NCBI GenBank assembly: GCA_050084515.1
Contig: CM114271.1
Location: 8,060,001-8,124,000, forward strand
Length of the DNA stretch: 64,000 bases
Source: Blasia pusilla
Taxonomy: Eukaryota
Reading direction: 5' to 3'
In this document: one piece after another, positions 1 to 64,000 of the stretch
How the letters are laid out: every line of letters starts with the position of its first letter
Position numbering within the stretch: position 1 is the first letter of the stretch
Notes under the pieces: generated by a model
What the model was told of the DNA's origin: nothing
Databases searched by the model: none
The model's input: the letters and a program-made list of their open reading frames with translations, nothing else
Position numbers and translations under genes: made by a program

Positions 1-3000
1 TGACAAGCTGCCGCCCACGTATGATGGAAATTGTATTTTCGAGTTGCCTCCTCTTGCAGGTCCCGCTCAAAAGAAAGATGGAGGAGGCTTGAAGGGTATG
101 GACAAAAAGTCTGACTATCATCGATGGTGCAGGCTACAACGGACTAGTGCTTCAATTCCAGGTGGTGCTTGGATTGTTTCTTGCCGCCAATGCATTGGAG
201 CCCTGGACTGTAGAAGTTATGGCTACTCGTTTCTCGAGCGCAATGAGCGAGTAAATACGTCGCAATTCCCCCCAAAAAATGTAGAAACTCCATATGAGGT
301 TGGTGCGACCATAACGCCAGGAGGCCATCGATGTCCTTATTGTCAGGCCTCCCCTTTCTACATTAGAATGTGTCCAACATACACTTTTTTCATTGTGCAC
401 AACTATAATTCTACGTCTGAGTACACAAGGCTTGCACTTCATGTTGAGTCCCACACTCATCCTATTTTTGGTGCAATTCACATACACATCAAGGAGGATA
501 TGGCAAAGAAAGTGGCTGAGGTATATAGAAATTCTCCGTGATCAAAGCCCGGAGTGATCAAATTGACAACGTCACAAATTTGTGAACAATTTCTTTGAAT
601 CCTTGGCCAGGGCAAGATCACGGTTGCCGAGGAGAAAAATTGGCATTTCTCGTTGATCCCGAATGCTTCAGAAACTTGCTACGTCACATACGAGTACTTG
701 ATGAAATGGATGCCATCACCAGGATCAAGGCTAACTCCATGTTTTCATTTATTCAAAGATGGAAATTCATGGGCCAAGGAGGAAAGGGATCTAGAGCTTA
801 TATCTTAAAAATGTCTACGACAGAGCCGTCCGCTGGCCTCAATCTTCTTCATAGAATGAGGGAAGGAGAAGATCTTTATAGCAGTTGGGTAAGCTTTGAT
901 ATTTGTTACAGGGTGTTGAATGGACGGTTGACCATGGGTGCACACATTTACGACCATGTGAAGAAGGGACTCAAAACCATTTTTGTTTATGAGGTAAAAG
1001 CAGAAGACTTTGGAAGTTTGAAGATGTGCTGGTTATTCTTATTAGAGGTGGTGAAACAAAACAAAAGAGCACCTTTTGAAATTTATGGGTTCATGGCGGA
1101 CAATGCACAACCGAGATGGATTGCTATTAGAGAAGTGTTATGGGGTGGAGAAGTTCAACCAGAGAGAGAAAGGTCGGATGTTTTCCATTGGGAAGAGTCT
1201 GTGACTTGGTGCACCAAATCTTGCATCAAGGAGAATAAGAGAATAGAGCATGTTGCTCTACTCCAACGCTGCAAGGACAGAAAAACCTTAAAACAAGCCA
1301 TGGAGTGTCAAGAAGAACTTCATGGATGGTGGTGGAAGCATGCAATTGAGGGGAAATACAACGAGTTTAGTTCTTGGCTCAGTTGGTGGATCGTACGTAT
1401 GAGACAATGGGGAAACTTCATACGGCATGTGAGTTCAACATTTTCTCCTTTCTAGCTCACATGAAGAAATTGTTGAAAAAAATATGGTTGAAATCCAAGG
1501 TTGAAATCCATGAGAATGAAAGGGATTCCAAACTCTGAATCCAAGAAACCCATCGAAAATGACTGGTTGCCTTATTGTGCAACCCGTAAGAACCCGAAGA
1601 GTTGCATCACTCTGCAACCCGTTGGAAATCCGACGGGTTGCAAGTTGCAAGAAAGTATACTAAGTCAGCAAACCTCCGTTTTTCGACGAGTTGCAAGGTG
1701 TGTCTACCTACAATCCGTAAAATTCTGACAGGTTGCATCAGTTTGCAAGTCGTCAGATCCCGACGGCTTGCAAGTTCCAAGTGCGCAAGTTTACTCAGTC
1801 TGCAACTCGTCAGATTCCGACAGGTTGCATTAGTCTACAACCCGTCAGATCTTGACGGGTTGCAAGTTCCAAGTGTGCAAGTTTACTCAATTTGCAACCC
1901 CTCAGATTTTGCCAGTTTGCAAGTTTTTCCCTGTTGACACTTCTTGCAACTTGTCGAAATCCAACGGGTTCAAAGTCTGAAATTTGGTGAAAAAAATTCT
2001 TCCAATCCGTCGATCTATGAAGACTTGCACAAAGAAATTCTAGGGAAAACTTTCCTCCTAATGGCAATCCTTCGGATTTGGTTCGGTTGCAAAAGGAGGT
2101 TCCTATGTGATGCAAGCCATCGGAATCCGACGAGTTGCACATGGATTTTCCAGGGCAGACTGGCCTCCTACTTGCAACCCGTCCGATTCCGACGGATTGC
2201 AATAGGAGGTTCTTGGGTGTTGTAAACCATTGGAATGCGACGGGTTGCACATAGACATTCCTGGAATGCCTCCTACTTGCAACCCGTCCAGTTCCGACAT
2301 GTTGCAATTTTCTTCGCTTAAAGAGCTTTTTCCGTTCCCTTCTCACATTTTTGTCTCTGGAGGGATTGAACATTCATTTGCCCACTGCCCCAACACAAGT
2401 GGAGCCGAGAGTGTTCATTCCTCTTGGAGGTCATCACAAGCATGCCAAAAAATTTCACTCGTGGAGGCATGCCAACAAGACCAAGCAAGGGCGATGCTAC
2501 AATCTGCAACATCCCATATTTTCCTCATAAAGGGCATAACCAAATGAAAAGGCCCTTCAATTTACGAGCTCTATGTTAGGGCCGTTGTGAGATCAAGTGA
2601 TGAGAAATTCTATGTGGAAGCCTTCAATCGATGCGTAGTCAGAACTCCTCTCGAGCAAGATGTCCACATTGGTGGGGACATTCGTGGGTGTGTCTCAAGA
2701 TGTCCCATACAGATGGTGGTAGAGCAGTCTGAGCGAGACTCTTGGAGACCAGATAAGTATCTTGACTTCAGGCAAGTCAAGCATCAGCATCGAGGAACAA
2801 ACCCGATGATTGATTTGGATGATGAAATTACCCCGCCCAAGTATTCGGAGATACTTGATTGCTCCCAAATTCAAGTAGAAGTAACTTCTCCAAAATCAGT
2901 TAATGTTTTATTTCAAAATCCCTCTATTGCTGGAACTTCCCAACATCCAATCTCGGGGATAGTTCTATAGTATGGGATTCCAATCATTGAGGTGGATTGC

Positions 3001-3860
3001 AACCTCAAGAGGTGGCGTATATCTCGAAGCAACCCTGGACGTGGACCCACTTGTAGGGCAGGATCCGATGGCATTAGGAGAGCATGCGGCACTTTCCTGA
3101 ATAAGAACTCTACAAGGACTTGATGACCATTGCCAGGATTCTAGGGGCTAGAAACCTTTGATCATTTTACCATAACCGAGGATCAATTGAAGTACTTCTT
3201 ATGCCCAAATGAACCATGCGCTTTCCGAAAGTCTTATCCGGCTGCCATTAGAGCTCTAGGGAATATTCCCATAATTTGGCCCATTGTTGCACGTACCAAT
3301 TGCACTCAGGAGGAAGTGGACAATCTTACAAGTGTTAGATTCAGACTTGTAGACGGAGGGAGTTCAGAACATTTTAGTATTAGAGAGACCTTCGTATTTC
3401 AAATCCAACCTAAGATTGATGTCAACATGTATCCGGAGAAGGTGGATGATCTTAATCCACTATTTCTATTCGAGTCAAGAAATGGGGTGAAGAGAAATAG
3501 AATGTGTAGGCCAACAATGGAGAGAGCAAAGCGAATTGCATCAGCTCGGGAGGCAAACATGGAAATCATCGCCACAAAAGACGTTCATAGTGGCAATGGA
3601 ATAGGAAGGATATATTGGGTCAAGAACAATATTTTGAATTCAAGTATCAAAGGGATGTATGTGGTACACATCTGTTGCTTTCCCAAATATTCCTGTGATG
3701 ACTTTGTCCAAAGAGAGACAACTGGGAAAAGTATTTCCCTTATAAGCACATGTATTATGTGTTGGTTATACTTTTAAGAGAATCGGAGGTAGGAGTAGGA
3801 ATCCACCAACCAATTTTTCCCCTCAAATAAGTGCAAAGTATCCTAAACAAACCACTGTGA
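1..3860 (+). pseudogene. MULE/Mutator-type DDE transposase with C-terminal SWIM finger, degenerate; intron ~1429-2362
   Basis: ORF fragments contain WVSFDICYRV (D1), GFMADNA (D2), DVFHW, PNTSGAESVHSSW (E) and a decayed SWIM (YSCDDF...). Several in-frame stops. GTGAGT donor at 1429, AG acceptor at 2361-2362. Confidence 0.8.
1550..2307. repeat. Intronic array of ~15 degenerate 29-bp palindromes (TGCAACCCGTCGGANTCCGACGGGTTGCA)
   Basis: Examples: tgcaacccgttggaaatccgacgggttgca (~1613), tgcaactcgtcagattccgacaggttgca (1801), tgcaacccgtccgattccgacggattgca (~2173). Confidence 0.9.
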
Positions 3861-5599
3861 GGATGCAACATGAGGTCTTAGATTGTACTTTGAAGTGCCA
3901 TAATGTTCACTATGAGCTTGAACTCTAATCAACTGACGAAAAATGATGAATCTTTTTCACACCTTGGATGGAGAAAGTGATTTATTCCACATTTGTGATT
4001 CCAATGATTTTCAAAAAAAAATCTTTGTGCAAGTTGCAATCCGTCGGATTTAGACGGTTTGCCAAAATATGGAAGAGGAAAAACCAATCTATGGGAGTGA
4101 CTAAGCACGGAGAAAAAAATCAAAAAAAGGTTCAGAATAAAATCTTCCTCTCTTCAACCTAATGGAAACTCTCTTAAAAAAAAGTATCTCTTTGGGTTGA
4201 TGGTAGTTTCCTCTCTCCTCTCTCATCTCTTTCTCTCTTCCTCTCTTCCTCCCCTCTTACCGCGCCTTGCCTCTTCACTGGAGGTTCGCGAGTGAGTATT
4301 GAGCTATGTGTTATCTTTTTCCTTCAACGTTTGATTTATTTTCATACAAGTAGCACCATAGTAAAGAGTATAAGCATATATTTATAGGAAATATGTTGAG
4401 CATTTATTGCCCACAATTGATTTCAGATGAGTGTTGAGTCCAGCATAAGCACCCAACTTCTGAAGGTAGAGAATAAGTGGAGTGAAGATATGGAAGTCAT
4501 CAAGGGTGATCTTGAGCAAAAATTGGAGAGGAACCAACTTCTTTTGGAGAAGAAGATGACCCTGGACCAATCCTTGATAGAGGAGAAGTTGGAGAAGAAC
4601 CAAGAAGAATAGAAAGAGGCCTTCTCCATACTTGTTGAAATGATCAACAAGCTTTCATAGAACAAGAGGCATAAAGTGCATACATCTGGTCCATCTAGGG
4701 GGCATACTATGAGTCAGCAAGAAGGTAAGAGCTCACTCTTGAGCTATTTTGTTTTGAAACATTTGGTGATTAGATTACCTATAAATTCATGACCCTTCCT
4801 TTTAAATCGTATGGCAGGCCTTGCTGGTGTTGACGATACGCATGCAAGTCTTGGAGCAAAGGTTGTGGGTGTTGACAAGGAGGTATCAAGGGAGTTGCAT
4901 GGGCAAAGCCATATCACTTAGGCTAGTAAGTGTTGAGTTCAAAATGTTTCCTTTGGTTGATTAAATGTGCATGATCCTTCGTAGCCTAGATTTATCGTGT
5001 TTCTTATAAACAATGTTTTTGTATGATAGACAACAAGGGAAATGAAGTGAAATCCTCTCCGCCCTATGGTAAATGTAGACCAACAACCCTCTCGGATGTG
5101 GTTCTCTTTCCATTTTTTTGGTTGTCTTTTTTTTTCTATCAATTTTGTACAATGAATGCTTTTTGTTGTGCATGATATATAGGGCTCCATTAGTATAGCT
5201 ATATATTAGTCAGATGGTATCATTTACATTTAACAGAACAAATGAGGTTTTCATTTACTTTAGATTGCTCTCTGATACTATATGCAAATTTGATTGTTGT
5301 GGAGAACCAATCTTCTATAAAAAAAAGACGTGTTGCAAGAGTGCAATCTGAAGCCATTCAAGCAGCAAGTAGCGAACACGAGAGTGATGTCTAGCCAGGG
5401 AGCAACAAGAAACACATTGGGAAGGTATATACACTTAGAAAAAACACATTTCTGGTTGGCATAATAAGAACTTGGTTTATGTGCTATTGTATTATAACTA
5501 AGAGAATAAAAACTAATAATAATTTGGAGTGTTTGTTTAGTAGTTGTCTGTACATTTATCTCCTTAATGACTCATCCTTGTATCTTGGGTTTGTAGATT

Positions 5600-5851
5600 T
5601 GTGTAGGAGATGAGATTCAACTCACCAAGCCCGAGCTCAACAAGAAAATTATGGATATTAGTGTTGTATCGGGTTTGAGTGGACAAGACAAATTTCATGG
5701 GAATGACATCCCATTTGGGTTGGTGCGAGTGGATATGAAGTTTTTCCAACTCGCGTTCTTGGATCATAAGTTATGGCAGCCAAACGAGGCTGACATGCCA
5801 CCCCAATATACCTTGGGTGACTTTCTTGGAAGTGCACTACTTTGGCCTTAA
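5600..5851 (+). pseudogene. CACTA TnpA-like (Tnp1/EnSpm-type) C-terminal exon
   Basis: KFHGNDIPFGLVRVDM...QPNEAD...YTLGDFLGSALLWP fits the HG..(I/L)P.G..RV.V...P...TL.D..G..(I/L)LWP pattern of EnSpm accessory proteins. Coiled-coil fragment upstream at 4427-4612. Confidence 0.55.
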
Positions 5852-6327
5852 GTAAATTTGAAGAAATCATAGGCTAGTATTAGAAATTCACACCTCTATG
5901 TATAAGTGTAGAAGTTAATTACACTACCACATGTTCTATTGTTATCTCTATGTAATCTTTGACCTATCAAAAAGCTCACCATTGATTACATGTGGTAATT
6001 TTGTGCTTATATGAAAATACTCAACTTTCTTCTTGTTTTGATTAAGCAATGTTAGTACAGACTCATATCATATATTCATTTCAGTGCATTCTAACAATGG
6101 ATAGGAGTTTCTGATCTAAAATATCAACCTCTTTCCTTTGTTTTGCTTATTTTATCAATGTATTTTGAGAGTGAAAGAAAATGTTACACTATGTAGGGGA
6201 GGGAACCATTGCCTTCTTGCATGACACCTACTATTATCAACCATCTGATCATTGAAAAAAACTTATTCAATGACTAAAATATTTCACATGAGGTGCAATC
6301 CAATCACATCCAACAAAAATGCATCCA

Positions 6328-7203
6328 TAGTCATATTAATGAATCATATGGTCATAGAAAGGTAACCTACATTCATATAAGCTTGTCATACATATTATAT
6401 TAGTCATATTGACAAAATAAACAGTCATATCAAGAGGTAAAACTCTAGTCATAAACAAATATGTAGTCATTTATTAAAGTCATGTCAAACCAGCATCTAG
6501 TCATGTTTAGAATAATCAGAAGTCATTTAAAAGTCATGTTCCTAGTCATATTCATCTATCCTAATTATATTAGTGTAACCCAGAGTCATATACTCCTGGC
6601 ATATGTATCACGCCAGTCATATTGCCAAAACAAGCAATTATAAACAATAATAATTATAGTCATAAAGAATATGTAGTCATTTACAAGAAGCATATGTTTG
6701 GGGTCCTAGTCATATTAACCAAGCATGCAATTATTTTAAGAAGATGGACTTGAATCATATAAACACACAAATCTTCGATGAGAGTGTCATGTATAACCAT
6801 TCATAGTTATTTTGACAAAAAAGGGATCAATATGACTAAGACACATTTTTAAGCTCATTCATACAGATGAAAATACAATCATTATTTTAAAATTCTTGGA
6901 TCAATATGAATCGTGATTTATCTTATGAATTATTAACACGTTTCATGATCTAAGTCGCCAGACACGCCATCGTGCCACGTCATATGCTGACGTGATGATC
7001 ATATTATACGACTACGATTTTTTATTATTACCCGATGTGGTGATGTGTCACTCATTTAAATACATGACTAGGCCTTTCATCCCAAAATGACTATAGTGAT
7101 GGTATGATAGATGACTAGGCTTTTATGACTCCATAAGTCACCAGTCATTTCTAGTCATTTTAACACATATATGACTCGGGTGAGTCATATGAGTCAATCA
7201 TAA
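6328..7203. repeat. CACTA-type subterminal short repeats (AGTCATA / TATGACT)
   Basis: Many copies of (T)AGTCAT(A) and its reverse complement immediately inside the 7224 terminus. Confidence 0.7.
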
Positions 7204-7563
7204 AACTCATATTTTCTTCAAGTGTACACGGGGCTCACCGTGTAGTCCCATGTCACCTTGATATTGATGAAGAGTCATGGGAAAAATTAGTAGATTATGA
7301 CTCTTTGAGGAGGGCAAGACGAAGGCAAGAAAGATGGCTCGAGCAAGGGCCGAGGTCCAAACTTTTAATTACACCGGACGTTAAGGTCTAGATGGACTTG
7401 ATGTTAAGTCACCTTGGCATATCCAGAGTTTTTATGTTCAATTTTATTTATGATGGAAAAAATAGATTTTAGACTCAAGTTGCTTACTCTTTTAAGATTT
7501 ATAAGAATGGACATTACACCTAAAATTTGAAATTAAATCTATTTTGAAATTTTAAATATAATT

Positions 7564-8243
7564 TTAAAAAAATATCATTGACATGTGTTTATAAGCCATT
7601 CTATTGAGGAAACTGTGGATGGCACGAGCAACATCTACATTATTATGGGAGAATGCCTTCATGATTTGCAAATATCTCACCTCTCGGTTTGACACGTGGC
7701 AACTCGGCAGCAAGAAAATGTGTCTCCTTATGCAAGCAGCGATAAAAAATATCTTATCCCTTCCCTTCACAAATTATATGCTAACAAAATTTTTCAAACA
7801 TTTTTTATTTCCGTGCATCGCACGGGCACCTTACTAGGTAATGACACGTAGTTATTTTTTTAGTCTTAGCCTTACGACACGTGGAGGGCCGACATGTGAG
7901 GGGGGGAGGGGTATTAAGTAGTGAGGCTCTAGGGGTAGGGAGGGGGCATTCAAGTAATGAATTTATTTGAATTTTATTATTTAAACCACACTAGATGGGT
8001 AGAAATATTTCAAGTAGAAAAAATCATAAGGATTTGAATAAAATAGAAATTTATTTTATTAAGTATTAATAAAATACACGTGGCAACTAGGTAGCAAGAA
8101 AATGTATCTCCTTATGCAAGCAACATTAAAAAAAGATTTGAATTTGTGTGTTGCATCATTAATCCCTTCCCTTCACAAACTATACACTAACAAAAATTTT
8201 CAAACACTTTTTATTCCTGTGCATCGCATGGGCACCTTATTAA
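7564..8243 (+). mobile_element. Two tandem non-autonomous Helitron 3' ends
   Basis: Hairpin CCGTGCATCGCACGG followed by GCACCTTACTAG (7811-7837). Decayed second copy CCTGTGCATCGCATGGGCACCTTATTAA (~8216-8243). Upstream ~140 bp duplicated (7691-7837 vs 8077-8243). The 5' boundary is approximate. Confidence 0.7.
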
Positions 8244-10103
8244 TTTTGATAGTTACAAATACAAGGCTCTGATTCTTGTAATGGAGGTCAATGACAATTG
8301 CATGTGCTCCATTTGCAACTCGACTTTTATTATCTATGCTAGATGTCAACATTACAATACAACCAATGGCAACAAAGGGCAGTTGGTGGAAATCCTCATC
8401 TTCAATCCATGAATTGTATTCTTGCAATGAAGGAGAATCTGTTGTAATCTAAAGTGGAATGATAGATGTATCACCGAAAAATCTTCTTGGGCAAAAAATA
8501 TTGAAAATATCAACATCAGAAGGATGTGTGAAGAAGATAATTGTACCTTGTGTAATGAAATCCATGTTATTATCCTATATGAGAAAGCAACGTATATGTA
8601 ATGGGTGATTTCATCGAAACTTGGTAACTTCAATCTAATAATGTTAAGGAAACTCAGGTAGCGTGGATCTTCTGTGTGTTTGACTAGTGTTGTGAGCTGA
8701 AACTTAGTAGCATTGTCTATAAGTGGTAAAGATAAGAAATGATAGGTCGTGTAGATTTTTTTTGTGGCATGCTTACAAAATGGAGGTAGTTGGGCCATAC
8801 CTCCAACTAGTATGAGCATCTTATTGGAAAAAGGAGTGGGGGAATATGATGATGATGTCTAGTTCAAGCGTATGGATACTATTTGCAACAATCGTGGAGT
8901 TAGCATTAAGCAATCATCAATTACTATGATGGTTGCATCTTTGAGCCTTATGCTTGCCTCACATGTTGGATGTATATCAGGTATGTTACCGCACATTGGA
9001 ATACATAATGCAAAATGAACAATTGTAGCATGTACGTGTAAGCGGACAACTACAATTCCTCTAGTCGTAATTAAAAAGTTACTTTTAACCTAAAGAATTT
9101 CAATGCTTGCACATGAAATTTATGAAGTATGTTTTTTCAGACCCTAGAGAACGTGTCAACATGATAATGCTTGAGTGAATGTCTTTGATTTTATAGAAGA
9201 GCTCTTGTTGTTCAAAATTCACAAGCCTTAATTCTGGTCTGAATTCTTCATGAACCTGGAGTGCTTGAGTAGGGAATGAATGGGCTTCTCCTTGATTCAT
9301 TAGGCTATGGATATCAAGTTGAAGGTGTGGGTTGAGGATTTATAATGTTTTAGAGAGAATTCAACAATTTGTATTTTACTCCATAAGTGCTAACTAGCAT
9401 GGTTGGTTCTCAAATTCTCCATAGAGTCAAGGCCTGAAATAGTATTGCGTAGCAAACACTTATGAAGACAAGTCCACTGCAATGATTTAGAATTCATGAA
9501 CATGTATTCATATCTGAAGTAGATGGTGTAAAGGAGGACAACATAGAAAATTTTCATTCCATTGTTGGAGTGGATGAATCTCTATAAACTTGATATTTGT
9601 TTGAAGAGCATACAATGTTGCCCGATGAATCAACATCAACAATGGAATGTTGAAACTTATTTGGTGAAGTCTCGTAAATTTGATATTTAATCTAATAATA
9701 TGTGAATGTAAGTGTTTCAAGAGAAAGTGGTATGGCGTAGTAATGTTCACTCGGATGTATACAGGGAACTAACGCATTCTTGTATAGAGATATTTGGCGT
9801 GATGTGGACTAAAGTCAATGTACTAAAAATTTGGGATATGAAAACTATTTTTTTCAGCATGGATGATAATGAAGCTTCCGCAAAACAGGTAGAAAGATTA
9901 AGAACAACACCCGATATTAGTTTGAGTCAAACATCATTTAAGCTATCATGACCTAAGCAACGAGATGACTTAGTGTCTATATCTAGAGAGCTTGTTGGTT
10001 TTGATTTTAAGACATAATTGATGAGATAGAACGAACAGGTTGGGTTTGTTACCTCTTGGATATTCATATAATCCTCCAATAAAATAGTAATGCTAGATGA
10101 TGG

Positions 10104-13024
10104 TGTAATGTAAAACTCAAGGAAAAAGGTTCTCCCTTAATCGCAAAGTATTAAGTTCGTTCCCAAGACAACACTGTTTCTTGAGAAAAAAGAGGTTTTG
10201 TACAAAATATAAAGAATAACTCCTTCTTCACCAAGTACTTCAATAACTTCAAGGGTTACATCTTGTAATGTACAAATCAAGGAAAAAGATACTCTTTCTA
10301 TTGCAAAGTACTAAGTTCGTTCCCAAGAGACCACTATTTCCCGAGTAAGGAGAGGTTTTATAAAAATTAATAAGAATAACTACTTTTTCACTAACTTTAC
10401 TGACTAACTACAACTACACTATCTTAACAAGTACAAAAGAATAAAAGGATTTTCTTCCCTCTTGGAAAAGACTCTTCTCAAGTGCACACGAAGACTCTTT
10501 CAATTTTAGAATAACAAAGTTCCAACGAAGACCTCAAGAATGAGCGGCTCATCCTACTTTGAAAACTGAATCTATTACGGCAGGTTGCTCACTGTCTAAC
10601 AGCTTTCCTACGCTCTTCCTAATTATCTTATGGAATTCCAAAATCACAAGAATCAACTCTCATTCCTATTGCAACCCAATAAGATTTCACACCCAACTCC
10701 GCACATCAGAAAGCATGAGGGAAGACACTTCTACTGCATCAAAGAGTGGAAAGAACTAGAAAGTATTGCAAGCTTCTGAAAGTACAAGACTCTTCGGCTT
10801 GGATCATCCCCAAAGAACTCCTTACACAACCCACCAAGACTACTGGGAAACTCCAGATATAAGGAAATGACTTTCACCCACAATATTGGAAAATTCAAGA
10901 CACAAGGGAATGATCCCTTCTTCTTCTGCTCTATTCTTTAAATAATCTCTTACAATTCTTGATTGATCTTCCTATTCTACTCTAGATTTCTAACTGCTAA
11001 TCCTAACCTTCTTTGTTCCAATTCTCCAATCCTCTATCTTCCTACCGTGGTTGTTTTCCTTGGTGATTCATTTTTTCTCCCTTTTAAACCGTTGCGCCTC
11101 TTCATTTCCTACTTCCGAAACCGTCGCGACGGTTCGGTCTTCATAATCTTTGCGCTCTTCGTTGTCCTATCTTCGTGAAGACTCTTTTTCCTTCTGTCGC
11201 CGCGAAGAGTCCTCCTTGCGATTTCCTTTCAATTTGCTTTCTCCAAATATTCTTTCTAGGTCCTATTTTTTTATACACCTTTCCGCTTTTTGTGAAGATT
11301 CTTTGATTTCTCTTCTTCTTCTTCCTCTTCCTTCTTAGAGTTCTTAGTCTTCGTTCTTGGGTCTTCAATCTTAGTTCTTTGTATCCAGTCTTCGCACAGA
11401 CTATCTTCACTCTTCTCTTGCAAAGAATCTTTTTCCAGTCTTCACCCCTATTCCTCCTGCGGTCTTCCTTGCAAAGTACTCGCGCTTCTTATTCTAACTT
11501 CTTTTTCCATCTTCACCTAATTTTACATAATTCTCTCTCTTCCAAGACAATCCTTAATCTCCTACTATCTCTTGTCCTTTCATCAGAGTTATGTCAGTCA
11601 ATGTTTTTACACAATTTTGGTAAAGTATGCATCTTTACTTTTGGTATTGAGTCTTTAGTCTTTACGCAAGGAAGACTTCTGTACAAAAGATGCTCTTTCT
11701 GTCAAAATTTTAAAAATGTGGGCACTACACATCTTCACTGGTATAAAAGATTAAAATAGTTATCTTCCCTCCAGAAGAAACTCTTCTCAAGTGCAGAGAA
11801 AGAATCGAGTGAATCTTGGATATCAACGTTTAAACAAGGATCTTAAAGAGACCTCAAGAAGGTTGCGGCTCACCCTACTTTCAGAATTGAATATGTCATG
11901 GTAGGTTACTCACTGTCTAACAGCTTTCCTATGCTCTTCTTGATTATCCTCTGAAAATTTGTAATCAAATACTCCCTACCCATCCCTACAGCAACCCAAT
12001 AAGATTGACACTTAACTCCGCACATCAGAAAGAAAGAATGAGGACCCTTTTCCCGCATCAAAGAGTGGAGGAAACTAGATAGTATTACGAGCTTTAGAGG
12101 GTACAAGACTCTTTGGCTCAAATCATCCCTAAAGAACTTCTTCACACAATCATCAAAAGTACTGTTAACTCAAGACACAAGGGAATAACCCCGTGCTCTT
12201 CTGCTTTACCCTTTAAATAGTCTCTTTACAATTCGTGGCTGATCTTTCTACTTCCTTTTAGATTTATAATTGTCAATCCCACAGTTCAGATCTTCCAACT
12301 CTTCCTTGTCTTTAAGTTGGTTGATGTCTCTTCCGCTTCCAATTGAACCGTGCGTCCTTCCATTTCTAATCTTCCGGAACCCCCGTGTCATTTCACTATC
12401 TACAGTCTTCGCTGGATGCATAGTACTCCTATCCTATCTTCACGAAACACTATATTACTTTTTCGGACATCGCGAAGAAGTCCTCCTTGCAACTTTCCTT
12501 CCTTCCGATTTCTACAAAAACATTATTCCTCTTCTTATTCCTACTCTTCATTCGTCTTTCCGCTTTGTGAAGACTCTCTGATTCCTTCTTCTTCTTTCTT
12601 CTGCTTTTTTGCGTTCTTAGTCTTTGCTCTTTGGTCTTCGTTCTTTGTTCACAGTATTTGCACAAAGACTCCCTTGGAACTTCTGCTGCAAAGAAGAAGT
12701 CCTTACCAGTCTTCGATTACCATTATTTCACTATCTTTCCGTACTGCGGTCTTTGCTACGAAGCACCCGCGCCTCATACTCTTACTTCTTCTTTCATTCT
12801 TCTTTCTTATTCTTATATCCTTCTCACTCCTCCAAGACAGTCCTCAATTTCTCACTCTCTCTTGTCCTTTCAACGGAGCTCTTCCATTCCATGCTTCCAC
12901 AATTTTTGTAAAGTATACCTCTTTACTTCCAATCTTGAGCCTTTAGTCTTTAATCAATGAAGACTTCACTACAATTTTGTACAAAAATGATCTTTCTATG
13001 AAAATTTCAAAAATGTGGGTACCA
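10104..13024. mobile_element. Solo LTR, family C (outer copy; contains a nested copy)
   Basis: TGTAATG...TACCA ends. Flanks GATGG (10099-10103) and GATAG (13025-13029) form a TSD with one mismatch. Homologous to 10264-11729. Confidence 0.7.
10264..11729. mobile_element. Solo LTR, family C, nested in another family C LTR
   Basis: TGTAATG...CACTACA ends with a perfect 5-bp TSD CATCT (10259-10263, 11730-11734). Confidence 0.85.
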
Positions 13025-14011
13025 GATAGTAAGGAATGACATTGTGGTGGTTGTGGGAAGGTCCAAAGTACGTCCATTGCATGAAATGTGGGTCAATATA
13101 TGAAATAGTATTTAAATTTACATCAACAAGAAATCCAAGATGGCATTAGGAACATTGTTCAGGGTTTTTCCCAACAATATAGATCCCTTTCTTGCACCTA
13201 TGTAGTTATTTGGTTGTCACAAATTCATGTAGCATATAGTCACATGAATGTGGCTTAGTGTTTGTTGAAGTGTGGTCTGTTTTGGGAGGATGAGGAATAT
13301 GAGTGCATATCTTTGAAGTTACTCTATCAATGTCATCCTGGTGTAGCGAGAATATTATATGGGAATGCAAACTGCCCCTACCTTGTGGCTCATACCTTAT
13401 GATGTAGTCAAGAATAAAACCCAATACTTGGGGCCCAAAGAAGATATATTATACAAGGAAAGCATGAAGTTTTGTATGGAACAGTTGGGCACACTTTGAA
13501 GGAACATCACTCCAAGTAAATTTGTGGAGAATATCCTCTATGTGGGCAATCTCAAGCCACCTTGTGGATGAAACTTCATCTGATGTGAGGGTGAGGAAAA
13601 AGTGTGACATTCCCCATTTGTGGACCATGGCCTTTAGATCTTTCAAATGTATTTTATACTACCTAGGGCACCCGAGTATTTGTGGACTAAGTGAGTGTTT
13701 CGACAATTGGTGATCTAGGTATTCTTCGCCAAGATTTGGTTTTTCTTTCCTTAGCCTATCAAGGTCTTTATTAAGGATGAAGGATTGGGAAGTGAAACAA
13801 AGTGATATAGACTATCGTAATTAGTACATAACCAAAATCTAAAGTTTTATAAGGAAAATGGGTTGAATAATTGTTAGGATCTCACATGCATGTAATCTCA
13901 AAAAGAGCGTGCACTTGGAAAGAAAGCGGGTAAACATGGGAATAGAAATGCAAATAGTCTAGTTTCTATAGTGAGTCTTTTGCTCATGGTGGCTCCTATA
14001 GAATTTATTAA

Positions 14012-15046
14012 TGTCGTGAACCTCATAACCAAACGAACGCCAAACGGAACATCTGAAGTCTAGCAAGCTCACGCTGGGATGGTTTGCGCTTTGGAGAGGT
14101 CTCAAGAAGAGAGAAGTTAGGAAATACAAGTGTGAGACACAAGCGAGGTGAGCCCTTTGAGTATTTCGTGCATTTATGGTCGCGACTAAGAAAATCGGAA
14201 CCAAACATGTAACCCAGACTTAAGAGAAATCAAGTCTCGAAGGAGACATGGCCAAGGAGTGAGAATCGGACTTGGGACGTGGCTAGGCTTTGGAGTTTTC
14301 GCTCAGTTTTTTATTGTACTTTTGACCATAAATTTTAGTCCCAAGATGCGTTTGGGACAAGTAAGAAGGTGTTGGAAAGCTCATGTAGAGCCGATTCTAA
14401 CACACTAAAGATATTGGCAAACGCTTAAGCATAGGCTGAGACATGGGCCAGAACTGACTATACAGGGAGTCGGATTGAGGGCCACAAAGAGGGGCCCGTG
14501 TGTCGCTTCCCCAAAGGCAGGGGAGGCCGGGAATCCCCATAAATACTAGTAAGAGAGAAGGTCTCCAAGGGTGCTTGGGACTCAAACCCCACTTTGGGCG
14601 CCGCGGGACGACTCAAGGGCACGGAATGGATGGGGAGTTTTGGCATTGGGATCCAAAACCCAAACCAAGTCCAATGGAGTGGATTTCCGAACTCCCTATT
14701 AGACTCCTATCTGCGACTCACTTGGTGAGTCTTGGTTAGGGGGCTCATGCGAGGTCCATTGGACAGTTGGGACCGCTAGGCGCGCAAACGTCGTTTTAGG
14801 TACCTAGATTAACTAGAAAGTCTATCCCAAGTCTCAGAAGACTTGCCCGTGTTGGGAACCTAGGAATGAGGGAAGGTTGAGCTTGATGAGGTGTTGAGTC
14901 GAGGACTTGGTGGGTTGGAAGGCTGTTTGACCCAAACCAGGCTAAAGTGAGTGTGTTTGGGTGCAGGTCGGCGATGAGAGTGTGTCTTACTAAACGTACG
15001 CTTCCGCAACTCTAAATTAACGTTTGAGGGGAGTACGGACACGAAA
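14012..15046 (+). mobile_element. Solo LTR, family B
   Basis: TGTCGTG...CACGAAA ends with TSD ATTAA (14007-14011, 15047-15051). Homologous to the LTR at 44247-45248. Confidence 0.85.
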
Positions 15047-16118
15047 ATTAATGATTTTTCCCTAGTTTTGGCCTCTTTTATGAAAAATAAGAACCCATTG
15101 TAAAAAATGTCTGAGGATTTTTGAGTACGTGTAGGGAGGTAGTACGTGTTGTCTTGCAAAATGTTTAATTCTGGCTGATAGGGGTTGTAAGACATATTGT
15201 GAGTGATTTGGCCCTTTTAACTAGGCAACTCTAAAGGTGGAGGTGATTGTTGTACCAGGAAGAAAAACTAACCCAAGAGACGGATTGGATAACTCAAGAA
15301 GGCATTTGTAGTCTTTGTAAAGTTCATTGATGTTGAGGTTTGTATCCATTACTTATTTTATGTTGTCTATATTAGACTGAATCTTATCTATTGAGGCTAA
15401 CTCCATATTCCAAGCAACAAGAGGGGAATCTATAAGTGATGTAGGATTGAATAATCCCTTGTGGAAGCCGTTAAATTTGCTAGTGATGGCAATTATAGAA
15501 TCTACAATATATAGGAGTTGTAGTTGATGTGGATTTGGAGCCAGAATGCTATGTATGTATGCTGGTATCATGTAAGAGTTTAAGATAATTTTTGGCTGGT
15601 TAGTGGTGCATAGGTTGCATACATAAAACTATCAAGGTTTTGGTATAATGTATGGTGTAAGAAATCCATTGCAAAGAGCGTAGGGAGGATAAAGTAAAGA
15701 CTCAAAAACTATGCACATTTTAGTATGTGGTGTGGAATACATCACAAGACTACAATACCCACAACAATGCATGGAGAGGATAGATTTGTTGCGAATATCT
15801 GTCCATTTGGATTGGAGGTTCTCTGCAAAGGAGCAATGATAGCATACTCAATTGCATGCTAAGTTGGGTTTGAGGGTTTGTCTTGATCGTGCTTTTTCCC
15901 TTTGTTGTTGCAGACGGGACTTGTTTAGTATCCTTATTCTAGTTCTTATCTAAGAGGGAGGATATATATAAATGCGTGTGTGGGATTATGGTAGGCTATT
16001 CAATACGTCACTACTTGTATTGTGCCTGGATTGGGGACGACGAGGCATTGTGTAAGGTAAAATTGTTGTGAAGCAAGAGAATAAACTATTAAAACCATGA
16101 CAAGTACTTAAAGTTGTC

Positions 16119-16123
<5 letters not shown>

Positions 16124-16177
<54 letters not shown>
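16124..16177. repeat. (GA)27 microsatellite
   Basis: Perfect GA dinucleotide run. Confidence 0.95.
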
Positions 16178-16178
<1 letters not shown>

Positions 16179-19100
16179 GTTGTTGAAGCTAATGCAGTAG
16201 TTGAAATATATAAGTTAGATGCTAACAAAGTAAATGATTGCGGGAGAGCTAGAGAGTGATACAACAATAGAGAACCGAGCTTGCTGCAGATTCGAAAACT
16301 TAGGTTTGCCACTATCAATTCTATGTTCTCTACTTATGAATTGCTTACCGAAAAAAATCTATGGATGAGATTGATTCAGGTATATAGATGAGAATGTGGA
16401 AGAGAGAATGGAATTGGCAGTGGATACGATGTGCAGGGAACAAGAGGAGCGAAAACTCATGATGAAATGGAATCGGGAAGAAAAATGGTTGGAGACTAAA
16501 AATGGGAACCAAAGCCAAGTGAGTCCTTGAATTGTGGGACTCAAAATTCCCGAAGCTAATTTGAAACGTTAGGAGATCTTAGTTGTGACGTTCAACGTTT
16601 GTAGGCATATGGAAAAGACTAGCTCTATGAAGTTTTATGGCTTGCAGATTGCACAACAGTAACTATTCACATTGGGCTTACCTCAAAATTTCTATGAATG
16701 TATGGATATGTAAGTTGGTTTTTTTGTCCGAGGATGGGTGAGCATTATGCGGGGTTGAATAGAAAAGCCGTTATCAAGGCTTCAATGAAGTTAAACGATT
16801 ATTCAAAATTTTTTTTGGCGACATTAGCATGCCTTGGGCCGTGAAATTGAAATTTACTCAACTATTGTTGATTGTTACACCAATCAACATCAGCCCATAG
16901 ATAACACTATCTAAATTTTGTCAGCAAGCTCTGACGCCAAATGCAGTGATGCGTTATCACTCAGAATGAGAATGGTCTAGGAGGCAAGGGAGCTCCTACC
17001 TTGACTTCTTGTCAGTATTGGGGTTGGAGGGCCTCACAAAAATATGAAGAAGAGTGAAGAGTGATGCAGTGTTTGGCTTTCATCCCTATGTCACTAAACC
17101 CTAAATATCCACGTAGAAGATAGAAGAAAAGTTGGATGAGGAGGTTATGGAGGCATTTAGGTTCAGCATTTGCGACTAACACTTTGTTGAGGCGAGTCTT
17201 TGATATCAATTGGAAGACAGTGGAATGGGAGAATTAAGTCATTTGCAATTGATAATCTGCTAATGTGAGTCGTGGATATTGAAACATTGCTGAATATTAA
17301 AATCAAGGGTAGAGTCCATGTCTACTAGAATATTCTGAATTGAGAGTTTGCTTCATTTGAAGGAAAAAATTGCAACAACTTTTGGTGATATAGCGTTTAG
17401 GCTCATTTCAAAATTTCAAGAATGGAATCCTTTGCAAAATATTGAGTTTTCGCCTGGCTTCTTGTATGCGAGCATTGTGGTTGAGAAAGAACTAAGTTTC
17501 AATAGGTGCAACATAACAAGGCAAGGTAGCCAAAGGTCCTAAACTTTGAAACAACAAGAAATAGGAAAAATATGGAAGGCAAGTGCAATGGCCTAGGAAT
17601 AATTTCAAACCTCTGCTCTTCTTCATATGGTCGCAACAAAATGGACGAACCCTCGAACGTTGTAAAGAAGGAACACGGGAAGGTATAAGGGCAAAAAAAT
17701 TAGTAAGGCCATTGGTAGAGAGAGGAGAGAACGAAACTTTGAAACTTACAAAAAGTGAGGTGTTGTTATGGTGAATCGGAGTCATTTTCGGGAAATCATA
17801 CTCTGCCTGCAGCTAACTCCGTGCCTTGCGCACGTGCCTCTCCCTAAGGTCTCGTGTCCTGTCAGTTTTTAAATTTTTTTCTTTTCCCTTTCTTGTGTGA
17901 CAGTCTCGGGCCCCTGTCATGTTACGCAAATTTCACACAAAGAAATGGCTCAAGGATCGCAGTTGACAACGCATGAGGTTGAAGTGTGAGCGGACGTGAT
18001 AGAGCTAAGCGAAACGAAATAATTCAGAGTTGTAGGAGTTCAGAAAAAACCAGGTGAGGAAGAGAGCTGCGAAAAAGAGAGCTGAGAATGATCGAGGATA
18101 GGTCTCCACTACCCTAAATGGCAGGTCCTGTAAACCATTATGTCGGCTGAGTACTTACAAAATTAGAGCCTCGTCAATAAGAAGTGACAGCACATACAAG
18201 TGGGAAACGATCTAGCAAAGTAGTAACGAATAGAACGAGAAACAAAGTATTGCGTATCAATGGAGAACAAGATGTAAGGTGTGTTCGAGCTAGGTACTCA
18301 CAAAAGTCAAACCCTCGGAAATGAATTTGAGACGGAAAAAGAAATTCGATTCAAATTCAACATGACTCACAAAGAATGTCGAGGAAGCCATTAGTGTGGG
18401 CAACCGATTACCGCAGATCTACACTCACGCCAAATAAATGTGAGGAGCCGCCACATCTTTCATACGAGAGAAGCGTTAAGGCTCACACAAAGTAGCGAAC
18501 TATAATACTGAGACAAGGAGCCGTCGGATCCTCATCAAGCAGTGTTAGAGTACACACGTCACGTGTTTTGACACATGAATGTGGGAACTTTAGGAAAAAT
18601 GAATGTGGGACCTAAAACGACCCCTACATGTAGTGGCCGTAAAGAGATGAAAAAGATACCGCTGCCCGATTTCCGGGGCAGGCGACCGGAATTGCAATGT
18701 GCTTTTGCGCGTCATATCGGGAACGGACGGAGTGCCACGACACAGTTGGTCCTACGGAGAGTGGGGAGGGTAGGACCACGTTTTTTAGGGTTAAGGTTGC
18801 GGTCTGGTCTCTGTGGTGGCAGGAAAGTCCCCCAGTGGTGGTCGCGCACTGCTGCAGGCTCTCTGCGCTCTGCTCTGTGGCTCCGGTCTCGAGCTCCGTG
18901 CACAGAATTTCTCCTTTTGGTGCTCTCCTGCTGCTGCTCCCTCCTCATGGGAGCGAGGCAGTAATCCTGGAATCCATCGGGTATGATGGACGATGAGTGG
19001 GAGCATTGCGGGGAGTGACGATGGTGGAAGTTGTGCTGCTACCGGTGGAGGCGTAAGCGATGGGATGATGGAGGAATTTCGGATGTCTTTCTTGTGAGTG

Positions 19101-19454
19101 TCGTTCGTGTGAATTTGGATCATGTGATTGCTCGCAAATTTGTCAATTTCGTTCCCGAGGATTGGGTTTTTACCTCTGAGCTCTTCGAGAAGTGGAAGAA
19201 AACTCATTCGGGTTAATAGGATGGAGAGCGAGAGGGGGAGGGAGATGGGGAGAGCGAGAAGAAAGAGAAAGGAGAGAGGGGAGTAGGAAGGAGAGGGATG
19301 TCTGAATTCAAGAAGAGATTTTGTGTTGTGCGTTCAGGAGTTGTGTTTGTGAAGAGAGGATTGCTTGCCCTGTGTTATAGATGGGGGGGATTGGGACGCT
19401 AACTAGGTAGAAGGCAAGGAACGGAAGGATCACTGTGGTTTTATTTCTTGAAGC

Positions 19455-20028
19455 ATGGAGCCTGGTGGAGATGTTGCTGGGGATCTGGTCGTAGATTGTG
19501 AGCCAGTAGCGGCTGCAATTGAGCAAGTTGATGAGTCGGTCGAGAGGCAGAATCGGAACCCCCGCTGGTCACAGCATGAGACTCTCGTTCTCGTGGTCGC
19601 AAAAAGGCGGCAAGCAGATGAGCTTTCGGCAGCGATTCCTCGCCCTAGAAATCTTACGGCGGACGAGAGGTGGGAGTCGATTGCAGTGCATTGCAAGGCA
19701 AATGGGTGTGAAAGAAATGCATATCAGTGCAGGAAACGTTGGTTTGCACTGTATGGAGACTACAAGAAAGTGAAGGAGTGGCAGAGATCCAGTTCGGAGG
19801 CTTATTGGACAATGAAGAGCGAGAGAAGGCGCGAAAACCGACTTCCAGGGACTTTTGACCGAGTAGTGTTCACGAACATGGATTCTTGGCTGAAGAAAGG
19901 CTCCGAGACCACTTTTGACACCCCAAGTCGACCTGACGAGGGGATTTCTTCGGAGATTGAACAAGATATCGAGGGGCCAGCGCTCCCTGGTATGGCTCGA
20001 GGAGACGGGAATTCGATTCCCCGATCAG
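19455..20028 (+). CDS. ASR3: Trihelix transcription factor ASR3-like, exon 1 (trihelix/Myb-SANT-like domain 1)
   Basis: RNPRWSQHETLVLV...ERWESIAVHCKANGCERNAYQCRKRWFALYGDYKKVKEWQ...YWTMKSERRRENRLPGTFD. Donor CAG|GTAGGC after 20028 (phase 1). Confidence 0.9.
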
Positions 20029-20770
20029 GTAGGCAATCTTCTGGGCTGCTTTCCCTATCAGCCGGTCGACTATTACAGACTCTCCATGTACTCTCAAGGT
20101 GAAGTCAGACGCGCAATCACGAATTAGCTACACGTTAGTGCACTAATTATCGAGGCTCGCTTGTACTTTTGCGGTTTTCATCGAACTCCCTACTTTAACG
20201 AGTCCTCTGTAGATGAGTTTTTAACTTAATTTTTTTCTGTTACTTTTGGATAAAGTCTAGTATCTCTACGAAAGTCATCTGCTTTCAATATCTGAGAGCC
20301 CATTTTGAAAGCTGGATCATGAGGTGTTTGTGATTTGTCTATCGGAGTGCACTAGTTTCAATATTGACGGCTCTTTCAATTTGTTGAGTGCCTGCAATTC
20401 GGCCAAATGAATTGACCATCGTGAGTATTACTTGAGCAAGGTTTGGCCTTTGGTACTCGTCACCATCACAAATGAATTGGGACTTTTCCCGAAAATGCCT
20501 TCCAAGTGTAGAATATATCAGGATATAAGGAATGCTGGTAATGGAGTGTGATGAATGCAAGAAGGTTGAGGCTGTTGATATTCTGAACATATAACTCTGA
20601 GCGTGAGTTCTGAAAAAATTTAACTCCTCTCACACAACCAACGAGAAGCAGGGATTGTTCATAATCCTATGATGTACAGTAGGGTCATAAGTTTCAACAT
20701 CTGATAACTCTCATCTATGAGTTTCTTGGCTCATATATTGAGCATAGTATGACTGTTTGAAATGTTGCAG

Positions 20771-21316
20771 AGCAAACAGGTGACCCGGGAGACAAGCGAT
20801 ATCGCAACCCTCGTTGGTCCCTGCAAGAGTCCCTCATTCTTTTGGCTGCCAAAAAAAAGCAAGAAGATGATTCTGGAATGGCTCCCAAAGCCAGAGCACG
20901 TACTGTTAGTGCTGATGAGCGCTGGGAGTCCATCTCTGCATACTGCAGAGCTAGTCGATGCGAGAGAAATGCCTATCAGTGCCGCAAACGTTGGAGTGCA
21001 CTGTTAGGAGATTTCAAGCGAATCAGAGAGTGGCAGAAGCTGAGCTCTGAGTCCTACTGGCTCATGAAGAACGAGAAACGGAAGGAGAACAAGCTTCCGG
21101 CAATCTTTGAACATGAGGTGTTTGCTAACATGGATTCATGGGTTGGGAAACGGACTGGGAAAAAGTCAGGCAATGCACCAGATGGATTTTTGAACTGTAT
21201 TCGGCCTGCCAATGGTGGACTCTTTTCGGACGTGGAGCACGACCGGGATGGCCATTTCGAACCAGACTTGCCTAATGGTGGCTGCCAAAGAAACACAACC
21301 TTAGCACCTGAATTAG
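20771..21316 (+). CDS. ASR3: Trihelix transcription factor ASR3-like, exon 2 (second trihelix domain)
   Basis: Acceptor TTGCAG| at 20770. In frame with exon 1 (EQTGDPGDKRYRNPRWSLQESLILL...ERWESISAYC...QCRKRWSALLGDFKRIREW). Donor TAG|GTATCA after 21316. 546 nt, phase 1-1. Confidence 0.88.
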
Positions 21317-23376
21317 GTATCACTGACTCTCTCCCTCTCTCCTGTCTTGTTCTCACCTTTTGGCGATTGTGTTGGAGTAATACCTTCAACCCATGAGCAT
21401 TTTGTCTCTCTCACCTTCTAAGGAAAAGAGGGGAAAAGTGCTCATAACAGGTCTTGTCGAAGGAGCAAAATTTTATCTAATTATCTACTTCATAGACCTG
21501 ATCGACAGGGGAAGCATTTAAGTACTTTTGGGAGTTTCTATTTCATCTGTTGGACTATTCTCTGGACTTGGATGCTACTCCTCTGTCTTATGCAGTGCAG
21601 AGAATGAGAGTAGAATTCTCATTAGCACCACTGAGATTGCTCGTCCACCTTGTAGAAAGACTTGTGATCTTGCAACAAGTTCGAGGTCAATTGCTTCACT
21701 GAGAAAGTTTATGATCAACCTTCCGATGGCTTAAGTGAATTCTTATCCACCTCAAGATGATAGTAGTAGTTCCATGAATGGGTGTTTTTTTTTTTGGCAT
21801 GGAGTTATGAAGCTCTTCTGCCATGGTGCTACCTTCACCTTTATTGTTGTCCCTGGCGCTTCCCTGTGGTTTACTTCATGAGCTCTACATTTTATTCCTG
21901 GTGAAACATCACACTTGTGGTCTTGCATCTTGCCGAGTGGCATTCACACCTCAACTTGAAACTTGTAGATTTAGTATTGTTGTGGATGTGAGCTTGGAGC
22001 TTAATTCACGCCAATTATTAAAAAACACTAAGATAGGTGGATGACACCCCACAAATAGGAGAGTGACTTACAAGTTGTTTTAGTAGCGTTATGTACTGAA
22101 ATGTCTTCTTGCTGTATGCAACTGCACAGAAAATCAGCAAAGCATCCATTTGGTGAAATGCCTGTGAGAGTCATACGGATAAAGAAACATGTCTGTGGAT
22201 TCCCATTTCTTTCTACCAGATATTTAGTTTTAAGTCAGATGTGACCAAGCTTAGATTAGAGATGTAAACAATTGCAAGAACAGTTTAGATCACTTATGGG
22301 CCTTGTCCAAAGAGGTGGATAACCTGCAATCCTTCATTGGAGATCGACCTTGGTCTTTCTTTTGAGAGATTTAATTCTGTTCTCCAAAAGTGGGATCTTT
22401 GTTAATCCTCCAACTCAGCCTTGGCCTGAAGAGATATATGTGGGTCTTGGGCTCATGTATTTTCTCCTCAGATGAATCCAAACTGGCCTGTGCATAGCTG
22501 GTAAAATCATAAGATGAGTAGGAATGAGTCATGGGTCTCTGACTGATCAGTCAAAGTCCATTTATGCTTGCCTTTGATAAATGACAATCCAGCTGATGGT
22601 GAGGATGAGCTCTGGAGTCTTACAACTTCAATTGAGACTGCTACCATGGTTAGGTGGGGAATGGAGAGAGAGAGTGATGATTTAGTACACGGCCAGGATA
22701 TGGTATGGGTCTTCCGACCCCATCTTGGATCATATCATTGAATCTGGCAGCTTCTCTAAAGAAGAGATTACTTCTTGATGCACTATCTGAAAAAAACATG
22801 ATCTTGGGTGCAGACTGTGTATTGCTCGATTCACTCTGGAGCATAAACGAGGGTTGGGGGCAATTTGCTCTTTCCTCAAGCCTGGTTTATCCACGGTTGG
22901 GAAAGTTGTGCCAATTATTTGTGTGGGAATGACGGCCACAATGAATACCCTAAACCTCCTTTAGTGGGATGTTTTGAAGAAAGCTTGGTCTTTCTGGCCA
23001 TGCAAAGACTACTGGTGGATTGATGACGGACACTGAGCTTTCAAGTGGGGGCTATTCTAAATGCAATGCCTTGATGAATTGGCCACTGCCTTTTGCATCA
23101 AGTAGGCATGGGAAATAGGGGATCCAAATGTCATTCTGAGCTCCAGTGGTGCCTGTCTATGCACTTCACTGTATTGACTTCAGGTGAAAAAGTAGTAACT
23201 CCTCTTTGAATGGGATGTTGTGAAGTTAGGGGTCTAAGTTTAAAAGATGCAAGAGATTGCCAGTTTAAAAGCTTATGAGGAGCAGAAAAGGCTCTACACG
23301 AAGTCCATTTTGAATTCAACGTGAAGTAGAGGTATAGTATAGTATAGGAAGACGAAGAGGATTGGCCGTAGGGGAG

Positions 23377-23402
23377 GTGTGTGTGTGTGTGTGTGTGTGT
23401 GT
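23377..23402. repeat. (GT)13 microsatellite in intron 2
   Basis: Perfect GT run. Confidence 0.95.
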
Positions 23403-26400
23403 TAGGGGGGTGGGCAGGGATGGTCTGTTTTTGCCTGCTGTATAGTGTATTATGCCTCTGGAAGGTTGTAATCAGGTCTACTGTTCATGGTCCAAGGGGC
23501 TTCAAAGGCAGAACAGACAAGCAGAGTAAACTTTTTTCGGTAGAGTTGATGAGGAACAGCTTGTATGTACGTATTTAAGCTAGCATAAAGCAGTCTCTGG
23601 GCAGAGGAATTGCTGAAGAAGTGAGCTCCAGATAGTTACTGGTGTTAGTGATCGACACTGAGACTAATTGGGAAAGAGGACAAAAGTTGCTTGGAGACCC
23701 TACAGTTTACGGGTTGTGATCAGCACAGATGAGAACCTAAAAAATGCCAGAAAACTGCAAATCTGTCGGGATTTCAGGTATTTGTTTTGATGGAAAGTGT
23801 AAATAAAGGTTGGGAAGCATCTTATGTACCTACTTAGATCAGCCTTCCTACCTAGTTGATATTCAAATCCGCAATCTAGGTTACTTCTGCTGTAGTCACC
23901 TTCTATGTTGTTTTGACCTACTGATTTACTTGATTGTATGTGAGACGTGGTCCTGGGCTTTTTAGCAGAGATTATTGTTCTCTTTAAAGTATATGAAATC
24001 CAAGGGTCAATCTCAGAAATAAGAGTAAGGGATCGCAAGAGCCTGACCCAGAGTATGATACTCCTCAACGTCATGCAACAACTAGAGAATTGTTTAGTGG
24101 TCTTAGGTCAACCTTTTAGCATGACGCATTGAATACAAGTGCTACTGTTTCCACATACTCTACTTACGCCTGAGAAATTATGTTCTCTTGATGTTGTGGA
24201 CAAGTGAGATTGCAACCACATGCAGAATTGGAGAGGAGACAAGCTGACAACGAAAACCATTGGCTTAGTACTCACTATTGTTGAGGATATGCATGTACAC
24301 TGGCCTTAGTCAGGGACATGTTACGGAGGATGCAAAGGATGGCTTTAGACAGAAGAATAGGCACATTATTTTTCAACATCCACAGAAATTAGGGTAAAGA
24401 GACTACTCATTACTTAGTGACTGTCATAGCCATGACAATAGACCCTACACCCTGTTTAAAAAATGCTGGAGAGTGGGATGGGTGCGGAGAGAGGAAGAAG
24501 GGAAGGAGGTACAAGATGAGAGGATGGAGACTCTCTCATGTACTGTGAGCACTGGCAATACTGAGTTTTCGTGCCAAGCTTGCAGATATCAACCAAGAAG
24601 CACTTTACAACTTTACCAGAATGGGATCTCCAATAGACGTCACCTACCAGTGGAGCAGCTATTGGCAGTGAACCTAGGCTACTGAATGTGATGAACGGTC
24701 CTGGTGGTAGCACCTAAGCAATTTCAGCAGAAGCCGTTGCTAGGTTGCTAGAGGAAATAAGGACAAGAGATTCAGTAGCTGAGTCCAACTATAGGACTGC
24801 CGTGAATTGACCACACCAACAAAGGAGAGGTGTCCCTCAAAATTCTTCCACAATTTAATTTTCAGTGTTTCCATGTAGTCATTTCTGAAATTGGAAGATG
24901 TCAGAATAGAGCCAGAGCCAGATGTGTAGGTGACCTTGCTGTGAACTGTGTACAGGCACTGTGCTTAGTAATCTGTAACGGAGTTTTTTGTGACTTTGCA
25001 AAATTGCTTTATTTTAAGATTCTCAAAACTTGTGTCGCTGCACAGAGAGAACATGATGAGGCAGTGCCAAGGATGGGTAGATAGAGATAGTACTGATTGA
25101 GTGGGAACTCCACTATCAGGAACACTAATATTAGTCTTAAATATTTAAAAGTGAAGTGCACAATTATCTTGCAACACCACCTGAAGTGTGGGATGAAGAA
25201 AAATGAATACTGTGAAGAATTGGTAACCAATGCAAATAATGCAATCTTGTTGCAAGATGGCAGTGAGGAAGCTACAAGAAGGCCTGGGACCAGCAAACCT
25301 TGAGAATACCTTTGGGAAAATGCATGAATCTTCTTTGCAAGATAGAGTACTATTCCACTGAACCAGCATAAGAGTGGGATGCGGATAAACCCTGTGTAGT
25401 GTTTGAAAATAAAGACAAGGCCTGGCTTTGTATTGCAGATAGTGGAGTCTCAAGTTTAATGACCTTCTCAGGTCCCTGTGGGGAAAGAATTGGTTCATTC
25501 TTTCTCTGTAGAATTCACAGAAGAAAGAGCAATGCTCCTATTCGAAATTGCTAGGGACGCCCCTTCAAAGCTATTCTCCATGTCAAGTAGCCTAGTTTCA
25601 TTTCTGAAAGCTCTCCAAGAATACCTTGTTTGGTATTGACTCACTCACACTTTATGAGAGAGTCTCACTCCTCTTTTACAGCACTTCTTCCCCTCTTGCC
25701 ACCTATCTCAGTTATTAGTACCATCTTACCAGGGTACTTGGTCAATGGTTGGTCCAGAACTTCATGACTGCATTCTCTCTGTGGAGGGTACACCAGTCCT
25801 TTGCCCTCTCCAAGCAGGTCATGGCATGGTCGCAGGGATATATCATAGGCACTAATCAATGTGCAGTCTCTCTGGATCACCTTCCCTTGCAAGCGAGGAG
25901 TTCTTGAATCCCCGTTTTGTAACACGAGGCATGGGGACTAGCCTCTCTAGTGCAATGATTCCTTCTGTCCTTAGTGTGCTCATGTCTTGGAAGGTCCAAA
26001 AGAGAGGGTATTCGCTCTGGTTATGGCCATAAGCCTGTGATTGGCACTACTTAATGAGTGCAGTGTCTCTGGGGGTTAAATTAGAATGCCGGTAGTGCAG
26101 GGCCCGAGGTCTCTGTTTTTTTCTTGCATGCAGGAAGGGATCAAATCCCCACTTTGTACCAGGGAGACTAGCCTTCCCCGTGCAATGATTCCTTCTGTCC
26201 TTTCTGTGCCCACCTCTTGGAGGCTGAAAAGAGAGTGGAACAAAAAAAGTGCACTCACATCACTCATCCCCAAACCCAGTGCACTTGCTCTTCTAGGATA
26301 CCTGAGTCATTTGCACAGCTATGTGTGACAACCCAAACTTTCAATTTATAGTAGTGATGGCATCTGTCTCTGCATGGCTCACCTCTAGATGGTTATAATA

Positions 26401-29400
26401 CATAATGTGCCAAGACGTTATTATCTCAAGATGTATTCCATAAGATAGTGGACCCACCCATAAGGCTGCAATTGGCTTCGTGATGGTTCAGTAGTCCAAA
26501 GCTCCACACATGGAATGGATCTTTCAACATTCTGAATAACCTTGTAAATTGGCCACTGGATTTTTGACTCAAAGCATTGTGGATTGATATGTTCTCAAAT
26601 ACCTCTTTCAAGTAATGTATTACTGCTATGACATCTGATGGTCAAGTTCTTCCCAAGTTGACTCATAATTTGACCCCTTGTTAGCAATGTCTTGTTCCAA
26701 GTTTGTTGAGAGGACCAAATGGTGTGAGTCAAATGTACCTGAAGTCTGCACTGCTCTGGTTTGTGGCCAGTTTAGTTCAACCTATGTATCCTCCTATTTT
26801 GTACTGCAGGACTGGGACATAGTTTTCCAGAAAGGGCAGGAAAACTGCAATTTATTTGTACTTGGTTCATATTCTTGAATAGTTGTAGGAGAGGGTTCAT
26901 ATTCCCTTCAGAGGGGAATCTAGATTCGATAGCAAGTATCTATTAGCATTTTGATGTGTGGTAGTTATCATCTTTTCCATGCCAAGAGTACAGAGAACAT
27001 GGTGTATTTTATTGTGTTTCATAGTTATGAATCTGTTGCAGTGACAATACCATTAGTAGAGTTGCAATATGAAGAACAAGTGTTCTGTTGGCCATCTTGA
27101 GCCTTCTAATTGTAAGCCACATTGTCTGGATCCCAATAGTTGAGTCTTCTGATGCTATGTATGAGGTGTTTGCTGCTAGATGTCCGGATGTCTGTAGATC
27201 TGGAGTACAACTCATCCCTGAACTACTGCCATTTTTGCAGGTCCTGAAGGTATGTTTATGCTTGGGCGTGCAAAGCAAAGGCAAGAAGGCATAGGCCAGA
27301 GAGACGACAGCAAAAGTGCCCACGAGAGCCATGGTGGGGTCTGCTTAGCCTCTCCCAGAATGATGCATGAAGCTATAGTTGCAAGTTCTGAAAACCTTGA
27401 AAGAAGAGAAAAAGTACAAAGTTCACTTCCAGCGCAATTTAATCTGGGAAGGGGTTCTTGTTTCTCCACAGAATTGGTGACAGGTCTCTTCAACAGGGTA
27501 GGAACTGAAAATTTGTCACAATTTCGCTCTTCACCTGCTTCAATCTTGATCATAAGAGTCATAGCAAGGCAAAATATGGTCACTGGATCTGTAGAGGACT
27601 TCCTGTGTCTGTGTGGACTTACTTCCTCTGCCTCCCAAGCTCAATGATTGTCAGTTTTTTGTTTAAGGAGTCTTGATGTACAAGCAGTTGTTTGTATGTG
27701 AACTGGTGAAGTTGAAAGATATAAATCACCTGTAAGCAGCAAACGTTGTCATGTGTACACCTGTTGCTCTTATACTTGTGTCAAGAGTGTCTATGGTTGA
27801 GTACTGTGATTCATGATCTTGTTCTGGACTGTACTCACTTACCGCCAGGTTATTAAGCACCTTTGTACGGAGTTGATATACTCCAGAAACCAATAAATCT
27901 CTTTCAGGTGTTTGGTCTTTAGTGTTTTTTCTTCAAATCCGGAGCATTCGGTAAATCACATGCAGATGACCACGTTACTTATACCACAAAGCTCCAATCG
28001 CATTCCTTGATATTGAGTTGCTGAACTTAGGCCTCGGAACTCTTGGTCTGCTGTAGATTCCAATAGTGCAAGGAGCTTTTCACTAAGGAAATCACTAAGG
28101 AAGCCAATCAAGTGGAATGTGGGATTGGTGTTTTTAAAGGCTTCTGTGTGTGAAGTCACTGGGTTTGATAGTGTTAGTGACTGGTATGGGTGGAGGAAGA
28201 ACTGAAGAATGGATGACACGAGATGAGGGAGACTCTTATGTAGTTCGAGTTCCCACCCTTGATTTTCCCCAGAGAAAGAATGCCTCAAAAATCACTGGTC
28301 TTTGGGAAGGTGTCTTGAGAATTGGGGGAAACCTTGTATGGTGGCATAAGGCGACTTAAAAGAAAAAGAAAGGAAACTTTGAAGATGGTTAGTGTTTTTC
28401 CTGGTATAAGACTGTTACTCTGTTCTAAGATGCTGATGTAGAAATAGAATCAGAGTATTTCTTAACTTGAAATTTTTTGGCATGTACTCATTTTATTCAA
28501 GTTCCCTCCATCTCTCTTTAAGCATAATTTTCTGTCCCATTTTGGAATTTTCACCTGTAGTGTGATGCATCTCATCTGACTCTTCATATGAAGTCTAGTC
28601 TGACTCAATATTAGGTGGTATACCTTCATGGATATTCCAATGAAATTCGTTCAGGATTGGATTGGTTCAGGTTTCCCCTTGCACTGAATAATCTGGACCT
28701 CCATGAGGGTATCTTCAACCAACAACTCTAACAAATGAAGTTCCATGGCTCTTTTTTGAATAGGGCTTTTGTGGGCATAGCTGTGAGTCCATTTCAGTAG
28801 CTTTTAGCAAATCTGATGCTGGACCAGTAGATTGGTTCAAGTTAAGCAGAATCATAGGGGCCAAGTGGAGAATTCTATGTGCCTTTTGGAGAAAACATTA
28901 ATTGAACTCATACCAAAAGAAACAACTGAAAAAGAACTGAAAATTTTCCTAAGATAGGGTGCTAAAGTCTCATAGTGTGATATCCAACCAAAAGTACAGC
29001 CTAGAGATTTGGCTTGCTCGATAAATGCTCTCTTCCCAGGCTCTCATGTGTGGATCATTTTGCCAGTGTTGAAGATACAGCAAAGCCAGACATATAGCTC
29101 TCAGACTCTCCTTTGATGTGTCTTGGTAACAGCTGAACTGAGGTCATCATTCTGACATCTGATAATACCTCATTATAGTAGTATGCTGAGCTGGTAAGGT
29201 CTATCATGGTGATTGGGCCATTTTGTATATTGGCAGGTAGATATCAAATCATACAAATGTAGTAGACAATCTGGGTCCTGTTTGGAATGTTCCACAGCTT
29301 CACAGGGCAAGGAAAAGGTATGGACAGGCTGAGCCTTGAACACTTTCTTCCAGGATCCCGTTTAGAAACAGGACCTTGAGTATTGTTATAGTAGTATGGA

Positions 29401-29919
29401 TACTTAGGTGAACAGAAGATGAGAGGACAAACGAAGGGCTTGACTGACGACAAGTGGTCCAAGGAAGTAGGCATGAGGAGCTATAATAATACTAGTCTTG
29501 ATAATTTATCAACAGAGATACTTGAGCATGACTGTATCCTTTTACTTAGGATGCTGCTTCTGAAAAAGAGTTGAATCTCCCGGTTGTAGCTGAGGACATG
29601 GTGCAAAAGAACTGGAATGTCTGTTCTTCTTCCAAGAATAATTGCAGGAATTGCTCCCCTCTAAAACATTTTGTAGACATATACCATTTTTCCTTGCAGG
29701 AAGCCCCGGTGTCAGTCATAGTTCTATGTAAAGCATAGTTCTAAACAGGACCTATCTGTGTGGTTGAAGGTCTAGAAAGGCATTACAGTGATGTTAACTT
29801 GTGAGATTTGCAGATCTATCATCAGTTGGATGGTTACGTGAGAATTTCCTTTCTGAGCTTTTTGTAATCTAAAACTTTGGCCATAGAGGCTTAAGACTGG
29901 ACTTTTTGTGGATTTTCAG

Positions 29920-30245
29920 GTCCAACTTTACGAGAGGAAATGCCCAGTGATTCAACGGCACGCAAGAAGAGAAAGCGAATCATGAACGGAGATGCGAGTG
30001 ACCTGAAGGGACAACAGTTGGCTGCTGTGTTCAAGAGCAGTGTTAAAGCGATGCAAGCAGCATTGGCTGAGAATACACAAATGCAGATCCAAGCTCACCA
30101 TACAAATATTCAAGCTCAGATTGAGGCTCACAATCTCAATAGTCAGCTGGACCGAAGCCAAAGAAGGGAGCAGGGAGAAAGTCTGGTGGGAGTGCTTGGT
30201 AAACTGGCAGATGCGATTGGTAAAATTGCTGAGAAACTAGTGTGA
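29920..30245 (+). CDS. ASR3: Trihelix transcription factor ASR3-like, last exon (coiled coil); 481 aa if only 3 exons
   Basis: Acceptor TTTTCAG| at 29919. In frame GPTLREEMPSD...QLDRSQRREQGESLVGVLGKLADAIGKIAEKLV*, matching the ASR3/SH4-clade C-terminus. 574+546+326=1446 nt. Confidence 0.88.
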
Positions 30246-31993
30246 GGATGATGCTGACAGGGTGTGGAACTCATTCTCTTGATGACACAATACTAGACTG
30301 AAAGAGCTTCTTCTTTCTCAAGAAGTTGAGAGTTGCACTTGCAAACCTTCCTTGTCATGATTGATTTCAGCTACTTGGTACATGACGAAATCATGCAGTG
30401 CCATCTGTGGATGTGAAAGACCAGACCAGCCATGCACCAAGTCTGAATACTCTACTGGTTAAGCTGGGGAGTCTGGCTTGAGAACCCTTTTTTTAACTGG
30501 TGTTTTGCTCAATAATCTATTTGTAGTTCTGCTAGGACTGGTCTGTTCCGTCCTGTGTGAATACTATGCAGTTGTGTTTGGCAGATCGTCTAGCTGATGC
30601 TTGAAGTGGTGAGTCTAGTCTCACCATAGCAGAGACCTTTTCATTCTTGAAAGCAACAGCAGCAGCGATCAAGTCTGAAACCTGACCGTGAAATTATTTT
30701 CTAGTGTTATGCACTAACTTGTTTGTGTGCAAGATTTCTGAATTGTCGTAATAATTGAGGCTGAATGATAGTTCCATAGGAGTTTTACAAACTAGAACTC
30801 GATGTCTAAATGTGAATTGCCTCACATCATCAGAGGTCAGTAGCATTTGTTATTGCAACTAGTTCAGGTGGTTTTGTTACAGTACCTGAATACAACTCAC
30901 AGACCAGACTAGCTAATGATCTCTACTTCTTAAGCTCTCTCAAGGGTGCTTTTTCTTGGCCACCATGCTTGTAGCAACATGCTTCTTGTCATGAGGTTAA
31001 ATTGTAGCATCACCTCCTTGGACCTGGAAAGGATAGACCCATATGATCAGCCATTCTAGAATGGTAAGTCTGGCTCACTCATGAGGAGTTCAATTGGATC
31101 ATTTGGTTATCGATCTCAAAAATTGTCGTGCATGCCCTTATCCTAAACCACGAGGATTAGAACCTATGACCAACTCATCTGCTTAGATTTGACCTCACCA
31201 GATAAGATAGTCCCCAACTGACACACCACTTCAGTTGGAATGGACAATTCTTGTAGTTAGATTCTTGATAAAGTATTGAATGAAGATATTTGGACTTTGG
31301 TGTTAACGACTTCGAAGGACAAGTCTGGTAGTGATGTTCTTGGACCAAGTCCTGTGTCAACAATTTCTTCTGTCGATTGGAGCCCCTTAGTGTAATGGTG
31401 GATGGAATGGAAGAGTCGGATTGTGTGTTATTGAACAAGCTTTGTGGTGGATTGCATTTGGGGTGGAAAACCTTAGAACATTTAATAGTGAGCATTCCTT
31501 GCATGAGATTCATAGTATGGAACTTTCACTTGGGCTCAAGGCCGGTGATTATATGTGGAGGTTTGGCAAACGACTGATTTTGGATCTGGGGAGAATAATT
31601 AAGCTCCCCAGATTTTCTGTTTACTTAACAAAAAATGAAATTCAAAATTAAATTGAACACAAATCTGGACATCTCAAAACAAGAACTACTATGTCATTGT
31701 TTACATATAATCATCTGTTGCTTGTTTATTAATAGGATTTGATACATAGATGCGTTCAAGTCATAGTTAATGTTATATTCGATATTATCATCTCAATATC
31801 AATCCATTGAATTGAGTTTTGTTGTTACTTGTGGGTTTATACCAATTAAACAACAATTGACATATGCAACCTGTTTGACCAACAACGCGTACATGTCTGT
31901 CTAACAAATTATTAGAAGCTCGATGTTTACCCCATTGTGAACCATCCTTTCTTCTCATTATAAGAGTCAATCCCAACCAAAACTCCTTTCCTA

Positions 31994-34280
31994 TTATTGG
32001 CCATCTACCATCTTCATTCCTTTCCGTATCCCGCTCCGTCGCTTCTCACATTTTTTTCCCCTAGTTGATCTTGTTGAAGGACATGAGTTATCTCTTGTCT
32101 CAAAAGCAACTACACAATCCGAACCAACATCAACCCAACATGTAGTGGAGCCCTCTTCATGTTCCTTTCTCTTACCAATGTTGTAGTACAAAACTTGTTT
32201 CACTCTGGTAAGTTTATCCTTTGACAAGAGTGGATTGCATACTAATTGACTTACTAGAGTAGATTTGTAAAGAATCTTACCCTCACATGTCATGGTTGGA
32301 TCCACTTTTAAAAAACCACTCACATTAGTTAATCTGATACCATAGATGCTAGAATATGTCTCACTTCATGGCCTAAAGTTTTGAGCTCTGTAGATGCATC
32401 AATTTCAAAGTTCTCTACATCATCCATAAGACTTGCATTTTGAATCTCAACTTCAACATTCAAAATCGTCAACGACAACAACCTTGAGCATAGTATTTAT
32501 ATCAGGCCATGTCTCAACTTTTACTTCCCAAGGAAAGGTCCACCACCTCTTTCTCGATGTAGGCAAAAAATTCTTGGAAACACTTGTAACCTTCACAACA
32601 AAACTCTAACTGCATCCAAACCATCCTTAAGAGCATTGACAACTAACTCATTAGAAGATACTAGAGAATAATCTAATAGATTAGGTGCACATTCATTAGT
32701 ACCCAAAGGATGAATCTTTCCCCACACATGGTCTTGCTTCTCGTGGGAGCGGTCGACCTTAAGGCCCTCTGGTCCACACTCTAGGCTTGCAAGACGATTC
32801 AGCCCAACAACACTATCCAACAAACTAGCAGTCATAGCTTCTCTCATGGCCACTCATGCCCTCTACCTTGCTGAAAAATATCTCACAGCAATCAAAGCCC
32901 TACAAATGAAGGGGAACTTGTAAATATGGAAATTTGCTTCTAAACGCAAAAATTAGCAACACAATGAAATGAAAAGACATGTTAACATCATGGAAAGCTT
33001 GAGTAGATATCATGTTCTTCTCTGTGAGAGCTGCAACATTGCCACCAATAGAGTGGTCACCATATGTCAACCAAAGCTTCCACAAACGAAAAAACCACGA
33101 AACTTTTGAGGCTAGAACAACACGGGCCAGAACATCAATGATGCTTTGGGGAAGAGAAAACATCAATGTAATCTGCAACAATCTCCAAGTACAAGTGAGT
33201 CCCTAAAATTCTCATATGACGTACGTCTACATGTTCAAACATGTTCTCCAAACACGATTGGTCTCGCCTTGCAACAATCGGTTGGGGGCCAACCCAATTT
33301 TTTCTATCTTTCCTATTCTCATCATCCCTGTTCAAGCCATGTTCATGAATAGGGTAATGATTATAAACGTTAGTCACATAAGACAATCCTACATGTTGAG
33401 CTCCCAAAAATAGTGGGAAAGAAACTCTATCCATGGGGTTTATCTATTTCTTTCCATTGTGTGGCTGATCTTGATGTCCAAAGCCATACATCACCATTTG
33501 GAAGAATTGAGATAGAGTATTGCCAACCTTCCCACCCAACTCCATACCTAGGATAAGAGCAATATTTTCCTCTGTAATCCTCTAACATCAACTTTCTACG
33601 ACGGGCATCACCATCTCTTCCATGCCCCAAGACATGACCAACAGTAGGTCGAAAATACTAATCCCATATAACTTTACACTGTTCCCAATGCACTCGAACC
33701 CAATCTGCGCTGAACTTATTATAGGTTGCAGTAACACATAGTGCCAATTTGGGCATAGATTCATGTAAAGGATTCACAATGATTACTCTAGCATACTGCC
33801 CCTTTGTGTACTCCCCAAGAGTACTTACAATCGTCTCATAGCCTCATTACCATCCCCAACAGGTACTTCAAGTCCAAACGGTCATTTGTGTTGTTCTATT
33901 GGCCCACAAAAACCAATCAGAGTGTCATATTTGGTCTTCCATCTGACAACACCAACAAAAATGATATTTAGCAATATGATTGTGAATATATAGATTTTGA
34001 ATTCAATTTTAATACATAGTTCAATCATACATATGCTCAATCAAAAAGTGTAGCTTTCCACATTTGCACTCACCATGGCCTTTCTTTGATTCAAGTTTCA
34101 TCTTTAGCAAATATTAGTGGTAGATCTCCCTCAATACCAAGGACTCGCTTTGATTGAGCTAATACTCTAGCCACTTCCTTGAATATTGGAGATCTTAGTC
34201 CATCATGAAAAGGAGGGAGTTTAGCCCTGTCACGTTTGAGGGTCCTAAGGCTTGGCCCAACTACGTTCCTAGTAAAACAA
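31994..34280 (-). pseudogene. P-element-like DDE transposase relic, cut by MULE copy 2 at 34281
   Basis: Frame-shifted motifs GHGRDGDARRRKLML, GHQDQPHNGKK*INPMD (DxxH), DRKNW and GFDCCEIFFSKV appear in the order expected for P/THAP9-type transposases. Confidence 0.5.
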
Positions 34281-36187
34281 TGGGGGCTGGTATTTTGACG
34301 ATAGAGAGGAAGTGAGGAGAGGAAGAGAGGAAGAGAGGAGAGTCTCTCTTTAAGAAAAAAAGGCAGAATCCGCCTCCTCTCTTCAAAACTTTATGACATT
34401 TGTTTATATTTTTTTTGCTTTCGAATGCAAAAAATCTTTAGAAGAGAGTAGCAAGTGGACCAAATTGGGGCATAAACTAACCTTGTTTTTCCAGGCTTGG
34501 AAATAAAAGTAGACATAAGAAGACCACTTCAAACGTGCTTCCATCACTCTCCATGTTAGCCAAATTTTTTGACATTGGTTTGTAAGCCAGCTAGAGAGTA
34601 AGCCAGCCAGAGGGTATATTATTGTTGGAGGACCATGTGGAGAGAATTTTATAAGTACAAACTATTTTCATAACAATGATAGGTGCTAATAAAGACTCGG
34701 ACTATGGTGTCAATAGACTACAGTGCCCTTTAGGGTTTTACTTCTCAATAGATGAGAAGATTATGGGCTCTTGAACTCCCACCCTCATCATGTTGGGTAT
34801 GAAGGGCTCTTGGTGCATCAATGCATGAAAAATCCCATCCAATCAATGCATATCCATCAGATCAGATTCTTTCACAGCAGAACACTTGAAAAATCTGCTC
34901 AAAATACACTCTGACTAGTGGGCGTAGCCGAAGACTTTCACTGATGAAAGATTGGATTTCTTCTCTCTCATGACAGTCTTGGATATTGAGAAAGATGACA
35001 TGTGATTTAGTGAGTTTGGTAGAAAGTGTTGGGTTCCAATATTTCCAACTGACTTTCGTATTCAGTGAAAAGACATTGCAATGTAGACATTTTCAGGAAA
35101 AATGTTGCAGTGAAAAGACATTTTGAGGCAACCTGTTGGTTTCCAACGGTTTGCAACAGTAGAAACGCCTCACTCTAATTTTGGAATTTGATATCTAAAA
35201 TAACATCAAACCATGAGCGGGAAGAGAATTTGGTGCAAAATATCAATTTCCTTTATTTCAAACCGTTTGCAAATCAGTTATTTACCTTTGATTTCCTGAA
35301 CAAGAAAATCTAGTCTATAATCTCTTCAGCCTCGTCATCTACAAAAATGTTCCTAACTCTTGCCGGTTCCTCTACAAGGGACTTTTCTGGGCTATTCAAT
35401 GGCTCCTCTGCACGATTGTAGATTGGAATTGAGAAGGGAGGAGGATCCGAGAGCCTTGTCCCCTTAGGAACGCCATATCGGTCCCATGTGACCTGAGAAA
35501 AGTCCCGACCCTTGCCCTGACAGGTGATTTTGAAGGCTTTGCAAAGGGAAGCCCATCGATAATCAATATTTTCTCCTCCGCTTCAACCAGTACATGCCAA
35601 CTCCAAAATGCTTGAAATCCAAGGCACCTACACTCACTTGTCATCATCTGAGAGCTCCTCCAGAATCACTAATGGCCTTGCCCTCTCGATTTTTTGGATC
35701 ACTCGTAGTGACGATGGCGTCACAACCAATGGCTCTAACATTGGTTTATTAACCCGTGGAGGCAGCTTATTAATGCCTATCAACCTCTCATAATCAGCCT
35801 TTGCCTCGCGGAAAAGTGCAAAGAGGTTGTTCTAAGACTCCAGGCAGAGAATATTACGCCCACTCTGCCAAGTTGCTCTAACACTACTCCCGAAAAGACC
35901 CACCAAATCATCAGGCCTCGAACACAATTCCATCAGGGTCTGCATGAGTGCCGGGGATTTTTCCCTCCCTCAAGGCAATGGCACTCCTTCCTCTAGGAAA
36001 ATTCCCGAGGGTGAATTGTAGAGGCTGTTGAGTGTGAAACCATCGGAGGCAGGATCAACACGATCCTGTATCTCAAAAACGTGGAACTTGTGCTCGGGTC
36101 TGACAAAACAATACACGTAGGAGTATTTGATCTACGAAGGACAAAACCATAGAAATTAGGTAAGAATCGAGGAACAAGTCTTCCATG

Positions 36188-36603
36188 AGCAACCTAACGG
36201 ATTCCGACGGGTTGCAAATGTCAGATGTCACAAATGGAAAGTTTGGTTGCAAAATTGGGCCCATGCAACCCATCAAAATCCGATGGGTTGCCCTCCACCT
36301 CCCAGAATAGGAGTGGATGTGCAACCCGCCGGAATCCGTTAGGTTGCATAGGCCCTGCCAAGGTCCATGGGCAACCCGTTGGAATCCGACAGGTTGCTCG
36401 ACACACCCCAAAATGTGAGTGGTTGTCCAACCCGTCGGACTCCGACGGGTTGCACAACCACTCTCGGGACAATCCACCCCGGGAATTGTCCTATAGGAAG
36501 GAGTGCCACTGCTCCGAGTCCATGTTCAACCCGTTAGAATCGGATGGGTTGCACATAGACCCTAAAATGGACTGTGCAACACATCAGAGTACGACGGATT
36601 GCA
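36188..36603. repeat. Palindrome array in the intron splitting the MTase-like domain (copy 2)
   Basis: About 7 units, e.g. caacccgtcggactccgacgggttgca at ~36428. Confidence 0.9.
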
Positions 36604-38667
36604 GGAAAATTCAAAAAAAAGCAAGAAGATTATGCAGGCATGTTTTTCAGAGTTACCCGGAGTTGGTTTGTAGGCGACCTCACCGGGTAGTTGTTCTTCA
36701 CTGTTTGCCACTTCAACGATCGCTTGACACATTGCAAGTTGAAGAGCTCATCTTTGCTGCCACCAGTCAGAACCAGGAAATATCCCTTATCACTCAGGTA
36801 TGCGTTGGCAAAGGAGACCATCAACGCGATTTGGTCATATGTGAAGGGAATGTTCTAATCCGGGACTGTGTCGCGTGGGTTATCGTCCCATAAACTAAAT
36901 CCCGACGATAGATCTACGATGAGGAGGTCAACTGCAACCTCCTCAAGTACCCCATTGACGGTCCATGGGGCATGGCCGTTTTGGAGAAGCTTTCCTAAGA
37001 TTGTCAGCTTCTCTAGGGCAGGGGTCCTATGCCGAGAACTTCTCCAGTTCTTCCAACATCGAGGTCAGATGCAGCAGGATGGTGATTTTCAAGGCCCCAT
37101 CCTTATGCTTCCCCAAGGATATAGGAGTAAAGATAAAAAATTTGTTCTCTCCCTTGGAGGAACTGGGTGTCTCCCTCTTTCGCTTCTCACGAGTGGGGTG
37201 CCTGCTTGTTGGGGTCTCCATGACCTCGGAATCCGTAGGATTCTGTTTCGAGGCCTCCCGTTGCCGCCCGTCGTGCATGGATGATCCTACCTTGGATGGT
37301 CTTGGCCTCTTCCCCTTGGATTCCAACCCCGCAGTGGACTTGTCTTTTGTTGTTACAGTTTTAGAAAAAATCTCCGCCGCATCAATTGCTTGTGCCTCGA
37401 CATCTCCTTCGAAGTACTCCTCGGTCTTGAAAATGTTTGGGATGTCCTCCTTGCTAGCAATAAGCGCATTATACAAGTCTCGCATTGTTGGATCAGTAAG
37501 TTCTTCAGGGTCATTGGAGTCCAACCAGATTGGATAACTTAATACTTCCCAAGGGCTCATGTCGAGTGCCATCTCCACGTCGCACATGGAGAATCCTTTG
37601 CCATCCGGAGAATCAGCCCATAACTTGAACGTGGCTGTGAACTTCCTCCATGTTCTTGCATTAACACGTGAAGTGAAGAACCTGAACACCATACTATGCG
37701 CAGCTCGATGGCGGGAGGAATCGGGAGCCTGTTTGAGAAGCTCCTTCTTCTTTTTGGCGAAGTCGCATTTCTTCGGGTCGCCAATCTCCTCGTCGACATC
37801 CCCTTGCGGCAAAATCTGGTTCTTGAACATTGTCTTCAACCTAAGGTTCTTCGCCAACTTATCCCGCATGTCATTCAAGCACAATTTGTAGTCCTCTGCC
37901 GATTCAAGGCTAGCCTCCTCCGGAACTGGCTGAATTCTTTGGAGGTCGGCTTGAAGAGACTAAATCATGGATTTTCCTAGCAAGCGTAAGGCATCCTAGA
38001 AGGACCACTCTTGCAACCACTGGGATATTACTGGGTCCAACACCCGCGGGAGATGGTGTGCCAATTTTTTCTCTGCCTCGGTTCCCTCCAGACTGCACTT
38101 CATAAGTCATATCCGCTTGAATTCTAAAATTCTCGAGAGGGAAAACCGGTGAACTCGATCCAAAGACACATTCTCTATCATGCATCCATGGGGATCCTCA
38201 TCCCTCTTTTGCTACCGCTTGATCATGGCCTTCAACTCTTTGTAAAAGTGTGGCCCGAGCTCGAGGTTTAGCACGGCGATGTACCGCTGCATCTTGTTGG
38301 CAAGGTACTTGGTCTCTGCCGATACCGCGGCCTGTATGAAATTTGCTCTCTCAGAAGATGAAACAGTCCCTCTCCACTCCAGCTCCAGTGTCGCGCTGCT
38401 TTTCGTTTCCTTGATTTTCGACCAACAGAGAATTGTAACAGCTGCATCTTGGGAAATGAAGGTGTTGGCCCAAGTCTTCTTTTTGATTTGTGCTCCTTTT
38501 GCGAGCATCTCATCCACCAACTCATGCCCAAGGAATCCTTTGTATTGCGACGGGTGCGTTGTTAGCACCTTCCTCACTCGATCGCTTTCATGGATCCAGT
38601 GATGGGTCACATTTCCTTCCGACACGATGCTACAAGGAACAATGAGAAGTAAGAATATTTCCAACAT

Positions 38668-39716
38668 ACAACCCATCGGTTTTTGATGGGTTGGGAATAG
38701 ATAGCAACAAAAAAATCAAACAACAGATGTGTGAAACCCATCGGAGTCCGACGGGTTGCACCACTAGCTTCCTCGATGCAATCTGTCGGAAACCGACTGG
38801 TTGCATTTGGGTTGTATCGAGTCGAAGGACATATTTTGAAACCCATAAGAGTCCAAAGGGTTTCACAACCTGTCTACACCACGTTCCTCCTTGCAATCCG
38901 TCAGAAACCGACGGGTTGCATCCGGGTTGCGTTTAGCTATTTCCAAATTAAAAGATTACGTCTTTTGCAACCCGTTGGAGTCCAAAGGGTCGCAAAAGAA
39001 GCACCTTTTAGATTCTATAGCTACTCGTTGGAGGTGGAGTCCGACGGGTTTGCTTCTTGTCGGAGTGTGACGGGTTGCTTTTGGTGCAAAATCCTAAGAA
39101 CCTCTATTGAGAAATTTAATCAGCATCCCATCGGAGTCTGACGGGTTGCATATTCTGCTAAGAAGATGTCCCTACTCTTCCAACCTGTTAGAGTCTGACC
39201 GGTTGCAATACTTCAGTGAAGACATCCTGGTTTGATTGGCGATGCAACCCGTTGGAGTCATACGAGTTGCATATTTGGTAGGAAATGTCTTGGTTTGAGT
39301 GGCCTTGCAATCCGTTGGACTGTGACGGGTTGCATACTCTTTAGGGAAGGTCCTGGTTTGCATGGCTTTCCAACCCGTTGGAGATTGACAAGTTGCAAGG
39401 CTACTCAAACCAAGACTCATTCTGTAAAGAATATGCAACCCGCCGGACTTCGACGGGTTTCAAAGCCAATCAAAGCTGCGTTTCTTCCCTGGAGAATATG
39501 CAACCCGTCGGACTCCAATGGGTTGCCAGGCAACTCAAACCAGTTTGTCTTTGCCTCTGGGAAATGAAACTGCAATCTGTCGGAGTCTGACGGATTGCAT
39601 ATTGGGCAGGGAAGTCTTTCTCTTGCAACCCGTCGGATTCCGAAGGGTTGCCGATCTCGTTAACTAGTATCTTTTTTTATTACAAAAGAACCAACCCGTC
39701 GGAGCCCGACGGGTTG
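38668..39716. repeat. Palindrome array in an upstream intron of the MTase-like gene (copy 2)
   Basis: Roughly 17 units at ~55-65 bp spacing, e.g. tgcaacccgtcggattccgaagggttgc at ~39624. Spacers in 39150-39600 are related to each other. Confidence 0.9.
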
Positions 39717-40886
39717 AAGATGTAACAAATTCGGGAAAAAAAATTCAAGATACTTACGTGTTCATTGAGTGCATGGCCATCTCCACCGTGACCATGTGAT
39801 TTGGGTAGGGATGGAAGACCACCGCCCTCTTGCAAAAATGAGTCTCTAGGGAGTTTGGGCGCTCCGCTGGAAACTGCGACCACTTCAAACTGCAACATGA
39901 ATCCATTTGGGCAGTTTGGGCACTCCGTTGCAAACTTTGACATGAATTTGTGGTTGCCATCCTAGATGAAGAAGTACAAGTTTTGCATCCACTTGTACTA
40001 GGTTCGTGCAACTGCCTTCCGAAACTCTATATCCTTTAGCCTCCAAAATGCATCTGAACTCTCCATGTCTTCCTCAGTTACCAAAGCCTGGGTTCCATGC
40101 TCATCATAAGGCTGAACATAGAAAGAAGGGAAGCTATCCATGTTTCAAGTTTTTGCCACTGACTGCTTCAACTTCTCAATGTCTTCCTTGGATTGAATCT
40201 CTCGAACGTATTCTATCGTTCGGAGTCTGAAGAGAGGAATTATCGGGACATTCGGGCCATCCACCACTGCCATTTGCTTCATAACCTGCGCAAATGTCAA
40301 CATTGTCAATTCCAATTTTCATTACAAATGGAAGTAATGGAATTCAAAGAGAACGTTGGTGCTGACAGTTGGTGTTGACGAAATTCAAAGAGAACGTTGC
40401 TGTTGACGGTAAGAGAACGTTGGTGTTGGTCTTGTGCATTGGACCACTCGACCTCATGGAGGACACATCCTCCATTTTGACACTCTCGATGGGTTGCTGG
40501 GAGGGTTCTTCTTCAATGACCATTGCCTTTCCCTTCCTAGATTTTTCCAATTTGGCTTTCCGATAGGCGGAGTCCTGCCTCTTCTTCTCCTTGATCTCAA
40601 ATTCCTTCCATTTCTTCTCCACCTTCTCCGCCTCTGTGAGCATTTTTGCTTCCCTCTTCACCTCTTGCTTCGCAAGTTTCTCCAGAGGTAGCTTTGCCAC
40701 CATTTCCTGCTTCCTCATTTTGGTTTCCCTCTCGTGCTCTTCAATTTCCTTCCGTACATCTGCGGCCGAGTGTTTTGCGCACCAGAAGATGGAGTTCGGC
40801 CAGGCTTGGGAGAGAAGCTCCCAACCTTTTTTGCTTGGGATTTTTTGCGAGTCATCTTGAAAGTAGTCGAGAAAGATGACACGAAG

Positions 40887-42424
40887 TGTGCGCCCCTTCA
40901 TAAGTGGCTCCCATGTGTGTTAGATACTTTTGGGACTCTAGTTAGGTGAGTAGAAGGAGCTAGAACCGCAATCTGCAATTTAAATGAGATCAAGTGAGGA
41001 GCATCAGGGAAGTAATGAGATCAGGTGAGGAGCCGAGGAGCATCAGGGAAGTAATGAGATCAGCTGAGGAGCTGAGGAGCATCAGGGGAGTAATGAGATC
41101 AGGTGAGGAGCTGAGGAGCATCAGGGAAGTAATGAGATCAGGTGAGGAGCTGAAGAGCATCCAAGGGAAGCTCGAACCAGCTTGAGAAGAAGCAAGCTTG
41201 GGAGATGCTGCTCAAGAGACTTTAGTTGGGACAGGTTCAGAAGTAGATGAGGTAGAAATTTCAGGCAGTAGATGCCTTGGAGTAGATGCTTAGGGGGAGG
41301 TAGATTTGTAGGAAGGTAGGAACCTAGAATGCCAGAGAAGCCCAAGGAAGAAGAGGGCTCTCAGATTCACTTATAAATACTCTGTTGGGTTTGCTTGAAG
41401 GCGGGCATATACATGCTGTTGGCTAGTAGACACTCGATCTCTTGAGCCAAGCTAACCAGCAGAGTTATGTGCTCCCAGATCTAGGTAGTGTGTAGTGTGC
41501 TTGAAGGGTCTGAGACTAAGAAGTTCTCTCATGTACTCTTTGATTTTGTGATACACAAGAGGTAGCCCTGTGAAATGAGTTCACACCATTGCCCTGTATC
41601 TGAGTATGTGCATGATTGAGTGATGAGTTGGGGGAGGGCTTGATGAAGGGAGATTCTTGGAGCTGATTCAACTAATCATTCAAAAGTGCAGGGAGTGGAC
41701 AAGAGGCTGTACCAGTAGAGGGGAGGCAAGCTTGGGTTCCAAGATTGTGCTCCACCAAGGTGTGCTTGGAAAGCTTGCTGTTCTGCCCACCTAAGCTTGG
41801 CCTTTGACACCAATCACATGATTACTTCCAGGGTGTGACAACCTGGACTTCCAGGTCTGGTAAGTGATAAGAGTTAGTGAGTGGAGAGAGAGAGAGGGTC
41901 ATGCTTGAGGTCCTCTATAGGTAGAAGACCATGGGCTCAGACTGTTAAGTCTCCTACTACCTGAACAAGAAGGGAGAACAAAGGATCAGCAAGGTACGAG
42001 GAGAAGAAGAAGGTGATTGCACTACCTGATCGGTTAGGAGTTGGGTGTACTTTAGAGGATGTCCTTGGTACATTCAACTAGTCCAAGGCAGCACATTGGA
42101 GGACCTTATGCTGCCCTGGTCATTCTTGACTGTGATTTCTAAGTAGAGTGTGCTTGTTGGGTTCCACTGGCCACTCCACTCAAAGCACTCAAGAGAAAGG
42201 AAGGAGTTTTGGTTAGTAGGGTGAGGATAGGATTGTGATATTGAAGTGGAGAGAGTTTCTCTAGCCTCTTAAGGTAAAGAGGTGGGGTTTACAGCTGTTA
42301 AGGAGTACATCTTGTAGATCTGATCTTTTGATCTGGCCCTAAGCTCTTACATGGGACCGAACTGGTGGAACTAGCAACATTTTCACCTGGGTTGTGTGCT
42401 GGCCATGTATTACCTGGTGAGACA
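40887..42424 (+). repeat. 5' LTR of Gypsy family A (with four 39-bp tandem units at ~40995-41160)
   Basis: TGTGCGCC...GTGAGACA. Near-identical to the reverse complement of 62502-63991. Followed by the PBS. Confidence 0.93.
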
Positions 42425-42427
42425 TTT

Positions 42428-42445
42428 TGGCGCCGCTGCCGGGGA
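42428..42445 (+). promoter_or_regulatory. Primer-binding site complementary to the tRNA-Asp 3' end
   Basis: TGGCGCCGCTGCCGGGGA 3 nt after the LTR; one mismatch to the Athila-type TGGCGCCGTTGCCGGGGA. Confidence 0.85.
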
Positions 42446-42479
42446 GCCGTGGAGTCCAGACCAAAAGTGAAGGAGACTT

Positions 42480-45400
42480 ATGAGTGAGCGGCATCAAAGA
42501 CATTCAGCAAGGAGTGCACGGAAGGCTGCTGCAGATCACCAAGAAGAGAGAGAAAGAGCTTCCATAGGAGACTCTTTTGTGGGGAGTCCAAGTTCAGCAC
42601 CTGCTATAACAGCCCGGCTGGTTCAATTGGTTCTGCTCAAGCTACCTCAATCAAGATGCCTCCCTCATTTGAATCAAGTACACCAGATTTCGAGGGGATG
42701 GTGGTCAAGATGTGGATGACTGGATGGAACAATACCTAGCAACTTTGGCAGCCAATGATGAAGGGGATGAAGACACAACCAAGAGGTTGTTTAGGTGGGC
42801 TGATTGATGGAGAAGCCTTGCGTTGGTACAATACCTTGGAGGATGGACAGAAAGCTGATTGGCCAAGGTGAAGTCGACATTTGAGCAAGAGTTAAGGGAG
42901 ATTAGGCAGATTCAAGGGTGATGTCACGACTGAATTCTATCAAGATGAAGGCAAGTGACACACTAAGGAGCTACACCAGCGTGTCCAAAGCGGTGATAGG
43001 GAAGCTATCCATAGTACCACCAAAGCAAACCTTCAGTTGGAGTGGTTTATTTCTAATCTACGAGTTGTTGGATTTTGAAGTGAGGAAGGAGATCCTCAAA
43101 CATTAACAGCTGCTGTTGATGTGGCCAAGAGATATGAGAAGTCAGCCCTACTATCAAGCCGCTGGGCAGAGAAGAAGCTGAAGAAGAAGGTCAAGTTTGA
43201 GGACTCTGATGATAGTGATGAGTACTTAGTGGAGGACAGAGAAGAGAAGTCTAGCCATCAGAGAGGTAGAGAGACATATCCATCACAACTCACCAAGGTT
43301 GTGAAGGATGAAATGCAGACCTTAAGGGTAGCCATAGAGGAGGTCAAGGTGCAGATGGCTGATATCAAGAAGAACTGCAAGGCAGTCCCTATGACCCGCA
43401 CTAATATTTGCTGCACCCGATGCAAGAAGGAGGGTCATTTCTCTCATGATTGTCAAGCTGAATGGAGGATGATCCAAGAGACGGAGCTGAACTCTCAAGA
43501 GCTAGAGCTCAGGGACATAGAGTGTCTTTATGCTATTCAACAAGGAGCTCTATGTGTTGATATCAGGGCTAGACCAGGGGTGTCGCGACCCTCATGACCA
43601 AACAAGTGCCAAGCGGAACATCGGAACATTAGCGGGCTCGAACATTAGCATCGGAACATTGGAGATTCGATACCAGTGTTGATTGCAATTTGTATGTGGT
43701 AGTGCATGGCTATGAGTCGTTCATCATAGACTTAGAATGTACGACAAGAGGACAGACAAGGAGTATTTGAGGTGAGAGCTCGTATGTGGATAAGCACCTA
43801 GAACAGGACCTTGTGTTGGATTACACTCGGGCTCGCCCTAGCGTCGGCGGGGCAGATGAAATCTGTCTTGGGGCTTGGGGTGATCTTACTTGTGGCCACA
43901 TAAGTAAACTTAGTGACGCGCCTAAGTCGAATACGAGAGCGACCCAATAGTAGTACGATTTGTGGACCAGGTAAACAGGTGTGATGTTTACTGAGAATGA
44001 GTCGAAAGAGTCTAAGGTTGCACACTTAGTTAGCTTATTTGATAGGTTAGTTCCTTGGAACTAGTCCAGCTTATCGAAGATGAGAGGCTAATAATTCTAA
44101 GTGGGGCAAAGCGACAACTAGAGACTAAGAGGAATTGCGGGTTAGCCACGTAACGCAATTCAATGTCAAGGGGTAGGCTGCCCAGGAGACTTGACATAAT
44201 AAAAGTTTGCGTTGATAAGGGCATCAACCTCTAAAAGAGGGGTGAGTGTCGCGACCCTCATGACCAAACAAGTGCCAAGCGGAACATCGGAACATTAGCG
44301 GGCTCACGCTAAGATGGTTTGCGCGTTGGAGTTGTCTCAAAGAGGAGACAAGAGACTAGACGCGAGCGAGAAGTCGCGTTTCAGATGTGATGGTTGCGAC
44401 TCAGAAACCGGGACCAAACGCGGAATGAGACTTGAAAGAAGTCGAGTCTAGGAAGTGGGTTGCCAAAGGAAAGATCCGGATTTGGAACGCCACTTGCGTT
44501 TGAGAGTTTCCAACTGTATGTATGGCCATAACTTTTAGCGCCAAGATGCGTTTGGAATAAATAAGGGTGCGTTGGAAAGCTTATGGAGAGTCGGTCCAAA
44601 TGCATCAAAGATCGCTGCAAACGCATAAGCAACGGCCGAGATACAACCCGAAAACGACTGTAAGTGGAGTCGGGTTGAGGGCCACAATGAAGGGCCCGAA
44701 CCTCTTTTCCCAAAGGGGAGGGGTTATTGGAGAACCCCAGAAGTACTAGTAAGGGGGAAGGTCTCCGAGAGTGCTTGGAACCCAAACCCCACTTTGGGCG
44801 CCGCGGGGCGGCTCAAGGGCATGGAACGGAACGCGAGTTTGGGCGTTGGGTTGGAAAACCTGCACCAAGTCCATTGAGGCGATTTTAGACATCCCTCTTG
44901 GATTTCACGCCGCGACTCAATTACTTGGGTCTCAGTTCGGAACTCACACGAGGACCGTTGAACAGTTGGGATCGCTAGGCGTGCAAGTGCCGTTTCAGAT
45001 CCCTGGACTAACCAGGAAGTCTGTTCCAAGTCTTGAAGGACTTGCCATGTGTTGGGAGCTAGGAACTAAGGAAGGTTGAGCTTGATGAGACGCCGAGTTG
45101 AGGACTCGGTGGTTTGGAACGCCGGTTGGCCAAACCCGACTAACAAGAGTGCGTGTTTGGGTGCAGATCGGCGATGAGTTCGTGACCTACTGATCGCACG
45201 CTTCCGCAACACTAAAGATTGACGTTCAAGGAGAGTAGGGGCGCGACAAGGGGGTTCAATACTAAGAATCCCTGATGCTTGTTGGGAGTGTGGGGAGGTT
45301 GGAAATATCTCACCTGAGTGCCCACACCGGAGGATGCCTGGGGAGTACATCTTGCTGTGTAGAAATTGCAGGGAAGAGGGGCACAAGGCTTCCAGGTGCC

Positions 45401-45870
45401 CAAAGCCTGTGCAACTTAGAGTATTGCCCCGCTATACCCCAATCCCACCTAGGGAAGAAACAACCCTCAACTGGTCCAACAAGGTAGCAGCAGAGCAGCA
45501 ACCAAGGGACGAGGGCACGACTTCAAATGTTAGATGGATCCAGGACTGTGAAGAGGAGAATGTGTGGAGAGTATCTACCAGGAGGCAAACCAATGAAGAG
45601 AAGGGCAAGGGGCCTGCAAGAGAGGAGATCAGATCAGGTGGAGAAGAGGAGGAAGAAGCTCCAGCCTTTGAGTTGCCTGATGTTACTGAACAAGTGCTAG
45701 CCCACTTGGAAGAACTTCATACCAAGGAAGGAGAGGCCAATACCAAGAAGACTACAATGGTGGTAAGACCCTCTTTGTCCCCTGCAGCCGGAAGGAGTTG
45801 CACTACAACATCATCTTTGGACATTGAGAAGAGGTTAGTGAAGTCACCATTGGGCGTTGTTGAAGGATAA
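42480..45870 (+). pseudogene. gag (frameshifted, interrupted by the family B element)
   Basis: Knuckles CTRCKKEGHFSHDC, CWECGEVGNISPEC and CRNCREEGHKASRC. The frame IRARPG|GSILRIP is restored when 43581-45253 is removed. Confidence 0.85.
43581..45248 (+). mobile_element. Internally deleted LTR retroelement, family B (59-bp 5' LTR stub, ~600 bp internal, PPT, full 3' LTR 44247-45248)
   Basis: TSD AGGGG (43576-43580, 45249-45253). LTR ends TGTCGCG...CGCGACA. PPT AAAAGAGGGGTGAG at 44233-44246. 43581-43639 is identical to the start of the 3' LTR. Confidence 0.9.
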
Positions 45871-45949
45871 TCCAAGGTACCGAAAGCAAGTGTTGGATGC
45901 AAGAAAGACCAAGAGGAGGAAGAGGCTCCCACCTACCATTTCAGAGGTG

Positions 45950-47842
45950 AGATCTGTGAAGTGGAGGATTGGGAGCACTGAGATTGACAAAGTGAGATTG
46001 AAGGGTGTTTGATCACAAGGGTACAAGTGGATGGAGGTTCGTGTGTGAATGTCATGATGGAGCAAACTATTGCTGACTGGTTACACCGTATTCGAGCCTA
46101 CCCCAAAGATATTGAGGATGGCTAACCAAGAGGAAGTGGTACCAAAGTGGGTAAGTTATCTCGGTAGTTACTAGGATGGGAGAGTTGGAGTATAAGTTTG
46201 AACTATGTAGTAATCAGGCTACCCATTCTGCTACATTCCAAGTTTTGTTGGGGAGGCCTTGGTCTGTACAAGGCAGGAGTTTTGGAGGATTGGAAGAAAA
46301 GGAGTTTAGGATTGGTTCAGTAAGGATCCCATGGGGCTTCCAAAGATACCAAGGCGAGACATCAACAAGCTCCATGGGGTACACGATCGAGAGTAAGGAA
46401 GTAGATGAAGAAGAGCAAGCTTCAGATTCTTTGGATGGTGGTGAATGCCTTCAAGACAAAGAATGAAAAAGAGTTTGACTTCAACCAACCAGAGGAAGAG
46501 CATGTGCATGTCAAGGAAGATGAAGAGCCAGAGGACACCACCAAGACTTGGCCTCTTACATCAAATGAAGGAGATCAAACAAGACTAGCTATGGGAAAGA
46601 AGAAGAAGAATGGCCAGAACCCTCTCTCTCTGGGAGAACTTGATGTCCCACTCACCAGTGCATGGGTGCACCGGCAGCTAATGGAGGATCCAGGTATGAA
46701 GGGCTTTCATGAGACCTTTGGAAGAGAGCAAGAGGAGGACCTCTCTCCGCTTTGTAAAAACCAATTCAGTATGAGAAGATGAGTCTTACGCCAGATATGG
46801 AGTTCTATGTAGGGAGGACTATCCAGGAGGTGGAGAAAGAAGCCTACAAGGATTTGTTGCTAGAGTTCAAGGATGTGTTTTCTTGGTCACATCACGACCT
46901 AACTGGAATCTCACCTGAGTATGGAGAACATCGGATAGACTTGAAGGAGGATGCAGTACCCGTTAGGCAAAGGCAATACAGGCTCAATCCAAAGTACTCC
47001 TTGAAAGTGAAGGAGGAGTTGGATAAGCTATTGGAAGCAGGATTTATCTATCCTGTAAAACATAGTGAGTGGGTATCCCCCATTGTGATTGTGCCAAAGA
47101 AGGTGGGAGTTGATGGAATAGCCAAGATCAGAGTTTGTCAAGACTATAGGAAGTTGAATGAGGCTACCAAGAGGGACTTCTACCCGCTGCCCTTCATTGA
47201 TTTCATACTGGACCATGTAGCTGGTCATGCGGTGTACACTTTCTTGGACGGTATGTCGGGGTACTACAGACCTTCATCAGAGTTGGAGACCAGATCTACA
47301 CTACATTCACCATTGATTGGGGGACTTATGCATTTCGTAGGATGCCCTTTGGATTGTGTATTGCTCCAGGTACATTTCAGAGGATCATGAGAGACATTTT
47401 TTATGATTTCTTGAGGCATTTTCTAGAGGTCTTCATCGATGATTTTGCAGTTTTCAGTAAAAGGGAGGAGCATCTACAACATTTGAGGCTTACCTTTGAA
47501 AGATGTAAGGAAGCCAATCTAAAGTTAAACCCAGGAAAGTGCTTCATTGGGATGGAGAGTGGGATACTGTTGGGGCATAGAGTATCAGCCGAGGGGATTG
47601 CTATAGACCTGGATAAAGTGACCACCATCTTGGCTCTCAAAGCACCCACTAGTGTGAAAGAAGTTCGAGGCTTCCTTGGCATGGTTGGTTATTATAGGAG
47701 GTTTATAGAGAGTTATGCTAAGATTGCTCTCCCATTGACCGAGTTGCTGAAGAAGGAGGCTACATTCCACTGGGCAGATCGCCAAGAGGAAGCCTTTAGG
47801 GAGCTCAAGGCAAGGATGGTGAAGGCACCCATGATGGCAGCA
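45950..47842 (+). pseudogene. pol (aspartic protease + reverse transcriptase), frameshifted and truncated
   Basis: VDGGSCVNVM, LLGRPW, SEWVSPIVIVPKK, RVCQDYRKLN, MPFGL, FIDDF and VRGFLGMVGYYRRFI. Confidence 0.92.
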
Positions 47843-48851
47843 CGGGGGCTGGTATTCTGACAGGAGAGAGTAAGAGAGGAGAGGAAGAGAGGAAGAGAGG
47901 AGAGTCTCTCTTAAAAAAAAAAGGCCAAATCCGCCTCCTGTCTTCAAAACTTTTTGACATATTTGAAATTTTTGTTTGCTTTAAAATTCAGGAAATCTTT
48001 AGAAGAGAGTATTTCGTGGTCCACATTTGGCCCTAAAAAAACCTCCTCTTTCTGGGCGAGAAAAAAAGGAGACATCATAAGACCACCCTAAACATTTTTC
48101 CATCACTCTCCATGTGAGCCTAAGTTTCTTAACATTCCCTGTCTCGGTCAACAAAAAGCAGTGCCCTTGGTATTTTTGTTGGAGGACCACCCAGATGGGT
48201 ACCTCTCTTTTTGCAGGGATTGTTGCCTGCATCATGGCCTCCCCTAAATTTCCCCATAACCAACTTTCTGTCGGTTATGAATGGTGTCTGCTCAAGACCA
48301 ACTTTCTGAAATGTGAACAAATCAGATCCTAAGGCTGAGAAACCGAGAAGCTGCACCCCTCCCAACCCGTAAGAAAGCTCACCATAAAAGAGGAAAGATT
48401 TTTAGAAGTGATTTTCTTCCACCCTGGACCCACGACGATCTAACGGGTTGGGAATCCGAAATGGCAATCCGACAGGTAGTAGGAATCCTGCACATCTTAG
48501 ACAAGAAAAGAAGCCTACAACTGGTTGGACGAATGAAGGGGAACAAGCCAAAAGTCAAGAAGCCCGCCACAATGCGCCAGAAGTTGGTCTCACCGGGATA
48601 GAGTCCGATCACTCAAGCAGTCAACCTATCGGAATCCGACAGGTTGCCTGGAAATGGTTAAAAAGTTGCAGTTCTTAAAAAGCAAAAAGTCGGAATCATA
48701 CGGGTTGCAGAATTGTAATTCTGAGTAGCTAAAAGAACACAATCCACAAGTCCAAAAACATATTCGAGAAAACTTTTACAAACACCATTATGGGTTGAAA
48801 AAATCTCGTCCTTTATTACCTCTGAAGGAACCTCGGAAATGTACATTGAAC

Positions 48852-51800
48852 CTAGTCTATGATTTCTTCAGCCTCGTCATCTACAAATTTACTCCTAACT
48901 CTCCTCGGTGACAGTACCAAAGGAATGTCCTGGGATTCAAGTGGCTCCTCTGGCCGATTGTAGACGGGGATCGAAAATGTTGGCGAATTTGAGAGCCTTG
49001 GCCCCCCCCCCTAGGTACACCATAACGGTCCCATGTAACCTGTCTCGAGTCCCACCGCCTTCCTCGGCAGTATACCTTGTACGCTCTGCAATATGACACC
49101 CATCCAGTATCAATATCTCCTCCGTCCCCGGTAATTTCATTATGGCAACCGCACAGGTAGAAGGAATCCAACACGTCTGAGAGAAGAAAAGAAGCCTACG
49201 CCTGCCTTTACGAGTTGAGGGGAAGGTGCCAAGGGAAGAAGCCCGCCAGACTGCCTCTTAAGTTGGACCAACAGGAAAGGGTCGATCAGGCAACTGTCGG
49301 AATCAGACGAGTTGCCTGGAGGTGGTAAAAAGGGTCCAGTGGTCAAAAAGCGAAAAGTTGCAAGGAGGAGAAATCCGACGGGTTGCAGTGGTCATAAAGT
49401 GAAAGTTGCAAGCAGGAGAAATCCGACGGGTTGCAAAATAGAAGTCCGTGGAGTACATAGATGATCACATTCGAAAAGACAAAAAATGATCAGCAAACAT
49501 TTACAAGTACCACCATCGATCGAAAAAATATTCTACTTTATATCATCCGAAAAAAGCTCGGAACTGTACATTTGATCTATTCTATGAAATCTTTTGCCTC
49601 ATTATCAAAAAACTCCCTACTCCAAACGCTGCAGTCAAGCTGGGTCGTTGAGTTCTTTGAACTCACTCGTCATCGTCCGAGAGCTCTTGCAAAATCACTT
49701 TCGGCCTTGCCCTCCCGATTTTGGGAATCGTTGGAAGTGACGATGGAGTCACTACCAAGGGTGGCTCTGGAACCGGAGCTCTCGGCTTCGGTGGAGAGTT
49801 GTACGCCCCAACGAGCCTTTCGTATTCTGCCTTTGCCTCCTTGCAAAGGTCAAACAGTTCCTGCCTTCCCTCGAGGCAGAGAATGTTCCTGCCACTCTGC
49901 CAGGCGCCTTTGATACTTGCCCCTGAAAGTTCCACTAAGTCGAACACCAAGTCACCCGGCCTTGAGCACAGCTCGATGAGCGTTTGCATCAGGGCTGGCG
50001 ACTTTTCCCTTCCTCCCAGAAGTGGGGTACTGTCTTCAATGTAAATTCCCGGGGGGGAATTGTACAAACTATCTAAGCTGTACCCATCTGAGCATGGATT
50101 CACAGGATCCTGGATCTTGAACACCTGGAAATTGTGCTCGGGCGGAACGAAGCAGTAGACGTAGGAGTGGTCCATCTGTAAATTAGCACGTTGGAAACAA
50201 TGTCAGAAACTAAAGAAGTCGCCTTGAGAACATTTTCAATTACTGACTTTGGATCAACATGTCGGAGTCCGACGGGTTGTTTTGTCCCGGACCAACCCGT
50301 CGGGCTCCGTTGTTTTTGTCCGTGAGCAACCCGTCGGAAGGCGACGGGTTGCTGGCCTAGAGCAGACCATGCTCGCCTGAGAGCAACCCGTCGCTATCAG
50401 ACGGGTTGCATCCAAAAACCAAAATCAATTGGGAAAAACCAAAAGCAACTGCAACTCGTCGGGTTCCGACGAGTTACAGGTACACCGCGGTTTTCCGTGT
50501 ATGTGGGAAAGATGCAACCCGTCGAAAACCGATGGGTTGCTCTCAGCCGAGCATGGGCTGCTCTAAGCCAGCAACCCGTCGCCTTCCGACGGTTTGCTCA
50601 CGGACAAAAAAAACCCAGATTGACTCTCATTATACACATCATTAAAATATAATTGAAATTATAGTTCAGGAATTGAGCCTTACCCGAATCTGACTCGTCG
50701 CGGATCGGAGTGGGTACTCGTTTTTAATGATCCACGATTGTGTCCTCCTCCACTTTAGCGACCTCTTGACGCACTGGAGGTTGAAGAGCTCGTCCTCGCT
50801 CCCTCGAGTCAACACCAAGAAGCAGCCCCTATCACTCAGATAGGCGTCTACAAAGGAGAACAAAAGTGCAATCTGGTCATAAGAGAGCGGCACATTCCAC
50901 TCAGGTACCTCGTCCGACGGATTCTCGCCCCAAAGTCGCAACCCCGAGGGCAGATCGGCGATCAAGAGATCCACCGCAACCTCTTCGACCACTCCATTCA
51001 CCGTCCAGGCAGCGTGCCCGTTTCTTTGGAGCTTCCGTCCCAGCGTTGTCAATTTTTCGATGGCTGGTGTCGATGCTTGAGAACTGAAGCTCTTCAACTC
51101 ATCCAGTAAAGGAGTGAACTGAAGGAGGACGCTTGTCCGGGTGGTTGTTTGTCTGTGTCTTCCCAAGGATGATGGGTTGTATTCTCCTTGGGACAACCCG
51201 GGCACCTCTCGCTTCCGCTTCTCCCTAGCGTGGGGACGGCTTGTCGGGGTTTCTATGACCTCACATTCTGGTGGCGTTTTTTTTGCCGAGGACCTGGTCC
51301 AACCCTCTCTCCCCGCTCGTCCGGACGATTCCGCCTCTGGCCTTGAATCTTCAGCCTCTCTTTGGGAAGACTCGGACTCTGAATTTTTCCCTCCCCTTGC
51401 CTTGCCTTTGAGACCCGCTGTGGATTTGTCTTTGGCTGTGCGGACCTTGGAAGCCAACTCAGCTGTCTCGTGGGCCTGCTCTTCTGCATCTCCTCCGAAG
51501 AAGTCTTCAATTTGGACAAAATTGGGGATGTCGTCTTGTCCCGAGGCCACCTTTGCATCATGAAGCACTCGTAAGTCCTTATCCCGCGATGTCTTCAGGG
51601 TCGTTGAAGTCGAGCCAAATGGGGCAATTCTCCACCTCCCAATCGGACATGTCGCCCCATCTCCACGTCGTACATGGAGAATGTCTCGCATCCGGCGGCA
51701 AAGCCCACAATTTCAAGGCTACCGGTAATTTTCCCCACGCACTGCGTTCTTACACCGGACGAGGTACAAGACCATCCGTTGGGCGCTTTTAGTCGAACAG

Positions 51801-52699
51801 AATCGCCGTCTGCTCCTCAGAGATCTCGCTTCTTCTTCGCTTGATCCCATTTGTTCCCCTCTACTTCTTTGTCAAGCTCTTCGAGGGAGGACGCAAACCT
51901 TGAACATGGTCTTGAATCCTGGGTTTTGGTTGGCTTGTCCCGGATGTCGTCGAGCCAAACCTCGAAATCTCCAGAACTTTCAAGGTTTGCTTCGGCGAAT
52001 GGGCTCTAATCTTCGAGCTCGCATGGTAGACCGCCCAAAGACGGACTTCCCGATTACCAACGCGCCCCGTAACGACCATTCGCGTAGCCAATGCGAGATC
52101 ACTGGATCGGACACACCCAGAGGATGGTGTACCGCCCTCTTCTGGGCCTCTGAGCCCTCGAGACTGATTTTCATCAATCGTATCCTCCTAAACTCGCTTA
52201 TCCCGGACAACGCAAACCGATGCACGCAATCCAGCGACACTTTCTCCCCAATCCGACCATGCAGATCTTCATCCCTCTTCCGCTGGCGCTTGATAATCGC
52301 CTTCAGCTCCTTGTAGAACTCCGGACCAAGTTCGGGGTTGAGAATGCTGATGTATGGCTACATCTTGCTCGCTGTGTATTTCCTTGCAGTAGATACTGTA
52401 GCGTGGATGAATTTGGCGCGCTCAGACGCAGATACCTTCTCCCTCCGCTCCAGCTCGGTCTGGCGCTTTTTTCTTGCGGCTGTATCTTCGACCTGCAAAG
52501 TATGGTTATGGCTGCATCTTGAGAAATAAACTTATTTGCCCAAGTTTTCTTCTTAATCTGAGCACCCTTTGCAAGCATCTGATTGACGAGGGCATCGCCC
52601 AAGAACCCCCTGTACTCTCCCGGGTGCGTCGTAAGCACCTTCCTCACCCGATCGCAATCCTGGATCCAGTGGTGGGTGACATTCCCCTCCGATACAATC
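48852..52699 (-). pseudogene. Cargo gene with beta-class N6A/N4C DNA methyltransferase-like domain, copy 3 (MTase part open across intron 50176-50683; upstream frameshifts)
   Basis: VDLLIADLPSG (motif IV-like, 50942-50974), AYLSDRGCFLV, spliced SQIR|MDHSYVY, then EKSPALMQTLIELCSRPGDLVFDLVELSGASIKGAWQSGRNILCLE (motif X/I-like). Last exon ends RVRSKFVDDEAEEIID* (48852-48854). Confidence 0.72.
50258..50598. repeat. Palindrome array in the MTase-domain intron (copy 3)
   Basis: About 7 units, e.g. gcaacccgtcggaaggcgacgggttgc at ~50326. Confidence 0.9.
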
Positions 52700-52715
52700 C
52701 TGCACATCCAAACTC

Positions 52716-53757
52716 AACCCGTCAGGAAATTACATGGGTTCCTGCAACCCGTCGGACTCCGACGGGTCGTCACAGCTCAAGGTCGGATTTTAGCAACGAG
52801 CTAAATGATGCAACCCGTCGGAGTCCGACGGATTGCATTCAGATTTGCTAATGCCTAGTAAGAAAACCGTCGGAGTCCGACGGGTTGCTCGACAGGCCGC
52901 CTTGTGAGGATGTTTTTTGAAGAATGCAACTCGTCGGACTCTGACGAGTTGCTCGAGTGACTGCAGGTTTATAAGGTTTTTTCCCCAAAGCAACCCGTCG
53001 AAGTCCGACGGGTTGCTTGCCTCGAAGCTGTTTTTCATCAAGGCCAACGTCGGAGTCCGACGTGTTGATTTCGGCCAAAAATAGTTTCGGGTTGATTTCA
53101 ACTGACCGTTGGGTCCCGTCGTCCTTTTGACGGCGACGTGCCGGATGTTACGGAAGTCCGGACGTGAAAAATGGCAACCCGTCGGAGTCCGACAGGTTGC
53201 GCGGCTCCGCCATCCTGCGTACATCGCCACGTGCGCGAGCAACCCGTCGGAGACCGACGGGTTGAGCGCCTCCGTCATATTCGGAAAAGAACGCGAGGTA
53301 CCCGCGCAACCCGTCGGAGACCGACATGTTGCGCGCCTCCGCCGTGTTTGGGACGGGAACGGGACGTATCTTGGGCAATCCGTCGGAGACCGTTGGGTTG
53401 CACGCTTCCCTCATCAAGGGTTAAGAACGAGGGCTTCCCGTGCAAGTCGTCGGAGTCTGGCTGGTTGCACCACAAGGCGAGGCCCTTGCGCAACCCGTTG
53501 GAGGGCGACGGGTTGCATGCCTCGCCATCTTTGGGCTAAAAGGCGAGGCACCCGCGGAACTCGTCGGACTCAGACGGTTTGCACGCCTCCGGCATCTTCG
53601 GGCAAGAAGGAGCGGTATCCGAGCAACTCGTCGGAGAGCAACGGGTTGCTCGCTTCGACAATGTTTAGCAGAAGTGTGCAACCCGTCTGATGCCGACGGG
53701 TTGCAGGCTTTGATTAGCTTCGGGAAATTTTTGAGTTACCAGGACTCCGACGGGTTC
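52716..53757. repeat. Intergenic palindrome array between the divergent MTase-like and transposase genes (~16 units, ~50-70 bp period)
   Basis: tgcaacccgtcggactccgacggg (~52743), tgcaacccgtcggagtccgacggattgca (~52809), gcaacccgtcggagtccgacaggttgc (~53174) and others. Confidence 0.92.
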
Positions 53758-53965
53758 CAAGTGTGATGCGCAACCCTCTGCTTCCCAAATCCAGTAACAT
53801 ATTGCAACAGAATTGAATGTGTTACAGAATTGGATCCATTGTGTCAGACAATGTCACCCACCAAATTCATCTTGTCAGTAAAAATCTGTCAGGAGTATCT
53901 GTTTCCTATTCACTATAAATTAAATATTCTCATTCTCAGTCTCCTCCCATTGGAATCTTCTTGGA

Positions 53966-56900
53966 ATGGATAATTATGTTAAGCTCACTTGTGGCAGTCA
54001 TCTGGCGGCCCTTCCTCAATCGGAAATCATTCGACCCCAAGCTCGTGAGTCTTTCATAGTAGTGGATGAAAATTTTCTGTCTGTTCGATTTCTTCTCCAA
54101 ATTGGAACCATCTTTGTATCCAAAGATGTTAGGGTGGACGGTACGGAAGACAAAATAGGTGAGATGGTCTAGCTAGTGACCTCAGACCTTAAAGTATGGA
54201 ATCTCCTACCTCTACCAAATGGTCAATACAGAGTTTACGGCCTGCCCCTGAATTCGTATGTTTCCCAAGTAGACGGTCTAGAATTTCCTAGTGCTCCGAG
54301 CTCTACGTTTGCAACTCCAAGCTCGCAGACCGGCCGACTCCAACTGCGCGACGTAACAATGTTGTTTTTCCTGAAGAGATTCCGGATGTTATCAACCTCA
54401 GTGGATCTGTCGGACACCAATCGGGCCCTCTGTCCGCCTACTCGTTCCTCTTGCGAGTATCAGGCAATAGTTTGCTTTCGTCTCTGCCCTTGAAAATGTT
54501 CAAGCGCATTCTTGTCGACGAGTTTCCGCCCATGTACGATGGTAATTGCATTTTTGAGTTGCCTCCACTTGCTGCTCCTGCTCAAAAGAAGGATGGAGGG
54601 CGCCTGAAGGGTATGGACAAAAAGTCTGATTGTCATCGATGGTGCAGGCTTCAACGGACCAGTGCTTCAATTCCAGATGGTGCTTAGATTGTCTCCCGCC
54701 GCCAATGCGTGGGAGCCTTGGAGTGTAGAAGTCCAGCATGCCTGTATCTAGAGCGCAACGGGCGAGTCAATACGTCGCAATTCCCTCCCAAGAATGCAGA
54801 AACTCCATACGAGGTGAGTGCCACCATACTGCCGGGAGGCCATCGATGTCCTCATTGTCAGGCATCGCCCTTCTGCATTGTCCACGACTTGGGCTCCACG
54901 TCAGAGTATACAAGGCTGGCTGTCCATGTTGGCTCCCACACTCATCCTGTGATCGATGCAATTCAAAGACACATCAAGGAGGATGTGGCGAAGAAAGTAG
55001 CCGAGGTCTACAGAAACTCTCCGGGTTCAAAGCCCGGAGTGATCAAGCTCACAACGGCATCACAAATTTGTGAACAATTGCTTGGAATCCCAAGACAGGG
55101 CGAGATCACGGCAGTTGGGGAGAAACAACTCTGGGAAAATCTCGCATTTCTCGCTGATCCTGAATGCTTTCGGAATTTGCTGCGTCAGATACGAGTTATG
55201 GATGGAAAGACGGCCGAAATGGATGCCATCGCCAGAATCAAGGCCAACTCCAGATTTCCATTCATTCGAGATGGCGTTCATGGGCCAAGGAGGCGAGGAT
55301 CCAGGGCCTATGTCTTCAAAATGTCAACCACAGGTCCGTCGAGTGGCCTCGATCTTATAGATCGAATGAGGGAAGGGGAAGATCTTTACGGGAGCTGGGT
55401 CAGCTTTGATATTTGCTACAGAGTGCCGAACGGATGGTTGACGATGGGTGCTCACGTTTATGACCATGTGGAGAAGGGACTCAAAACTATATTTGTGTGT
55501 GAAGTAAAGGCAGAAGACGTTGGCGGTTTGAAGATGTGTTGGTTACTCTTATTGGAGGTGGTGAAGGAAAACAAAAGGCCACCGAAATTTATGGGTTCAT
55601 GGCGCATACAATGCACAACCTGGGTGGATTGCTATCCGGGAAGTGTTTTGGGGTGAGAGGTTCAACCGGAGAGGAAAGGTCGGATGCTTTCCATTGGCAA
55701 ATACACGACCGGTACACCAAATCTTGCATCAAGGAGAATAAGAGGACAGAGCATGTCACTCTACTCCAACGCGCAAGGACAAAAAACCTTGAAGCGAGCC
55801 ATGGAATTCAGGAAGAACTTCATGGGTGGTGGAGGAAGCATGCGATTGAGGGGAAGTACAAAGAGTTGTGCTCTTGGTTGAGTTGGTGGACTGTACGTAT
55901 GAGACAATGGGGAAACTTCATGCGGCAGGTGAGTTCACTATTTTGTCTTGTCAAGCTCACGCTGAGAATTATTTGTAAAGTTGTAGCTCAGGGTGAGAAG
56001 CGTGGGAATTATATGGATTTCAAACCCAAGAAACCAAGCAAGCTGTCGGATGCGACGGGTTGCCCGAGTGTGCAACCCGACGGAAACCGACGGGTTGCAT
56101 CCAGATGTTTGGTGCAACCCGAGTGTGCAACCCGTGGGGCCCCGACGGGTCACAGAGTTGTTCATGGGATGCCTCGGCCTTGCAACCTGTCAGGTTGTGA
56201 CGGGTTGTAGTAGGTGGGTTGAAGGTTACAACACGTCGGGACCCGACGGGTCGCAGGGTCGTTCATGGGATGCCTCGGGCCTGCAACCCGTCTGGTTCCG
56301 ACAGGTCGCTTATTTCTTTGACTCCTAAGTTATTTTCGTTCCCTTCTAACATTGCCGTCGTTGCAGGGATTGAACGTTCATGAAAATGCCCTCTTCCCCA
56401 ACACAAGTGGAGCAGAAAGTGTTCATTCCTCTTGGAGGTCGTCACAAGCATGCCAACGAATTTCACTTGTGGAGGCATGCCAACAAGACCAGGCAAGAGC
56501 AATGCTACAGTCTGCAGCATCCCACATCTTTCTCACAAAAGGCATAACAAAAGGAAAAGGGCCGTCGATCTACGAGCTCTATGTCGTAATTTGTGAGATC
56601 CGGGTGATGAAAAATGTATGTCGAAGCGTTCAACTGGTGCGTAGCTAGAACTCCACTCGATCAAGACGTACACATAGGTGGGGATATTCGTGGGCGGGTT
56701 TCAAGATGTCCCATACAGATGGTGGTAGAGCAGTCTGAACGAGACTCGTGGAGACCAGATAAGTATCTTAACTTCAGGCAGGTGAAGAGGCAGCATCGAG
56801 GAACGAATCTGGTGATTGGTTTGGATGAGGAAATTACACCACCCAGGTTTTAGGGGACCCCGGACCCATCCCAAATCCGTGATGGAGTTACTTCTCCAAA

Positions 56901-57866
56901 ATCAGTGAATGTTTTATTTCAAAAGCCCTCCGTTGGTGGAAGTTTGCGACATCCTGTCACTGGGGTGGTTCAACAATATGGGATTCTGGTAATGGAGGTG
57001 GATTGCAACCTGAAACCGTGGCATATATCTCGGAGCAACCCAGGACGTGGACCCACCTGCAGGGCAGGATCTTATGGCATTAGGAGAGCATGCGGCACTT
57101 TCCTAAATAAGAACTGTACAAGGACTGGACGACCTCTGCCTGGGTTTTGGGGACTCAAAACCTTTGATCGTTTCACGAGGATCGGGGATCAATTGAAGTA
57201 CTTCTTCTGCCCAAATGAATCTTGCGCTTTCCGGAAGTCTTATCTGGCTGCCATTGGAGCTCCCGGGAATACCCCCAAGATTTGGCCCATCGCCGCAGGC
57301 ACAAACTGCACTCAAGACGAAGTGGACAATCTTACAAGTGCCGGTTTCAGACTCGTAGACGGGGGAAGTTCTGAGCATGTTCGCATTACAGAGACCTTTG
57401 CATTTTGTATTGAACCCAAGATTGATGTCAACATGTACCCGGAGAAGGTGTATGATCTCAATCCATTATTTCTATTTGAGTCTAGAAATGGGGTGAAGAG
57501 AAACAGAATGTGCAGGCCAACGGTGGAGAGAGCAAAGCGAATTGCATTGCAGCTCGGGAGGCAAAAATGGAGATCATCGCCACGAAAGATGTCTTGAGTG
57601 GCAATGGAATAGGAAGGATGTATTGGGTCAGGAACAACACTGTAAATTCAAGTGTCACAGGGGTGTATGTGGTGCACATCTGTTGCTTTCCCACATGTTC
57701 ATGTGATGACTTTGTCCAAAGAGAGACAAGTGGCAAAAGGTATTTCCCTTGTAAGCACATGTACTATGTGTTGCTGGTAGTTTTAAGAGAGTCGGAGGTA
57801 GGAGTAGGAATCCACCAACCAGTGTCCCTCAAAGAAGTTCGAAGTATTTTAAACAAACCACTTTGA
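53966..57866 (+). pseudogene. MULE/Mutator-type transposase (Zn-binding N-terminal domain, DDE, SWIM), copy 3; intron 55929-56366
   Basis: ATG MDNYVKLTCGSH conserved with copy 2. CVGALECRSPAC...CPHC...HVGSHTHP, SFDICYRV, FMA(D), DAFHW, NTSGAESVH and SWIM CSCDDF...PCKHMYYV. Many 1-nt frameshifts and a few stops. Confidence 0.85.
56050..56310. repeat. Palindrome array in the transposase intron (copy 3)
   Basis: About 6 units, e.g. tgcaacccgacggaaaccgacgggttgca at ~56071. Confidence 0.88.
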
Positions 57867-58264
57867 GGATGCAAAGGAGGTTTTAGATTGTACTTTTATT
57901 TTTTTCTCAACCTTCACTTCGAGCTTGAACTCGATTCAGCCCCGGGAAAATGGTAGATTATTTCGAGACCTTGGATGGAAAAAGTGATTGGTTCCACACT
58001 TATGATTCCACAGATTTTTCAGTTTTCTAAATTTTGTGCAATTTGCAACTCGTCGGACTCAGAGGGGTTGCCAAAATATGGAAGAGGAAAAAAAAACTGT
58101 GGGATCTGCTTAATATATGAACAAAAAAGTGCAAAAAATTTCAAACAAAAACTTTCCTCTCTTCAACCCAACGGAAACTCTCTTCAAAAAAGAGTATCTA
58201 TTTCGGTTGACCCTAGTTTCCTCTCTCCTCTCTCCTCTCTTCCTCTCTTCCTCTCCTCTTACCG

Positions 58265-58475
58265 AGTGCAGTTCCCAAGGGACTCAAGGACATACTGTGC
58301 AAGAGTGCCCCCTTCAACGAGATTTACGTTGGGTACAAGAAGACCCATCTATGGAGGAGGGATGGTATCAAGCAGATCAGTGGGAGGGATGCTACGCAGT
58401 TCAGGAAATTTCACGGACTAGTGCTCCTCGAAGCTGGATTCTCCAATATGTACCACATGGGTATGGAGAGCAGAG
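58265..58475 (+). pseudogene. Short Gypsy gag-like fragment (zinc-knuckle region)
   Basis: TQGHTVQECPLQRDLRWVQE...EGCYAVQE resembles KKEGHFSHDCQAEWRMIQE...ECLYAIQQ of the family A gag. Confidence 0.5.
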
Positions 58476-58524
58476 GCTAGAGTTCGGATGTTCCGCTTGG
58501 CGCTCGTTTGGTTATGAGGGTCAT

Positions 58525-61190
58525 TGCTCTTGCCTAGTCTTGTTGGCATGCCTCAACGAGAGATATTTTTTGACATGTTTGTGATGATCTCTAGGAGGAA
58601 TGGACATTCTCAGCTCCACTTGTGTTGGGGCAAAGGGCATTTTTGTGAATGTTCAGTCCCTACACTAGAAAAATTATCAATTGATGGAGGGAACGCTAGG
58701 TGTTCAACACTTACAAAATGTCAAAATCCAACAAGTTGCAAGTTCTTTAAATCTTAAGTCCTTGTTGGATGTCAACATTCATATTGCAACCCATCGGAAT
58801 CGGATGGATTGCAAGCAAGCTACAAGAATAGGGAACAAAATCTAACTACAACTCGTCGGATTCCGATGGGATGCAAGAAGAATTTAGTTGAAAACAAGAA
58901 GCAACCCGTCAATAAGAAGTATGAAGAACATAAGAACTTGCAACCAGTCAGATTGCGAGTAATCTACTTGAGAATACTCTGCTGCAACACGTCAAAATCC
59001 AACGAGTTGCAAGCCGTCGGATTCAAACGAGTTGGAAGATTAAATTTTCAAGATAAGAAGCAACCTGTCGGATTCTGACGGGTTGCAGCCTAAACTTTTT
59101 CGCAAAAAAAGTTACTTGCAATCCGTCAGATTCGTACAAGTTGCAACCTCACACTTGGAGAAAATGTTGAACTCACCTACCGCATAAAGTTTCCCCATTG
59201 CCTCATACGGATGGTCCACCAACTGAGCCAGGAACACAACTCTTTGTATTTCCCCTCAATTGCATGCGTGATGGTTACTCTTACTGTAGGTGGTGAAGGA
59301 AAACAAAAGACCTCCTCCTGAAATATATGGCTTCATGGTGGACAATGCCCAACTGGGATGGATTGTTATCACGGAAGTGTTCTGGGGTGGGGGAAGTTCA
59401 ACTAGAAAGGGAAAGATCCGATGCCTTCTATTGGCAATAGTCTGTGACTCGCTTCACAAAATTATGCATCAAGGAGACTAAGAGAACAGAGCATGTTGCT
59501 CTACTTCAACTTTGCAAGAATAGCAAAACCTTGAAACAAGCCATGGAGTGCCAAGAAGAGCTTCATATGTGGTGGATGACATCTTCAAGCTGCCAATATC
59601 TTCCGCTTTCACCTCACAGACAAAATTGGTTTTGAGATCCTTCTCCACATGGTCGTAAACGTGTGCACCCATGGTCAACCATCCATTTAACACCGTGTAG
59701 CAAATATCAAAGTTAACCTAGCTCCCAAATAGATCTTCTCCCTCCCTCATTCTATAAGTAAGATCTAGGCCGCTAGACGGTCCTGTAGTAGACATTTTGA
59801 AGACATAAGCTCTAGATCCCTTGCCTCCTTGGCCCATCAACTGCCATCTTTGAATGAATGGAAACCATGGGTTGGTCTTGATCTTGGCAATGGCATCCAT
59901 CTCTGCAGTCTTTCCATCAAGTATTTGTATTTGACGCAATAAGTTCCTGAAGCATTCAGGATCAGCCAAGAATGCCAGATTTTCCCATAGTTGTTTCTTC
60001 TCAACTAGTGTGATCTCCCCTTGGCCAAGGATATCCAGCAGTTGTTCACAAATTTATGATGCAGTTGTCAATTTGATCACTCTTGGCTTTTGTCTTGGAG
60101 AGTTTTTGTACACCTCATCCACTTTCTTTGCCACAACCTCCTTGATGTGTCTCTGAATTACACCGGTGACAGGATGAGTGGGAGACCCAACATGAATTGC
60201 CAGCCTAGTGTACTCGGACGTAGAATTATAGTCGTGTACTATGAAAAGAATATAATCTTGACACACTCTTACACAGGAAGGGGAGGCTTGACAATGAGGA
60301 CATTGATGGCCACCCGGCGGTATAGTTGTACCGACGGCGTAAGGATTTTTTGCATTTTTGGGGGGGAATTATGACGTATTCACCACTCCCTTCCACTTGA
60401 GGAAGGGGCATCTTGGACTTATACACTCTAAGGCTCCAACACATTGGTGACGAGACACAAGTCAAGGACCACTTGGGATTGAAGCGCTCGTCCACTGCAG
60501 TCTGCACCATCGGTGATAGTCCGATTTTCGGTCCATACCCTTCAAGCGCCCTCCATCTTTCTTTTGAGCAGGACCGACAAGTGGAGGCAGCTCAAAAATT
60601 CAGTTTCCATCAGATGTTATTGGCAGCTCATCCACGAGAATGTGCTTGAACAGTTTCAAGGGAAGAGATGAAAGCAAAGAATTCCCCGAAATTTGAAGCA
60701 GGATGGAGAAATAAAATTTTGGGTCTGACATGTTTCCAACAGATCCTATGAGATCAACGATACTTGAAATGTCTCCACCTTCAACCGCATTGTTACGAGC
60801 TTGTGAGTTTGGAGTCTATACTGGATCGGCCGAAGCAACCATGCTAAACGTGGAGCTTGGAGCACTGGAAGGTTTTGGACTGTCTTCATGAGTCGGAGTG
60901 GGCCTCAGAGATAGGCCATAAACTCTCAATTATCCATTGGAGTAGGATAAGAGGTTCCACACTTTGGAGCCTCCAATCTCTGATTGAACTATTTCACCAA
61001 TGACGTCATCCGTTCCATCAACCTTGACATCCTTGGATACAAAATTGGTTCCAATCTGGAGCAGAAATCGAAGTGAAAGGAGATGTTCTTCAAAAATTAC
61101 ATGAGTGTCACTAGGTTGGGCTCAAATTATCTCCGATTGAGGAAGGGCCGCTAGATGGCTGCCACATGTGAGCTTCACATAATTGTCCAT
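58525..61190 (-). pseudogene. MULE transposase copy 2, 3'-truncated, with internal micro-inversion 59268-59579
   Basis: MDNYVKLTCGSH start, ADPECFRNLLRQI, NGWLTMGAHVYDHVEK and NTSGAENVHSS; truncated after DxARAM at 58525. Confidence 0.85.
58720..59150. repeat. Palindrome array in the transposase intron (copy 2)
   Basis: About 8 degenerate units, e.g. gcaacctgtcggattctgacgggttgca at ~59060. Confidence 0.85.
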
Positions 61191-61419
61191 TTGGGTTAGA
61201 TCATAGATATGATTTTCCCAGATAGGCGAATAAGAATGAGAATAAGAATGAGAATGTTGAATTTATAGTGAACAGTGTCCGTTTATACTCTAACAGAATA
61301 TCTCTAACATGGACTTGGTAGTTAGGTTGAACCATCGCCAGCTGACTGGACCTGCCAAAGAAGAAGATTCATACATCCTTCTTGATGACATGTGGGGAAA
61401 GATCTACCAAGGATCCTTG

Positions 61420-62180
61420 AACTCGTCAGAATCCGACGGATTGAAGAGCCAAAGTTAAAGAGCCCATGACAACTCTTCTAGTAAAAAAAAGTTGAACTCG
61501 TAGGGTTGATTGTGGGGCAACTGCAACCCATCTCAGTCCAACGAGTTGGAAGGTAGATTGTAGGGGAACTATAACCTGTTGGAGTCCTACGGGTTCTAAT
61601 TTGACGCAAGATGGGCAGGGAAGTCGGATTCGGTCGGTCCTAGAAGGCCATAGGGAGAATGTTATGGTGCAACCCGTCGGAGTCCAACGGGTTGGAAACC
61701 CTCATGTAGGATGTTGACGGTACGACCCATCGGAGTCCAACAGGTTGAATTGACGTGAGTTTGGCTGAGACTGAATTTCATCCTACTGCAAGTCGTTGGA
61801 TTCCATCTAGTCATTTTGCAATCTATCGGAGTCCAACGGAATGAACGGTCCAAATGTCTTCAGGTCGGATTTTCGGGCTTCGTGGGAGCTGCAAATGTAA
61901 TGGTGTAAGCCGTCAAAATTCAACGGGTTGCACAGATTGGGCAGGATGGGCTCTCTGCAACTCGTTGGAGTCCGACCGTTTGCACGAGTTGGGCGGGATG
62001 GGCCCCGTGCAACCCGTTGGACTACAACGGCTTGCACAAGTTAGGCAGGTTGGGCCCTGTGCGACCCTTCGCAATCCAAAGGTTTGCACAAGCTAGGCAA
62101 GATGGACGGGTTGCATGGGCAATCAAGGGCATAACGCCCAAGCACTGCTATCGCAACCCATCGGGCTCTGACGGGTTGTA
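61420..62180. repeat. Intergenic palindrome array (copy 2)
   Basis: About 12 degenerate units, e.g. tgcaacccgtcggagtccaacgggttgg at ~61668. Confidence 0.88.
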
Positions 62181-62501
62181 ACTAGCCCACGTGGAACAAG
62201 CACCGTAACGGTCCACCGTCACACCAATGGTCAAGTGAAATAACATCGAAAGTATATAAGGACCATTTCCAAGGCTTTTCAGTTTTCCATTCTACGGTTT
62301 TCAGCGCTGCTTTGAACTGCCTTGTTCACACAATTACCAAAATTGCCTTTCTAATTCCTCAGACATTTTGACGGTTGGTCGTTGTCTCTTTAATTGGGGC
62401 CCAAAAAGGTTGGTGATGACGGTTTGGATTAAATCAATTTCGTTCAAAGGTAACCACGATTCAAGACTCAAGCACTCCCGCAGCGTTTGATCAAAGCTTC
62501 G

Positions 62502-63991
62502 TGTCTCACCAGGTAATACATGGCCAGCACACAACCCAGGTGAAAATGTTGCTAGTTCCACCAGTTTGGTCCCATGTAAGAGCTTAGGGCCAGATCAAAA
62601 GATCAGATCTACAAGATGTACTCCTTAACAGCTGTAAACCCCACCTCTTTACCTTAAGAGGCTGGAGAAACTCTCTCCACTTCAGTATCACAATCCTATC
62701 CTCACCCTACTAACCAAAACTCCTTCCTTTCTCTTGAGTGCTTTGAGTGGAGTGGCCAGTGGAACCCAACAAGCACACTCTACTTAGAAATCACAGTCAA
62801 GAATGACCAGGGCAGCATAAGGTCCTCCAATGTGCTGCCTTGGACTAGTTGAATGTACCAAGGACATCCTCTAAAGTACACCCAACTCCTAACCGATCAA
62901 GTAGTGCAATCACCTTCTTCTTCTCCTCATACCTTGCTGATCCTTTGTTCTCCCTTCTTGTTCAGGTAGTAGGAGACTTAACAGGCTGAGCCCATGGTCT
63001 TCTACCTATAGGGGACCTCAAGCATGACCCTCTCTCTCTCTCTCCACTCACTAACTCTTATCACTTACCGGACTGAAGTCCAGGTTGTCACACCCGAAGT
63101 AATCATGTGATTGGTGTCAAAGGCCAAGCTTAGGTGGGCGTAACAGCAAGCTTTCCAAGCACACCTTGGTAAAGCACAATCTTGGAACCCAAGCTTGCCT
63201 CCCCCTCTGGTACTGACCTCTTGTCCACTCCCCTGCACTTTTGAATGATTAGTTGAATCAGCTCCAAGAATCTCCCTTCATCAAGCCCTCCCCCAACTCA
63301 TCACTCAATCATGCACATACTCAGATACAGGGCAATGGTGTGAACTCATTTCACAGGGCTACCTCCTGTGTATCACAAAATCAAAGAGTACATGAGAGAC
63401 CTTCTTAGTCTCAGCCCCCTTCAAGCACACTACACACTACCTAGATCTGGGAGCACATAACTTTGCTGGTTAGCTTGGCTCAAGAGATCGAGTGTCTACT
63501 AGCCAACAACATGTATATGCCCGCCTTCAAGCAAACCCAACAGAGTATTTATAAGTGAAGCTGAGAGCCCTCTTCTTCCTTGGGCTTCTCTGGCATTCTG
63601 GGTTCCTACCTTCCTACAAATCTACCTCCCCCTAAGCATCTACTCCAAGGCATCTACTCCCTGAAATTTCTACCTCATCTACTTCTGAACCTGTCCCAAC
63701 TAAAGTCTCTTGAGCAGCATTTCCCAAGCTTGCTTCTTCTCAAGCTGGTTCGAGCTTCCCTTGGATGCTCTTCAGCTCCTCACTTGATCTCATTACTTCC
63801 CTGATGCTCCTCACCTGATCTCATTACTTCCCTGATGCTCTTCAGCTCCTCACCTAATCTCATTACTTCCCTGATGCTCCTCAGCTGATCTCATTTAAAT
63901 TGCAGATTGTGGTTCTAGCTCCTTCTACTCACCTAACTAGAGTCCCAAAAGTATCTAACACACATGGGAGCCACTTATGAAGGGGCGCACA
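62502..63991 (-). repeat. 3' LTR of Gypsy family A (inverted; internal region should continue beyond the window end)
   Basis: Reverse complement of 40887-42424 with one fewer 39-bp unit. On its own strand it is followed by CGAAG (CTTCG at 62497-62501 on +). No PBS after it. Confidence 0.9.
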
Positions 63992-64000
63992 TAATCCCAG

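Follow-up and report, generated by a model that had tools for sequence, protein, structure and literature searches.

To our knowledge, few transposons are known to encode proteins able to read or modify the element's own DNA. In print we found the VANDAL elements of eudicots with their VANC proteins and the proposed PAG cassette of red algae. As described by Hosaka et al. (2017, PMC5735166), the VANC21 motifs are tandemly repeated within introns of two genes, VANB and VANC, and in the region upstream of VANA. In Bostrychia moritziana, giant Plavaka, Mutator and Zisupton transposons are reported, in a 2025 preprint, to contain a PAG accessory cassette (10.1101/2025.02.11.637652). Here we describe a locus in Blasia pusilla that resembles both systems.

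The element lies at 47844..58264 (no strand assigned) of a 64-kb stretch of Blasia DNA, which is the window referred to throughout, and is the third family copy in it. Its limits were set by similarity break-points: the left end, 47844, corresponds to 34282, the onset of similarity with copy 2, and the right end, 58264, to 4262, where similarity with copy 1 ends. It is 10.4 kb long and contains a methylase-like cargo gene on the minus strand and, divergent from it, a SWIM-finger transposase-like gene on the plus strand. The layout proposed by the first-pass annotation, i.e., two genes, a palindrome array and two ends within about 10.4 kb, is confirmed by these break-points and by a 30-nt inverted repeat. 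The left, GA-rich arm of this repeat (47875..47904, plus strand) and its right arm (58230..58259, minus strand) are 100% complementary, so that terminal inverted repeats are present, set in by 31 nt at the left end of the element and by 5 nt at the right. A 25-mer core of the repeat has five matches, all at family ends, and none in 100 shuffles. On its left the element borders a reverse-transcriptase ORF (RVT_1, E 5.7e-14), into which it is inserted. The target-site duplications of MULEs are 8-11 bp long; none is visible here, the two flanks being different, and the right flank contains no continuation of the interrupted ORF. Since the rest of the reverse-transcriptase gene is missing there, the duplication may have been lost in a later rearrangement.

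Copy 1 (1..4262, plus strand), which is broken and cut by the window start, consists of the transposase half, as had been proposed, and the right end, with positions 2-4262 matching 54517-58264 of the element. The left half of copy 2 (34282..39720, plus strand) comprises the left end, a cargo pseudogene with at least three stops and a four-codon deletion in motif I, and palindrome arrays. An inverted, truncated family piece (58522..62181, minus strand) contains a palindrome array and the 5' half of the transposase gene; its positions 58522-61191 match 53965-56504 in inverted orientation, and it carries a 312-bp local inversion. This piece probably represents the remaining half of copy 2. Hence, the claim that copy 2 has the same layout as the element holds for the left half, where 34282-38634 match 47844-52704, and probably involves the inverted piece for the remainder. 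Every family copy in the 64-kb window is broken by stops or frameshifts, so nothing here shows that the family is alive, and we regard the locus as a dead copy of an ancient transposon family with two genes.

The cargo gene, which is disrupted in the element, corresponds to a protein of about 850 residues, the C-terminal 300 or so of which form the methylase-like domain. Its N-terminal coding remnant (51692..52704, minus strand) is conserved with copy 2 by tblastx and contains at least two frame changes and one stop; this remnant has no Pfam match, and its Atlas score of 0.80 is at noise level. The open part of exon A (50684..51691, minus strand) contains a disordered basic/acidic stretch with REKRKRE, followed by the N-terminal half of the methylase-like domain with motif IV. 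A phase 0 GT..AG intron with six palindromes (50176..50683, minus strand) separates it from exon B (49663..50175, minus strand), an open frame that encodes the C-terminal half of the domain with DLVELSGAS as motif I, a proline-rich tail and an acidic end. The intron folds into a long hairpin in this copy (fold z = -22), whereas that of copy 2 has no long inverted repeat.

Exon B is 64% identical to the copy 2 pseudogene, and matches M.RsrI (E 0.019) and, weakly, the Pfam family N6_N4_Mtase (PF01555; E 4.5e-4, 20.7 bits, below the 26.7-bit cut-off). A search for cargo relatives returned 44 matches, mostly short ORFs from a single source (ENA); the few further relatives found are bryophyte proteins, with two paralogues in Ceratodon. 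N6_N4_Mtase matched 6 of the 6 homologues scanned (E 7.6e-6 to 0.063, best score 26.5 bits), spanning 2-212 of the 221 profile positions in the Riccia homologue, and a profile of the cargo family matched M1.HpyAVI (5.7e-7) and CcrM (0.0026). When a model of the Riccia homologue was searched with Foldseek, only relatives of beta-class DNA amino-methyltransferases appeared among the 30 matches listed (through rank 42), with a best E of 7.8e-7 and MTA1 as the last two; the model is of low confidence (pLDDT 52.7, TM 0.3-0.5) and represents a homologue 30% identical to the cargo, not the window's own spliced protein. Judged by these sequence and model comparisons, the cargo has a predicted beta-class N6A/N4C methylase fold, in which motif IV precedes motif I.

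Canonical beta-class enzymes have (D/N/S)PP(Y/F/W) as motif IV and FxGxG as motif I. In the cargo family, motif IV reads DLPS in the element, DLSS in copy 2, DAPE in Ceratodon and DPPT in Riccia, and none of these four sequences, which are those covering the motif, has an aromatic fourth residue. The motif I segment DPFMGSGTT of M1.HpyAVI aligns to the family consensus DLSASTGAS, the first glycine being replaced across the family. With a non-canonical catalytic motif and an altered SAM loop, the cargo is of doubtful methylating activity, and is most likely a DNA reader or DNA-binding pseudo-enzyme, not a conventional methylase. The suggestion that it marks the palindromes in the usual chemical sense is unlikely, given its motifs IV and I.

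A rival explanation is that the cargo is an active non-canonical amino-methyltransferase, and that 6mA or 4mC inside the palindrome, for example at the central GANTC or at a CG, marks the family's own DNA and interferes with 5mC silencing by the host. GANTC is the site of CcrM and HinfI, and 32 of the 76 palindromes in the window have it at their centre; however, the central GA..TC merely continues the palindrome, so that the prior for GANTC is about 1 in 16. The palindrome arrays are also CpG-rich (o/e 1.32 vs 0.43-0.44 for the background), the fold and SAM-loop region are still recognisable, and the Riccia relative retains DPP-T. Furthermore, beta-class enzymes are reported to make CG 4mC in Marchantia (10.1101/2021.02.12.428880). 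On the other hand, motif IV varies between members while the remaining domain is under purifying selection, the aromatic residue is missing from all four sequences, and the glycine replacement is family-wide. We therefore consider this explanation improbable, and retain the pseudo-enzyme reading of the cargo.

The 5' exon(s) of the transposase-like gene (53965..55928, plus strand) encode an N-terminal part rich in Cys and His as well as a core, in which the first two candidate acidic residues lie, and are broken by a stop near 54685 and frame changes at 55590-55700. They are followed by a phase 0 GT..AG intron with five palindromes (55929..56366, plus strand) and by the 3' part (56367..57866, plus strand), which contains further stops and the SWIM finger at 57687-57779. 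The match to SWIM (PF04434; E 0.0046, 16.9 bits) is below the 19.6-bit cut-off, with the CxC..CxH pattern visible; a C-terminal SWIM zinc finger is common in MULEs, though not universal. The nearest Atlas clusters for the copy 1 transposase are MULE / ZSWIM1-3 RNaseH-like (PF10551 / PF21056; score 0.95). The MULE domain PF10551 gave no Pfam match in the transposase core of the element or copy 1 at E up to 10, sequence search found no transposase homologues, and the AF2 model (pLDDT 38.7) is unusable. We take the D..D..E motifs to be candidate catalytic residues. Drawing on language-model features, the SWIM finger and these candidate motifs, we regard the gene as a candidate Mutator-like transposase.

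We found 50 matches to the 29-bp palindrome with at most three mismatches in the 64-kb window, compared with none in 100 shuffles, and 76 instances with at most 5 mismatches in the 22 arm positions: 11 in copy 1, 23 in the left half of copy 2, 30 in the element and 12 in 58265-62300. All 76 are inside family copies, and at the latter threshold there is none in the other ~39.8 kb of the window (4263-34281, 39801-47843 and 62301-64000), in agreement with the first-pass annotation, which had seen the palindrome nowhere else in the window. Positions unused for selection (0, 12, 13, 15, 16 and 28) are likewise conserved, indicating a unit of 29 bp with one free central base, and the information content is about zero directly beyond it. 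The consensus is the same in three of the four copy groups, and differs at one fixed position in the fourth.

None of the 30 palindromes of the element is in a coding part, as judged by their positions relative to the exons. Fourteen form the intergenic array between the divergent genes (52744..53706, period about 52-70 bp, CpG o/e 1.32), six and five are in the cargo and transposase introns, respectively, four are 3' of the cargo gene, and one is subterminal on the right. The zone 3' of the cargo gene (48621..49436), which like the other palindrome zones has no strand, contains, besides a ~680-bp tandem duplication (48461-48690 / 49142-49358), four palindromes that are either degenerate or half units. 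The single right palindrome (58045..58073) is about 220 bp from the right end. Accordingly, the proposed placement in introns and intergenic spacer is borne out (25 of 30), while the subterminal palindromes are few and degenerate. Lone palindromes occur at matching distances from the ends, namely, 58045 and 4036 (copy 1) on the right, and 48621 and 35128 (copy 2) on the left. The arrays expand, contract and invert, and fill the same three compartments in different copies.

Between the element and copy 2, the cargo has a pN of 0.183 and a pS of 0.807 over 453 codons, with saturated synonymous sites; wrong-frame controls gave pS of 0.26 and 0.19, and pN of 0.33 and 0.37. For the transposase, dN/dS between the element and copy 1 is 0.205 over 793 codons, compared with 1.18 and 1.05 in wrong-frame controls. 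Both genes therefore evolved under purifying selection, as had been expected of the cargo. In addition, the position and phase of the cargo intron are conserved between the element and copy 2, and the two copies that include this half, which are those informative on whether cargo and transposase travel together, agree in where the gene sits and which way it points. Together with the strong purifying selection, this supports its being a member gene and not a chance capture. The palindrome consensus is kept between copies whose synonymous sites are saturated. We take the palindrome to be a selected cis-element and probably the element's own recognition site.

One could argue instead that the arrays have no function and arose inside the family as a minisatellite that propagates itself, or as a fold-back by-product, and that the cargo is an old gene capture without a role in the element. 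The fluidity of the arrays, the confinement of the long intron hairpin to this copy, and the weak compensation of arm changes (19 of 98 compensated, 62 of 98 not) would all fit. However, the stability of the consensus despite saturated silent sites, conservation that ends exactly at 29 bp, the occupation of the same three compartments across copies, strong purifying selection on a cargo gene with a conserved intron, and multi-copy relatives elsewhere make this very unlikely indeed.

A stronger rival is that the transposase itself binds the palindromes, for synapsis, transcriptional self-activation or both, and that the methylase-like protein, instead of reading them, has another task, for example a general role in chromatin or DNA modification. 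Binding by the transposase would account for the spacing of one palindrome from each end, which is preserved in independent copies, and its Cys/His-rich N-terminal part points the same way. A consensus frozen across saturated divergence is expected of a transposase-site pair. VANC motifs, by contrast, co-evolve fast, so that a conserved transposase site explains the unchanged consensus no less well. However, 25 of the 30 palindromes are in internal, gene-proximal arrays (intergenic and intronic) and not at the termini, which bear the different, GA-rich repeat, and a 29-bp dyad exceeds the site length of WRKY-GCM1-type transposase DNA-binding domains, whose sites are short. With respect to self-activation, the AtMu1 transposase alone is reported, in a 2026 preprint, to activate cognate copies sequence-specifically (10.64898/2026.08.24.746577). 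We consider this rival possible, though not probable.

Our best explanation as a whole, a dead Mutator-like element with a pseudo-enzyme accessory protein and a palindrome bound for self-recognition, seems to us somewhat probable. The family would be an old two-gene, Mutator-like cut-and-paste transposon with a SWIM transposase and a large, divergently transcribed accessory protein, both kept by selection while lineages diverged to silent-site saturation. Having lost the canonical catalytic tetrapeptide, and with an altered SAM loop, the accessory protein is most likely a DNA-binding or reader pseudo-enzyme. The palindromes, which form arrays between the genes, in their common upstream region, and in an intron of each, with a lone one near either end, would be bound as a dyad, probably by a dimer of an element-encoded protein. 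We infer that such binding would enable self-recognition of family copies, serving self-regulation or anti-silencing much as VANC does for VANDAL elements. The more specific proposal, that a beta-class methylase fold of bacterial, restriction-modification type was retained over a very long time by a transposon family of a bryophyte-type plant and turned, independently of VANC, into a non-catalytic, dimeric, sequence-specific reader of the element's own 29-bp palindromes, forming a VANC-like anti-silencing or self-recognition system, is rather unlikely in this full form; such a reader lineage might be related to the source of the Marchantia 4mC enzymes. A second, independent case of this kind, with a methylase-derived protein and apparently in bryophytes, would suggest that transposons have repeatedly resorted to self-recognition modules. 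Its long binding site would also be easy to assay in studies of a DNA-methylase fold re-used as a reader, and the case might bear on the origin of plant N4/N6 methylase-like genes. Its value is limited by the dead state of the window copies and by the putative nature of binding, the key step.

Among known enzymes, M1.HpyAVI, M.MboIIA, CcrM, M.PvuII, M.RsrI, bdelloid N4CMT and Marchantia MpDN4MT1 share the fold and permuted motif order predicted for the cargo, and the last two are, like it, bacterial-type domains in a eukaryote; the cargo differs from beta-class enzymes in its motif IV and SAM loop, and in that its domain is part of the ~850-residue transposon-borne protein with a further N-terminal domain. 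Certain retrotransposons, which have acquired C5 cytosine methyltransferases, also keep a DNA-methylase-type gene (de Mendoza et al. 2018, PMC5890265); they differ in enzyme family (DNMT) and transposon class, and the accessible part of that report mentions no cognate motif arrays.

The parallel with VANDAL drawn by the first-pass annotation is well founded, since the arrays occupy introns and upstream regions, as do the VANC motifs in VANDAL21 (PMC5735166). According to the same source, Arabidopsis VANDAL21 and VANDAL6 are, as the candidate assignment makes the Blasia element, of Mutator type with an accessory protein besides the transposase, and have a family-enriched short motif in dynamic tandem arrays in their own introns and upstream of the transposase. 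However, VANC does not have a methylase fold; its motifs are 8-9 bp long, in a single orientation and fast diverging between subfamilies, in contrast to a 29-bp palindrome with a frozen consensus; and, as a further difference, a terminal-proximal inverted repeat is present in the Blasia element. For VANC, motif binding and hypomethylation have been demonstrated (PMC5735166), while binding by the Blasia cargo is putative. The PAG elements of red algae, compared by description only, are larger (17-19 kb versus 10.4 kb); PAG2 is a fusion of PF01555 and SET, and the arrays adjoin PAG3, a ParB-like and 2OG oxygenase protein (10.1101/2025.02.11.637652), whereas SET, ParB and 2OG domains gave no match in the ORFs scanned from the Blasia element and its copies. 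On the other hand, both are DNA transposons with a PF01555 N6/N4 methylase-type accessory gene and internal tandem inverted-repeat arrays, for which the authors of the red-algal report propose a role as self-binding sites, and in both most copies are degenerate (10.1101/2025.02.11.637652). The earlier statement that this combination is undescribed is therefore too strong: a transposon with a PF01555 accessory gene and inverted-repeat arrays is not unprecedented.

The window is eukaryotic and rich in repeats, among them several diverged copies of a single DNA-transposon family. We placed copy 3 (the element) at 47844-58264 using similarity break-points, its left end being where similarity to copy 2 (left half, 34282-39720) starts at 34282, and its right end where similarity to copy 1 (1-4262, the transposase half with the right end) stops at 4262. 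This comparison of copies confirmed the layout described in the first-pass annotation, namely two ends enclosing a methyltransferase-like gene on the minus strand (the cargo), an array of palindromes and a transposase-like gene on the plus strand. A GA-rich inverted repeat of 30 nt, 100% complementary, is set in from the left end by 31 nt and from the right end by 5 nt; its 25-nt core matches the window at five places, each of them a family end, and has no match in 100 shuffles. The left end is 81% identical to that of copy 2 over 297 nt, and is better kept than silent sites. It cuts a reverse-transcriptase ORF of LTR-retrotransposon type (46779-47860; RVT_1, E 5.7e-14), whose continuation is absent from the sequence right of the element, and no target-site duplication was seen at either flank. 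To the right, a truncated, inverted family piece (58522-62181, minus strand) carries a palindrome array and the 5' half of the transposase gene; together with a 1.5-kb inverted pair of 94% identity (40887-42424 and 62502-63991), it is suggestive of a large-scale inversion, or of nested insertions, in the vicinity of the element. Within this piece, a 312-bp segment (59268-59579) is oriented opposite to its neighbours, a local inversion within the transposase coding region. A direct match of 1 kb with 72% identity (44247-45249 and 14012-15047) probably represents two copies of another retroelement family. Rfam returned 0 matches.

The cargo gene has two open exons on the minus strand, A (50684-51691) and B (49663-50175), separated by a phase-0 GT..AG intron (50176-50683) with the same position and phase in copy 2, while the transposase-like coding region (about 53965-57866, plus strand) is divided by a phase-0 intron at 55929-56366; the introns of both genes were predicted from GT..AG sites, phase and conservation. 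Protein-level conservation with copy 2 continues for about 1 kb upstream of the cargo exons, reaching 52704, and therefore the ancestral cargo protein would have had about 850 residues. It is intact in neither copy, the upstream cargo region in the element having frame changes and a stop, and the domain exons of copy 2 having stops and a deletion. The transposase-like gene is broken in the element, where a stop near 54685 is followed by frame changes at 55590-55700 and by further stops downstream, as well as in copy 1, and the family is found in the window only as dead copies. On the 3' side of the cargo gene there is a tandem duplication of about 680 bp (48461-48690 and 49142-49358), inside which one stretch is kept in copy 2 (48849-49124 versus 35307-35580, 72% at the nucleotide level and 56% at the amino acid level in one frame); its conserved ORF has no match in Pfam, and the stretch may be either a cis-element or a small ORF, the third of the element.

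Despite this decay, both genes bear the mark of past constraint. Substitutions were counted by the Nei-Gojobori method with wrong-frame controls. For the cargo in the element and copy 2 (453 codons), pN was 0.183 and pS 0.807 (saturated), the two wrong frames giving pS of 0.26 and 0.19 and pN of 0.33 and 0.37; for the transposase in the element and copy 1 (793 codons), dN was 0.115 and dS 0.56, a ratio of 0.205 compared with wrong-frame ratios of 1.18 and 1.05. Purifying selection therefore acted on both proteins during most of the period over which these copies have been apart, a signal whose lack in the cargo would, according to the first-pass annotation, have spoken against its reading. We rejected a Pack-MULE-style chance capture of the cargo because of this selection signal and the gene's conserved position.

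The palindrome is a 29-bp motif, T-GCAACCCGTCGGA-N-TCCGACGGGTTGC-A, with a free central base. Allowing up to 3 mismatches over the 20 specified bases, we found 50 matches in the window versus 0 in 100 shuffles; allowing up to 5 mismatches over the 22 arm positions, there were 76 instances, of which the element accounts for 30, the left half of copy 2 for 23, the inverted piece for 12 and copy 1 for 11; there were none in 4263-34281, 39801-47843 or 62301-64000. The confinement to the family proposed earlier is thus borne out within the window. Positions unused in selecting the instances are also conserved, and the information content falls to about zero directly outside the 29 bp. All 30 palindromes of the element lie outside coding sequence: 4 are located 3' of the cargo gene, 6 in the cargo intron, 14 in the intergenic region, 5 in the transposase intron and 1 about 220 bp short of the right end. 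A palindrome occupies the equivalent position near the right end of copy 1, and another lies at a comparable distance from the left end of copy 2. The arrays, with a period of about 52-70 bp, are dynamic tandem repeats in which some units are inverted. The surrounding non-family sequence has an observed/expected CpG ratio of 0.43-0.44, which rises to 0.84 across the element and to 1.32 within the intergenic palindrome array. Three of the four copy groups share one majority consensus, from which the remaining group departs at a single fixed position, and the consensus is better kept than silent sites. Our best case for the cargo and the palindromes being functional parts of the family is this consensus, taken together with the selection on both genes and the well-kept left end; that either is a functionless by-product we regard as very improbable.

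The arms of the palindrome might be kept for pairing with each other in nucleic acid or for recognition by a protein. A change in one arm is matched by a compensating change in its partner in 19 of 98 cases, and the partner retains the consensus in 62; when we selected on the other arm, compensation occurred in 17 of 101 cases and the consensus was kept in 69. Selection for pairing of the arms is therefore weak, and since C>T and G>A make up 147 of the 334 substitutions, coincident decay of paired CpGs can mimic even this compensation. The cargo intron of the element does fold into a near-perfect hairpin of about 300 nt within about 500 nt (-291.7 kcal/mol, z = -22), which could give rise to hairpin small RNAs, but the copy 2 intron lacks the 104-nt inverted repeat on which this hairpin is built. 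We thus rejected a conserved nucleic-acid hairpin as the role of the palindrome, and a protein-bound dyad fits it better.

The last cargo exon shows a sub-threshold match to Pfam N6_N4_Mtase (E 4.5e-4) and a match to M.RsrI (E 0.019). Among 1.84 billion representative proteins, no more than six matched at E <=0.001, one of them an unrelated repeat protein; the relatives with a name are a near-identical pair of Ceratodon purpureus proteins (758 and 810 aa) and a Riccia sorocarpa protein (349 aa) labelled in UniRef as an N-4/N-6 methylase-domain protein, and it is these that suggest a bryophyte affiliation. A further 44 matches came from a profile search; most are short ORFs on long contigs that share one source (ENA), in which the family is therefore multi-copy. 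A search for homologues of exon A at near lengths found nothing. N6_N4_Mtase was found in all six homologues scanned, the Riccia protein covering positions 2-212 of 221, and the family profile matched M1.HpyAVI at 5.7e-7 and CcrM at 0.0026. Although AF2 modelled the Riccia protein with low confidence (pLDDT 52.7), the 30 Foldseek matches listed through rank 42 are all relatives of beta-class N6A/N4C DNA methyltransferases, including M1.HpyAVI, MboIIA, CcrM, TTHA0409, PvuII, BceJIV, RsrI, the rotifer N4CMT and a Type III Mod subunit, with MTA1 as the last two (best E-value 7.8e-7; TM-scores only 0.3-0.5). On these Pfam, profile and Foldseek matches, the last to a low-confidence model of a homologue, the predicted beta-class fold holds, in agreement with the amino-methyltransferase proposed initially. 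However, the canonical catalytic signature is not kept: motif IV reads DLPS in the element, DLSS in copy 2, DAPE in Ceratodon and DPPT in Riccia, and the SAM loop DPFxGSGTT has become DLSASTGAS in the family consensus and DLVELSGAS in the element. An active, non-canonical methylase, which would have the fold but depart from these motifs, is accordingly an improbable alternative. In a metagenome scan with the cargo, 48 loci matched the motif I stretch, 47 only within residues 53-130 and one (L039) at residues 20-102; the palindrome core occurs in none of the 48. A basic REKRKRE stretch (51182-51230) and an acidic C-terminal tail, SDDDE (49663-49690), both on the minus strand, are common to the two cargo copies, and the tail is also present in the Ceratodon and Riccia relatives. 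The N-terminal region has no match in Pfam, and we discarded an Mrr-like kinship since the Atlas score of 0.80 for this region is at chance level and its Mrr-like matches are not evidence.

On the whole, we lean towards a model in which a putative element-encoded dimer would read the palindromes as dyad cis-sites, through which the family could recognize and regulate its own copies, with the cargo, a methylase-derived pseudo-enzyme, as the better candidate reader. Beta-class enzymes of the methylase fold act as dimers on short symmetric sites. We favor the cargo for this reason and because arrays occupy its intron and its upstream region, an arrangement shared with VANC sites. GANTC, recognized by the beta-class enzymes CcrM and M.HinfI, forms the centre of 32 of the 76 palindromes across the window; this may be a coincidence, since the centre merely continues the palindrome, and we note it as a lead only. 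The main rival, that the transposase binds the palindromes, is a less probable but real contender. In the transposase-like protein, Pfam found only a sub-threshold SWIM finger (E 0.0046) and no match for the core, whose sequence searches gave no relatives at longer lengths and none among PDB sequences, and whose AF2 model was unusable (pLDDT 38.7). In the language-model Atlas, the core of copy 1 adjoins MULE and ZSWIM1-3 RNaseH-like clusters at 0.95, a level that shuffled proteins reach about once in 100. The surroundings of FDICYRV, GFMADNAQ and NTSGAESVHS presumably resemble the MULE D..D..E triad, and the N-terminal CxxxxC...HxH presumably a WRKY-GCM1-type finger. We classify the element as Mutator-like with moderate confidence. 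Binding by the transposase would agree with the frozen palindrome consensus and the single palindromes near both family ends, and with a 2026 preprint that reports the AtMu1 transposase as a sequence-specific activator (10.64898/2026.08.24.746577). On balance, the original interpretation, a cargo protein that recognizes, marks or shields the palindromes of its own family, is partly supported.

Our literature search found no account of such an element in land plants, and on that search it would be new there. The combination is not, however, undescribed, as had been supposed. According to a 2025 preprint on Bostrychia moritziana, red-algal Plavaka, Mutator and Zisupton elements carry an accessory cassette encoding PF01555 methylase-SET and ParB-like/2OG proteins, with tandem inverted-repeat arrays adjoining the ParB-like/2OG gene PAG3, and the authors suggest that such an element would bind its own DNA and modify it (10.1101/2025.02.11.637652); we compared this cassette with the present cargo by description only. 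The layout of the element works like that of VANDAL/VANC (PMC5735166), where the VANC sites likewise sit in introns and upstream regions. Since its accessory protein has another fold and its motif is a long palindrome, the element nevertheless stands outside that system.

Follow-up and report, generated by a model that had tools for sequence, protein, structure and literature searches.

The locus analysed here, in a window of Blasia pusilla DNA (64,000 nucleotides; contig CM114271.1, positions 8,060,001 to 8,124,000), probably encodes a methyltransferase-like domain within a long gene on the minus strand, which belongs to a repeated and apparently mobile unit of ~5 kb. On this reading the product would be a pseudo-methyltransferase with an accessory role in a repeat family of bryophytes. 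The domain descends from bacterial or phage DNA amino-methyltransferases of the beta class (circularly permuted, PF01555-type). Their scaffold is retained, with the order motif IV ... X-I-II, the strand-1 aspartate, one cofactor-loop glycine and the motif II glutamate; across the family, the motif IV aromatic residue and the first G of G-x-G have been lost. Most likely the protein no longer methylates DNA, because residues that such enzymes need are lost. Judging by its motifs, methyl transfer would have gone, and the protein would serve its element as a nucleic-acid-binding accessory.

The gene at the copy with the open domain ORF (copy 1) is arranged as follows, in window positions.

52058–52704, minus strand: upstream coding blocks common to copy 2 (65–77% amino-acid identity, pN/pS 0.17–0.24)
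50684–51712, minus strand: exon A, a stop-to-stop ORF of 343 codons (enclosing ORF 50666–51712)
~50684–51046, minus strand: N-terminal half of the methyltransferase-like domain, in exon A (pre-motif IV strand, motif IV, CFLVL strand, W..KNE)
50945–50956, minus strand: motif IV equivalent, GAT CTG CCC TCG, reading D-L-P-S (canonical D-[PLIH]-P-[YF])
50176–50683, minus strand: intron of 508 nt, GT..AG, phase 0, predicted from sequence
49666–50175, minus strand: exon B, 170 codons, with its stop codon at 49663–49665 (enclosing ORF 49663–50202)
49915–49941, minus strand: motif I equivalent, D-L-V-E-L-S-G-A-S (canonical D-P-F-x-G-S-G-[ST]-T)
49870–49872, minus strand: motif II glutamate, E102 of exon B, within ILCLE
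48852–49123, minus strand: conserved coding block 3' of the stop codon, with a counterpart in copy 2 at 35310–35582

The peptides from which the first-pass annotation had built a spliced open frame are all encoded on the minus strand (VDLLIADLPSG and AYLSDRGCFLV in ORF 50666–51712, EKSPALMQTLIELCSRPGDLVFDLVELSGASIKGAWQSGRNILCLE in ORF 49663–50202), and the two exons join in phase across 50176–50683 as described there. In a manual reading, the last codons of exon A are ...CAG ATT CGG, up to 50684, and GTAAGG follows (50683–50678); the intron closes with ...TTTACAG at 50176, and exon B begins ATG GAC CAC at 50175. Copy 2 has its intron at the same codon position, also with GT..AG (CGG/GTAACT ... 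TTCGTAG/ATC). Exon B contains, in order, a motif VIII-like HSYVYCF, the motif X helix (EKSPALMQTLIEL), motif I and motif II, and finishes in a proline-rich tail that is acidic at its end. In copy 1 the domain ORF remains open, but the gene is broken upstream of the methyltransferase-like domain: above ~51590 exon A no longer shares the reading frame of copy 2, and the blocks at 52058–52704 are spread over two frames with one in-frame stop. Pfam recognizes no domain in the conserved blocks, whether upstream, middle or downstream, and nothing beyond weak, chance-level matches among 89 further ORFs; the best NCBIfam value is E 0.067, Rfam finds no family anywhere in the 64-kb window, and an ESM Atlas look-up of the N-terminal block was uninformative (scores 0.76). 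Three RNA runs place 10, 16 and 22 reads on the locus (48 in total), all 95–99% identical and none at 99% or above, with no splice joint reported among them.

On profile evidence, homology to the beta-class (PF01555) amino-methyltransferases is real but remote, in agreement with the N6A/N4C class first proposed for this domain. The Pfam profile suggested as a check on that assignment gives a divided answer, as exon B matches PF01555 (N6_N4_Mtase) at E 4.5e-4 but with 20.7 bits, below the gathering threshold of 26.7 bits; exon A has no Pfam match. PF01555 is likewise the best family for 6/6 relatives scanned, at 13.6–26.5 bits, all under the threshold, and exon B aligns to M.RsrI at E 0.019. 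Comparing the family profile with 12 phage methylases in hhalign yields a probability of 98.4% (E 7e-15, 192 columns). An HMM built from 30 canonical phage enzymes matches the spliced window protein at 30.0 bits (E 2e-11, Z=1; HMM positions 23–221), as a single domain that spans the exon junction. Chance resemblance is ruled out by that profile–profile comparison and by a control of 500 shuffles, which reach at most 2.7 bits against the same canonical HMM. The permuted motif order noted at the outset also stands: DLPS in exon A precedes EKSPALMQ...DLVELSGAS...ILCLE in exon B, co-linear with canonical sequences, and this order is common to CcrM, M.RsrI, M1.HpyAVI/DpnA, M.MboIIA, M.PvuII and the phage methylases.

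Comparison with the Rossmann-type methyltransferase fold of CcrM and M.RsrI, also proposed for this domain, was made through a relative. An AF2 model of P0004 from Riccia has a core pLDDT of 80–91, and its top Foldseek matches are CcrM (E 9.7e-12), M1.HpyAVI, M.MboIIA, the bdelloid N4CMT (structure 8s9o, E 8.4e-9), M.RsrI and M.PvuII, with weaker matches to METTL3–METTL14 and MTA1c chains (E 4e-5 to 1.8e-4). The match to these enzymes is partly circular because canonical methylases were in the alignment from which the model was built; a family-only alignment gave an AlphaFold model of pLDDT 39, which is unusable. Besides motif order and profile, the family shares three conserved residues with the beta class: the aspartate of strand 1, the second glycine of the loop and the glutamate of motif II. 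It is unlike those enzymes in being eukaryotic and intron-bearing, with long unrelated N- and C-terminal extensions, and in its sub-threshold Pfam scores.

The family also differs from the beta class in two motifs. Motif IV, for which the class pattern is (D/N/S)-P-P-(Y/F/W), reads DLPS in the window, DLSS in copy 2, DAPE in Ceratodon and DPPT in Riccia; its fourth residue is S, S, E or T, aromatic in 0/4 family sequences covering the site, whereas Y or F occupies this position in 42/42 canonical sequences (12/12 phage methylases plus 30/30). The motif IV aromatic residue stacks on the flipped base. In motif I, the window sequence retains the D and the second G and has lost the first G, reading L-S-G-A-S in place of the canonical F-x-G-x-G cofactor loop. 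G-x-G occurs in just 1/41 family proteins, against 29/30 canonical sequences. Aligned across the family, the missing aromatic of motif IV and the lost first G of G-x-G are family-wide departures. To that extent the earlier suggestion of departures shared by the whole family is borne out; it does not extend to the L of DLPS, which is normal at motif IV position 2 (DLP[YF] is found in 5/12 annotated phage methylases). Nor does it gain from the DLVGLFG of copy 2, which had been cited in its favour: that string is the product of a 4-codon deletion in a stop-bearing copy and is therefore not, by itself, evidence of a family-wide state.

Between the two copies, the methyltransferase region (243 codons) has pN 0.213 and pS 0.807 (pN/pS 0.26), with identities of 0.64–0.80, 0.72–0.88 and 0.37–0.43 at the three codon positions, and synonymous sites are saturated. 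The two copies diverged under strong purifying selection, and the protein was therefore functional for most of their divergence. Such selection would be compatible as well with a methyltransferase that is still active but has changed its chemistry or substrate, with no aromatic residue in motif IV and an altered cofactor loop, and that acts on DNA N4C/N6A in an unusual context, on RNA or on a small molecule. The same may be said of the residues that survive, namely the motif IV D and P, the strand-1 D, the second motif I glycine and the motif II E. The strand-1 end D and motif II E (D254 and E277 in P0004; D79 and E102 in exon B) are conserved, like the other retained residues, in at least 90% of 40 rows, and P0004 itself is near-canonical, with DPPT and G-Y-G. 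We nevertheless regard an active enzyme as unlikely, given the absence of the aromatic residue, the near-absence of G-x-G and the replacement of the motif X lysine by I in most ENA copies (GSREIS). Comparable losses are familiar from METTL14, whose motif reads EPPL, and from Tetrahymena MTA9, both of them pseudo-enzymes that act as inactive partners. These proteins resemble the present family in that an amino-methyltransferase fold is kept under selection with catalytic and cofactor motifs lost; they differ in belonging to the MT-A70 subfamily and in being single-copy host genes that work with an active partner. On the motif comparison, a pseudo-enzyme is favoured over altered chemistry.

PF01555-type amino-methyltransferases are rare in eukaryotes. 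Two groups bear comparison, the bdelloid rotifer N4CMT and the Marchantia DN4MT1 proteins (DN4MT1a/b; Mp6g18330, Mp6g18340), both described as active 4mC writers of bacterial origin. N4CMT is active in E. coli, and the Marchantia polymorpha DN4MT1 proteins carry TSPPY and cluster with prokaryotic N4C enzymes. Both are eukaryotic, intron-bearing and of the same superfamily as the present family, and DN4MT1 shares its bryophyte lineage. DN4MT1 is set apart by its motif (TSPPY against DLPS, DAPE or DPPT), and an exhaustive phmmer search returned no DN4MT1-like protein among its 6 matches. The present family differs from both in being multi-copy, under purifying selection, and devoid of the catalytic aromatic together with most of its cofactor loop. 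A pseudo-enzyme in the service of a mobile element, if that is what it is, would reveal a new way of recycling restriction–modification hardware in plant genomes and would be a candidate means for an element to control DNA methylation. The literature searched listed no description of such a family.

The locus lies in one of two co-linear copies of a ~5 kb unit (34282–38634 and 47844–52704), for which the following features are further relevant.

35637–37594, minus strand: methyltransferase-like region of copy 2 (64–67% amino-acid identity; motif IV DLSS)
47844–48136, no strand assigned: low-coordinate unit end, 81% to copy 2 (34282–34576), where similarity begins abruptly at GGGGGCTGGTATT
52744–53758, no strand assigned: palindrome array of ~27 bp units (GCAACCCGTCGG-NNN-CCGACGGGTTGC), upstream of the gene
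38748–39717: equivalent palindrome array of copy 2

The window as a whole is repeat-rich. Copy 2 is a pseudogene because of its in-frame stops, a frameshift near 37040 and the 4-codon deletion in motif I. At 47844 the unit stops sharply, overlapping the last part of an RVT_1 ORF on the plus strand (47201–47857); at its opposite end, palindrome arrays hide the boundary. The terminal 13-mer of the unit has no inverted copy in the window, and a search of the unit's domains and of the window turned up neither a transposase nor terminal inverted repeats nor a target-site duplication, so that mobility is argued from copy number and a single sharp boundary. A neighbouring repeat family at 54.5–58.3 kb, with the same palindromes and a weak SWIM match, is one candidate for an autonomous partner. 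Relatives are found in a moss (Ceratodon), a liverwort (Riccia) and further assemblies, and are multi-copy: two Ceratodon proteins within one 90%-identity cluster have locus tags on different chromosomes, and exon-B-like ORFs form 42 further 90%-identity clusters. Ceratodon KAG0605740 and Riccia KAL3696265 are intact members. Some of these members read GSCEIS or GSHEIS where the majority read GSREIS, and such R to C/H substitutions look like CpG decay. A word-indexed homologue search returned nothing for exon A and only the query itself for P0004, and no relative emerged when JGI metagenomes were scanned twice, once with exon B and once with P0013.

This repeat structure bears directly on the proposal, made in the first-pass annotation, of a domesticated prokaryotic gene. 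A single host gene of prokaryotic origin with a gained intron would agree with the intron and GT..AG kept in both copies, with the strong purifying selection and with the annotated proteins in Ceratodon and Riccia. It accords poorly with the presence, inside 14 kb, of two diverged copies that are each damaged, with a sharp unit end at the RVT_1 ORF in repeat-rich surroundings, with dozens of diverged copies elsewhere (some with CpG-decay-like substitutions), and with N-terminal regions that are unrelated among the window, Ceratodon and Riccia proteins. We therefore regard single-gene domestication as very unlikely and favour a repeat-family accessory. Both copies are damaged repeat-family members, and neither should carry the annotation of a DNA methyltransferase gene. 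Hardly credible, and rejected, is a methyltransferase-like domain of a DIRS1-type tyrosine-recombinase retrotransposon: DIRS1-like elements are reported to have a methyltransferase domain and an RVT_1 ORF adjoins copy 1, but that ORF lies on the opposite strand outside the repeated unit, the unit has no reverse transcriptase, RNase H or tyrosine recombinase domain, a retroelement would not be expected to keep a conserved intron of the spliceosomal type and, according to a review, DIRS elements among plants are known from green algae only.

CpG-rich palindrome arrays lie upstream of the gene, within its intron and downstream of it, and the 12-mer GCAACCCGTCGG occurs 75 times against 0.05 expected. 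A more speculative extension of the accessory reading, which we consider quite unlikely, is that mobile bryophyte elements carry a disabled or re-targeted beta-class methyltransferase that reads their own 27-bp palindromes, either as an anti-silencing factor that protects them from cytosine methylation by the host or as an aid to transposition. That the protein binds the palindromes is purely conjectural. The VANC proteins are anti-silencing proteins of Arabidopsis VANDAL (Mutator-like) transposons; they have neither a sequence nor a fold relationship to the present protein, and the likeness is one of layout only, an accessory protein encoded by the element being accompanied by short-motif arrays in non-coding element DNA. 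Were the palindrome-reading scenario true, it would add a third, independent and functionally different eukaryotic use of PF01555 enzymes to those of DN4MT1 and N4CMT. Inside the intron, palindrome units of GCAACCCGTCGG make up a foldback whose 104-nt arms (50309–50412 and 50511–50614) are 90% complementary.

The methyltransferase-like gene under study (copy 1) is read in two exons on the minus strand. The first-pass annotation had quoted peptides from both and joined them across an intron at 50176–50683, and ORF and DNA readings bear this out, the intron having GT..AG borders. Exon A ends ...CAG ATT CGG at 50684, followed by GTAAGG; the intron closes with TTTACAG at 50176, next to exon B, whose first codons, from 50175, are ATG GAC CAC. 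These two exon borders define the intron. Both exons match Ceratodon and Riccia proteins co-linearly, which supports the splice; in P0001, one of the Ceratodon proteins, exon A aligns to residues 435–534 and exon B to 585–646. The intron is conserved between copy 1 and a paralogue in the window (copy 2), where it lies at the same codon position and is again GT..AG.

Features of the two methyltransferase-like copies (window positions)
50666–51712, minus: stop-to-stop ORF with VDLLIADLPSG and AYLSDRGCFLV (ORF reading)
49663–50202, minus: second ORF, stop-terminated, with EKSPALMQTLIELCSRPGDLVFDLVELSGASIKGAWQSGRNILCLE (ORF reading)
50176–50683, minus: intron, GT..AG, phase 0 (DNA reading)
50945–50956, minus: DLPS codons (DNA reading)
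49915–49941, minus: DLVELSGAS codons (DNA reading)
35637–37594, minus: copy 2, 64–67% amino-acid identity to copy 1
48852–49123, minus: conserved coding block of copy 1, downstream of the methyltransferase-like stop codon
35310–35582, minus: the corresponding block of copy 2, likewise downstream of the stop codon

Single-sequence searches give weak yet consistent support for homology to beta-class amino-methyltransferases. In the profile search proposed at first pass, exon B matched PF01555 below its gathering score (E 4.5e-4, 20.7 versus 26.7 bits); exon A gave no PF01555 match in the Pfam search and nothing relevant among solved structures, where exon B found M.RsrI (E 0.019) and DpnA (E 0.11). 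NCBIfam gave at best E 0.067. Profile methods settle the matter. An HMM built from 30 IMG/VR phage methylases matches the spliced exons as a single domain (30.0 bits, E 2e-11 for one sequence; HMM positions 23–221, protein residues 41–252), crossing the junction at 139|140, with exon A alone scoring 4.3 bits, exon B alone 21.5 bits and the best of 500 shuffled controls 2.7 bits. Aligning the family with 12 annotated phage methylases (hhalign) gives 98.4% probability with E 7e-15; the 192 matched columns extend from motif IV as far as motif II. Judged by these profiles, the gene is a true, very diverged METHYLTRANSFERASE homologue of the beta-class amino-methyltransferase kind.

An exhaustive phmmer search with exon B (1.84 billion representatives) returned six proteins at E ≤ 0.001, of which five are real relatives and the sixth, a repeat protein, is in our view spurious. 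Those with a name are KAG0605740 from Ceratodon purpureus (758 aa) and KAL3696265 from Riccia sorocarpa (349 aa), the latter called a DNA methylase N-4/N-6 domain protein in UniRef. PF01555 is the best Pfam family, below threshold, in all six relatives scanned (the five phmmer relatives plus P0007, a second Ceratodon protein of the same 90%-identity cluster). The Riccia protein spans profile positions 2–212 of 221, has DpnA, CcrM and M.MboIIA as best PDB sequence matches and finds 123 phage records by tblastn; almost all phage features among the matches listed are annotated DNA methylases. Relatives of the window gene are multi-copy: the two clustered Ceratodon proteins have locus tags on different chromosomes, and large ENA contigs yield 42 further clusters of exon-B-like ORFs. 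Some of these carry C or H where most members have R, which we read as probable CpG decay. In a quick tree, whose long branches make placement uncertain (the tool itself warns of this), window, Ceratodon and Riccia sequences group together (SH-aLRT 96), the window joining Ceratodon (SH-aLRT 98). In the structural check suggested at first pass, against CcrM and M.RsrI, a Riccia AlphaFold model with core pLDDT 80–91 matches both by Foldseek (top ranks CcrM, E 9.7e-12, M1.HpyAVI, M.BceJIV, M.MboIIA, rotifer N4CMT, M.RsrI and M.PvuII); the result is partly circular because 30 canonical sequences had been added to the alignment, and the family-only model failed (pLDDT 39).

The motif IV aromatic residue and the motif I G-x-G are lost family-wide. 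In two canonical sets, all sequences (12/12 and 30/30) have Y or F as the fourth residue of motif IV; none of the four family sequences spanning it has an aromatic residue there (DLPS in the window, DLSS in copy 2, DAPE in Ceratodon, DPPT in Riccia). The earlier description of DLPS as non-canonical thus holds for that residue; DLP itself is normal, since L is second in 5/12 canonical sequences. G-x-G, present in 29/30 canonical sequences, survives in 1 of 41 family proteins spanning the region (48 retrieved), the Riccia protein (G-Y-G); DLSASTGAS is the most frequent string and the window reads DLVELSGAS. DLVGLFG of copy 2, cited at first pass for family-wide departures, arises from a 4-codon deletion and by itself is no evidence for them. 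Four positions are conserved in at least 90% of all 40 rows, namely the aspartate of strand 1, the second glycine, an alanine and the glutamate of motif II.

METTL14 is an inactive paralogue, and by analogy with such proteins we infer that the predicted protein has probably lost catalysis, with a putative accessory role for a mobile element; the less probable rival reading is that the family may be an active enzyme. The first-pass observation is confirmed, its interpretation borne out only in part. Marchantia DN4MT1 proteins carry TSPPY, unlike the family's DLPS, DLSS, DAPE and DPPT; rotifer N4CMT, an active enzyme, is said to lack eukaryotic homologues, and a 2025 paper cites the two as having been acquired independently from bacteria. 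A literature search at title and abstract level, together with passages of the accounts just cited, found no description of the family.

The locus is a decaying repeat copy in a eukaryotic, repeat-rich window (RVT_1, zf-CCHC, two Myb/SANT-like ORFs, a weak SWIM match). Co-linear units at 34282–38634 (copy 2) and 47844–52704 (copy 1) share 67–81% nucleotide identity, with coding similarity extending past the methyltransferase-like domain on either side. The onset of similarity is abrupt, at GGGGGCTGGTATT (47844 and 34282); in copy 1 this point overlaps the end of the plus-strand RVT_1 ORF, and no similarity is seen past the palindrome arrays. Searches within the unit revealed neither a transposase nor an inverted terminal repeat nor any known domain. 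Copy 2 is interrupted by a frameshift and by several in-frame stops. Compared with it, copy 1 bears a stop and changes of frame around 52460 and around 51590, only its spliced ORF of 506 codons from the ATG at 51691 being open. For the methyltransferase region (243 codons), pN is 0.213 and pS 0.807 (saturated), and identity is only 0.37–0.43 at third versus 0.72–0.88 at second positions: the copies were long under purifying selection as they diverged, and the decay of both is recent. Synonymous differences in the coding blocks are 0.73–0.86, at or above the 0.75 saturation expectation in most, against 81% identity along 300 bp of non-coding DNA at the terminus; together this suggests that codon or base composition shifted between copies, or that the end of the unit is constrained at the nucleotide level. 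The downstream coding block ends ...FVDDEAEEIID* in both copies (pN/pS 0.44), matched no known domain and may represent an additional exon or a separate small gene.

Three RNA runs labelled with the same species place 10, 16 and 22 reads on 48500–53000, all 95–99% identical and none at ≥99%, most on exon B and in the direction that a transcript of the minus strand would give in the usual type of stranded library. No splice joint was reported among them; we read them as transcripts of close paralogues or another strain.

Repeats and neighbouring ORFs (window positions)
52744–53758, 38748–39717, 50269–50597, 36204–36453, 49375–49434, 1614–2248, 56052–56294, 58045–59086, 61669–62164: palindrome clusters
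50309–50412 and 50511–50614: intron foldback arms, 104 nt each, 90% complementary, 98 nt apart
2–4262, 54517–58264, 59579–61191: second repeat family, 74–83% identity
45223–47857, plus: LTR-retrotransposon-like gag-pol fragment (zf-CCHC 45223–45867, RVT_1 47201–47857)
19452–20099 and 20761–21393, plus: neighbouring Myb/SANT-like ORFs (PF13837, E 9e-12 and 1e-7)

A CpG-rich palindrome, GCAACCCGTCGG-NNN-CCGACGGGTTGC, forms clustered arrays; its 12-mer occurs 75 times in the window at ≤1 mismatch (0.05 expected). Clusters flank both methyltransferase-like copies on the upstream and downstream sides and also lie in their introns. The arrays match no Rfam family and may represent a MITE family, small-RNA hairpins or subterminal repeats that bind protein; the intron foldback looks like a MITE-type insertion or long hairpin. 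The second repeat family bears the same clusters and may represent a partner element carrying a transposase; its long plus-strand ORFs have no Pfam match except a weak SWIM zinc finger (57486–57863, E 0.0046). The gag-pol fragment ends where the copy 1 unit starts; neither an RNase H nor an integrase turned up beyond it. The Myb/SANT-like ORFs sit in a tandem duplication (19552–19889 versus 20801–21141), and an inverted pair of ~1.5 kb (40887–42424 and 62502–63991, 94% identity) is the youngest repeat of the window.
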